Source of the DNA: Geosiphon pyriformis uo1
Lineage: Eukaryota > Fungi > Glomeromycota
NCBI GenBank assembly: GCA_016748015.1
Contig: JAAOMT010000570.1
Location: forward strand, 4,043 to 68,042
Direction: 5' to 3'
DNA length: 64,000 nt
The notes below the pieces were generated by a model. It was not told where the DNA came from. It ran no database searches and saw only the letters and a list, made by a program, of their open reading frames with translations. Positions 1-64,000 of the stretch are shown piece by piece (position 1 is the first letter of the stretch; every line of letters starts with the position of its first letter). A program made the position numbers and the translations under genes.

Positions 1-1703
1 AATTCGTTATTAATTAGGAACAAGTATTGGGGATAAAAAACCTAAATTTTGAGCAAAAATATATGAGATCTTGAAGAGTAGATTGATGTAATATTTTCTT
101 GGAATATTAATTCAGAATTGAAATTATCTCATATAATTTATTTTACTTAAATGTGATTTAATCACTTTTGTATATATTTGAAATTAGAAAAAATATAAAG
201 CCTCAATTTGCCAAATCTTTGAGTAAGTAATAAATATGGAGCAGAAAAAGAAAAAAAAAGGATTGTTTAAGAGGAATTTTCAAAATCCCTTGAATATCAG
301 TGTTTTTTTTTAATGGAATTTTTATCCTGTCCGTATACAGTGTAACACAAGTGGGATATTACTTTCAAAAGAATTGACCTCAAAATTCTTTTTCTTATTA
401 GATCCTATAGAGTTTGTTTCTTATGGCCGTTTTTTGCATGCTCCTTGGAATTAGGTAATGAGAAGAATAAAATTTTTGCTGGATAAAATTTTTGGAATAA
501 AAAACAATTATTACACAACTTTATATTTTATAATGCTATCAAGTCTTATTTAATTGGTTACATGGGAAAAACCTTTATAACTAATTACTGTTTGATAAAT
601 AATACATGGAGTCTTAAAAATATTTAAACTATCAGTTTCTTATATTACTCAAAAAGATATCCCCTTTTTTTTAACTATTAAGGGCATTGTATTTCATTTG
701 ATGATGAAAAAACCGGAAAATGGAATAAATGTATATGAAACTCGTTAAAACCCCATTTGATCTTATAAAAATTACGAGAAAAATATCGGACATTCTTAAA
801 GGTAATACAATCTGGACTTTTTTTATTATTTTGTTTATCAATTCGCTGAAACATACAAGTAATTCGAATGCTCAAATGACATTTTACCAAAAGAGAAATT
901 AAGTTACTTGTTTAGTTTAGTCACCAATCTCAAATTTAGGGAAGGTGGTCCTTATTATCTCCAAATTCAAGTTTTAAGAGAGGGAATTCGAAGAAGGAAT
1001 CATTGATAAAAGTACTTGTGAACAGTATTTCAATTTATAGGTGATGGGTTGGTTCAAGAAGAAAGGAAAAATAAAAGTTAAAGTACCATCCAATATGTTT
1101 CTATAAAAAAGCATAATTTCTAGAGTTGAATAGAATGACAGCTTTGTTTAAACCATGCCATTTTTAAGGAAATTATTTTCCAGAATCTATTTTCAGAATT
1201 CTTCAAAATAGATAGAATGGCAAAACAAATGCAACTCAAAGTTTTTTTTAAAAAAAAGGAGGAAATTACATTCTGCTTAATAATACCTCATCCAAAACTC
1301 TAATTTTCACCCAAGAGAATTTTCTAAATTGTCAACTAAATAATTATTTTTGACTCATAAATACTGCTTGCTGTCTGCCTTAATTGGCCTATGCAAAATT
1401 TTTTAAAATTGATTAAATATACAATAAAGCACCTTATGGCTGATTTTAGCAATCTTCTACTCCATCAAAAAGTCCCTATGTAAAGTTTTTTTCTGTATTT
1501 TTATAACTTGAACACAAAATTTTTGTAAAATTCTTGAGATTTCAAGACGCAACTGGAGTCATTTCATGTTTGAATGGTTTGCCGTAATAAGTTGTAGAAA
1601 CCGGGGGAGGGTTAATTCATAATTTCTCACTTTTAAGTGAATAACAAGAAGACATTATTTCCAAATTTATTAACAAGTCTGACTCGAATTAATAACCTTT
1701 CAA

Positions 1704-1753
1704 TTGTTGTTGTTGTTGGTGTTGGTGTTGTGGTTGTGGTTGTGGTTGTGGTT
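1704..1753. repeat. GTT/GTG trinucleotide microsatellite
   Basis: Direct reading; explains the poly-Val ORF 1637-1861. Confidence 0.9.
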
Positions 1754-4331
1754 GAAAACGAGCAAAATCATTTGAAAGGTAAGTTTGTAGTAAATTTTGA
1801 TCATTCTCCATTTAATCATAAGAATATGAGTTTGTTTTTAAATCTAAAAAATAATGTTTAAATAAAAAAAATTCCTTGACCGAAATTTTTAAGAATATAT
1901 TAGGAAGCAAAGGTTTAATGCTTCAAACCAAAAGCAAGCAAAGAAATAGTAGAAAAATCAAATTTGTTAAATTTATAAAACTCAAATACCCGGAATGGTG
2001 ATTATATATTTTTAACGTTCTGCTTGCCTGCAGGTCTATTGCTTCGATTTTTTTTTATATAGCAAGGTCAGTTTTGTTTTCATATGCCTTGGATGTTTTC
2101 TATTCCTAAAAGTTTTTCAAAATTTTCGAAAAAGTCTTTTACTTTTATTCTTATTTTATTAAAGTATAGCAGGATAAATTTATCATGATAAAAATAATAA
2201 AATATTATAAAGATATTTCTATGAAATAACTAGAAATATCTAAAAAATCTTTATGCATAATTACTTTTTTTCATTAATTATTCAATTATTATTCAGTTAT
2301 GATCCAGTTATGATCAATTTGATATTATACAAGAATGAATTTAAGATTTTATCATTACATTTTTTTTTTTTGCTTTTAAAAATGTGTAAAAGGACAATAA
2401 CCGTTCGTCAATGCTTAAAACATAAATTCAGAATAATTAGTCAACTAGCGTGCATTTAAAAAATTGGTTCAAGAAATGAAATTCCATGCCTGGTAATCCT
2501 CTAAAATCTCTACCATATTAAATATAAAGCATTTGCATCAATAATTGGAACTTTGATTATCATAAAGTAATGAGTTGATAGCATAATTTTCCAAAAGACT
2601 TGATTCGAAATTTTCATGATGGAGTATAATTATCACATTGATAGATAATATGACATTTAGTTTCTTTAAAGATTATAACCCCCAAGATTTTTGATTGTTA
2701 AATCAAAATTTTCATGATAAAGAATGGTGGTATAAATATTTTTACATGAATATTTCTGATTCACTAGATTGAGAAATATTTTAAATATTTATTATTCTGG
2801 ATAAATTTTCTGTAAGTAACTAAATTGTCTAAAATGTAATTAAATAATTAAAATAAAAAATCAATATATTTTAGCCAATCTATTAAAAATGAGAAGCTTA
2901 TATATGTAATTATTTTAAATATTTATTTATACCTACAATTAAATCATTAATTTATTATAAAACCCATCAGTTTCCTTGCTGATAAATTAGGTTTTATCCA
3001 CAAAAAATCACAAAATAAATATTTCTCGAATTTAATATACTTTGAAATTTGAGAAAATAATCAAATAATATTAATATAAAGTTTTCAAAAGAACTTTTAT
3101 TATCAGACGACATTATTTCCAACTTGAATTAATTACTTTTTATAATCACAATAGAAAACTGATAAAAATTTTAATTTTAATTTTTTTTAAAAAAAACAAT
3201 ACGATTTTAATTTTACCCATTCCTATAACTGTTACAATATACAATGACAACGGTTGATTATTGTACTTGAATTAGTGATCAAAGCTGGGCGCGCCAAAAT
3301 TCCTATCAATTTACAGTGTAGGTATTTATAATTATTAAAGGAATTATTTTTAGTCATCATTAATATAGGCTAATTGTGTTTCTTCTCTGATCATGCAAAT
3401 ATGAAAAATGATTCGATTTTTTATAGTTCAAATTGTGGTATACCTCGTTAAGATTTTATATTTTAATAAAGAAAATACTTTATTTTCCTAAATACTCTAA
3501 AAAATTGTATGCTCCTGGTCTAAAATCTACAATAAATCCCTCCACCCCCCTGTTTAAGTACTTTTTAAAAATATGCAACAGCGAAAATATTAACAGTGGA
3601 GTATTCTCAAATTTCTGATTAAAATGACTAAATAATCAAAATCGCCGATTAATGATCTCCTCAAAATTAGAGATTACAATTTTAATTTATTCATAAATCG
3701 ATCTGGCAAAGGAAAAACACCGAAAACGATACGAATCAAAAATTTGACTTATCTTGATTAGCTTTTTAAAACTTTGTTTTTAGATAAAATGATGAAGACG
3801 ATCTCGAAGGTAAATATATGATTTCTAAGAATAATCGGAATTTTGAAAAAAAGTTATCCAAAAACTTGTAATATAATACAGCAAATTTGTTGAAAAAAGT
3901 TTTTTTTTATTTTTTTTTATTAGTGTCGATTGGAATGAGAAATGAAGCACTTTTGACCTATGTATTTGTTTTTAGGAACACGGGCCATGATCCTCAGAAT
4001 AGAGCTGAAAGAATAGTAAAGAAGAATTTCTTTTTATCTGTTTCCATTCAAAAAAAAAAAAAATTCTTTGAGGATACCATTTAAAATAATCAACCAAAAG
4101 GATCTTTTCAGCGTAGGTTAGTACTTTTCAAAGCCAATGAGGTAATGTTTGCCTGCTGATTATTTTTTAAATCAGAGAATGATACCAGCAACGCCTGATC
4201 ATCGTGACCTTTTTTGAAATAATGTTTCTTTGGATCACATTTTATTTAGATGAGTTTTGAACAAGCAAATTAGGCAAATATTTTTTGTGGAGGCAAAATA
4301 TACAGTTTAAAATAAGAATTCTTATTCTTAC

Positions 4332-4333
<2 letters not shown>

Positions 4334-4405
<72 letters not shown>

Positions 4406-4480
4406 GTATTATTAGGATTATTAGTATTATCATCATTATCACTATCATTATTATCATCATCATCATCTTTATCATTATCT
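4334..4480. repeat. (ATT)n microsatellite grading into degenerate ATC repeats
   Basis: Direct reading; explains the poly-Ile/poly-Asn ORFs at 4242-4518. Confidence 0.95.
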
Positions 4481-5244
4481 TTAAAATGGATCCTCCCCAA
4501 AAAGAGTAAAACTTTCAAAGGGAATAAAATAAAAAATCGTTAGATTTAAATTAATCATAATTAATAAGACATCATCTAAAAAAAACTAGTCCCAGTATTT
4601 TTAGAAATATAGTTTCGGATAATGCTTTCAATTTTTATTTGTTGATTTTGCTGATAGGTCGTAGTAGGCTCTGAATCATTATAAAACAAATTTGTTTAAA
4701 AGCATACTATTCAATTGATCCGATTTCCTTTTTTCTTTCAATGAAAAAATTTAAGCTTTTAGAATATATTCATTTATTTATTATTTATTTATTTATTTAT
4801 TTATTTTATTTTCTCGCCTGATAAAGCTTTTTCCCTATTTATATCGCACAACCGATCGGGTAGAAAAATTGTTTAAGTTGACACTACTACCACCACTACC
4901 ACTACCATTACCATTACCATTACCATTACCACTGTCACTACCATTACCACCACGACATTGAAAGCCTGTGATATGGTAAAAAAAGAAAAAAAAACAAAAT
5001 CTATTTAGATTTCAAATAAAAAATATATATTAATTGGATCTAAAATCATACTTAAAGAACACGTAAGAGATTACGAAATAAAAATCTAACCTCTTCAAAA
5101 AGAAATTACTTGATTTAATAAAGATCAGGAATGATTTTCAAAAAATTTAATCTTTTTTTTTCTTATCGGTCTGTTCTAAATAGATCAATCTCTCTATTAT
5201 TTTATGATAAAGAAAACTTTATCATTGATATTCAAAAAGTTTTG

Positions 5245-5350
<106 letters not shown>

Positions 5351-6837
5351 TTTAAAGTTTTTAATCATCTCTTATTTAAGAGCATTATATTCAGGAAAAA
5401 TTTCACTTTGAAAATTAAAAAAAAAAAACAATTTTTTTAAAATCAAATCTGAAAAAAATTTGAGATCGAACCTATAAAAAAGGCCATTTAAAATTCTGAC
5501 ATGAGGATTTTCTTTGGTGAAACTTACTTTTTTATCTTTGCTCTTTGAAAAATGAAGTAAATAAATCGAAAAATTAATCTAACCTAATTCAATTTTTCCC
5601 TATAGAATTCCCATTTTTTTATTTTTATTTTAAAAGATCGCATTAACTGTCAAATCCAAGATCTTTAAAAGTCTTTTTAATATATAAATACAAAAGATAT
5701 CCTAGCTGATTAACAACAAAGGCTGGGACTTTGATTCCCTGCAGAAATTAACATCTTATCTGTAATAAAGACCCAGATCTCAGCAGTTTCATGTTTAAAC
5801 TTAAATATCGATTCCCCTGACTGTCAACAACGTATTTTTCCTCCGCGTTAGATTGAAACCGGGTTAATTGATGATAACCATTTGCTGCAACGTTAATTAA
5901 TGATAAGCTTTGAACTTCAAAAACTATAATTTTATCAGAAAAAAAAAAAAAAAAAAAGTTGCGACACAGGGGAAATTCTATTCTGAATCCATAAAAGCTT
6001 ACCCAGAATCGCGTGATATTTCCCCCAGAGGTTAGCATGAGATCGATTTTTATCTCTGTTTGTGGAAGATTTTTATGTTCGGAATATTTCATATCAAATA
6101 GAAACTAGCTTTAGAAAGAATCGAAAAAAATTTTGTACAACTCCAATAAAGAGCTTTAAAGAGAGTACGAATTGGGATCATGCTAATCACTCATGTGATG
6201 GGTAAATAAAATTCACGTTACAAAAGGACTTGTCCCACTAAAAACTGGCTCAATGATATTATGCGAGCTTTACCAGTTTTTATTGATAATTGTGGCTTTT
6301 AAAGTATACCATAACTTGGGTTTCAAAAGATTCAACCAATTTTTAAACAGCGAGAAATAAATGATACTCTCAATAAATAATTTATTCTTCAATTAATCCC
6401 TTGACCTAAAATTAGCTCGATTGTTCGTTTTTAATATTCTCATTTTTTAAAGGAAAGGTGTGTATATATGTGTGTGTGTGTGTGTGTGTTTAAGAAACGA
6501 AAATTTCTTGGCGTGTCAAGAAAAAAAAAATCATGTTAAATGTAAAAAGTTTTGAAAAAATAAAAATAAATTTAGAAACAAGCAATGAAAATAATATTTA
6601 TATTTCAAAATTATTCTTTTACCCGGCAATTATTTACATATTTGTAAAACTGTATGAATTTCAAAACCGGAAAATGCGATAGACAATGGTTGGGAAAATT
6701 TTTTTATAATTAATATTTTTTGGCTTTTCTAAACAACAATAAATACTCCTTTTTCCGTTTCTTCTTTTATTTTACCCTTTTCAAGCAGGAATCTGCAGTA
6801 GGTATGACGAGTTTTCTTTCTAATAATTTCAGAAACC

Positions 6838-6858
6838 TAGTAGTAGTAGTAGTAGTAA

Positions 6859-6918
<60 letters not shown>

Positions 6919-6929
6919 TAGTGGTGGTG
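6838..6929. repeat. (GTA)n microsatellite
   Basis: Direct reading; explains the poly-Val/poly-Thr ORFs. Confidence 0.95.
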
Positions 6930-7371
6930 ATACTTCCCCATTTATAATCTTTCATCTATCCATTTTCTATCAGGATTCCCAGGCACCTGTTGATTCTCGT
7001 ACTTTGATTGCATGTACTATTTCTCAATAATTATGACGATTATAATATATCAAATGTTTATTAATAAACTATTTGGATAAGACCCCAACTAGCAGATAGG
7101 CTTAAATTGACCACCGGAAAATCCTTATAATAAAGTAGTTTATTCTAAAAATAGACTTTAGGGAGATACTCTTTATAAGCATCCGTTTGCCCACTTCAAA
7201 ATTCCCTCAAGAAATCGCCATTTTTTTTTTTTTGCTTTGTAAATTTTTTTTGTTTCACTAGTAATAAAAGCAAAAATAAAAAAGTTTAAATTTTACCTTC
7301 AAATTCAAACTGTTTAGCCTCACTTTTCCTCATACTAATTTATAAATAAAATAAAAAAAACCCCTATCCAA

Positions 7372-8138
7372 ATGAAAATAATGGGATTGAAAATGAGCAA
7401 ACTTAGACGACGTGGTCGTCGGAATATACGAACTTCTGTGGATTTCGTATTAAACGAACAAGAGATTGATCGGTTACAAGTTAACCATCATCTTTCGAAA
7501 ACGATGTGGGGAAGTAATTTTGCGGCTCCTATTGAAGATTTATTAAAAAAAGGAGCCCGGGTTCTTGACGTTGGGTAAATTATCAAAAAAAGATTTCTTT
7601 GGAATTGAAGAGTTTTTAATTTGATCTTTTTGATTAAATTTTTGCACGCCCGATAGAAAACTTTTCTCCTTTCACTAAAACGTCTTCTTTGAACTTTTTA
7701 TTTTTTTTAAAAAATAGATGTGGCCCTGGAACATGGTTATTTGATATGGCTAGCGACTTTCCACAGTCACAATATTTCGGTGTTGAAATCTCGTCAATAT
7801 TTCCCGATATTACCCCTTTTAACGTAAAAATAATCAAAGCCGACGTACTGAAAAAACTCCCATTCAAAGATAATGATTTCGATTACGTTTTCGTACGACA
7901 CTTGGTTCCATTCTTTACGAGTGAACAATGGGCAACCAAAGTTATACCCGAGTTGATGCGTGTTTTGAAACCTGGAGGTTGGATAGAGTTAATTGATGCT
8001 GAATATATGTTTAGTCAACCTGGTCCTTTGTTAAATAAGCTGGGCCAAAATGGTGAGAACAAGATAAAAAGATTTTTTTTTTTTGCCAATCAATCACTTC
8101 AAAGTCATATATTCTTGATGAGAAAAACTTACCTCGAC

Positions 8139-8193
<55 letters not shown>

Positions 8194-8506
8194 TAAAGTA
8201 TTAAACTTATTCCGCGATTCAAACCTTGATCCAATGTTTGCCAATAAACTTCCAGCAATCATGAAAGAAACCAATCGATTTCCACGAATAAGTCATGATC
8301 AAACAGTATGTCGACTTGGTGCATCAGGAGGATGGCTCGGGGGTATGATTGCAAGAAACGCATTTACGAGTCTCCTAAATGATCACATTGCTTTCAAATT
8401 GCTCAAGCGAAAGGATTATCAACAAACTCTTGCAGAATTGATCGCTGAAGCAAATGGTGGTTCATCAACGATAACTTATCACAGAATTTTCGCTGAGAAA
8501 TCGTGA
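7372..8506 (+). CDS. Class I SAM-dependent methyltransferase (LaeA/TdiE-like fungal family), 3 exons: 7372-7574, 7718-8052, 8199-8506
   Basis: Splicing GG|gtaaat...tag|A restores motif I VLDVGCGPG. Also EIDRL..H..WGSNF..P, LPFKDNDFDYV and LMRVLKPGGWIELID. Second intron gtgag...aag joins in frame to ORF 8234-8506. Confidence 0.9.
8143..8191. repeat. (TACTTTC)x7 tandem repeat inside methyltransferase intron 2
   Basis: Direct reading; produces the spurious LSTFYFL repeat in the ORF track. Confidence 0.9.
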
Positions 8507-9101
8507 TTAATACACTTTTGAAGCCTTGATGGGATGGAATCTCTAAAATTAAGGACTTTTTTATTCTAGTAAAATTGTAACATTTAATTGTAAATCACAC
8601 TTTCCTTGTAAAAAGGTTGCACATATATAAATATACATATTGGATTGTAGCATATTATTATATATATATATATATTTATTTATTTATTTTTACTAATCTT
8701 AATGAAAATCGTAATTAGTTAATAGACATTTCAAATTTTCAAACGGTCTTTTGATTATCCCCCCCAAACGATATAATTAATACGCAGAGGCACATGTAAC
8801 AACATAATTAAAATTCCACAAGAAACATGAATCAAAATATTTTTTTACAAAGTAGGTTTCCCCAGATGTTGATCATAATTAAGCATAATATCTTTATCAT
8901 TATGTGCAATGTTCTTCCTTGTGTTTAATTTTTTGTTAGACACATGTTTATTAAATGTCAATATAACTGATTCTGGAAATTGGTGTTTGTAATGAATATG
9001 ATACAAAAAGACCTGAAATTCAAAATTATCGGGATAAATTTTTTTATTTAAATAACATCGCCTATTGATGATTAAGTTGTCACAAATAAAGACTAATTGT
9101 C

Positions 9102-9166
9102 AATAATAATAATAATAATAATAATCATAATCATAATGAAAACAATAATAAATAATAATAATAATA

Positions 9167-9197
<31 letters not shown>
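9102..9197. repeat. (AAT)n abutting (ATT)n, a palindromic microsatellite
   Basis: Direct reading; symmetry centre near 9167/9168. Confidence 0.85.
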
Positions 9198-9200
<3 letters not shown>

Positions 9201-10445
9201 GTATTTAGTATCAATAATTTTCATATTCTCACGATTATTCGTTCAAGACTGAAAAAATAAACCTGTTCCTGAAAGAAGAATATTTGGTCCGATTCATATT
9301 TACATTTTTTTTTTATCTTTTGTCACAGGAAAATGAAATTCAGACTGTTTTTAAAAAAATTCCGAATTCTACAAAAAAAAAAAATTTCTTTTAGAAAATC
9401 TAGCCAATATGATAGACAAAGCTTATTCCATAATTAAAAACGGGATCACGATTTGTAATAAATAAAAAGGAAAAAAGAATATATATATATATCAAATCTT
9501 TAAATCCCATTCAAACAATTAATTGAAACTATTTTTTACAAAAAAAATATATCAAAAGTTACAGAACGATATTGATTCATGATTACAAAGATACTAAAAA
9601 CTTGGATACACGATTACCAAGATACTTATATATATGTTAATGTAACTTGAAAAAAGACATGTATTCTATATTTATTTGTCTCTGTTGAGGAAATTTTTTT
9701 AATCTCAAAATTATCTTATATATATAAAACCTTTAATTATTTTGTTCATATTCTTTTATGATACCTTTTATCAAAAATGAAAATTTTCCTAAAAAAATTT
9801 CTCCCCGATCATCCTTTTCATATTTTCCATAAAAACATGAATTAAAGAAACTTTTTTTTATTTATTTTCTTTTTTTAAAAAAAATTGAGATATGATCTTC
9901 ACCGATATCTTTCTATCAAGTTCTAGTCGAATTTTCCGCGTGAAAAGGTATCATGAAAAGTTTCTTTTTTTGAAAAAAAATATATATATATATATCTCTC
10001 TCTCTCTCTCTCTTTTTTTTATCGAGTATGTCAATGCCTTAGAATAGGGTAATGATTTTCATCATATTTGCCAAATAATTATTAAAAACTTTGTTTGTCA
10101 ATGTGGTTTGACATTGAATAATCTTTTATGTTCTTTTGATAAGCTGATCTTTTTTTTGTGTAACTTTTAAACGATAAATCGACAAAACATGACGCTACTT
10201 TGGCATTCCTCATGAAATTCGATGTGAATAAATTTTTTGAAGAAAAAGGTAATAATAATTGTTTTTTTTTTTTTTTTAATTATCTTCTTGTAAGCGGAAA
10301 ATTTTAAATCAGGCTGAAAGCACTGGCTATCAGAAGGTGTTTTTAAATTGCCAGTCTATTTTTAATTGGACTTTTTTTTTTTAAAATTATGAGTTTAAAA
10401 TATTTTCCATAGGAAATTTTGATTGTTGATAAAATGTTTTTCTTT

Positions 10446-10533
10446 TCATCATCATCATCATCTTCTTCTTCTTCTTCTTTTTCTTCTTCTTCTTCTTCTT
10501 CTTCTTCTTCTTCTTCTTCTTCTTCTTCTTCTT
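10446..10533. repeat. (CAT)n(CTT)n microsatellite
   Basis: Direct reading; explains the poly-Lys/poly-Leu ORFs. Confidence 0.95.
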
Positions 10534-11523
10534 TTTTGTGTGTGCCTTGGAATCTTTCTTGAATATCGAGGAGTCAGTATCTATGGATACCAAATAAAAC
10601 CATGTGCATACTAATCGACATTTAATATGAAAGTGATGGATATTCGATCCTTGGGAAAAAGAAAATAAATTTAAATTTTAATTAATTTTTTATTATTTGT
10701 ATCGAAAAATAAGTTCTCGATCCATTCTATGGTCAAAAAACTGTTATCAATTCAAATAATACGAAATATTATTGTTAATCTTTTTTAATTTTTTTTTTTT
10801 GTATTTTTTTTTTTATTGTTTAAAAATCTCAAACCCTCTTTTTTTTTTAAACGTCAAAAAAATTAATAATAATACTTTTAATAAAATTATTTTCAAATTA
10901 TTTTTTTTTTTTTTTTTGATTTGAAATCAAAATATTTGGAAATTTTTAGTCAACATATGAATTATTTTGTTTTTGGTAAAAGACATTTTCTTTTTGACGA
11001 AATACCCGGTTAAAAAAAAAAGTATTTTCTTTTAACAAGTATTTTCCATAATTAGAAATTCAAATAAAATAAACTAAAATAAAATAAAACAAATACAAAA
11101 GATTAGAAAAGTTGATTGTGGCTTTAATTTTGAATATTATTAAGGCCTAAAATAGATAAATTAAAAAAAAATATATTGTTGGAAAATAGTCTGGGAAAAA
11201 CTTTTATGAACTTGACTGTGGCATTACGTAAGTGAGCCTCAAAAAGCATTATGAATGGCGAGAATTCCATCACTTAACTTAAACTAACCTAACCCTAACC
11301 TAATATAATTTAAAATTAAATTTTTATTTTATGAGGCGTAAAGTTATACAAGCCTGAATAGTAAATCCAAATTTATAATTGTTGTATTGACATTGATGAT
11401 GATGATGATGATGATGATGCATATGGGACGACTATGAGGTAAATTTCGGGATTTTTCGGAACTTTTTTTTCATTGTGAAAAACTAAAAAGGAACTGTTTT
11501 TGAAAACCTTTTTTTTTTTTTAA

Positions 11524-11804
11524 NNNNNNNNNNNNNNNNNNNNNNNNNNNNNNNNNNNNNNNNNNNNNNNNNNNNNNNNNNNNNNNNNNNNNNNNNNNNN
11601 NNNNNNNNNNNNNNNNNNNNNNNNNNNNNNNNNNNNNNNNNNNNNNNNNNNNNNNNNNNNNNNNNNNNNNNNNNNNNNNNNNNNNNNNNNNNNNNNNNNN
11701 NNNNNNNNNNNNNNNNNNNNNNNNNNNNNNNNNNNNNNNNNNNNNNNNNNNNNNNNNNNNNNNNNNNNNNNNNNNNNNNNNNNNNNNNNNNNNNNNNNNN
11801 NNNN
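11524..11804. other. Assembly gap (281 N) flanked by poly-T and poly-A runs
   Basis: Run of N. Confidence 1.
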
Positions 11805-11836
<32 letters not shown>

Positions 11837-11889
11837 CTTTTTATAACTTGTTTTAAATAAAGTTTTAGAAACGAGTCAATAATACCATT

Positions 11890-12150
11890 CCATTTTTCAC
11901 TTCTCTTTACATATTGTCTATTGGACTAAGATCTTGGCTATTTGTAAAACCAATTCCAAAGCCACAAATTCCACAACCTTGCATTTGTGAATTAGGGATG
12001 TTATCTTCCTAAAATATTGCTTTTTCAGTGATTAATAATCATTGGATAAAATACATCTAATATAAGCCTTTCATATGCTTTCATCAATCATACAGTTTAT
12101 AAAGTCATACCATGATAGATTTACATTTACTTTTAATGGTTGCTCGTCTA
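11890..12150 (-). pseudogene. Decayed Tc1/mariner transposase fragment
   Basis: Minus strand reads RATIKSKCKSIMV*, then AIF*EDN, then NSQDLSPIDNM*REVK. These match the Tc1 motifs xTVK..S.MVW, FQEDNA and NSPDLNPIENxW in the correct order, with indels. Confidence 0.6.
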
Positions 12151-12397
12151 TAATTAGAGTTGTCAAAGCTCACTTTTGTGGCACTATAAACGAAAAATTA
12201 CCATACAAATGAGTTTTTATAGAGGATTCCTGGTTTTACTTTATTAATCATTGGTTTCATACGCATTATATAATAAAATTTAATATTTTGTTTTTTTATT
12301 ATTAAAGTACTAGTGGCCATAGAAATGTAGGGTTTTAGATGAGATTTTGGCAATAAGATGTTTTTGAATCTTTCTTATTGTTTATGCAAGGCAATTG

Positions 12398-12432
<35 letters not shown>

Positions 12433-14154
12433 GCAATATTTAATGATTTTTTGAGGAAATCGTCCTAATTTTATGTGTGTGTGACTCGCTCTGTACTTTC
12501 TATGGTAATATGGTAATTTTCATGAGAAAATAATGTTAATTTAAATTTGAAAAGCGCTAACATTAATTTCTTATATTTTAATAAATTCGCTGAAAAAACG
12601 TAATTATTAAGTCAGATATTAGAAATAATTTGTTAATGTGATTGATAAACATTTTAAAAAAAATTGTTACAAAAATTCCTCAATTTCCTAATTGCCCTAT
12701 CACCCAACTAATAAGCCTAATCCCATTTAATTCAAGTATGAGTTTGAATTTGAATTTGAATTTCTTTTTTTCTTTTTTTTTTGTGTGTCTCTTTTGACAT
12801 TACTTACTTTCGAGAAATAAAAATATCGGGGGATTAAATCTTTTTAACCGAACGAGATAAATCTATGAGATACTTTAAATTATCCATCATTTTTTTGTTC
12901 AACCAACTAAAGTTACCTGCTTTTTTGAAGAGTTTCTTTGAACTCTTTTAAACATATTTCCCGGACATATCATTCTAGTTGTATTTCGTTTATAAATTAA
13001 TAAATAAATAAATAAAAACATCTTATCTTCAACCTTTGATTATTTCAGGAAATTAATCAAAAGGATTTATTACTTTATTTTGGGTGTAAAATATATATAT
13101 ATACTAGAAAATCTGGTTATTAATTAAAATTATTAAATATTCTCTAATTTTATTTTTACATTTTGACATTATGCATAAAAAAGCTCACTAAATTTACATT
13201 TTTGGTTTCATAAAGTAAGAAAATAATATCAATGAATAAGTAAATTTATGTTTTTCTTACTATGCTTTCATGATTTTATATCAGTTTCAATTAATAAAAA
13301 CTATAAAATATAAAATAAAATATAAAATATAAAATATAAAATAAAATAAAATAAAATAAAAACTTGTTTCTTGTCAGAATAATTATCAAATTTCAAACAA
13401 AAAATTCATATATTATATAAATAATTATAATTTATCAATTTAAAAAAATTACATATAATATGTACATATTTTTTTTACTATTTTATTTAAAATATACAAA
13501 TTTCAATAACAATTATTTTTTTTTGAAAAATAAATTATGCAATTTGCTAATTAATAAATTATTTATCCAAATTTTTTTGATAAAACATATTAATATAATA
13601 ACCCCTTTTTCTTTAGAAAAATAAATTTTATTTTATTGAATATTAAATTTTTAACTCGATATTTTTTAATTTGTTTTTTACTCTTAAAAATATTATTATC
13701 CCATATACTTTGTCAATTTACATAAAAATAAAAAAAAAGATTTCTTTGTAATGCAGATTTAAATCGTGGCTAAAAGATCTCATCACAAACTTTTTTATTT
13801 TGATTAGTTAATTCATTTTTGGGTAAAAGAAACTTTTTCCTCGTAATTTTGATCAAAAAAAATAAATTTTTTATGACATTTTGGTGTTATTTAGTTAATG
13901 TAATAAAAAGAAAAGTGATTGGATCAGCATTCAACATGATGTGTGGATGACGAATCATTAATTCTGATGAAGGAAGAATTACATCAGGTTTATCATCGAT
14001 CTTTTTAAAGAAAGTTGAGATCATTATTCTCCCCAAACTTGTATATAAAAAATTTTCGTTTCCTTTCAAAAAAAAAAAAAAAAATTATTTCTCAACGCTA
14101 AAAAGATTCCCAAAGCTTTACTTTCATCATCCTAAATATTTTTTATTTGACATT

Positions 14155-15126
14155 ATGAAAAATCCAATTACAGTTTCACTATCAATCGATCTAATACCTG
14201 ATATCGTTATTCACCTCCGAAATGATTTTCCTTCTCTCTTTTCATGTATGCTAGTGAATCGTACTTGGTATCGTTTCGTTGCCCCAATTTTGTGGCATGA
14301 TCCATTCTCACTGGACACTTTACCTCACCAATGTGTTATACTCGATACTATAATATCTTGTTTTACAAAAGAACAGCAACAAGACATTTCTGAATACGGC
14401 AAAATTCTCGAATTACCACCCATATGTCATATAAAACCTTCCCCAACTTTGCCATATTTGTTATACATTCGATGCCTAGATGATCGCAACGTTTTCATGA
14501 CTGTAATTAAATGGTGTCAATATTACAATCTAAAAATAACCGACGGTGAAATTGGGCTATTATTTTTACTCTTTTTTAAAAATATTTTATATGACATCAG
14601 AAGGTTGGATTCCTTGGGTATGCTGCCTTCATATTATGCCCTGAAAGTTTATTATGACTATCCCACCCAAGCTGATGATGATTTCAGCTTGACTCGTTTC
14701 TTGGAGATTATCACTGAAAAACATTCAAGCATACGACAATTCAGATTGTACCTTGGAATTCTGGAAATGTTTCCAGAAACCGAGGCGACAAATTATAAAA
14801 ATTTGATGGTCGATTTCATGAAAAGTCAAAAGAAACTTGAAATGGTGACATTTTTGGAGGAGAAAGCTTCGGCGAATATGTTGCTAAGATTAAATTCGGG
14901 TGGATTACCGGCTAATTTAAAGATACTCAGGTTTGTCGAGTGTTATTTGAGAGATTTTACGGTTGGGGATACAGGACGTATTTTGGCGAAATTGAAACAG
15001 GTTGAATTTCAGGACTGTTGTGATATTGATTTTAGTTTTATTGAATTCCTCCAAAATAATATGTATTTCCGAACTACAGAACATGTGATTGAGTTTAAAG
15101 AAAGAGAAACTATTAAAAATATTTGA
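14155..15126 (+). CDS. F-box-like protein with degenerate LRR-like C-terminus (family expanded in Glomeromycotina)
   Basis: Intronless 323-aa ORF; N-terminal DLIPDIVIHL..D..SLFSCMLVNRTWYRFVAPILWHDPF F-box-like motif; LK.L.F..C repeats at the C-terminus. Confidence 0.8.
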   Translation: MKNPITVSLSIDLIPDIVIHLRNDFPSLFSCMLVNRTWYRFVAPILWHDPFSLDTLPHQCVILDTIISCFTKEQQQDISEYGKILELPPICHIKPSPTLPYLLYIRCLDDRNVFMTVIKWCQYYNLKITDGEIGLLFLLFFKNILYDIRRLDSLGMLPSYYALKVYYDYPTQADDDFSLTRFLEIITEKHSSIRQFRLYLGILEMFPETEATNYKNLMVDFMKSQKKLEMVTFLEEKASANMLLRLNSGGLPANLKILRFVECYLRDFTVGDTGRILAKLKQVEFQDCCDIDFSFIEFLQNNMYFRTTEHVIEFKERETIKNI

Positions 15127-15362
15127 CATCAATTTTGATTTGAATAATAAATTCTTTCGTTATGTTCTCTAATATTAAACGAATAACGCAAGAATTCCTA
15201 AATTTACATGCTCATTCCAATTTCTCCTTGAAAGACGTAAGCACAATAATTGTTGGAAATAAATATTCCCTTTAAAAAAAAATACAATGCAAATAATCAC
15301 GTAAGATACCCAATTCAGTTATTATTATTATTATTATTATTATTATTGTTTTTGTTGTTGTA

Positions 15363-15407
<45 letters not shown>

Positions 15408-15888
15408 ACGCTCTTTAAATAATTGTAATCGTACATCAATCTGATCCGAGTACTTAATTACCAATCTACATAAAAATCATCAGTCTTAGCCTATCTTTTC
15501 TGCGATTCAAAAGCTGATACCTGTTTTGAATAACTAGTTTAACCATGCATTAGTTTTTCAGCTTTTCCAATATCATTCTGAGCGAAAGAAATTGGTCCCG
15601 ATTTCATTGTCAACTCAAAAAAAAAATTTCAAAAAGCTTTGTTGAATTTTTAATTTAACAAAATTTACCTCTCATCATTTATATGTCAGACTCCTTGATT
15701 CTTATGCAAACAAGAATGTTTTGAATTTTCCATAAAAAGCTTGATAAAATCAAAACCTATGAAGTTTTCACATATATATATAATTTATCAAAATATTGAA
15801 AATTCCTAAGAACATATAAATTTGGCGAATACAAATTCTTAACTTCCTCATCAAAAATGCTCACTCATTAAAAATAGTACTTCTACCA

Positions 15889-16377
15889 ATGAAAATTAAT
15901 CAAAAATCTGACCACCAAAGTTCCTCAGAGACTAAAACTAAAACATTATCCTTCTCGACTACTAAAACTAACCAGATGCAGTATTGTTCTCGTCCTTTTT
16001 GCAACAAACCTTCATATATCGAGCAAAATGGAAAATTCTATCCATTTTGTAGCAAAATTTGCGCATTCATTTTTCAGGAAAAAATCAAACTTCCCCGTTG
16101 TGCTAATGGTAACTGTATAAAACCAATATACGTTGAATCAAATCTTCTTGCTCATCCCTTCTGTTCCAAAAGTTGTGCTCGAGCTCAACAAATTTATCAG
16201 CACAACATGGTGGGAAATGGAAAAAAGGATAAGCCATTGATTGAAATTTCTGGAAATCCAACGGTGAGTCAATATATATTTTGTGTTAACACAGGAAATT
16301 TTTAAATTTTAAAAAAGTTTTTTATGTATATATTTTTTTAGAAAAAATTACGTGCAATTAAACTTTGCTATGAATAA
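15889..16377 (+). CDS. Small protein with two tandem C-x4-C...PFCSK-x-C putative zinc fingers; exons 15889-16263 and 16342-16377
   Basis: CSRPFCNKPSYIEQNGKFYPFCSKICA and CANGNCIKPIYVESNLLAHPFCSKSCA; donor ACG|gtgagt, acceptor ttttag|AAA giving KKLRAIKLCYE*. Confidence 0.7.
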
Positions 16378-17266
16378 TATGTTTTTGAAAAAATTCAATT
16401 TTTACTTTTAATTTCTTGATTTACAAAGCACCTAGTAAATTCCAGCGATCCACCTTCTTAAGAAATAAATGAGTTATAGTTTACAATGCTTTTTTATGAT
16501 ACCTGGGGTCTATTTTGTAGTGTTTCCAGGGATAAGTAAGAACAATTTTGCAACCAATTAAAAATTTTGAACTGAAATAAAATTGAAAATAGTTAAAATT
16601 AATTTATTGAATAAATGATAAAAATATTTTACACATATTTTATTTCAATATTGTTATTTTTTTTAAATTAACAAGATTTAATGATATATAGATATATGTA
16701 TTAATTTTTTTTACAATAATTATAGATTAATTAATATAATATTAAATTTTTATTAAATTTTAATAATTTTATTAAAAAATAATCTTTAATTATTGTTTAA
16801 ACACTGTTTTTGGTTTTAAATAAAAGTTTTTTTATTCAAATTTTTTTCTAAATAATTAATTCTAATATAATTATTACAATTATAAAAAGTTTTAAAACTT
16901 TTAACAGCAAACTAATAGCAAAATCACTCTTTTTTTTATTATTTTTCTTATATTTACTTAAATAGTTATGAAAACTAAAAAACTAAAAAAATAATCTCTT
17001 TTTTCTTTTATTTAAAGCAATTAATTAATATATTTAAATATTTAAAAAACTTTAACAAAATTTTTAAAAGTTTTTTGAATAAATAACTTTATCTTGATAT
17101 TTGATAAATCTGCAAAAATCAAAATAAATTATGTTAAAATTATGCTTGTTAAATTGCTTTTTTTTCTACTTTTAAGATTGCAAAGTTTTTTATAAATTTT
17201 GCATTTAATTTTTTTTGCTATTATAATTTTTTGTTAATAATATTAAAAATATTATAAAGAAATTAT

Positions 17267-17846
17267 TGTAAGATAAATTTATAACTTGGTGCTTAATTGG
17301 TATTAATTTTTAAAAATTTTGGGTGAATTTAAAAATTTTGATGATTAAATTTTTTGTATAATAAACAAAATTTCATTAATAACTGATAATATTTGGTCTT
17401 TAACTTTTTTAATATAATAACTGGTATTATTTTTATAAAGTAATTCAAAAAAATAAGTAATAATTAAATATAATCTAAATTAACCAATAACAAAATAAGA
17501 GTATATTAAACTAAATAATACAAAAAATTTCAGAAATACCAAAAAAAATTTCAAGAATTTTTAAAAATGCTAAAAATATTAACTAAAATTCAAAAAATAT
17601 AAAATTTATTAAAAAACTCAAAAATCTTATATTATAAAAAGTTATATATATATAGTAGTAATAATAATAAAAACAAAAAAAAACAAATTCAATTTTATTT
17701 TATTTTTACTAAATAATTTACTTTAGCCATTAGAAATTTAGTATTTAAAATAATAGTTTTTTTAATAAAATTATTATTTAAGTTATTTATTATTCAAATT
17801 TTATGAATCAATATTTATTTTATTAATATTTACTTATTTCAAATTA

Positions 17847-17883
<37 letters not shown>

Positions 17884-19827
17884 ACTACTAATAACATTAA
17901 AACAATAGTTTTTTAATTATAATTATTAATAAAATACTAATTTCTATTTTCTTATTTTTTTTATTGTATTTATTTATTAATTAATTAATTCAAAAAAAGT
18001 GTTAAGATTATGACATTAAAGATTGCTTAATAAAAAATATAAAAAATAATATAAAACATAATTAAAAAACTAAAATTGCTTATTAAAAAAGTAAAAACTA
18101 CCAAAATAAATTAATTACTATACTAATAAAGTTAATTACTAAATATTATTAATTATTATTATTGAATTTTTGTCTATTATACAAAAAATTCAACTAATTA
18201 AATTTTCAAATACATTTAAACTTTTTAGATTTATTCTATAATATAAGAACATCAATTTTTAAGTTAAAAACATTATTTAAAAATCTGTAAAATTTGGTAA
18301 GATATAATTTATAAAAAACAGAAATATTATTAAAACTTATCTATAAAAGTAGCAGAATTAAAAGTTCTAAAAACAAAGTATTTAAAATTTGCAAAATTTT
18401 TATTTTAATACTATAAAAATACTTAAAACCAAACAAAATAGTCTTTTAGTTGTATTAACTTTTAATTTTTATATTAATATATTTTTTAGAAAAAACAAAA
18501 AACCCAAATTTAAAAAATTCTAATTTTGTTTTTTTAATAAAAACAAGAAAAATATTTTTTTTTCAATAATTATTTTTATTATTTATCTTTTTACTTTAAA
18601 AATTAAAAATTTATTAATTGATATAATTAAAAAAAATTATTAATTTTATATTTTAATTATTGTTATTAAATAAGTATTTACAATTAAAATGCTTATTATA
18701 AAACTATTATTAGTTACTTTTGGTAAAATTCAAAATATTAATGTTAATTATATTCATTAAAAAAATTCAATTACATTAAAATAATACCTTTTATTTATAA
18801 TTATTAATAAGATACTAATTTTTTTTATTTTTATTTTATTTTTTATTTTTTATTTTTTTATTGTTAAGATTTTATAAAAATTTTAATTAATTAAAAAAAG
18901 CACTAATATTACAATATCTAAAATTTTCTGGAAAAAATGCAAAAATAATATAAAAAATAGTTAAAAAACTAAAATTGCTTACCAAAAAAGTAAAAAACAT
19001 TAGAATAAACTAATGTTATAAGTTTTTTGATAATGTTTTTAGTCTGTAAATTGGTATTCTTATATTGCAAAATAAATTTAAAAGATTTAAGCATATTTAA
19101 AGATTTAATTAGTTGAGTTTTTATATAATTAACAAAAATTCAATAATAATAGCTGATAATATTTAATGTTTAACTTTATTAATATAGTAACTAGTTTATT
19201 CTGATGTTTTTTATTCTTTTAATAAGCAATTTTAGTTCTTTAATTATGTTTTACACTATTTTTTGTGTTTTTTACGAGACAATTCTTAATGTTATAATTT
19301 TAATACTTTTTCTGAATTAATAAATAAATAAATATAACAAAAAAAATAAAAAGATAAAAATTAGTATTTCATTAATAATTATAATCAAAAATTATTGTTT
19401 CAATGTTATTAGTGATATTATAATAATACTATTAATATTAATTCAAAATAAGTAAATTTTAATAAGATGAATATTAATTTATAGAAGTTAAATAGTAAAT
19501 AATTTGAATAATTATTTTATTAAAAGAATTATTACTTTAAATATTAAATTCTTAATAATTAAAATTACTTAGTAAAAATAAAATTAAACTTGTTTTTTTC
19601 TGTTTTTATTGTTATTATTATATATATATAACTTTTTATAAAACAAAATTTTTGGAATTTTTAGTGATTTTTACATTTTTCCTGAGTTATTATTAGTATT
19701 TTTAATATTTTTGTCAGTATTTTTAGAATTTTTGGTATTATTTGGCTTGATAATTTCTTATTTTGTTATTAATTGATTTAAATTATATTTAATTATTGCT
19801 TATTTTTGATTTATTTTATAAGTAGTA
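17267..19827. mobile_element. Nest of hypermutated Gypsy-type LTRs: forward copy ~17425-18292, reverse copy 19014-19827, and split pieces of a related LTR at ~17267-17424 and ~18500-19013
   Basis: 17425-18292 aligns by eye with the reverse complement of 19014-19827. TGTTA terminus at 19014. tttggt PBS-like start after 18292. GCTTACCAAAAAAGTAAAAAACA (~18977) equals intact-LTR GCTTACCAGAAGGGTGAAAAGACA after G>A changes. Confidence 0.7.
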
Positions 19828-20490
19828 TTATTTCTTTTTTTTTAATAGTATTATTTTTTCTTTTGATTCTATTTTATAGACTTTTTTCAAATTATTTTGT
19901 ACATATTCTGTATTAATTATTATTTTTTTACATTGGCTTTTTTTACTAAACTAGATTTTAATGTTAATTGTTCTATTGTTATTGCTAAAATTTTTAATAC
20001 TATTTTTAAATTTATATTGGTAAAATAATAAAATAAAAAATTATTAAAATCTGTTAAAGATATCTTATATTTAAAGCAAAATTTAAATCTTTATTATTTT
20101 TAACAATAGTATTTGAATTAAAATTAAGCTTTAATTTTAATTTTTATATAGTTTTGCTAATTGGCTTATTAATTTTAAAAATTAAATAGATAATATATAA
20201 TAGTAAATTGTAAACAAAATTATACTTGTTACAATATTTAAATTAGCAAAGAATTAGATAATATTTACAAAGTTGTGTATTTAGTTTAGTTAGTTATTGC
20301 TTTTACTTTTTTTTTGATTAGATAAATAATTAATAATATTTATTAAATTTTTTTAGTTTATTAAATAGAATAAAAAATAAGTTTTTATTAAAATTATGAA
20401 CTAAAATATTTTTAATTATGAAAATTTGGACTAATATAATATTTTTAACTTTGATTATAGCTATTTATTAAATTTTGTTTTTATTATATA

Positions 20491-21845
20491 CAGGGGGGTA
20501 TAAAAAGTATTGGACACTTAATATAATATATAAAAAAGGCTATATATAGTAATACCATTACCAATTTAAGCCATAATTTTTTTTATAATTACTTATAGTT
20601 ATAATCTACAAATCAACATAAATCACGTCCTTGTAAAACACAATAGTGAATCATACATGTATATATAAAATATCAAACATTCTTGTCATGAAAAAATTTA
20701 CCACATCAAATGTGTCTTGAAAAAGAACTTTCTGAATACCAAAAAGGAGGGATTATTTCAGCAATAAAGTTAGGACATAAAAACAGTGAGACTTTCACGA
20801 CTATTGGATGTTCACGTTTTTCTGTAATATGTGTATGGAAGTCATATGAGCTAAAAAAACTTCCTAAAAAATGAATGGGCTGACCACAAATTCTTGACAA
20901 ACGTGCATGTGAACAACTCAAATATTCAATAATGGAGAATAAAGAAACCCGCCGCCAAACTCTTTCTCAAATACGATTGAATTTTATTAAAGATACCAAC
21001 AAATCTATTTCTATACAAACTATTCGAAATGGATTAGCTCAAGAAGGACTTCGCTCATGCATTCTTCGTCTCAAGCCATTAATTTCCAAATCAAATAAAA
21101 AAAAACGTTTACAATGGGCTCGTACTTATGAAAATTGGACAGTAGAAGATTTTAAACGAGTTGTTTGGTCAGATGAATTTACATATACACAATTTAGGAC
21201 TACAGGATTTGGACATGTATGGCATAAACCTTCTGAAGAGTTTCATAAGGATTGTATTACAGCCACAGTTAGAAAAAGCTTTGGTTGCATGTTTTGGAGA
21301 TGTTTTTCATGGGTTGGTTTGAGTCCTTTAGTTCCTTTGGTTGGTCATATTACTGGAGTTATGTACCGCAAAACCTTGGCTAATTATGCAATTCCTACGG
21401 TAAAACTTCATGCAAAAAAAACTAAAAAAAAGTTTTTTTTTCAGGAAAACAATGCACTAATTCACACATCAAAAGTCGTGCATTCTTTTCTTACCTCTTC
21501 AAATATTGAATTACTTCCTTGGCCAGCACAAAGTCCTGATATTACTCCAATAGAAAATCTTTGGTCATATATTGAAGTTAAAATTCGTCAATGTAATTTA
21601 CAACCCTCAAATATTGTACAATTGGAACAGTGGGTTAAGGAAGAATAAGATACAATACCTGTAAATTACTATCGTAATTTGATCAAGTCTATGCCACATC
21701 GAGTTCAAGCTATTCTTGAAGCAAATGGGGGTCAAACAAAATACTAACATGTATTTTAATATAATAATAAAAAATTAACGATTTATAAGTTAATTTTTTT
21801 ATATAACATATTATAAAAGTGTCCAATACTTTTTATACCCCCCTG
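20491..21845 (+). mobile_element. Full-length Tc1/mariner DNA transposon (1355 bp) with TA target-site duplication
   Basis: Perfect 29-bp TIRs CAGGGGGGTATAAAAAGTATTGGACACTT at 20491-20519 and 21817-21845; TA at 20489-20490 and 21846-21847. Confidence 0.97.
20710..21747 (+). pseudogene. Tc1 DD34E-type transposase, inactivated by 3 in-frame stops and a catalytic D>N change
   Basis: Single frame from ATG 20710 to TAA 21747. Motifs VVWSDE, FQENNA (from QEDNA), WPAQSPDITPIENLW, SMPHRVQAILEANGGQTKY. Stops are consistent with CGA>TGA (x2) and TGG>TAA. Confidence 0.92.
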
Positions 21846-24599
21846 TAAATAATCATATAAATAAAAGAGTATATGATTGTAAACTACTATAAAGAGTTTT
21901 TTTCTTATTTTTTTATTAATAGTGTTTTTTTTACAAGTAAAGCATGATTTGTTGTTCTATTTTTCTTGTTTTTTTGGTTATTCAAATTTTTTAAGATATA
22001 AAAATAATAATAAAACTTAATTGTGAAAATGTTTTTTTGATTTGGTAAAATATATATAAAAGTGTTAACTCGAGGTTTTTTTTTGTTTTTTTTTTAATAA
22101 TTAAGTAATAAGACTAAATTAATTCAATTATTATCAATTCACAAAACTTTGTAAGTTTTAATTATAGATTTTTTATTTCTTTGTCTAATTTAATAAGTGA
22201 TGCTTTATTAATAATAGTTCTAAAATAATTATATATTGTTGGTATTTATGCATACATTCATTATAACTTAATTAAAATTCTTAAATATTTTAATTAAGTA
22301 TAACATTAGTCTTAAACAATTAATTATTATTAATAAATATTTAGTATTAAGTAGTTTCTATGACTTGTATTTTAATGAGCACAGTAATACTATTAATTTT
22401 AAAAAAAAGTTGTTAATTTTGTTAATTGAAATTTTTATTATATAAATATAACTAGATTTAGAAGTATTGGATTTTGAATAATTTCTGAAGTTTGAATTTT
22501 TGGAGTTTTACTTAAGATAGATTTTAAAATTAGGTTTTTTGAAGGTTTTTTTTAATTTTAATTTTTTTTCTTGATTTAATATTTTTCTAGTTATTAGTAG
22601 ATTCAAAATTGGTTATAAAAATAGTAATTAAAAAAATAATAGAATAAATAGCTCTAACTTAAATTTCTCAAAAAATTTGTTGTATTTTCTTAGTAAATTT
22701 GAATTTTTTAAATTACTTTAAAATAAAAATTGTAGATTTATTGGTTTTGTTGTAAATACAGAAACAATTTCTATAAATATTTGAATTGTACTTTCAAGAA
22801 TATGATAATATAATAGATTTATAAATAATATAATTCATTATTTTTTCTGTATAAGTGGTTAAATTTTTTTTAAATATTATTGGAAATTTTCTTTGCATAT
22901 AAGTTTTAATTTTTTAATTTATTTTTATAAGTATTAACATAAAACTATAATTTTATAAAAAACTAATATATTGTAATAACTCTCAATAAAAATTTGTTTT
23001 TACTGTTTTAAAAAAAAATTATTATTTTAAAAAATGTATTTAAGACTAAGTTAGTAAATTTTTTATTTAGTTATACTATTTTTAAAATTTATAAACTGGT
23101 TTTTTAAGTATATAAATATAATAGTTTTATTTCTTAATTTCTAAATTCTGTTTAACAGTTAAAATATGTTATTATTACTTTGGTTTTTGAAAAAACTTAA
23201 ATATTATTAATGTTAAAACTAATACTTTAAAAAAGAGTTGTATCTGGTAAAAAATTTCTAATTACTAATATTGTTTTATGTATTAAGATTTAGATTATAT
23301 GGTTTTAAATTATAAAATATTTTTGTTTTTGTTTTTTAAGACTTTGACAAAATCTGTGATTATTTCTAGAGTTTTCATAAATTATTCTTTTGATATAATA
23401 TTATATATAAAAGTAATTATTTTTTTGGCTTTCTTTTTTATTGTTGGTATTAATTTGGTGGTTGGCTTCAGACTAGTTTTTTTGAAATTTAATTTGAGTA
23501 AGCTTATCTTGTTGGTTAAATTTATTAATGTTCTGGTTGCTTTGATTATAAAATTGGTGGTTGTTTTTTTTTGAATGCTAAGATTAAGAAAAAAATTTTT
23601 GCAAGTAAAAAACGTTAATGTTTTTGGAAAAGTTGTTGGAAATTGAAGTAAAAAAATTATTAATTTCAAGGTACAATGTGACATAAATTCAGATTTTCTT
23701 ATTAATAAAAAAAATTTGTTAGAATAATGGTACTTTAAAAATTATAGGCTTTTGATATCAAATTTGATGCTGGTTTGGTTCCTGGTAATAATAGTTTAGT
23801 TGTAATTATGCAAAAAATGTTATTTTTGTATAAGTTTCTTAGTTTAGTTTTGACTGGCTCAAGTGACTAGTCACATGTAAAAAGTAGGTGAGTTATAGCT
23901 AATTTAGAACAGTTCTCTGTTGTATTGTGAATGGACTACAATTTGTCAAAACAAAATAAAAAAATATACAAAAATATACAAAAATTTTCTTTTGATTTGT
24001 CACTTAAATAATATGATAACATATCAAAAAAAAAGCTGTTGGGAATTCTAAAGTCATTCCAGATGGTAAACAAAAAAATATGCAAACCAACAGATTGTTT
24101 TATGTTAAAATTGTCAATAAAAAAAAAGATTTATTAATTATAATAATAATCCTAATATTGACCAATTCTAAACTTGTCACATTAAGTAAAACCACCAAAA
24201 GAAATCTATTTAGAAATGACAACTTTTTAAAAATACAAAAATTTGTAAACCAACAAAGAAAAAAAAATGTCCCAAGTCTTCAGTTCATTAACATGGATAG
24301 AACCAATAAGTAACAACGAAAATATAATGATTTTGTGGAAAAGTTCTTCTATTGAGAAAAAATGTAGCATAACAATGGAAAATTTGTTCAAAATTTGCGA
24401 TTCGTTCTGAAAAATTATGCGTAAGAATTCCTTGCTAGCACAATCTCAAATGGTTTTTTTAAGATATCAAATAATAGCACATTTCAAGATTGCAAATGAT
24501 TCTTTTAAAAATATATTATTTCATAAATATATATATATACTAAATCTCTTTATATTATGAATTGTAAAATTTCTGGTTCGAAATATCTATTAAACATTT

Positions 24600-25618
24600 T
24601 TTTTTAAACGAAAGCTTTTCGTATCTTTCGGAGTAAAGGAATCAAGATGCCCAATCCGTTGCAATATTATGGTGTGAAATTTAAGGGACCAAAATTTTTC
24701 AAATTAATTTTACAAGGCAAATCTCTTTATGGAACATCATAACATAGAGTTCCCGTTTTCTCATAAAATCTGGGGTTGGGGAAAGACATTGGGATCAAGT
24801 CTCTATTTTCACACCTAACCGATAAAATAGAAGAATAATCTAAATACTTTTACCAAATCCAGAAATTATTTCAAGTACCAACTATGAGCTGAAAGGCATG
24901 CTTGGTCATATGCTGTAAGATCAAAGGGATAATTTCGAGCTACACAGATTTCAGATCTATAGATCTAGAATCATACAGTTCTGTTCGATCAAATTTTTGT
25001 TATATTGTTGTCCCTTTAGATTGTTCTCTAAAGCCTTCGCTTGCAGGTGTACGTGACAATAGTCTTTATTAAATATGACAGCGAAATCAGCTAAAAAGAT
25101 TTGCAACTCTTTAATGAATGTAACTTCTGATAAAAATTAAGACACCCACCATTTGTTTCCGTAAATATTAATTCGAAGGAGATGGCGCAAAAAAGATGAT
25201 CGACTTTCTCCTTGAATATCCAAATGTTTTTCACAGAAATGAGCTGTTCAATATTTGGTGACGATTCACTGCACAAAGAATCATGATAATAAATTGGCGT
25301 TTTTATGGTCATTTAAGGAATTTGGGCTTCTCCATTCGCATCGCAGATCAAACATTTCAATGGAAATAAAATTTTTAATTATTCATCAACTGCATAAAAA
25401 GGAAACTTCTTTCCCTCATTCTTATTCATCTTTGAGGATTTTTGCAAAAAAAGGGTTTCATTAATAATTATAATATCTGAAATATCTTTCGATTGAAGAA
25501 AATAAAAAACACAAAGCCTATCTTTATTTTACGTCAATTAATTTGTTTGCATAACGATTGGACATCTCACCATACCTGATTTCTTTAAACAGCATCGTAC
25601 TTGTTTAGACGAAGACAT
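24600..25618 (-). pseudogene. Probable decayed protein-coding gene of unknown family
   Basis: ATG 25618 MSSSKQVRCCLKKS, donor G|gtatgg, acceptor tttcag| at 25477, then coding-like composition with several stops; no recognisable domain. Confidence 0.3.
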
Positions 25619-25659
25619 TACTGAGTAGCATCATACTTGTTTAGACGAAGAGATGACTG
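25591..25659. repeat. Two-copy tandem duplication, 36-bp period
   Basis: AGCATCGTACTTGTTTAGACGAAGACATTACTG at 25591 and AGCATCATACTTGTTTAGACGAAGAGATGACTG at 25627. Confidence 0.9.
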
Positions 25660-25891
25660 TTCAGCAATAAACAAAGAATCAAGTTTGTAAACCAATCTTT
25701 ATATAGCTACATTGCGAAAATTGCAGAAAAAAAAGGCATTACAGTGATGAATTATTTCATGATAGAAAGTTGATAGTTATGAGGTTTTTTTATAAATAAA
25801 CCCTTGAGAGAACCCAAAATTTTCACCAATTCAACCAGGCAAAAATACAATAAATATTTTTCAAACTTTAATCTCAATCAAACACTCAAAA

Positions 25892-26114
25892 ATGACTTCT
25901 CAATCCCCACTCAAAATTCACAGTGATGACCCATGTTGCGAAAATGGGTACAGTTTTTTTTTTATAAAATCACAAGATACAACTTCCAAAATCTTTTCCA
26001 TTAACAAATTCCAATTCTTCATTTTCCAATCACTTTTAAAATTCTAGCTGCACTTGCAGCACCTCATGTTCATGTGAAGCCGCAGAGAACTGCACATGCT
26101 GTTCAAATAAATAA
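25892..26114 (+). CDS. Metallothionein MT-A (40 aa, 9 Cys); exons 25892-25947 and 26048-26114
   Basis: MTSQSPLKIHSDDPCCENG|CTCSTSCSCEAAENCTCCSNK*; phase-2 intron gtacag...ctag; caaaaATG context; TATAAA at ~25791. Not in the ORF track. Confidence 0.8.
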
Positions 26115-27242
26115 ACCATGCCAGGTTTCTTTTTTATACTAGGCAAATTAAGGTAAAGAATTTACCTTTGTTCCTCTCAATCTACCCCCTTTTTGGGATT
26201 GGAACCTAAGAACTGATTTGAAAATCTTTTTATTTTCTTATTTAACATGGGATTTCAAAATATTAGTCAATATTAGAATCAGACCGTTGTAAAATGTTGT
26301 ATAAATTAATACACGTAGCAAATCAATCGTTTTATATTTATGTAAAGTAGATTAAGAAAAAATACAGCGTTTTGCAATTCTTGTTTTATTAAAAATTGGT
26401 TTATCTTTTAACAAAAGTTGCGCTACAAGTTTAACTCTTACACTTTGACACAGAGTAAGTATTTAAAAGATAATAAACCTGAAAGCTAGTTATAATCAAT
26501 CAAAGTTTTAACCTCCCACAAACTTTCTTGTATCAATTATGGATCATGGTGACGACTTAAATTTAAAATTGTGATCATAATGTTGCGTTGTAATTTCTAT
26601 CTCTTAAGGTTCCATCACTCTCATCATCTTTTGCCTGCTTTTAGCCCAATTGGATTGGCCTTAATTTATTACAAAGTGAATCTTAGACCCTGGTCGTTAT
26701 AAAGAAGATTCCGAAGTTAAATTTCCAACTAATTATTATAAATAAAATGGTAAAAATTCAATACTAATTTATTTTGATTCGTATCTTGCTGTTTATTGAG
26801 TTTGCAAATTTTGAATTGCTTTATAACATTTTGAAAACGATAAACAAGGTTCACAGATCTTTTAATTACAAATTTTAAGAATTAATGGTTCTCTTAAAGA
26901 TTTCAGCGGAATGAACTTAAAAGGCATTTTTAACTATGGATTAAAAAAGAATTGGTGAATAAAATTAAAGTAATTATAATCAAACCGTGAATTTCCCCAT
27001 CTCAAATCTCAATCTTTTTTGTTTTCTGAAGATTAGAATTTAATCTGTTCTTTTCGTCTCGTAGAACGATTCCGGATGAACTAGATGAATGGATTATTGT
27101 TCATTATATTATATTTATGACTTTACTTTGAAATCACAGTTCTGTTCCCTTTGGTATAATGTCTGAATTTCCTGAAATAGAAATTCTAATTTGTAATAAA
27201 AGGTACAGCTTTATTTTCTTGAGTCACCAAAAGTTTAAATTT

Positions 27243-28523
27243 TTACTCCAGCTTTGGATACTTTGGAGATACTTCAACCAACTCATCTGAATCATCATCT
27301 GAAGATAACAGAACAAGGACTTCTCGATATCGTTTTCTTTTAGGGATACAGTGGATGAGAAGATTTTGATTATATTTGTTTTCAATGCTCTCAAGTTTAA
27401 TAATTGTACTTGCAGGCTCCACTTTGATATGCTTAATGTCATTAATAAAACTTGTGTCTTTCTCTTGCTTTGTTTGAGAAGCTTGTTGAAAACTCTTATG
27501 ATTCATATTTGGCTCTTTCTTAATGCTTAATTCTGTTTTTGGTTCCTTGTTAATAAATTCGACTTTCAGTTGCCTCTTGATGAGTGACTTGACTTGTGTC
27601 TTCAATTCCGAATTTTTAACTGTTTTATGACCTTTCTTGTTTAAAATGGATGAATGGATATCCAGATTCATCAAACTTTGCTCAATTAACCAGGATTGAG
27701 AGCGATAATGAATGTGAAGAACAGCTATCGGGTCTTTGTCACAATATTCGATATTAAAAATGTCCATATTTTCAGGTTCTTGAAGTGGCCTTTCGTCAAA
27801 ACTTGTTTTAATCTGGATTTCTCTATTCAAATTCTTTTCTTTAATCAAGATTTGCTCCAAGGGGATCCCAGACCTCTCAACAATCTTGGGTGTTATCATT
27901 TTCGCTCGATAAAAAGAAACACTCACTGTCCCTACATCGCCAATTTTCTGACTTGTATTGTGGGGTAAATTCTTTGCCCGAGAAGCAGCCAATTTAATCA
28001 TTGGTACAAATCGAAAGTAGCCAAACTTGTGAGGTGTTGAATTCCAAAATCCTTTGACTATGATAGGATTGGAATCCCTCAATAGGCCACTGGCATCATC
28101 ATTTCTACCATCCACATAAATTGTACAAATAAAAGGTACAAGATCGGTCGAATCGAGTGCCCAAACTTTTACTACAAAATTTTTCCCAGTTTCCAATATT
28201 GAAACATAGGTAGTTTTATTGCTAAGATAAAAGCGTTGAAATACCAAGATTTCAATTTCAGCTTTAATAAAGAATTTAGACCAAAAGATAATCAAACATT
28301 ACTTTTCATTTTTGATCCAAGTGGTAGAATAAATATAGGAAGGCCCAGTAGTCATCTGTAATGGGGAGGTAAAAAACAAAAGGGTTAATTAGTTTAAATC
28401 TAATTGTTGAGAGTTTTTCTAATCCACAACGAATACCTTTGCTCTATTACCAATGGGATCACTATACTCTGGGAGGACTTGATTATCAACCAATATTTCA
28501 AGACCAAAATCCTCTAATAACAT
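27243..28523 (-). CDS. Conserved fungal hypothetical protein (DUF7918-like); exons 28523-28437, 28355-28303, 28221-27243
   Basis: MLLEDFGLEILVDNQVLPEY...YVS...F.V....IYVDG...GFW...FRF...GTVSVSFYRA...PIAVLHIHYRS; GT-AG introns with consistent phases. Family name is from recall of the motif pattern. Confidence 0.75.
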
Positions 28524-30050
28524 TTTGCTATTTTTCCAAAAACACAGTTAGAGCAATTCCATACTTGAATGAGTAATCATAATAAAATTAAATCTGGAGC
28601 AAAAAATTATTCTATTTTATTTATTTCTGGCATTGATAAAAAGTGATTGATAACGGATTCTTATATTGTTCATTTGAATTTTATAATAAAAGCTTAGATA
28701 TAAATTTTCAGACACAATAAATATGATTTGAAATGATTCATCTTCAAATTTGAATCATGAAAACAATTAAGGAAAGTTCTAAAAATAATTTTCACTTTTT
28801 TTGTCTTAGTCACACTATGAAGAATTATTTTCGAAAAAAAAAGATTATTTTCAAGCAAAAAATTGTGTCTAGAGTTTCAAATAATTAAAGATTCTCTGTT
28901 GTATATTTAACATTAAAAGTAAAATACACATAACAGTGAGAATATTTTTTTGAATAATCAATTAAAATAAATAAATAAAAATTATAAATCTAGTTTAACG
29001 TGAATTATTTGTTGAAAGTAAATTCTATATTTGTATTTAATCAAATTAAGACATGATTAAGATTTTTGTTTTTTAAAATCAGAAAATTTTTTAATTATGT
29101 ATCATAATTAAATGAAGAATTTATTCTCTTTCAAGAATATATATTTTATTTGTTTGCTTTGTTTTTTTTTTCAAGTATTAAATTAATTTTGTTATAATTA
29201 ATTTTTTTTATTAATTATAATGTTAATATTATTAAAAAATGGCAATTGAAAATATTGCATCAATATTTTAAAATATTTTAAAAATATATATATCTAATAC
29301 AATATTAAAAATTCCAAGTAACATATTTTATTATTTAAAAAAATCTGTAATTTTTTTTATCAGAAAATTATTTTATAAACAAGAATTAATTATTATAAAA
29401 TATAATTTTTTAATAAAAATATTGTTTAATAAATAATTACAAAAAATTAAGCAACAGAAAAAAAACAATAAATATGTTTTAAAAATTAACTAAAATTTGA
29501 ATATTTAAACTTTTTATTGATAAATGAAAAATAATATATAATTTATTTATTGAAAAATATTAAAAAGTTATTATTATTATGTAACATAAAATGTATCATT
29601 TTTTAGCAAACTATTAATTTAAAATACAACATCTATTTTATAAAACAATAATTTAAAAAAACTCAAAACTAAATCTTCAATTGATTTTAGTATCAAGTAG
29701 CTAAAAACTTTATTTCCTAAAAAACTTAGCACTCTCTCGATAACTGGCTAGCACGTAAATTTTTAGTTTTAAAATTTATTACACAAAGGTTTTTATTTAC
29801 TTAAACCAGTAGCTTACAATAATTAATTTTATAAAAGACATTAAATGGTCATCGTATTTTATCAAATTAAACTTGAATATTCGAAAGTGGTGGCAGAGAA
29901 ATTCTCATTAAAAAAAAAAGAATAATATTAAGAATAATCTATGTTAGCTAAGTTAAAATTAATTGAAACTTTTTGCTAAATTCAACGTGATCGAGCTGTC
30001 CTGGTCAATTCCCCAATAATTTGTCGTCACCAATGGCTAGTGGTGAAATA

Positions 30051-30390
30051 TTAATTGCAACCGCAAGTTTCGTGTTCAGGACAACATGAGCTGATTAAAA
30101 AATTTAGCATAAAGTTACAATTATTGATTAGATTATTAGAACAGATCCCAAATTGAAACATTTAAAAACAAAAAACCTCCCTCCAAAAATAATACTCACT
30201 CATTATTTGTAAGAGTTTTTGAATTGCAAGAACACATTGTACCACAAGCACAACTTTCGCCACATTGGCAATTGCATGTTGTTGACGTGTTCTTAATAGC
30301 TTCAATTACAATCTCACATTTTGAAATACATGAACAAGCTAGACCACACAAACAATTGTCGCCACACTGGCATGAACATTTTGAAGACAT
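30051..30390 (-). CDS. Metallothionein MT-B (76 aa, 19 Cys); exons 30390-30200 and 30090-30051
   Basis: MSSKCSCQCGDNCLCGLACSCISKCEIVIEAIKNTSTTCNCQCGESCACGTMCSCNSKTLTNND|SCCPEHETCGCN*; phase-2 intron gtgagt...tcag. Confidence 0.92.
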
Positions 30391-31793
30391 TTTGAAGGAT
30401 TAGAGTAAGAAGTGTAAAATGTTTGGATAGGTAGGAAAAAAATTAAGGGTCAATGATTCAGAATCAAGATATTTAAGTGAATTAAATTGAATTTTTAATG
30501 TGGTTTTTCAATTTGAAAGTGAAAAAGTAGAGGGCTTTTTTATAGAAGATGTCAACCAAATTTTGCAAAAACTCATTCATCAATTATTACGAAAAATTCC
30601 CATGAATTAATTTGTCACCAACCTCAATTGAATACAATTGCCTTACATGTGGTAGTAGCGTGACATCAAGGCAAGTGCAACATGAAAAAAGGAGAATTGT
30701 TTTATCACTTGCTTATGTTGATCAAAAGAAACTCCCAATGAGTGAATTTTGCCATGCGTTGGCAATCTAATTCGATGATCGTTGCTTGCGCTATTTTTGC
30801 TGTAACTATCTTATTGAAAGTACAAAACAATAAAAGTTGGGATTTTATGAGGTGATTTTGCCTGTATCAAACATTAATTTATTAGATTTACCCAGGGTTT
30901 ATGTGAAAGTTCGCAGAAATGTCTCAGAAATTAATACGTGTAATATTGATCTTGATTCCAAATAATTCAAACAGCTGGGTCCCGATTATCAACACGAGAC
31001 AAAGCAATTGGAACAAAGGAAATACAAATTCATTTTTATATCAAAAATAATAACATATGAACAGACTTGAGAAAAATTAAAAGGTTTCATTATTTCAACA
31101 TCTATCAAGAAAACAAATGGAGATTGTTTATTCAATATAATGATATATCACTAAATAATTATTCAGTTAAATATGAAACTTTAACTTTATTTTTTTTTTA
31201 AAAAAACCCCTCTCCCCAATAATTTTATCCTGACTAAAAATTAAAACTGTCATATTTCAATTAGATCTTAATCATACTGAATGAGATGCTTCTTAATCTT
31301 CCACCAACGTATGATTCTCAATATGAACTTTTTAGGTATCATGGTTTACAATTAGTTAAAGAATTAACTAAGTTTATTGCTTACAAATTATTCTTTGACA
31401 TTAAAACTTGCTAGTAGAAGATTCTTCAACGTTCCTCCTGACAATTAATAAACAAACACTGAAAGGACCTTTGTCATCTCATTCCCTTTTACAAGCGATT
31501 GTCATACCATTATCTACATCTAAGGCAGTTATCCTACTATCAATTGAATTCATTGGTGGGAGGCTATTTTCTCCTCATTATTCGAATACCATATTTAATT
31601 ATTAAAATTACAAATGAAAAAGAAAAAAAATTAGTAATGCTAAGGACTAGTCATTTTCAATTCTTTATAAAAGCTCTGTTATTCGTCACTTAAAAGATGT
31701 TTTCATGAGTTAAATATTTTTCCTCAAAATTTCCCAATAAAACTATTATCAACACCATCACCTTTAACCTTTAAAAATAGTCCAATTCCAAAA

Positions 31794-32037
31794 ATGTCTT
31801 CTTCCAACTGTACCTGTTCATGCCAATGCAAAGAAACTACCTTTACTTGTGATTCCACCACAAATTGCTCAAATCTTTTAGAAAATACTACCGATAAAAC
31901 TTGTAAATTGCAATGTGGTAAAAATTGCGTTTGCGTAATCAAGTGCTCTTGCGTTTGTGATTCATCTACTGCTAATGATAATACCCTCGAAAAGAAAGAG
32001 TGAGTATTATATAAAAGATTTGGGATTTGGGATTGAA

Positions 32038-32076
<39 letters not shown>

Positions 32077-32178
32077 GAAAGGATCGTAATTTAATCTCTT
32101 GTAAATAATATTAATTTTCTCTAAATTCAATTGACTAGCCCATGTTGCCCTGAACATGAAACTTGTGGTTGCAAGTAA
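31794..32178 (+). CDS. Metallothionein MT-C (81 aa, 17 Cys); exons 31794-31999 and 32139-32178
   Basis: MSSSNCTCSCQCKETTFTCDSTTNCSNLLENTTDKTCKLQCGKNCVCVIKCSCVCDSSTANDNTLEKKD|PCCPEHETCGCK*; phase-2 intron gtgagt...ctag; 40-nt exon 2 homologous to that of MT-B. Confidence 0.92.
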
Positions 32179-32769
32179 TTTTTCATTGGTCAGTCCGAAT
32201 GGGAATAACTCTACGAAGCATCAATCAGGAAATTTGAGAGAGTAGTTTGTCTTGCATAAGGCTTGAGCAAAGGATTTCTTTATCTTGCTCATTTGGAATC
32301 TCAAATTAGAATTTACTATAAATATTTTATGCCTAGTTCACTCACTTCTTTTCTAGTGAATCGTTTTTAATTATTTTACTATGTTTTGAATAGTTATTAT
32401 TAGTAGTTTCAGTTTTCATTTAATAAACAACCTGAATCCTCATCTATGAGAATTTATTAATATGCTTTATTTGAGATTTTGTTTGATCTTTATGATCTTC
32501 AAAATCTAGTGCTTGATTAAAGAGGGACATTCAAGACACATAAGCAAAATTAAGTTTTAAAAACCTCATTGTAAAATACCGCGTTTTTAAAGAAAGGGGT
32601 TTTTAAAGAATGTTGGAACAATTAAAAAATATACCGTCTTTACATTATACTAATCAAGATGCCTTAATGTATCGCTCTATAATTTTAATTGTAAAAACAA
32701 CTTTTTTTTGGCTACTTAATAAAATAAATGAAAGAATTGAGGTAAGAATCTTAAGATTCACATAGAATT

Positions 32770-33830
32770 CCAAAATTAATAAAATAAATTTATTATATCT
32801 TTAATCTTTTTAAATAAAGAATATAAAAATTGAATTATTCAAACCAATGATCAATAATTAATAAATAAATAAAATAAAGTATATATAATTTTTAAATAAA
32901 ATTAAAATAATATATTTTTTATTTAAATAGTTTAAAAAAATATCAAATTAATAATAAATAGCTTAAAAAAAATATATTTTTCAATATATATTATTTGGCT
33001 TCTAAATTTCTTAAGTTAAGTTATAGATTTTGTACTTTATAAATTAATAATGATAAAAAATTTATAGTTTAATAAAATAAAAAATTAAATTTCATATTTA
33101 TGTAATAAATAATTGAATATTTTACTCTTTAATATTAAAATATTATTATTTAATCAACCTATTTTATTTTATTTAATTTTATTTTATTTTATATGTTTAT
33201 TTTTTTTTATTTTGTTATATTGTTAAATGTTTAATTAATTAATTTTAAAAATTATAATAAAATTAAATATTAAATATTTTATAGTTTAATTAAAAAAATT
33301 TAATTTAAAAAACAAATAATTATAATTATAATTAAATTTAATATATTATATTTAAAAATATATATATATATATATATTATTAATATTAATATTTTTAAAA
33401 AATTATAATTTTATAATTATTTTTATAAATTTTTAATAATCCAATTTTAATATTTTTTAATATAAATTATATATTTTATTTTATAGATTTAATTTTAATT
33501 TTGTATTTAAATTTAAATTATAAATATTATTTATTTATACATTAAAATATTTATATTATTATTAATTTAAAACTTATTATTATTAAAAATTAAAATTTTA
33601 GATTTTTTAATCTTTTGTTTTCTTATTTTTAAAAAATAAAAATTATGATAGTATTTTTATAAACAATTAATTATTGGGTTTTATATATTATTTTATGAAA
33701 ATTATATATAAATTAAAAAAAAATTCTTTTGTATTATTTAATTTCTTTTATATATTTAAATTTTTTTTAAAAATATTATATTGTATATTAAGCTTTTTAA
33801 AAACTATTTATTTATAATAAAATTATTATT
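32770..33830. other. Extremely AT-rich island, probably a fully eroded repeat (similar islands at ~28950-29700 and ~46980-48000)
   Basis: Abrupt loss of nearly all G/C relative to the flanks; no ORF or recognisable motif. Confidence 0.55.
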
Positions 33831-34903
33831 CATTTCAGACTCCAATATTGAAAAAAAAAATGTTATTATATTTTTAACAGGAAAAAGTTCAAAAACACAA
33901 AAGGCCATACTAATCAAGAATTATTGTTAATAAGCCTAATTTTTCATTAAAAAATAAATTACTATTTTTATTAAATTTATTTATTTATCACATGTCACAT
34001 GTTAATACTTTTTTAAGAATTTGTTGGTTGCATATCGCAACAATCAGACTATCTTGTACTCTTTTCATTCTCTTGCGTTCTGTTACCGACCTACATATTC
34101 TGATTCTGATAGTGACTATCATGTAGCCGCTTTTAAAATGTCAAGTTACAATTCTTTCCTGTGAAATTGAACATTTTTTTTGTAACCGAGGTTATTATGC
34201 TATATCATTTCTAACTATGATGAATGGAAAATCACAGGTTCAACCGAGAAGGCGTTTACACAAAGATGATCTCGGTGTCTTGTAGTGAAAAACATATTGA
34301 TAACTGTGCAAATAATGGAAAGCAGCTCGGCATAATGTATATCATGGAGCCTTAAGGTTAATGGAACCCTGGAAAGAAAGATCGAGTAAATTGAATCAAG
34401 TGGAGAGGAAAGAAGTAGTGGAACGCTTTTGTGCAAAAAAAAGAGTTAGATTTATCGAAGAGCACCAAAACAAAGGCAAAAGTTCTATGAATCACCGTCT
34501 TCAGAAGAGATTATTCGATTTATCCACATTCGCCTAGCTTTCATTGTATTTCTTTAGGAATTTTCACTGTAGTTGCTGATACCATTTTGAACCCGTTTAA
34601 TTTTGCACCATCAACATTTTTGGACCCTTCGGCTTTACTATATTTATGTTCCCTTAGCAAAAGTAACTTTTTTGAAAGCTACAATCGCAATGAATTTAGA
34701 GAAAATATTCTTAATTAAAGCTATAAGATGTCCTAAAATTCAATTTTAGACACGGTGATTCAATTCTAGTTCAATTTCAAAGAATAAAATATTCTTTATT
34801 GATAAGAGAAACAACTTTACTTGTTTATTATCACAGCAATGTTTCCAACTTTAGAGTAATAAAAAATTTGACTTCAATTCTACAAATTCCTACTACTTTT
34901 TGG

Positions 34904-35807
34904 TCACCTTGGGATAATCTCAAAAATTCTATTGCGTCGTTTATCTAAATGGTCTGGTGTCAACATCTTCCATTTATGATAATTCCGATGCAATTTAAAT
35001 AATGGCGAATCTTGATAATGTTCCTTAATAGCCAATAGAGTACGGGAGGGCAAGCATTCCTTAACTTTTTCCCAATTTTCACCATATTTTCTGACTGCTA
35101 CCAACAATTCTCGATTTTCTTCATCGGTCCATTTACCAAACTTCCCTCCTGGGATCAAGAAATTGTTGAAACGATTGTAGACTTCTGGTAGGGGTCGTCT
35201 AAGAATATCGGCGAATTCTTTCCATTTGCCTCGTTTTTCTGCCACAAGTTTTATGAGACGTTGATCCTCTTCTTTTGTCCATGGGGGAGTTTTTTCTCTG
35301 GATATCACATGGTAATAATAATGAGCTATTCCTGGCTTGGTCTTATCTTTAGCGAATGCACCTCTCTTGATGATTTCATTCCAATGACCGACACCATATT
35401 TTTCTACTCCTTGCCTGAGAGCTTGCTCCTCCACTTTCGTCCAGGGGCCGAAAATATCACGACCATCTTTAGGATATCTTCCCTCACTAAAGGGTGGTAG
35501 GGTCTCTGATTTCGCCTTTTCTTTTGAGGATTTCTTCTTTTCTAAAGAAATTGGCATGATGTAATTAGATCTCTGGATATTTCTAAAAATTTTTGGGGGT
35601 GATGATTTTTCCAAAAATACCTGTCTTGGGTGTAAATGACCATTTTCGCGTTTTAAAAGAAAGAAATCTAAAATTCTTTAAATTTTTGAAATTCAAAGTA
35701 ACTGGTCGAAAGTTATTCACATAGATACTAGTAGTGAATATTTCTTTCGTAGATCCTACTAGTAACTGGCTTTTGGTGGGTATCTTGAGAAACTTGGATA
35801 AAAACAT
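34904..35807 (-). CDS. Myb/SANT-repeat protein (3 repeats) with a basic N-terminal extension; exons 35807-35621 and 35541-34904
   Basis: WTKVEEQALRQGVEKYGVGHW, WTKEEDQRLIKLVAEKRGKW and WTDEENRELLVAVRKYGENW. A 79-nt intron (gtattt...ctaat...ctttag) joins the two track ORFs in phase 1. Confidence 0.85.
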
Positions 35808-37781
35808 TTCTACTCATAACACTAAAGATTTTGGGATAAAGCTTTTTGACCATGATGATATGAAGCAAACAAGATTGCGTACTAGTTTTGAAATATGAGA
35901 ATTACCCATCGATTTCCCCTCGCGATGAAAAAAAAAGAGATAATCACAATGTTATACAAATCAAAAGCCTAGTCTCCAAACCAACTTATGCATGTCTCAA
36001 CAAACAGAGCGACAAGCTGCCATCCAGAGCGTACCTGATTTGGCACGTGAGGGACTCGGGTGTTTGCATATTATTGATATATTTTGATTTTTTAAATTTG
36101 TAATATAATTTTTTTATATTGTATCATATTTTAATAAGGGATCACTTTTGTATTGTTAAATAATCATTAAATTGTTATAAAATAAATAAATAATTATTTT
36201 TTTTTACAAAATGATATTAAATGAGAAGAGCGGGGGTTTTTTCGATCTTTGAAATGTAAATAAGTTTGTCAAAGAGATTTTTCGTTTCGAATACCGAGCT
36301 CAAAATTTTTTTGACATTTGGATATAAATTTATAGAAAAAAAATGCAAATTATTCGTCAATTGAAAAAATCCATCAAATCATATCATTTAGTACATTTAT
36401 TACATTTATTACAGCTGAGATTACCATTTTTTAAGAGATTGCTATTAAAAAAAGAGTAATAAAGATTTTGTAATGTGATATTTTTAAAATCTCTTTCAAG
36501 TCAATAATTTAAATAGTTTAAATAGTTTTTCACATTGTCTAATAAAACAATAAAGGAAATTTTAGGGTTTTTTTTCTATAAATGGAACAATTCTGAGAAA
36601 CATTTATCACCATGATTTTTTTGAGCGATATTGCTTTTTCATTTAGTATTTTTTTCCCTGGCTTTTTTAATATAACACAAAAGATAATCACCGCCATTTA
36701 GGAATTAAAAAAAAAAGAATATTTTTTTAGATTTTCCCAAACATTGGGGTAGATCAGCATTAACCAATAACTTTTGTTGGGTATCATTTAGTGATTGATT
36801 GATTGATGGATGATAAAGTCAAAACGAGAATTTTATCCAAAAAACAAATTTCATCGTTCTAAATGAAAAAAGATTTTATAAAAGTAATAAAGTCATTATC
36901 GGCTGTATTTACTTCTTTATTTTTTTTTTCATTGGAAAAGAAATTTAAATAATAAACATTTTGATACGGCTATTCAAAAAATTTCAGTGAATTTACCTAG
37001 GAGTAAAAAAATACTCTACCCATCCAAATAAAAAAGAGTTATAGGCTTACTAAAGCAAGTTTGATACAAGGAAGGGTCTAGAAAGACTTGGGAACATTTT
37101 GCGCGATTTTTGCCATTTAATTGATGGATTTACAATATACTAATTAGTAAAATTCAATGAAAAATTTAATTTAACAAACATTGAAAGTTCAAGCAATGGG
37201 AATCATCCTTGTTAATTTGATTAAAAAGTTTTGCTTATCAATCATTGTTATTAAAAAGCTTTCAATCATTGATGGGCAAAAATTCCTCAAACAAGGTTTT
37301 TAACAAATATCGTAATGATAAGGGAAAATCCCGAAAATTTAAAAAAAATATATATATTTATTTATTTATCTAAATTGGGTACTCGCATTCTTACGGCGAA
37401 AATGACGCATTTGTTATGTCATATTTGGTAAGTATTTTATGGAATGATCTAAATAAAATTATTCCCGTGTAGAGTATTATGCTATTGGGTATTGTCGTGG
37501 GGATGATTGATCTCCATTTAACATTTAATCCCTCCCCGTGAAATCATTTAAACGTTATCATGGCGAAATTCGCGCAAATTCTCGATGCATACGAAAAAGG
37601 TTAATCGTATACTTGATAGCTTGTGAATTTTGTATAAATATGCAACTCTCCTGACACCTATTAAAAACTTCAATATTCCCCACAATATATAACACATTTT
37701 CATAATCAGAAAACGTTTTGCTAGAAATTCTAAATTCACACTTTCATAAAAAGTTTTAATCAAAAAACATAACTCAAAAAA

Positions 37782-38083
37782 ATGTCTTCAACTACTAAAA
37801 ATATGAACGAAACCTCTTGTCCCTGCACGGGTGCTGATACCTGTGAATGTGTTTCAAATTGCTCTTGTACGGCTAATTCAAATCAATCAGTTAGTCGAGG
37901 TGCTCAATCAAAGAATCATGGGTAATTAATTAAAAGTGTTCATTTTTTACGAGTTTTTCCTTTGTCAAACCATGATTTTAATCAGAACACATACTCCTCA
38001 AAATAAATAGCTGTACATGTGGTGAAAGCTGTACTTGTGCTGCCAAATCTGATGGTTCAGGATGTAATTGTGGATCAAATTAA
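37782..38083 (+). CDS. Metallothionein MT-D (70 aa, 12 Cys in 6+6 CxC layout); exons 37782-37921 and 38011-38083
   Basis: MSSTTKNMNETSCPCTGADTCECVSNCSCTANSNQSVSRGAQSKNHG|CTCGESCTCAAKSDGSGCNCGSN*; phase-2 intron gtaatt...aatag. Not in the ORF track. Confidence 0.92.
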
Positions 38084-39815
38084 TTTATACTCCAAATGGA
38101 ATTATTTGTGAAAGAGGGAGGATAGTTAATAATTAGGTTTAATGATAATATCATAACAGTAATTTTTATATATTAACCTTCATAATTCTATTGTCATACA
38201 ATACAGAATTACTTTTTTCGTAGTTTTTAATCAAAATACCAAAATATTTTTAGTTAGTTTTAATCATAATTTCGTTTTAATCATAATTTCGTTTAAATTG
38301 ATTCTTGTATCAAAGAATCATTTTTAAATTCATTTGGAATCTAACGAGCTTATGCTTGAATTAAATTTTTCTTTACAAATAAATTATATTCAACTTGTTT
38401 AAAATTTAAATATATTATAATGGAAAATAAAGTTAATGGAAAATCAAACAAATATTTTGATTATTGATTACAAATAATTTGTTAATTATACAAAAATAAT
38501 TATATTGCTCTAATCAAAAATTAATAATTTACATTATTTAGGTTATATATATGTACATGATTAATTAATAATTTTATATATAACTGTTTTAATTTATTTC
38601 TTTTGTTTAAATAATATCAATATTTATAATAAAAATTTCTTCATTATGACTCATAAAGAGTTTATTAAGTAAAAGTTTTTGCTATTTCACTTTTGAATTG
38701 GAAATTTTCCAAAATTAAAATCTTTATATCAACAAAATTTTTAGAAATCAATAGATCTCGAAGTTTTTAACGTTCTCTTGAATGTTAAATAGTTTTGTGA
38801 AAGATTGCGCATGTCTTTGTGGTACTTGTTTGAATTAAAATTTAATTTTTACTGCAGACACTTGTTTTTTTATATGAATTTTGCCGCTCATAGTATTTTT
38901 CTGTTGAACGAAAACTCATGAGGCGTCTTTTTGAAAGAATTTTCTTGTTTCAAGGCTTAAACAGGAGAGTTGGTAATTTTTTTAACTTAAAAAACTGGTA
39001 AGGCGTTTCAAAATTATGCATTTGTCATTAAACTATTTATTAGCTTTCATAAATAATGCAGCTTCTCATGTTTACAACGCCTGACGAAACTTAAAATGAA
39101 TGAAAATAGTGGTAAAATCCATTATTTTCTCCTCGTCCTACCTTATGATGGAAAAGTGTTAACCCATTCTCCGTTGTCCAAAAAGTGATTTCTAATAATT
39201 GATTCTTTAAATAAAATACTAGTGAAGGGCTATCTTAAGAATTCAATTTAATTTATCCAAACTAGCCGTTACCGATTTTTGAAAAAGACCATAAAATTCA
39301 AAGTCTCAAGGATCTTTGTGTATTCTCTTTTCTCAAATAATTGATACTATTATTCTTTTTCTTGGTTGCTCATCAAATCTTTTTTTTTTTTTTTTGAATT
39401 ACATCTGTAGGAATTAACAAAGTTATAGGCTACCAGTAAATTCCCAAAATCTCATATGAAAAAATCTTGTGATAAAACATCCGCCTACATTCTCGTACCA
39501 CTGCAAATTTAATTTTTAAGGATTGGCGCAATAATGATTTTCGTGTCAGAGTTCACCACATACCTAGAATAGGGGCGTAAATACCTCATTCTCGTTGGTG
39601 TCACTGTTTTACAAGTGGTACTACTACAGGGATTTTAATTAATCGACACTTTTGGAGAGAAATCTAGTAAAAAAGAAATTGAGGTAATGAATGAAAATTT
39701 TTGTATAAATTGACGAGTTTCTGTTGTAAAGGTCAAATCATTGAATAATCAATAATCAATAATATTATAATTCCTATTTCTTTTGTCGTAAAATCTATCC
39801 AATAATTACTTAAAA

Positions 39816-40140
39816 ATGTCTTCAACCTGTGGATGCGGTCAGTGTGGTGATAACTGCCAATGTGGATTTACCTGTCAATGTATCTCGAAAACTGAAACCG
39901 TGGAACAAGTCATCCCGGTCACTCAATCAGTAACTATTGTAGAAACTAATAATAATGATCAAGAAACTTCGACTAATGATCATGGGTGTGTATAATTTTG
40001 TGATTTTTTATTTGAACATTTTTTGATAAAATTTAAAAATTTACAAAGTTCTAATTGTTTTTATAATACTTATTAGATGTGTTTGCGGCTCCTCATGTGC
40101 ATGTGCTGCCTTCGGTGGATGTCAATGTGGTTCTAATTAA
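39816..40140 (+). CDS. Metallothionein MT-E (77 aa, 13 Cys); exons 39816-39985 and 40077-40140
   Basis: MSSTCGCGQCGDNCQCGFTCQCISKTETVEQVIPVTQSVTIVETNNNDQETSTNDHG|CVCGSSCACAAFGGCQCGSN*; phase-2 intron gtgtgt...ttag. Not in the ORF track. Confidence 0.92.
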
Positions 40141-40575
40141 TTAAAAACTTGTTTTCATCAAAGATGGCTACACGATTTATCCAAAGAATTGGAATTTCAG
40201 AAATTAGAATTTTCTTTCTAATTCAGTTTCTCATTCTTACCGTTTAATTGTAATTTTGTTATTAAATGTATTTTTATCAATTCTTCACCATTTGGAGGCT
40301 ACCTAATGGAATAAACTGTTGTCTAATTTCTCTGCAGATGAGAGCTTGTTTCAAAGACTAGGATTTTTGTTTGTTTTTGTAAATTTTTGTGGCCTGAAAT
40401 AAAATTAAAATTATAAAATTAAAAATCTTGACATTCGGACAATATATACATTATTAATGCTAAAAAAATTGTTTGTCTTGAGGATTATCCATTGATCTAT
40501 TGAAAATTATGTAATGATGAGTCACTGACTTAGTTACAGACGAAAAAATTTCCGTCAAAAAATTAATTGATTCAA

Positions 40576-43500
40576 ATGCCTTCAATATTGTTATGTTCCA
40601 GAGCTCCAATAAAAGTTTCAACAACTTCTAGAAGAGGCTCTTCCTGTAACTATCTTCAAACTCTCAATACTATTCATGGAATTTTTCGTCAAACTACAAA
40701 TTACTCCTCATATTCACGTGAGCCCAGAAGAAACGAGGGCTGGCGAGACTCTAAAACTTCACATAATCAAACTCGGTACCCGAACCAAATCACTACTAAT
40801 GAGAAGTACCAAAACTCTCATATAAATCCCAATACTTTTGCTTCAAGAGAGCAAAACGCACCTGAATATCTTTCAAATGCCCATGGCGCTAAGTATCAAG
40901 TTTCATCCGTAACTCAAGATAAGTCTCAAGAGACCTCTGGCCTCTCAAGAAACAAATTTTTTCATGATAAAATCGATTCTTCTCAAAAGAATTGGAAAGA
41001 TAATGAAAGAAACACATGGTACGAAGATAAAACCGCGAAGCAATCTTTTGATCATCCATCAAACTATCGGAATGAAAGAAATTTAAACCAATATCCACAA
41101 TCAACATCGCTTCCGTCTCAAAGCTTTTCTTCTAAACCGATAAATACCACCTATCCTAATACTGAAACTTCATTTCGACCGAGTCGGCAAAAAAATTCAG
41201 AGTCCACCTTTACCTACCCATTGGAGAAATCTAATTACTCGACCAAATTTACCCCATTTCAATCACGGTCATCTTCCTCCAGATTTCAAACTGAAGATAA
41301 AAAGGTCTCATTTCCGAGAAATCAATTAGAAAACTATGCATCAACGGCTTCCGATAAATTTGGAATTTCTAATGATCAACAATTTAACGGCTTGAGGCCC
41401 AGTTTAAAGCCTTCCATCTCATCTCAAAATGAAAAACTATATAAAAAAAAGTTTGAAGAAAGTACTAATGAAAAATCAAAAAATGTGAAAAAAAATATAA
41501 ATGAACAAAAGTCAAAATCGTTAATAAAAAATAATAACATCTCAAAATTTATCTCCTATGAAGATTATGTAGTAACTATTGATCAAAATCGAAAAGGAAA
41601 TCAAAAGGAGATTCAATCAAATGAATTAGGAAGTCTCGCATATAATTCAGTTCGAAATACAAAAAATGAAACTTTCCAGAAGCCCTTCCAATCAATTAAA
41701 AATATCCCTAATAAAAATATTAATCCACTAAGCATGAAAAATAGAGAGAAGAATAGGAATAAAAGGCAAAAACATGATAACAGCTTAGATGATAATGATG
41801 ATAGTAAAATGAAAAAAGAAAAGCAAAATCAATCATCACAGTCACAGTCATCCTCACCCTCACCCTCACACGTGTCTCCGATACCATCAACCAAATCCTG
41901 GGAAAATTCAGAGTCTATGAAATACTACAAAGAAAATGATCATGATTATAAAGCAGATGACTTAAATCCGGAAATAATTCCTAACGACAACAAACATGAA
42001 TATACTGAAAATCAACACTGGCACACAAAAGAAACCTTCCGGGTGGTTGATTACAATGGTAACCCGTCTCGAATTCCAAGGTCGGCTTTAACAACTCAAT
42101 ATATCAAAAACAGTGGAGCCGTTGAGAGAGCCATCAATGGAATACGTTTCCTTTACGATAAGGCAAGTATAAAGTAAATCCTTTCCCCAACTATGATCAT
42201 ACTCAATTCAAAATATTCTACACATAGCGAAACACATGATATCAACAAATTAATAGATATGAAGTTTATTGGTTCGTTTAGAATCCTTACGTATACAATC
42301 TCCAAGCTCTCTCTAACAAATTTAAACTTCACCCTTTGCTTGTTCGCCGTGTTTTGACCAATAAAACCACCCCCGAAGAAATTGTTAAAGTTTGGGCACG
42401 TATGAGGTATGGGTGAACAAAATAGGATATTATCAATATTAGTATTTTTGTTGTTGTTTTTTTTTACTTGCAAGACCAATAACCGGGATATATTTCTTAA
42501 AAGATGGATATTCCAAGGACCGTTTTTAAAAAAAAACCTCTGGAAAAAATATTTTGGTAATCTTCCACAATCTGCAGCCGAAAACTATGATCCCTATTGC
42601 CCAAACGATCCGGATCAAGTACAAAATATTCACAATAAATCGAGTTCAGATCCTAAATATCGGGGAAATAAAAAAGTCAGCACTTGGGAAAATGAACTCC
42701 AGAATTCAAAGGTATTATTGAGTGTAACCTTATATGAATTTAAAGATCTTGAAACACATATCGAATGAACACTCAATTCTTAAATGTTAAACAACAGCAA
42801 ATGTCCAAAAAATCTTGGCGACAATCCGAGAAAGAGGGATCATTATCAGAACCTATATGGCAATCTCAGAAAGGGAAATCGACGACACAATCTAGTAAAC
42901 AATTGCAGAAAGATCCATCATCCAAAGAATTTCAAAAACTTCACTCTGCATCGGGCGAAGAACAAAGAAAAGATCATTACCAGGATAGATTGCGCAAATA
43001 CAGAGAGCTTATGAAAAACCGGGGACATCTTGGTGATATCAAAATGAGCAAAAAAGGTATTTTGCGAAGATCTGTGTTAAAGCGTGATTTAGACATTAAA
43101 GAAGAGGAGCAGACAACAAAGCCGTCAATCACCTCGAAAAATTTACACGGCCTCAAGGAGCCTCCTCGCAGTTACATTGCTGATTGGCGAGATCGGCCTG
43201 CACTTCCAGAATGGTTAAAAAATAAATTTGCAGTAAAAGAAAATCTGCAGTTCCAGGGTTGGAATCCCAAAAAGAAAGTTCCGCGTGAAGACATGGAAAA
43301 GATTCGGTGGCTCCATCGTGAGGTAATTAATCTAACAAATAACCACTTTTATAGTACATATTATAACCTCATTAAAAATTTTGTTCTCTCGAGAAATTAT
43401 AGATACCCAAAGACTTTACAGTTCCAAAACTCGCAGAAACTTATCAAATCTCGGAGCAAGCTATAAAGCGAATTCTGAGATCCAATTTTCAACCTGATGC

Positions 43501-43624
43501 TAAATACATTGAGCGACAAAAAATGAAAAAAGCCAAGAAAGTTACCCAGGCTCTATCTCGATATAAGGAAAACAGGAGAAAATATCTCAACACAGCTAGA
43601 TTGACAAATGGAAATAGCAATTAG
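40576..43624 (+). CDS. RRG9: Rrg9/neugrin-like mitochondrial protein (~888 aa); proposed exons 40576-42162, 42282-42406, 42504-42711, 42798-43322, 43403-43624
   Basis: C-terminal WLKNKFAVKE...GWNPKKKVPREDMEKIRWLHRE|IPKDFTVPKLAETYQISEQAIKRILRSNFQP is the neugrin/Rrg9 signature. The N-terminus is Arg/Ser-rich and presequence-like. The joins of exons 1-3 are less certain (GC-AG intron 1, AAG acceptor for intron 2). Confidence 0.75.
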
Positions 43625-43872
43625 ATCAAATAATAGCCGGATAGTTCATGCTAGATGACTCGATCAATTTCCTGTCAACAATCTACCGCTTTATTTATTT
43701 CCTGGAACATGGTTCATAAGCCTGTTTTAAAATCTGGTTTGCAGACCCTATGAAAACTATTTCCGCTGGATTGCCTCAATTATAATTTTCGTGATACAAT
43801 ATCAAGTTGTTTTATGTGTAATTTTTTTCTTGCAAGGCTCTATTACATCAGCTCTATTCATTTTCTCCCTAA

Positions 43873-45133
43873 TTATAATTGCATATCTCCCTCACTCGTA
43901 TCATTGAGGGATAACAATTCTAACTGCCCTTTTCCTTTGGTTTCACTCTGTAGTACCTCAGAAATTGTTCGGTAGTGTCCAGGGTCGATCGCACAAATCT
44001 TTTTGAGTGATGAAAAGAAAATTCATTAATTGACAAAGAGCTCTAAAATCCAAGCTATTTATGTAGAATGGTAAATTTACCAGCTCATATTCATCTCCAT
44101 CGAAATTTTCATCTTCGGTTTGTGCGACGAGAGGCAATAATTTTTCCCGGATTCTTTTACCCTCTTTCACGTTGGGTACCGTTATACGCAACCGCATTTG
44201 TGCACGAGCAATTGGGATTATATTTTTTTCTTGGAGTAGTTTAATGATCTCTAATGCCTGAAAGCAAGCAGGTAATGTCATATATTGCCATACATATACA
44301 AGGAAAAGCTTCAGGAATAAAAATGTGTTGCTTTTTCCTTACCTGGGACTTAGTGCTGCGATTCGTTTTTACTGACATATGTAATTCACTTATTGCCTTT
44401 TCGATCATGGTTACAGTGTAGGGTCTTTTGGTGTCGGGATTTACACATTTTTCTGCAACAATTGTCGCGATTTCGCGGTGGGTGTTATCGATCTGATTTG
44501 AACGTTCTTTATCGCTTACCTGTAGCTCCCCCTTTTTCAGAATCTATGTTCAAAATGAAGTGAGTGAATGAGGCAGAAATTGACGTGAAAGTTCAAAAAA
44601 CGTATACTTCATCTACGTGTTTTAGATGACACGAGGAATAAAAAATTAAGCAAACCCTACCTCCGCAACAATTGTATTTAGATCTTCTGATTTGAACGCT
44701 TTTTGCAAATCATCTTTTGGCGCCACCTGTCCCTTTGATACATTCAAAAACACATTATTTATCTGAAGGACATTGTCCAAGTCTGTTTCACTAATAAAAG
44801 GAAAAAAATTGGAGTCAGATCAGAAATCCCTGTTCTTGAAGCCTATTGCGAATTCAGTACTTTCTGAACTGTTTTGCACATATGCGAAAATGAAGTTTTA
44901 AAAGTAATAAAAGTTTAAAACTAGAACTTACACTCCATTTCTCCATTCCAGAACTTTGTTCTTATAGCAGGCGATCTCGAACCGTTTGCCACCTTTACGC
45001 AGGCGAACTATCGAGACATTTGTCAATCTTCAACAATTGCTTTATTATCAATGTTGGTTGCAGTGACATGTAAATGTTTTCAGGACTAAGGGAAAACTTA
45101 CTTGATCTGGCCGCTAGGTTGATTTATAGGCAT
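43873..45133 (-). CDS. SDO1: Ribosome maturation factor SBDS/Sdo1 (253 aa); exons 45133-45102, 45027-44932, 44790-44661, 44543-44343, 44257-44081, 43998-43873
   Basis: [36 protein letters not shown]..., [54 protein letters not shown]; exon lengths sum to 762 nt in frame. Confidence 0.97.
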
Positions 45134-45495
45134 ATTTGGTTTTTACGCTTGAGTTGATTAACGGAATAAATTCTTTAAATGTGAACACGATCGAATCAAT
45201 TTTATGATTTATACTAGCAAAGAAATTTAAAAATAGCAGCCGCAGAAGCTTGTGTTATGGATATAAATTTGAGTGACCAAATAGGAAATTCCCACGTTAA
45301 AAAAGGACAGTGGGAAAATATTTTCCATAATAAAGACCAAAAATATTTTATGAAAAAATAATTGAGCTTTTTTTAAAACCCCCAAAAATACCGACTAGAA
45401 TCCAATTTGCTTTGGTTATCGTACTTGCTAAGAGATCTTTTATATTTTAAATGAAATTACGACATATTTCTCCATACTATTATTCTTTGATTGCA

Positions 45496-46754
45496 TTAAA
45501 TATTAGCTAATGGATCAACACTGTAGTCGATGGGATCATTTTCCAGGCCTAAATCCTCCTGTGTATGCAACAAGGGAATTAGCATCAAAGGAGAAAGTTC
45601 ATAACAGCAGGTTTCTAATCAAAATAATCTACCATGAAATCTGCAGGTTTTTTCTCCATATTTTCTGATATTAGGGAAATAATGTCCTTGGACTTTATAA
45701 AAGAACTGTAAGCTTTTTCATAAAGAAATAATGTTCAAGAACGATCTTGACTCACCAATCTCTTTCTGACTCTCCATAGCTTTCTATTCCTATCATAAAT
45801 AGCATCAATAGCATTTTTTTCTTCCGGTGATATTTGTCTGGTACCCGACTTCAGGAGCTTTAATCGTTCTTCATATTTCTTAATCTAAATTTTAAGAGGT
45901 GTTAAGATATTGATGTCTTGATTCATGTTATCATCATGATTTAATCAGAATAAATACCTCTTCAGCCAGAACCTTGAGTCTTAAAGAGCAGAATGAATTA
46001 AAGATATACTCAAGACAAATGAAAGAAATACCTTGAGAGCTCTTTAGATAAATCTTACTGCGTCTCAATCTGATCATTGGTCAGGGAAGCGTTCAGATCA
46101 TTTAATTCTGTTGAATTATATGATAGTGTATATACTAATTTAGATGTAATTCATCTTATTCTAAGTTGTAAAAAGAGGAAATACAAAAATTACGTGTTTG
46201 GATTTGTTTGTTTTTTTCTTTGTATTCAGAAATCTCCTTTTTGAAGGATTCAATTTGTTCATCCATTTTGGCCAATTCCTCGCTGGATGGAGACTCGAAT
46301 TGATCCTTATAGAGAAAAGGGACAATCTTTAATTATGTGTCATAAATAATAAAAACCCATAAGCTAAATTCTTACCTGTTTCACTACATATACCATCTGC
46401 TTGCCATAAGTCTTGCAAGTGACTTCATCTTGCCCCACGAGTGAGGTTAGCGTTTTCTGCGCTGCTGTTTTTGTCACAGCATTGTGGAGGTTACTCGAAA
46501 TGTCATCTAAAAAAATTTAGTTCAGGAATCCAAAAGATCACCATTCTTATATATTTAATTGACATCAAAGGATACTAGCGCTATATGGTCGATTCTGTTT
46601 CCTCAAGTAATCCAAGATAATTTGTTCAGCTGCATATTCATCGAAGTTATTAAAAAGTTTTCCATCTTTTAGAAGTAAGACTTGACGATGATTGATGGAA
46701 GTTAACTCTACCGTCGTCACCCTTTGCACCTGGTACTTTTTTTGTCTTTGCCAT
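45496..46754 (-). CDS. HOP2: Meiotic homologous-pairing protein Hop2 (TBPIP/PSMC3IP, 220 aa); exons 46754-46712, 46629-46576, 46506-46376, 46305-46194, 46107-46059, 45979-45958, 45884-45756, 45692-45633, 45558-45496
   Basis: ILDYLRKQNRPYSANDISSNLH...KTYGKQMVYVVKQ winged helix, coiled coil, WRVRKRL, EDLGLEND; 663 nt in frame with GT-AG introns. Confidence 0.93.
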
Positions 46755-46770
46755 TTGAACCAAATCTGAG

Positions 46771-46906
46771 ACGCGTATATTTTAAAGGGTTTGGATTATG
46801 AATGTCTATGTTACATTAACAAATCAAAATACAGTTCAGACATATCGACTGAAACAGTTATGCGAAGGAAAAATGTAAAGTAGCGAGATTTGTTATCAAG
46901 TCGCGT
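46771..46906. promoter_or_regulatory. Two MCB-like motifs upstream of HOP2 (ACGCGT 46771-46776; TCGCGT 46901-46906)
   Basis: Motifs seen directly in a CpG-poor region; function inferred from fungal MBF/MCB biology. Confidence 0.35.
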
Positions 46907-48060
46907 ATTTTATTTAGGAAGTGAGCGTGATTCTATGACTAATCATGACTAGTCTTTTAAAAATTCCACTCCCTTAAAAATTCTTACTTTTGTTATTTTT
47001 ATTTTTATTTTTTAATTTCATTCATGCTTTATTTAAAAAGTTTTGTTTTGTTTGTTTATTATATTGAAATAATTTTAAGTTTTTTATGTCTTATAAATTT
47101 AATTTGCTTAAATTTAATAAGCTAATAAATAATAATAATTAAAATATTAATTTTAGCTAAAATTTAAAATAAAAATATTTATAAATATTAAATTAATTAA
47201 TATAATTAATAATATTTTATTTTTAATGATACTTTTTATAAATAAATTAAAAAACAGTTTGTTTATTTTATAAGTACAGTCTAAATTAATTAAATTAAAC
47301 AAAAAAAACAAAATTTTATATTTTTATTTTATTTTAGTATTTGAAAATTTTAAAAAAAATTATTAATTAATTAAATATGTTATTTACAAAAATATGTTTT
47401 AATATTTATATTTTTATTATCTAAAATACTAATATTAAATTTTTTTAAGAAATTAACAAATTTTTTAACCATATTATTAATTTGTTTTTAAAGAGTACTT
47501 TAATTTAATTTTCTATTTTTGTTATAGATTTAATAGTAAAAAATATATTAAAAAAAATTATAAATTCTGTTTGGTTTTATAAGATATATAAAAACTTATA
47601 ATTTTTTTAATTAGTATTATTTAAAAAACATTTTAATTAAAATTAAAATATATAAAAAGTTTTTAAAATTTTTTGGTAATATTTACAATAATAAAATTAA
47701 TTAAATTATAATAAATTATAAACTAATAAATAAATACAAAATATATAAAAATTTAAACTAAAATAAAAATTTTTTTTACTATTTTAAAAAATTTTTTATG
47801 ATTCTTTTTTTTGTAAAGTAAAAAACATAAAAATTTATATAAATATTAAATTAACTTTAAGTTTATTGTCAAAACTAATAAAATTAAAAATCAAATTAAG
47901 TTGATATTTTGTTTAATAATTAAAGCTTTTATTAATAATACAATATAAATAAAAAATAATTAAATTGTTATTTAATATATTCTAAATATTATAAATAAAT
48001 TTTTTTTGAAAGAAGTTTTTTCTGTTTTTCATCATTCTGTTTGCTAATTCCAAACCATTT

Positions 48061-49870
48061 GTGCTTGATTACGAGTCTACTGTTGGCCTTAGTATCGCAG
48101 TTCTAAATAAGTCTATTATAGAGCCTGGCTTTAACATTGGTGTCAAGTTTGCTGAATTCAGAAAGAAGAGAAAAAGTGGTGTTTTGGAGGATAATATTGG
48201 TAATAGAAAACTCATTGCTACTAAGGTATCAAGTAGTCATTCTTGGAGTTCTGAAACTGGTAATACTACTGAATCTGATAATGTAGATATGGAGGAGAAA
48301 TGTTTAGTTAAGGAAACCAGCTTTGATCATAGAGATGGTAGAGCTTTTGCTGGAAAGAAATTGGAACAAACACCTAAAAGTTTGAAAATTCTTACTAAGA
48401 GAGCACTTGGAAAACCACTGGGAAAAATTACTTCTTAGATGATGATATTAATGATGTACTTTCGGACAAATCTGTGGTTCTCTCTCCTCCTTTAAAGAAC
48501 TTGGTCAATGTTTCTGTCAGGAAGTTTTTCACTTTGGACATTAGCTTGAATAATGTTGTTAAGAAATCCACTCAGGAAAAGCTTGTGGTGGTCAGAAAAC
48601 TATTTTCAAAAATCAATGGTTTTGGGGGGGTCTCTACCTTCTCAAAATTTGCTGGGATTGTTAGAGCGACATTTACTTCTAAGTTGAGTTTAATGAAAGC
48701 TACTAAGTTGTTTACTGATGTGAAGATTCTGGTGAATACTGATTTTAAAAAATCATTTGGGCATTCAGATCGGGCTGTGGTGGTAAAAAAAATTCCTGTT
48801 GAAACATCAGTTGAGACTGTGCATACTGCACTTTCCGAATTTGGGATAATTAAATCAGTCAAGATGTAACTAGTGGGCCTATGGCAGAAAGTGATCGTCA
48901 AATTTAAAGATCAGAATTAAACTGATCTTTTGGCTTTCAGATAGTCCATCCTCATTGGGAAAGATGCTGTTCATGTGGCTAAAGCCAATCTTGATAAACA
49001 AATGTGGAACTCTAAAGATCTGTATAAGACGCTGTTTTATACTCTTCCTGTGGGAACCAATGATCATAATATCTGGGATTATATTGGTTCTGTAGATGAG
49101 AAGACTTGTGTAATTGATCATTATCTAGTCACATATGCTCGAGCCAGATGTGCCACTGTTTGTTTTGAGTCAGCTGAATTATTGGATGCTGTTATGGATA
49201 CTACTCCTGTATTAAGAGATGCTCATCTTTATTGGTCTCATCTTGGTTTTGTGGTGTGTGTAAAGTGTAGTAAGATGGGTCACACTTCTCTGAGCTGTGC
49301 TTCTGGTAAGAAGATTTTTTCTGGTAGTTTGTCATATCGGGTTCTTTCAGATGCAGATAAAAGCAGACTGGTGGCCATTTACATCAAATGTTTAGTGCCA
49401 GTTTTTTATTCTATCTCCTTTGGTGGTGTTTCATGGGCCAAGATTGTTGTTGGGTCCTCCTTTCCCTCTTTTCCTGTTCAGAATGTTTTGTTGAATAATA
49501 GATCCTCTTTGGAGATGGAGTCTACCCCACATGTGTCTTTGCTCTTGAGTGCAGTCTCACCAGCCTCACAGAGCACATAGATGAGATGGTTAAGAGATTA
49601 GATGCATCTGGGCCAACAGTTTCTCAGCTTAGCCCTGGATGTTAGCCATTGGTAACCCTTTCATTACAGAATCAAAGAGTGGATATAGTGATGAGTGAGG
49701 GTTTGGGTGTAACTACTAGTGGTGAGACTGTTGCAGAAGTGGTGGGTTTTGATCCTACAGTCATGTCAAAAATAGAGGAAACATTAAACAATCTTTTAAT
49801 TACAGTTATGAGCTTTTTGGCTAAAATGAACAATGCTGGTTCGGTTTCTATTATTCATTCTTCTCAATGA
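48061..49870 (+). pseudogene. LINE ORF1 with CCHC zinc knuckle
   Basis: CVKCSKMGHTSLSC knuckle; RRM-like VVVKKIPV...ALSEFGII segment; frameshifts and stops. Confidence 0.8.
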
Positions 49871-51054
49871 CAGATTTGATTTGGAAAATTGCTATGTGCA
49901 ATGTTCGAAGTATCAATGTCTCTGCTAAACAGAAAGACATTGTTTGTTGGCATAGGAAATCAGGAAATTTGGTCTTGATTGTTATGGAAATGAAATTAAG
50001 GTCTAGCTGTAAACTGTGGATTAAGGATAGATTTAATGGTGTTCGGGTTTTCACTTCTGGTTTGAATGCGGGTTTTCTTGGTGCTGGTGTGGCCATAATT
50101 ATGAACATCTTTTTAGCTCGTTATGTGTGTAAAATTTCTGAGGTGCCTGATCAGCTTTTTTCTATCAAATTGCTTTTTAAAAATAAGCTGTCAGTGTCAA
50201 TTTTGGGGCTTTATGCTGGTGCTTCCCTGGCTGTTCATTTTGCTTAAGCAGGTAAAGTCAACTTTTTGATTGTGAAGACTGTAAATGAGTCCTTTTTTGT
50301 TATCTTGGGTGGTAATTTCAATGAGAATGGATCTTACAAATGCATTAGTTTTAAAAAATGCTCTGATTTTGGTCTGGTCAATTCTTTGGGTAGGAGTTCA
50401 TTCATGAGGGTACCAACATAGAGCAATTTTCAGAGTGTCTCAAAAACGATTAATTACATGTTTGTTTCTTCAAGTTTGGCCAATGCAGTTGTGTATCATG
50501 GTGTTTTGGATGTTAGTGAACATTTTGACACTGATCATCAAGCTGTTTCTGTGTCCATGAGTTTGGGTGGCTTGTTAGATATGCAGTTGAATTTTTTTTA
50601 CAAGCAAGCAAATAAAAATCATTGGAAGTTCAATTTTAAGAGTGCTAATGATACAATGTGGACCAGATTTAAGGATGCTTTAGCAGCTAATGCCGCCATG
50701 TTCTCTGATGATTTTATTACTTCTAAGCATTTTCAGATTTGGATGTAATATGGGATATTGTTCGCAAGTCTGTTATGTTATCAGCTAACAAAATATTCAA
50801 AAAGAAATGGTTTAAGGACTCTGGTCACATTTTTACCAAAGAATCTTCAAAGTTTCATAGATTAGAGCTTTTGGTTTCAAAAATTGTTAGGGCTTCTTAT
50901 AAAGCTGATGTTGACAGTTTTGTTTTTCTTATGAAATATTGGTGTTCTCTGGACAGTGTTAAGGCTTTGGTTATTCAGGATTTAGTGGACTCTGGTGCAA
51001 CTTTTGATCATGTTCATTCAGCTTTCTGTGTTATCAGAAAATCTTATTGCACGT
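49867..51054 (+). pseudogene. LINE ORF2 5' part: APE endonuclease
   Basis: WKIAMCNVRSIN, MEMKL, GLYAG, GGNFNE (from GDFN), TINYMF (from IDY), TDH; the ATG overlaps the ORF1 stop as ATGA. Confidence 0.88.
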
Positions 51055-52137
51055 TGTTACCTGAGTAGAAAAACCGATCCAAAGTTATAAAGAAACGTGA
51101 CCAAAACATGATATAACACAGAATAACACGCAATAACATTGGATAATGTGTTATAATGTAGGATAACGTGTTATAATGCAGGATAATACAGAATAGCATG
51201 CAATAATGTAGGATAATGTGTTATAATACAGTATAACACAAAATAACATGTAATAACATCAGATAACGTGTTATAACATAGGATAACTAGTGATAACATA
51301 GAAAAATGAAGCAATAACAGAAACAACAAAGCAATAGCTAGTGATAGTAAGACAATTGAAAGCAATCCTGTAAAATCAAAAGAATGTATAAAAGCAAGTA
51401 GTTATAGAAGTGAGAAAAGACAGACAGATAGATACAAACCTCTAGACCAGAATTAAAATATCTATACTCTTTCATTCTTTATTATCTTCCCTATTTCATC
51501 TCCTGAAATAAACCAATTATTAAAGAAATCAGAATCACAAATTCATGTTCTCAAACTTCATGGAATTTACATGAATTAACCCTTGTCTCATACCTCTGTT
51601 CTAGAACAGATGCTCTTAGCATAACCGCCTCAAACTTATTAATGATTTGGACCAATTGCTCTTGATTACGGTGATTGACAATACTAATTTATCTTTTCTT
51701 TCTTTTCTTTTCTTTTCTTTTTCTTTTTCTTTCTTTTTCTGTCTTATTTTTGTGGAGCGGCAACATAGTAAAATCGACTGTCTGAGAATAGACTTCATGA
51801 TAACCTGGTAAAAGAGGGAAGCTCCCCCTAAGTTTTGGATATTAACATTATCTTGTTAGCTTACCAGAAGGGTGAAAAGACAATGCCAGACCCTAATGAC
51901 TGTACTCGTTAACTCGGAGAAGAAAACTCACATTTATGAAAAACATTGCAATCGACAAAAGACAAACTCTGTGCCTTATAACCAAAGAACTCAACAGGTA
52001 AAATTCACATCTAGGAATAGACCTTCAAAGACTGATAATCAAGACTAAGCCAACAAAATTATGCGGAAAATGTATCATTAATAATTAAGAACCCCCAACG
52101 TTACCATTTCCCATACCCACCAAGTTTATTCATAACA
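51055..52137 (+). repeat. 5' LTR
   Basis: Direct repeat of 60197-61274; TG...CA. Confidence 0.96.
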
Positions 52138-52139
52138 TT

Positions 52140-52157
52140 TGGTGCTCCCTGTGAGAT
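52140..52157 (+). other. Primer-binding site, probably for elongator tRNA-Met
   Basis: TGGTGCTCCCTGTGAGA, 2 nt after the LTR. Complementary to ...CUCACAGGGAGCACCA, which resembles eukaryotic elongator (not initiator) tRNA-Met 3' ends as I recall them. Confidence 0.7.
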
Positions 52158-52193
52158 TATAAATCCACAGAGACAGAGCACCCCCAAAAATAC

Positions 52194-55100
52194 ATAAAAA
52201 TAGTGACTATTGGAACAATAAGAAAGGACTACTCTTCATATGGAAAAGCACTATTTCAATACTTTCGAAAAGATCTAGGAATACCAACAAAAACCACTTA
52301 CACAGAAAGTGATTTTTGTAACTATATCAATGCAAAAATTGACTGCTTGTTAGGCCGTACAACTGATACAGGAAGACTTGGAGAACAAATCCATCAAAGC
52401 TTACTAGGGCACTCAACAGCCACAACTACCCAAGCAATCGCTGAAACTCTGCATATAATCAATACAGACATTAAATATTACGTGGCACAACAATTCCCTC
52501 AAGTACAACAACCAGTGGAATCCAACCCTAAGAAATATGAAAACGAATCCAACAACCCTGTAACTGCCCAAGCCAAGTCCACAGTCAACAAGAAACCAAG
52601 GGTCCTCTCTCCAATGACTCCATCATACCATTAGACACTCCAAAGTAGAATTGTATTCAACCCACCTCTGGGAACCCAGTCAGAAATACCACAAACTCCT
52701 GGAAATCCACATCCTTGGAATCAACACAGTTGGACCAAATCACTAGGAGAATACAGATCACTGTTTGGAAATCTTATCCCAGCAGCCGGTTAAACAGAAG
52801 GAAACCTGTCAACTTGGGAACAGCCACTAGCACAAAACCTAGCAGAATCAACATCTCCCCTAACAGAAGAAACAGCTATCTTACAACCTATTGGTTTAAG
52901 CAACAAAGGAAAGCAACCAGCATTAGCACCCAGAGAACACTCGAATATGCAGACACCAATCTTTTTAAACATAACCAGTAACACCCCACCCATTAACCGG
53001 ATCATGGCTTACCGGGATATCGCTAAATTGGAAAAATTCTCTGGTGAAGAAGATAACACATATTCTTGGATCATGAATGCCAAAAAAGCAATTACCACTA
53101 ACAGTTGGAACAACGACCACACAATTCAGGTACTGCCGTTCTTTCTGACCAGAACTGCCAATTCGTGGTACCAGAGCCTGGCAGAGAAGCCTATCTCCTT
53201 TACCAAGTTTAAACTTGCATTTCTGCAATACTTCTGTGACCCCAATACATTAATCCGATTGCAGAATCAATTCAGCATAATTAAACAAAAAGATCATAAA
53301 GCAGTAACTACTTATCTCAGACAATTCAATCAAATCCTGCGTCAAATATTAGCTATCAAAAGGGACTACTATACCACGGTGCAAGTTTTTAATCAATTCA
53401 TTAAAGAATTGTGGAGTAGTATTCTAAGATCTATAAGACCCTGCCATCCGACCAGTTTACAAGATGCCATTGCTCTCACTCACAATTTTGAGTCTGCAGA
53501 ACAAGAAGCAAACCATACTCAAACTGTTAATTTAGCCATTAATGGAACCTCTGATATCAATGCAAAGATAACCCAATTGAGTGAGAAACTAACTCAGAAA
53601 ATTGAGGGATTCTTAGCCGGAACTACAGGAACTTACCAACCACCCCAACGGAGAGAAAATAACAACAACAGCAGATACCCACAGCAACAGAACTGTCAGC
53701 AACAGCAACAACCTTGGAGATCCAATCCTCACAACTGTTACTACTGCCAGAAACCTGGACACATCACCCGTAATTGCAAAAGGAAGATCATGGACCAAAA
53801 TCAAGGAAACCCATATCAGCAACCCAGATATCAGCAAAACATAGTATCCCAATATTCCATACTTCAGAATCAACCACCCCTATATGCACAACAAGTCCCG
53901 TACACTCAACCACCGCCCCAAAATTATTATCAACTACCACCAATGACACAAGCAATCCCTTACTATCAAACTTCCCCTTACAGCCCATTCAGACCTTAAG
54001 CTATAGACTATAATCAGGGATGGAGGAATTCCAACAACAATTAGATACAAACCAACAGTGGACCATCTCAACCAATCCCTCACAGTCTTGCCCAATCTTG
54101 ATTAACACCAACTGAATACCCAAATCAAGCTTCCTATCTTGGTCTTATGGAAGACCAGGGTTTTGATAAATCTACACCTGTGGAAAGGGGAAATATAGAA
54201 TGAATCTCCCAACCTTCCAAGCAAACAAAAAGCAATATCCTACCAGCCACTATTACTGAAGACACCACCCTAGCCACCATATTTCCTTTTGACATCGATA
54301 ATTTGAACACTCATAGCCTTTTTAGTGGAGCAGCCATCAATCAGAATAAACCAATAATGGCCCTATACACCGATGCCAGAGTCGGAAAAATAGATATTAA
54401 ATTAATCCTGGATAGTAAATCAGCCGGTAGCATAATCATGAAGCAGCTCATAGACCAACTAGGTCGCTGAGTAGACTGTGCTGCTACCGTCCAGATCATA
54501 ACAGTGGATGGAAACACAAAAACCCTGATAGGAGAAATTGACAACTTCCCTTTCAAGATTAATGAAATCCAAATTTCTACCAAAGTGCTCGTCATGGAAG
54601 CTACTCAATATCAAGCTTTAGTAAAAAACGACTGGTTGTCAAAAGCCAATACTACTCTCGACTAGAACACCCAAGAACTTCAACTCACATTCAATGGACA
54701 GCATGCCCGAGTTCCAGCTACGTGTGAACACTTTAAAACCCAATGTACCGAGGAACCCCTTATTGAATTTGAAGACACATTAATGTCACCAACCATTAAG
54801 ACCTATCAGGTTTCATGGGCAGATGATTATCGAACTGAACTACCCCCACCACCAATCTGAGAAGAAAAAGGAAAAGGCAGAGCCAAAAAAAAACCCCAAT
54901 CATCATCACTAGAATACATAATCTTGGACCAAAGAAACTTATTTTACCAACCCCCAAGACTAATATGTATCAATTATAGAAAAAAACTATCCACTATGAG
55001 TACATGTATTAGGGACAACAAAAAATGGCTTATCACCACCAAATATTATTGCAGATCTTGTTTACTGGAAAGATTTGGACGACCAAAACGACAAAGCAAG

Positions 55101-57989
55101 TGGGACAACACACCGTGCCTTGCATGTGGTAAAATCCTGCCAGATGAAGGACTCTGGAATAATGTGCCTGACAGAAGAGGAACATGTGACAAGGCTTGTC
55201 AATACACCATATTAATCAATGATTGGGTATGAAAGGGAACTCCCATCGAGGACACTTGGAAACAAGCACTCAACAGGCTGGACAGTTATCTACATGATGA
55301 CCATGAAATCTGGAGAATGGCAAGCACCAAGGCCAAAGGCACCACGCCCAAAAAAATACAAGAAATCAAGGACAACCCTTGGATGCCCGAATATAATGGA
55401 CCTGACTACTCTGAGGATGATTTTTTCACAGATGACCCAGATGCATTTCAGAACTGATATCAGGAATTGGCCCTAACTCGCGAAGAACAAAAGCAAAGGT
55501 TGGTCAATTTGAATACCAAACTGTGCGATCACTGTTTGATCCTCTGTCACTTCCAGTATTGTGACAAATATAATCTCATGTTCAATCTGTCTCCAAGAAT
55601 ATTGTTTCCAATCACTGAACTACCTAAGCCCAAAAAAGAGGTATTGATCACTGAGAACATGTCATTTCAAGATCCAACTGAAAATATCGAAACAGAACAG
55701 TATCTCGCATATCCTGACCTATCTAAAGAACTAAAGCTAAAATGGTACAGTGACAACGAGAAAGGAATCTGTTCTAAAAGAGCACATGACACTGATGCTG
55801 GTTTTGACCTACAATATCCTGAACAATTACCCATCATTATAGCTCCACATTCTCTCATAAAAATAGATCTTAAGATAGTGTTAGAAATTCTTGTTAGTAC
55901 AATAGTACAAGTTGCCTTTCAATCTAGTCTAGCCAAGAAAAAAATTGACATAAAAAGAGAAATCATCGATGCCAGTTACACGGGAAACATCATCGTGATG
56001 CTACAGAACAATTCGAACAGACCCTACAAAATAGAATTACAAGAAAAGATTGCCCAAGCTATCTTCCTACTCTTAGTCAAAATACCTTAATTAACCCCGG
56101 TAACAACCTGAGAAGAGTTAGGCCTCATTGCCTGAAGAATCAATGGGTTTGGATCAAATGGAAGAGGAAACGTACCAGTTAATTTCATGGAGGAAGACAG
56201 TGACCAGGTAGAATTTATTAACACCAACACCATCATTTCCATTCCCTCATACTAACAATATATCCTCAAAGTGAATCAAAAAATCCAAGATCAAGCTCTG
56301 TTATTTGAAGCCAGTCCCAAAATCTGTTCCCTAGCCGATGTTACTAATTTATACCTACTGGCCAAAGCCCATAAACACTTCAAAATCTTCATCCACAACC
56401 CAACAGAAGATGTTATTGAAATCTCTGAAGGGACTCTTGTTGGTTCTATCTCCGCAGATATTCAGAATCCTGAAAAACCCCAGTCCATTCCAGATTTTGC
56501 ACAATTATTCTTATTTTGTAAAATTATCTTATAAGTATAGAATTTGCCAAAAGAAAGTTACTTGTTCACACCAGAAGAGATCAATAAATTGAATTTAGGA
56601 AATTTAAGTACCTTACAACAAATGCAACTCAAAGTCCTTCTGAATCAGTATGCCAATGTTTTTGTCAGCAAAAATGAGTTCAGACACATTGACATTGTGA
56701 AGCATCAGATTAATACGGGAGATGTTCGACTGATTAAGCAACAAGCTTACTGCGTATCCTCATCTAGCAATAATCTAATTAAGCAAGAAGTCCAACGGAT
56801 GCTTGATAATGGCCTAATCAAAGAATTGTTAAGCCCTTGGTCCTCACCAGTAGTCTTGGTCACCAAGAAAAATGGAAAAGTGCGATTCTGCGTAGATTAT
56901 TGAAAACTAAATAGCATTATGTAAGGAGATAGTTATCCCACTCCCATCATCCAGGAAATTCTGGACAATCTAGGAAAAAAGAAATGGTTCTTGTCATTAG
57001 ATTTAGCAAGTGGTTACTGGCAAGTTGAAATGGACCCCAAAGACAAAGGAAAAACAGCGTTTACCACTCGAGATGGAAACTTCAAGTTTAACATAATGTC
57101 TTTTGGACTTTGTAATGCTCCTGCCATGTTTCAATGCCTGATGGATGTAATATACAAAGAAATTTTTTGGAAATCAGTAGTAGTCTACCTAGATAACACA
57201 AACATGTTCTCTGAAATATTTGAAGACCATCTGCTCCACCTGCAATAAGTCTTCAAATGCCTTCATAGTGCTGGATTGAAACTCAATCCTGAGAAGTGCT
57301 TCTTTGAAAAAACCGAGTTAAAATTCCTAGGACATGTAATCAGCAAGGACGGAGTTAAACCTGATCCAGATAAAGTACAAAAAGTCAAGGATTTTCCAGC
57401 CCCAATCAACTTCAGAGAATTATGAGGATTTCTAGGATTAACAAGATATTATTGTCGATTTGTCAAAGGTTTCTCGAACATCACAAAACCACTCCATTAA
57501 TTGTTGTCCAAATACATACTGTACTTGTGGAAGAAAGATTAACAGAAAGCATTCGACTATTTCAAGCAGCGATTAATCACATCCCCAATCCTGATTTACC
57601 CAGATTTCACTAAACGGTTCATTGTCACTACAGATGCCTCAAAAAATGCTCTAGGAGCAGTCTTATTATAGATAAGACTGGACAATAAAGAACATCCAAT
57701 TGCCTATACTAGTCGCAACACTAGCCTAACAGAAAAGAATTATAGCACAACAGATCTGGAATGTCTTGCCATTTATTGGACCATACAAACTTGGAAACAT
57801 TACCTCAGTCAACCATTTGACCTATATACTGACCACAAAGAACTTATTTGGTTACTCAACAATCCACAACTAGAAAGAAAATATGCAAGATGGAGTACTT
57901 ATCTGCAACAATTTTCACTCAAAGTCCATTACAAGGAAAGATCCAAGAACACCAATGCCGACAGTTTGTCAAGGATGCCACAAACCTAA
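52194..57989 (+). pseudogene. gag-PR-(Cys-rich)-dUTPase-RT-RNase H polyprotein, single frame with many in-frame stops
   Basis: Gag KLEKFSG..W..ANSWY and CYYCQKPGHITRNC; protease ILDSKSAGS (54405); RT SPWSSPVVLV, LDLASGYWQV, YLDN; [25 protein letters not shown]. All checked motifs start at positions divisible by 3. Confidence 0.93.
55767..56162 (+). other. dUTPase domain within the Gypsy polyprotein
   Basis: All five trimeric-dUTPase motifs in order: DAGFDL, QSSLA (RSS), IIDASYTGNI, KIAQAI, *RINGFGSNG. Confidence 0.9.
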
Positions 57990-57999
57990 TTCCAAACCC

Positions 58000-59367
58000 A
58001 TGAACACACTCACTTATTAATGACTACATCAGTACCTATCGACACTATATTTCAAGGAGATATTATCTCAACAGAAACAGAGTACCATATGAAAACAAGC
58101 CCGAAATTATTTTATTCAAGACAACTAACTATATCAACGAGAATGCCAAAACCACTCCAACCCACAACAACTAATCAAGAACAGTGAAAGAGAAACTATA
58201 CTATATAGTATGCACTCAGATCTGACTGCAGGACACTTTAACAAAGATGCTACTCTTGAAAGAACACTAAACTTATACTATTGGCCAATGATATACAAAG
58301 ACATTTTCGAATACATGCTCAATTGTGACACATGCCAGTGAAGAGGAGGAGCAAAATCAACAGAACCACTTCGACCCATTCCAGTTGAAAATCTATTTGA
58401 TAGAATTGGGATCAATTTGGTTGGACCTCTTTCAATTACATTCTAAGGAAATCGCTATATTGCTGTAGCCATAAACTATCTTACAAAATGGCCAGAAGCC
58501 AGAGCAATCTAAGTGGCCAACACCAAAACAGTTGCCGAATTTGTGCATCAAGACCTAATTTGCCGACATGGATGTCCAAAAAAATTATTATCTGATCAGA
58601 AAACACACTTTGTTAATAATATGCTGACTGAACTAAGCCAATAGTTTGGAATAAAGAGACCCTTATCATCACTATACCACTTACAAACAAATGGACTGGT
58701 AGAACAATTTAACAAAACACTGTGCAAAGCATTAGCAAAAATAAGTCATGAAAACAGACAAGAATGGGACTTATTCATATCTTCTGTACTCTTTGCATAC
58801 CGAACATTGAAACAAAATACAACTTAGTTCACACCATTCAAACTAGTCTATGGAAGAAAAGCTATATTATTGATTGAACAAGTGATACCATTATACCCAA
58901 CAGAAACAATCAATGAAGAGAATTTTGAGGCTACCTTATACCAAAGAACATACCAGCTAATGGAAACATTGGAAAACAATCGAAGAACAGCAGCTGACAA
59001 TATTAGTCACACTCAAAAACAACAAAAAGAAAGACATAATAAATACCTATTAGAACAACCAATGGAATTCAAGATTAGAGACCAAGTATTGTTATATCGT
59101 ACAAAAGCTGAGAAACAGTGGAGTGGAAAGTTTGACCCAAAGTAGGATGGTCCATTCCACATACACGAAGCATTAGGAAATGGAGCTTACAAATTACGAT
59201 TGGAAGACAGAATTTTAAAGAAAGTAGTGCATGGAAATTGGTTAAAAATTTATCATGTAAAACAGGAATCATTGTCATCAGTATCTCAATTAGGAACACA
59301 AATTTCATTAATTAGACCAGAAGATATACCATGAGATCTAGAACCAATCATTGTCATCAAAATGTAG
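58000..59367 (+). pseudogene. Gypsy integrase, in a different frame with its own ATG
   Basis: HSD..AGHF...YYWP...CDTCQ zinc finger; GINLVGP; LLSDQ; YHLQTNGLVE; GPF (GPY/F) motif; ends EPIIVIKM*. Confidence 0.9.
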
Positions 59368-59447
59368 ACAATGGGCAGCAAATTAAATTGGGAAATTCAA
59401 ATATATATAGCATCTAAAAAGCAGCAAGAAACAATAGAAATTTCAAC

Positions 59448-60182
59448 ATGGATCTTTCAGATCAAATTTTAAAATTATCTAAACAATTATTTGAAACAAT
59501 TCAAAAATTGACATCTCAAATAGAAATAACAATTGATAAAAAAAAGATACGATACAAAGATAAAAGCAGGAGAGAGGAGGATAAGAGTTCAATTAGAACT
59601 AAACGTTTTCTCTCCTACCCACCACCCATAAGGCAATGTTGGAAGAAAAATTGCCTTTGGGCAGGAAGTGGAAAAGAAGGAAGCAAAGAATGAGAAAAAG
59701 GTTACAAAAGAAGATACTTGGTCCCCGAGCTTGAAGAAATAAAAGAAGCTTTAGCTCATGAGATCAAACTCCCCAAAACAGAGGAGTGGATACTTGACAA
59801 CGTCCAGGAATGAAAAGAAAGACTTTCTCCAGCTTATTGGTTCTACAAAATTGGAGAACAGCTTGACTTGAAAACATCATACAAAGACCTCAGCCAGAAA
59901 ATGTTCAACAAAGAAGCAATACAACAAGTAGAAAAATTCATAGGGAAAAACAACCTGACCCTACATTACAAAGCAGCATACCGATTATATGCCGTCTTTT
60001 AACATTGCCCAAATGTACTACTGAACAGATCTATGAAAACCATAATGGTTAACAACATAGGACAAATAACCAATCAACAGTTCAAAGACTTACAAAAGGC
60101 AATACTTGAGGCAACAATTGAACATTACATGAACAAAGCCATGATAACAGATACATATGGTTTCACAGGAGCTCAATTTTAA
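59448..60182 (+). pseudogene. Additional ORF3 (~244 codons, 3 internal stops) of unknown function between integrase and PPT
   Basis: One frame from ATG 59448 to TAA 60180-60182 reading ...PAYWFYKIGEQL...YKAAYRLYAVF...VNNIGQITNQQFKDL...FTGAQF*. Confidence 0.7.
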
Positions 60183-60193
60183 AAAGAGAGGGA
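60181..60193 (+). other. Polypurine tract
   Basis: AAAAAGAGAGGGA, 3 nt before the 3' LTR. Confidence 0.9.
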
Positions 60194-60196
60194 TAA

Positions 60197-61274
60197 TGTT
60201 ATCTGAGTAGAAAAACTGATCCAAAGTTATGAAGAAATGTGACCAAAACGTGACATAATACAGAATAATGTGCAATAACATTAGATAATACATTATAATG
60301 TAAGATAACATGTTATAATGCAGGATAACACAGAATAGCGTGCAATAACATAGGATAATGTGTTATAACACAAAATAACACAGAATAACATGTAATAACA
60401 TCAAATAACATGTTATAACATAGGATAACTAGCAATAATATAGAAAAACAAAGCAATAACAGAAACAACAAAGCAATAGCTAGCGATAACAAGACAATTG
60501 AAAGCAATCCTGTAAAACCAAAAGAATGTATAAAAAAAAGTAGTTGTAGAAGTGAGAAAAGACAGACAGATAGATACGAACCTCTAGACCAGAATTAAAA
60601 TATCCATACCCCTTCATTCTTTATTATCTTCCCTATTTCATCTTCTGAAATAAACCAATTATTAAAGAAATCAGAATCATGAATTTATGTTCTCAAACTT
60701 CGTGGAATTTACATAAATTAACCCTTGTTTCATACCTCCATTCTAGAACAGATGTTTTTAACATAACCGCCTCAAATTTATTAACAATTTGGACCAATTG
60801 CTCTTGATCACAGTGATTGACAATACTAATTTATCTTTTCTCTCTTTTCTTTTCTTTTTCTTTTTCTTTCTTTTTCTGTCTTATTTTTGTGGAGCAGCAA
60901 CATAGTAAAATTAACTGTTTGGAAATAGACTTCGTGATAGCCTGGTAAAAGAGGGAAGCTCCCTTTAAGTTTTGGATATTAACATTATTTTGTTAGCTTA
61001 CCAGAAGGGCAAAAAGACAATGCCAGACCCTAATAACTGCACTCGTTAGCTTGGAAAAGAAAGCTCACATTTACAAAAAACGTTGCAATTGACAAAAGAC
61101 AAACTCTGTGCCTTATAACCAAAGAACTCAACAGATAAAATTCACATCCAGGAATAGACCTTCAAAGACTAATAATCAAGACTAAGCCAACAGAATTATG
61201 CGAAAGATGCATCATCAATAATTGAAAGCCCTCAACGTTACCATTTTCCATACCCACCAAGTTTACCCGTAACA
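60197..61274 (+). repeat. 3' LTR
   Basis: Direct repeat of 51055-52137. Confidence 0.96.
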
Positions 61275-61278
61275 ACGT

Positions 61279-64000
61279 TGAAATGTGTAGAATCTCTAAG
61301 AGCCAAGAAAGCAAACATCAGATCTGCTATAGATAAAAGAATGGAGAGCTTTGAAACAAATAAGAATTATACTATCAGAAGTGTATTGGAGTGTTTATTT
61401 CACAAGATGGTGCTTGACCATCTGGTTGTCAATGATGAGCTGGTTTTAAAGCCTGGTTTGGTTAAGTCTAAGGTAGATACAATTATGGAGGATTGAACTT
61501 GGAAACGTCGGACTGTTCCTAATGTTTCTAGTGAGTAGTGTTATCAGTATTAGTCTTTGGAATATGTTTTTGATGGTGCTTTTTCTGGTGTAATGTATGC
61601 AATTGGATTTGATAAATTTTTTGGAGTGGTGTCTAATCTGTCTGATGGCAAAGCTGCCAGTCTTTCGGGTATCTCAAATGAACTTTAAAAGCATTGCAAT
61701 AAATCTGTTCTGGACATGCTCTTGGTACTTTTGAATTCATGTTTGGTTGATGAATTGGTACCCAGTTCTTGGAAGAAGGCTTGGGTCTCAATAATTCCCA
61801 AACTTTATAAGTAGGAAGGTGTTCTGACAAATACTTGTTTTATTGCTTTGATTGAGACAGCTCGCAAGATTCTTTCCAAGATTTTTTCTGATAGGATCTT
61901 CTCAGCTTGTAATACTTATGATGTTCTTCATGGTAATAATTTTTTGGTTTTAAAGAGCATGAAAACTCAGTCTCCAATTTTTGCAATTGGATCAGTCATT
62001 GAAGATGCTTTGGAGAAAGACCAGGAGCTCTGGCTAGTTCTGCAGAACATGCAGAAGACATATGATTTGGTGGACTGGAAACATCTTGAGAAAAGTTTAG
62101 TCAGGATTAAGATGTGTGACAGATTCATTTGATTTTTTGGTAGTATCCATAGAGATCATACCAACCAAGTTATGACAGACTTTGGTTTGACAGATGGTTA
62201 TCATGTACATGATAAACTGAATCAAGGAAAAATTTTCTCCCCTCTTTTGTGGTGTATATTTTATGACCCTCTGTTGTGTGAAGTCAAATGTTAAGAGAGT
62301 GTATGTGAGTACAAAATCAATTCTTACTTTATTTCTAAAAGTGGTCGCACTGAATCTTGGGCTGGGTTTTCTTCTTTTCTTGCTGCTGGCGCCTTTGTTA
62401 ACAATGCAATTTGGGTTGGCAGTAGTTAGAATACTACCCAACACATTCTTGATGTTGCTAGTGAATTTTTCCAGATTAATAACATTTCGATCAATAATGA
62501 CAAAACTGTGGCTATTCTCATCAATAGTAGAGTCAGTCACTTATCTCTTTTTATCAATGGTTCACCCATTTCTGTAATCCATAAAAAAGAATCTCATTGG
62601 TATTTTGGTATCTTTCTGTCAACTGAAGGTCTTTCTAAGCCTAGTTTGGCTAAGACACATTTGAATATTTGTTTCTTTACTAATTTGGTCTTAAAAAAGG
62701 CTGTTTCAGATAAGCAGTTCTTGTATTTGGTTTTGGCAGTTCTCCATCCTATAGTTGGCTACAAAACACAGTTTAGCTTTATTCCTATTAGTGTTTGCAA
62801 CAAATAGGATGCTTTGATTTACAAGGGCTTAAAACTGAAATCTGGTCTTCTACTTAATTTTCCTAGTGATACAATTCACCATCCTTTCTTTTATGGTTTA
62901 AAGTTCTTTTCACAATGTCAGTCTGAAAGTAAGATTGCTTCACTTATCAGCTTTACAAACTCTGGTGGGATTCTGGATCATTTGTTCAGCCACAGGTCTC
63001 ATAATTTACAAGTTCTATGTTGGTGTCTCCTCTATCCATTGAGTTCTCCTGTTCACATTTGTGTTAATGCTTCCAATAATTTTTTGTCAGGTATGGTTCG
63101 CATTCTTTGTGACTGCAATTTGTCTTTGGGTGGCTCTTTGGCCAGCTCTTTTCGACTTCATGATGGGGTGCCTATATCTACTGTTTTGGGCAAGTCTCTG
63201 TTTTTCAAGTTTTTGCCTTCTCTCCAGCATTATGGCATAGCCTTTATGGACCAGCTTTGTGATTATCATGGTGATGTCTTTAACTAGTGCACTTTTAAGT
63301 AGTGGAAGAAACTGGGCCCTTGTGGGCCAGTTTCTGATTGTTCAAGATCTCTGTTGTATTTCTTATTGGTTTGCCCCCTTCTTCTCCAGCTTTAAGTAGT
63401 GTTGGCTCTCTGAATATTTGTGAGTTCAGTGATTTTGTGTCTATTTGCAATTGTCTTTTTCATGTTGGCTCTGATAGTCTGTCTGTTTATACGGATAGTT
63501 TCCTTAAGAATTTGGGCATGATTGGGTGTCAGGCTGATGCTGTTGTCTTTTTTGAGGACATTAATTTGGATTTGAGTGTCAGTGTTTGCGGTTTGGTATC
63601 ATCTACTTTGGCAAAGTTACAGGCTATCACCTTGGCCCTGGAGTGTGTACTCAGGTCTTGCTCTGTTTGCTTGTTTTCAGATAGTCAAGCTGCTTTGGAT
63701 GCTTGTAAATCAGAGCTAAATTTGATGCATCCTGACTTTTGCAATTGGTGTTGGGTTGAGCATCAGCATATCAGTAATATTATTTACAGCAAAAACTTAA
63801 GAATCACCTGGCGCAAGGTCAAGAGTCACTCTGGTATTTTGGAGAATAACTGTGCTAACAGTCTCGCTGATACTGCTTCTCTTTCTGGGTGGTTTCTTTC
63901 TCCTCATGTAAGTGAACATTTTTTGGTGGCCAATGGTGATATAGTCTCTGGTAATTCTAGGCACTTTGTTCAGGATGTGTTTTGTGCTGTCTGTCATGTG
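61279..64000 (+). pseudogene. LINE ORF2 3' part: reverse transcriptase and RNase H
   Basis: IALIETARK, LQNMQKTYD (from D..KAYD), QG..FSPLLW, AFVNN (from FVDD, 62391); RNase H VYTDS, STLAKLQAI, FSDSQAAL, KVKSHSG (63485-63860). Confidence 0.9.

What the first reader, a model, noticed from the sequence alone, without database searches (positions are those of the whole stretch)
25892..40140. Cluster of five metallothionein genes in 14 kb, three invisible to ORF calling
Seen: MT-A to MT-E all have an A-rich ATG context, start M(S/T)S, and have two exons with a phase-2 intron just before the last Cys cluster. They carry 9-19 Cys in CxC/CC motifs. Knowledge: characterised AM-fungal MTs (e.g. GmarMT1, GintMT1) were described as individual two-domain genes, and fungal MT arrays such as yeast CUP1 are near-identical repeats. 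Inference: an old, diversified metal/redox-handling locus with one-, two- and three-domain isoforms, likely under-annotated. This is my best candidate for an undescribed system in the window.
Basis: partly seen in the sequence, partly recalled or inferred. Interest (0 to 1): 0.85.

Follow-up and report, generated by a model that had tools for sequence, protein, structure and literature searches.

The report
Five diverged metallothionein-like genes, one locus
A 14-kb stretch of an AT-rich, probably fungal genome holds five small two-exon genes for cysteine-rich, metallothionein-type proteins that look real, old and selectively maintained, but their expression and metal binding could not be tested, and a family of metal-buffering genes is not surprising.

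Summary
Five two-exon models lie at the stated coordinates. All have GT..AG introns of 89-139 nt in phase 2, AAA before the ATG, an M(S/T)S start, and 9, 19, 17, 12 and 13 Cys (17-25%). Every Cys-dense open stretch in the 64-kb window falls inside these five models; shuffles give 0.28.

The paralogues are old. Synonymous sites are saturated (pS 0.54-0.95), while pN is 0.27-0.39 and Cys columns are kept. Introns and flanks no longer align. The proteins are built from two related Cys units plus a CCPEHETCGC tail found only in B and C.

In the 128-Mb assembly the family was detected only at this locus.

Calling them metallothioneins rests on composition and motifs. Pfam MT models score below cut-off.

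No relative turned up in three word-index searches, one exhaustive HMMER search, or two metagenome scans. The papers I could search describe no such cluster.

Verdict: a real, probably functional, diversified MT-type gene family. It is a new member of a known kind, of moderate interest. The scan also noted B and C separately (s1-518372).

The parts
25892..25947 (+). MT-A exon 1 (18 codons plus 2 bases; only a CC pair, no full N-type Cys unit)
   Evidence: ATG with AAA context, donor GG|GTACAG, phase 2; sequence.
26048..26114 (+). MT-A exon 2 (C-type Cys unit, 7 Cys, stop TAA)
   Evidence: The intron splits a Gly codon right before the first Cys, as in D and E. It matches the D/E exon-2 DNA pattern with 1 mismatch.
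30200..30390 (-). MT-B exon 1 (two N-type Cys units, 8 + 7 Cys, 65% identical to each other over 17 aa)
   Evidence: Weak Pfam Metallothio hit, E 0.25.
30051..30090 (-). MT-B exon 2 (tail CCPEHETCGC, 4 Cys, 1 His)
   Evidence: The tail pattern occurs only twice in the 128-Mb genome (B and C); control 0.
31794..31999 (+). MT-C exon 1 (degenerate N-type unit plus second N-type unit, 13 Cys)
32139..32178 (+). MT-C exon 2 (tail CCPEHETCGC)
   Evidence: 88% DNA identity to the B tail exon against 0.40 for shuffles; three of the five differences are synonymous (read).
37782..37921 (+). MT-D exon 1 (N-type unit with 6 Cys, then a Cys-free linker ending in His-Gly)
38011..38083 (+). MT-D exon 2 (C-type unit, 6 Cys)
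39816..39985 (+). MT-E exon 1 (N-type unit with 7 Cys, then a 34-aa Cys-free linker ending in His-Gly)
   Evidence: The N unit is 58-63% identical to the first unit of B. Weak Pfam Metallothio_5 hit, E 0.026.
40077..40140 (+). MT-E exon 2 (C-type unit, 6 Cys)

Best explanation
The locus holds a family of five real, paralogous genes for small cytosolic cysteine-rich proteins of the metallothionein type. They arose by old local duplications and internal unit duplication or loss. All are built from one theme.
- N-type unit: CxCxCGxxCxCGxxCxC.
- C-type unit: CxCGxSCxCAA...CxC.
- Tail: in B and C the last exon instead encodes a short His-containing tail, CCPEHETCGC.

Architectures:
- A = C-type unit only, plus a CC pair.
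- D and E = N unit, linker, C unit.
- B and C = N unit, N unit, tail.

Inferred mechanism, not shown: the thiolates of each unit wrap Cu(I) or Zn(II)/Cd(II) clusters, which would buffer metal excess and oxidative stress. On this reading the different unit numbers, and the single His next to the last cluster in B to E, give the isoforms different metal capacity or preference.

Shown: gene structure, non-random Cys density, paralogy, constraint on the Cys scaffold, and confinement to this locus.

Inferred: transcription, splicing, cytosolic location and metal binding.
For: - Gene structure and start context.
- Cys-dense open frames occur only in these models: 9 places against 0.28 in shuffles.
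- CDS GC is 0.37-0.44 against intron GC 0.15-0.26. In B, C, D and E an in-frame stop follows within 0-3 codons of the donor, so the last Cys cluster is reachable only by splicing (sequences).
- Paralogue comparison: pS 0.54-0.95, pN 0.27-0.39; Cys columns kept 15/18 (B-C) and 12/12 (D-E).
- The B-C tail exon is 88% identical while their introns and flanks sit at shuffle level.
- The intron lies at the same place and phase relative to the C-type unit in A, D and E.
- All nine units align to one consensus.
- Composition is MT-like: 17-25% Cys, 0-2 aromatic residues, one His each, no hydrophobic N-terminus.
- Weak MT-ward signals: Pfam Metallothio and Metallothio_5 below cut-off; ESM Atlas nearest named clusters are metallothioneins at 0.78-0.84, a lead only.
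Against:
- No Pfam MT family reaches its cut-off.
- No PDB relative.
- No homologue in the large protein collections. Cross-species conservation, the strongest test of function, is therefore missing.
- No shared metal-, Yap1- or stress-responsive promoter motif above background.
- A has lost the N-type unit and could be a relic.
- The dN/dS figures come from short, protein-guided alignments with saturated dS, so they are only semi-quantitative.
Confidence: 0.7

Rival explanations
1. The family is real, but one or more members are unexpressed or decaying copies, so the functional complement is smaller than five. A is the main suspect: it has lost the N-type unit and keeps only 9 Cys. C also has a degenerate first unit.
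For: - Exon 1 of A has only a CC pair and aligns poorly with D and E.
- The first unit of C is the most divergent of the nine, at 27% identity.
- There is no expression evidence for any member.
Against: - All five keep an intact ORF, GT..AG sites, phase, the AAA-ATG context and the M(S/T)S start, even though synonymous divergence is saturated.
- A relic of that age would be expected to carry stops or frameshifts.
- Exon 2 of A still matches exon 2 of E at 67% DNA identity against 0.28 for shuffles.
Confidence: 0.22
2. The genes are real, but the products are not metal-buffering metallothioneins. They would be another class of small Cys-rich peptide, for example disulfide-rich secreted or signalling peptides, or redox sensors.
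For: - No curated MT family is matched above cut-off.
- MT identity rests on composition alone.
Against: - No signal-peptide-like hydrophobic N-terminus; the longest hydrophobic run in the first 25 residues is 1-3.
- Dense CxC spacing and the near absence of aromatic residues are typical of thiolate-cluster proteins rather than disulfide knots (established knowledge of MTs; general definition in PMC4965479).
- The QCGDNCxCG motif recurs in other small Cys-rich intracellular-type ORFs.
- The nearest named Atlas clusters are metallothioneins.
Confidence: 0.06
3. The ORFs are chance products of an AT-rich, TGT-rich sequence or of microsatellite-like DNA, and are not genes.
For: - TGT is a fairly common codon in 27%-GC DNA.
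- At a loose threshold (4 Cys in 12 codons) the window holds background hits, many of them microsatellite-like. Thirty places were found, 12 of them in the five models, against a shuffle mean of 6.
Against: - At the stricter threshold all 9 hits lie in the five models, against 0.28 expected.
- Shared start context, intron phase and unit consensus.
- The tail pattern occurs exactly twice in 128 Mb, with control 0.
Confidence: 0.02

Closest known systems
Arbuscular-mycorrhizal fungal metallothioneins GintMT1 (Glomus intraradices), GmarMT1 (Gigaspora margarita) and GrosMT1 (Gigaspora rosea)
   Same: From my own knowledge and review text (PMC8908265, PMC4196481): small fungal MTs, cloned as single cDNAs, that respond to Cu and oxidative stress and rescue metal-sensitive yeast. 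I recall them as having two Cys-rich regions separated by a spacer. D and E have that two-unit layout.
   Different: No sequence of these proteins could be retrieved here, and the primary papers are not held, so orthology is untested. Word-index searches with exon 1 of D and of E found nothing. Either these proteins are absent from that collection or they share fewer than three 5-residue words with D and E. The one-unit (A) and three-part (B, C) architectures and the clustered arrangement are not described in any paper I could search.
Neurospora crassa / Agaricus bisporus Cu-metallothionein (fungal MT family 8)
   Same: From knowledge: a single unit of about 25 aa with three CxC pairs plus one further Cys, binding a Cu(I)-thiolate cluster. 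The units here likewise carry three or four CxC pairs in 17-20 aa.
   Different: The spacing differs: here CxCxCGxxCxCGxxCxC or CxC-x3-CxC-x5..8-CxC. The proteins here chain one to three units with long Cys-free linkers. No sequence-level match was obtained.
Saccharomyces cerevisiae CUP1 tandem array
   Same: Several MT genes at one locus in a fungus.
   Different: CUP1 repeats are near-identical, recent amplifications. Here the copies are 22-46% identical in exon 1, synonymous sites are saturated and flanks are unalignable. Two unrelated genes are interspersed, the orientation is mixed (B is on the minus strand), and the architectures differ.
Diversified MT gene clusters of animals (mammalian MT1-MT4 cluster, Drosophila MtnB-E)
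   Same: From knowledge: old local duplications giving isoforms with different metal preference and regulation. This is the closest analogy for how the locus probably evolved and works.
   Different: These are unrelated sequence families. Pfam Metallothio scores only 11.9 bits against a cut-off of 23. The unit structure and intron position also differ.
Small Cys-rich ORFs with C-x-C-G-D-N-C-x-C-G repeats on metagenome contigs, many labelled human-gut metagenome and so probably bacterial
   Same: They share the exact QCGDNCxCG motif with the first units of B and E, which suggests a recurrent metal-binding solution.
   Different: They sit on contigs of 30-70% GC, many labelled human-gut metagenome. 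They show no introns or linker-and-tail layout, and resemble the window genes only in the motif. I take this as convergence or low-complexity resemblance, not orthology.

Membership tests
Metallothionein (operational class: small, Cys-rich, metal-thiolate proteins) | Low molecular mass (under about 100 aa) | tested here: met
   40, 76, 81, 70 and 77 aa.
Metallothionein (operational class) | High Cys content arranged in CxC, CC or CxxC motifs | tested here: met
   17-25% Cys; 3-9 CxC per protein; CC in A, B and C.
Metallothionein (operational class) | Few or no aromatic residues and few His | tested here: met
   0-2 F/Y/W and exactly one His per protein.
Metallothionein (operational class) | Binds Cu(I), Zn(II) or Cd(II) in thiolate clusters | not testable with these tools
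   Needs ESI-MS or spectroscopy of recombinant protein, or yeast complementation.
Curated Pfam MT families (PF00131, PF02067, PF12809 and others) | Score at or above the family's gathering cut-off | tested here: not met
   Best scores on exon pieces: PF02067 15.1 bits (cut-off 25) for E; PF00131 11.9 bits (cut-off 23) for B. Six-frame scans of the whole genome found nothing over cut-off. The joined spliced proteins were not scanned because they have no reference.
Glomeromycotan MTs (GintMT1 / GmarMT1 orthologues) | Significant sequence similarity to the cloned cDNAs | not testable with these tools
   No such sequence was returned by any search and the primary paper is not held.
CUP1-type amplified MT array | Head-to-tail, near-identical repeat units that include the flanks | tested here: not met
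   Exon 1 identity is 22-46%; flanks and introns are at shuffle level; orientation is mixed and other genes are interspersed.
Expressed, spliced gene | Reads or cDNA crossing the predicted exon junctions | not testable with these tools
   No RNA run on record.

The most novel reading that the evidence does not exclude
B and C represent a previously unrecognised metallothionein architecture: two tandem N-type units plus a separately encoded His-containing CCPEHETCGC mini-cluster. The whole five-gene locus would then be a lineage-specific MT family with no detectable relative in current protein collections, its isoforms specialised for different metals or for redox buffering in a plant-symbiotic fungus.
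Probability: 0.35. Interest if true: 0.45.

Novelty: new member of a known kind. Interest (0 to 1): 0.3.

Why it matters
If the organism is an arbuscular-mycorrhizal fungus or a relative, metal buffering in the hyphae bears on how these symbionts tolerate metals and protect plants on Cu-, Zn- or Cd-rich soils. So far that buffering has been discussed in terms of single MT genes.

A five-member locus with one-, two- and three-part isoforms would give concrete candidates for expression and metal-specificity studies. It also shows that very small two-exon genes are easily missed by annotation.

It does not open a new kind of biology. MT families and MT clusters are well known in fungi, animals and plants.

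Tried and rejected
1. Homologue searches, exon by exon and by reference:
- E exon 1, B exon 1 and D exon 1 against the word-indexed 5.8-billion-protein collection: nothing.
- B exon 1 by exhaustive phmmer against 1.84 billion representatives: 0 hits at E <= 0.001.
- These blanks are weak. The queries are short and Cys-biased, and four ordinary ORFs of the window are not in the collection either, so this genome's annotation is probably not held there.
That step is left out.

2. Metagenome scans:
- The tail pattern gave 0 hits.
- The QCGDNCxCG pattern gave 69 loci. All were small Cys-rich ORFs unlike these genes outside the motif, many on human-gut-labelled contigs, or incidental matches. None looked like an orthologue.

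3. Reads:
- The look-up of sequencing runs found only three 'DNA?' runs of one sample, with no RNA.
- Those places lie in the spacer between the DUF7918 ORF and MT-B. They were not sent to any search tool afterwards, and I worked beside them.
- The 0.29 share of run X2 on 29900-32300 cannot be interpreted without laying the reads.

4. PDB sequence search: nothing meaningful.

5. Promoter motifs (MRE, Ace1/Cuf1, Mac1, Yap1, STRE, Zap1, HSE) and shared 7-9-mers in the 600 nt upstream: nothing above background.

6. Organism identity:
- Not obtainable.
- An assembly-statistics paper search was useless.
- The Atlas look-alikes of the neighbouring DUF7918 ORF are eukaryotic and include a Mucoromycota cluster at 0.90, which is only a lead.

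7. Other checks:
- The Lanfranco 2002 paper (PMC166539) is not held.
- A sixth gene or relic exons: none at the strict threshold. One weak stretch at 38794-38835 is within the background rate.
- Structure prediction was not run. Apo-MTs are disordered, so a model would not discriminate.
Full report
**What is there.** The window is AT-rich, about 27% GC overall. It lies on contig C654 of a 128-Mb, 792-contig assembly.

I read the five candidate sites and rebuilt the models from the window file:
- A (+): 25892-25947 / 26048-26114, 40 aa, 9 Cys, intron 100 nt.
- B (-): 30390-30200 / 30090-30051, 76 aa, 19 Cys, intron 109 nt.
- C (+): 31794-31999 / 32139-32178, 81 aa, 17 Cys, intron 139 nt.
- D (+): 37782-37921 / 38011-38083, 70 aa, 12 Cys, intron 89 nt.
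- E (+): 39816-39985 / 40077-40140, 77 aa, 13 Cys, intron 91 nt.

All five introns are GT..AG and phase 2, and all lie immediately before the last Cys cluster. Each ATG is the first possible start of its ORF and follows AAA. The window-wide frequency of AAA before ATG is 0.062, or about 9e-7 for all five. Each protein begins M(S/T)S.

That includes the remark that three genes escape a 60-aa ORF threshold: the unspliced ORFs are 51, 64, 69, 47 and 59 aa.

**Is it more than chance?** Yes. Open-frame stretches with at least 6 Cys in 20 codons occur at nine places in the whole 64-kb window, on both strands. All nine lie inside the five models. Block shuffles give 0.28 such places on average.

A looser threshold brings in microsatellite-type noise but no convincing sixth gene.

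Coding GC is 0.37-0.44 against 0.15-0.26 for the introns. In B, C, D and E an in-frame stop follows the donor within 0-3 codons, so the last Cys cluster can be reached only by splicing.

**Anatomy.** Nine Cys units align to one consensus. There are two unit types:
- N-type, CxCxCGxxCxCGxxCxC: both units of B, the N unit of E, the second unit of C, and degenerate versions in the first unit of C and in D.
- C-type, CxCGxSCxCAA...CxC: exon 2 of A, D and E.

The two units of B are 65% identical over 17 residues, which points to an internal duplication. The first unit of B is 58-63% identical to the N unit of E.

B and C end in a separately encoded tail, CCPEHETCGC. Its degenerate DNA pattern occurs exactly twice in the 128-Mb genome, against 0 for the control.

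The architectures are:
- A = C unit, plus a CC pair.
- D and E = N unit, Cys-free linker, C unit.
- B and C = N unit, N unit, tail.

In A, D and E the intron splits a Gly codon directly before the first Cys of the C unit. In B and C it splits an Asp codon one residue before the CC.

Each protein has one His. In B to E it sits at or next to the last cluster.

The genes are not a pure array. A DUF7918 ORF (27243-28295, minus strand) and a three-Myb-repeat ORF (34904-35614, minus strand) lie between them. B and C are divergently oriented.

**Age and constraint.** Between paralogues the proportion of synonymous differences is 0.54-0.95, which is saturated. The non-synonymous proportion is 0.27-0.39. 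Cys columns are kept in 15 of 18 (B-C) and 12 of 12 (D-E) cases.

Introns and 300-nt flanks align no better than shuffled sequence, whereas the B-C tail exon is 88% identical. Three of its five differences are synonymous (read).

This is the signature of old duplicates kept under purifying selection on a Cys scaffold. It is neither a recent CUP1-like amplification nor decaying DNA. The alignments are short and protein-guided, so the ratios are only semi-quantitative.

**Distribution in the genome.** Several searches of the whole assembly hit only this locus, apart from microsatellites:
- Protein searches with each of exon 1 of B, C, D and E.
- The two exon-2 DNA patterns.
- A profile of the nine units.

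Pfam MT models found nothing over cut-off anywhere in the genome. Within the limits of these six-frame searches, this locus is the only MT-like locus they detected in the assembly.

**What are they?** The case for metallothionein rests on the operational definition: small, 17-25% Cys in CxC/CC motifs, almost no aromatic residues, one His, and no signal-like N-terminus. PMC4965479 gives the general description of MTs as cytosolic Cys-rich Cu/Zn/Cd-binding buffers.

Curated families are not matched above cut-off:
- Metallothio_5: 15.1 bits against 25.
- Metallothio: 11.9 bits against 23.

The language-model look-alikes of B exon 1 include plant, dipteran and vertebrate MT clusters at 0.78-0.84, which is only a lead. 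PDB has no sequence relative.

The QCGDNCxCG motif shared by B and E recurs in many small Cys-rich ORFs on metagenome contigs, many of them labelled as human-gut metagenomes and so probably bacterial. I read this as convergent use of a good metal-binding motif and not as homology.

I therefore file the genes as metallothionein-type by composition and motif. I do not file them as members of any curated MT family.

**Relatives and prior description.**
- No homologue was found for exon 1 of E, B or D in the word-indexed collection.
- None was found for B exon 1 in the exhaustive HMMER search of 1.84 billion representatives.
- The tail pattern was not found in metagenome contigs.

These blanks are weak evidence of novelty. 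The queries are short and compositionally biased. Four ordinary ORFs of the window are also absent from the collection, so this genome's proteins are probably not held there.

Only exon references were used.

Paper searches found only reviews that repeat the single-gene studies GintMT1, GmarMT1 and GrosMT1, and no description of an MT cluster in these fungi. Subscription papers, including the primary ones, are not held.

I could not establish the organism. That remains an assumption.

**Expression.** Untested.
- The one run search returned three runs of a single sample, guessed to be DNA, and none recorded as RNA.
- Those places lie in the spacer between the DUF7918 ORF and MT-B. They were not sent to any search tool afterwards.
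- No metal- or stress-responsive promoter element, and no shared upstream word, stands out above background.

**Mechanism, inferred.** Each unit would fold around a metal-thiolate cluster: Cu(I) as in fungal Cu-MTs, or Zn/Cd. If so, the proteins would buffer excess metal and oxidants in the cytosol. Unit number (one, two, or two plus tail) and the cluster-adjacent His would plausibly tune capacity and metal preference among isoforms.

**Confidence.**

| Claim | Estimate |
|---|---|
| The family is real and MT-type | about 0.7 |
| One or more members, chiefly A, are silent relics | about 0.2 |
| A non-MT function | about 0.06 |
| Chance | effectively excluded |

**Verdict.**
- It is a new-looking member of a known kind. 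The B/C architecture is the most original element.
- Interest is moderate to low until transcripts, orthologues and metal binding are shown.
- The scan had also noted the B/C pair separately (s1-518372). My checks agree with that note.

Noticed in passing
window 27243-28295 (-): A 350-aa ORF with a DUF7918 domain (Pfam E 2e-9) sits between MT-A and MT-B. Its Atlas look-alikes are eukaryotic hypothetical proteins, including Basidiomycota and Mucoromycota clusters.
   Followed up: partly
window 34904-35614 (-): A 236-aa ORF with three Myb DNA-binding repeats (Pfam E 6e-31) lies inside the cluster between MT-C and MT-D. Whether it regulates the neighbouring genes is unknown.
   Followed up: no
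window 32040-32077: An (ATT)n microsatellite of about 13 units lies inside the MT-C intron. It could make the intron length polymorphic.
   Followed up: no
window 20932-21648 (+): Tc1/mariner-type transposase ORF (HTH_Tnp_Tc3_2 plus DDE_3) about 4 kb upstream of the cluster.
   Followed up: no
window 52947-56090 (+): A Ty3-type gag ORF (52947-53999) is followed by an ORF with a dUTPase domain (55467-56090). This is probably one LTR retroelement carrying a dUTPase.
   Followed up: no
They lie in the spacer between the DUF7918 ORF and MT-B, outside every MT model.
   Followed up: no
L025-L093 (metagenome contigs), e.g. L025:1905-1930, L071:523-548, L041:1407-1432: The exact QCGDNCxCG motif occurs in small Cys-rich ORFs on many metagenome contigs, several labelled human-gut metagenome. 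One recurrent ORF of about 40 aa appears on about 20 contigs. On L041 and L054 (30-31% GC) the motif lies in a Cys-rich stretch followed by a coiled-coil-like region whose family I did not check.
   Followed up: partly
G000:C702:1853088-1853961: Three nearby matches to the loose CxC pattern in TGC/TGT-rich DNA on another contig. This is probably a trinucleotide repeat or a Cys/Ser-rich coding repeat, and it does not look MT-like at first sight.
   Followed up: no
window 40567-42177 (+): A 536-aa open frame rich in Ser, Asn, Gln and Lys lies directly downstream of MT-E. It is low in complexity and I did not run it against Pfam.
   Followed up: no
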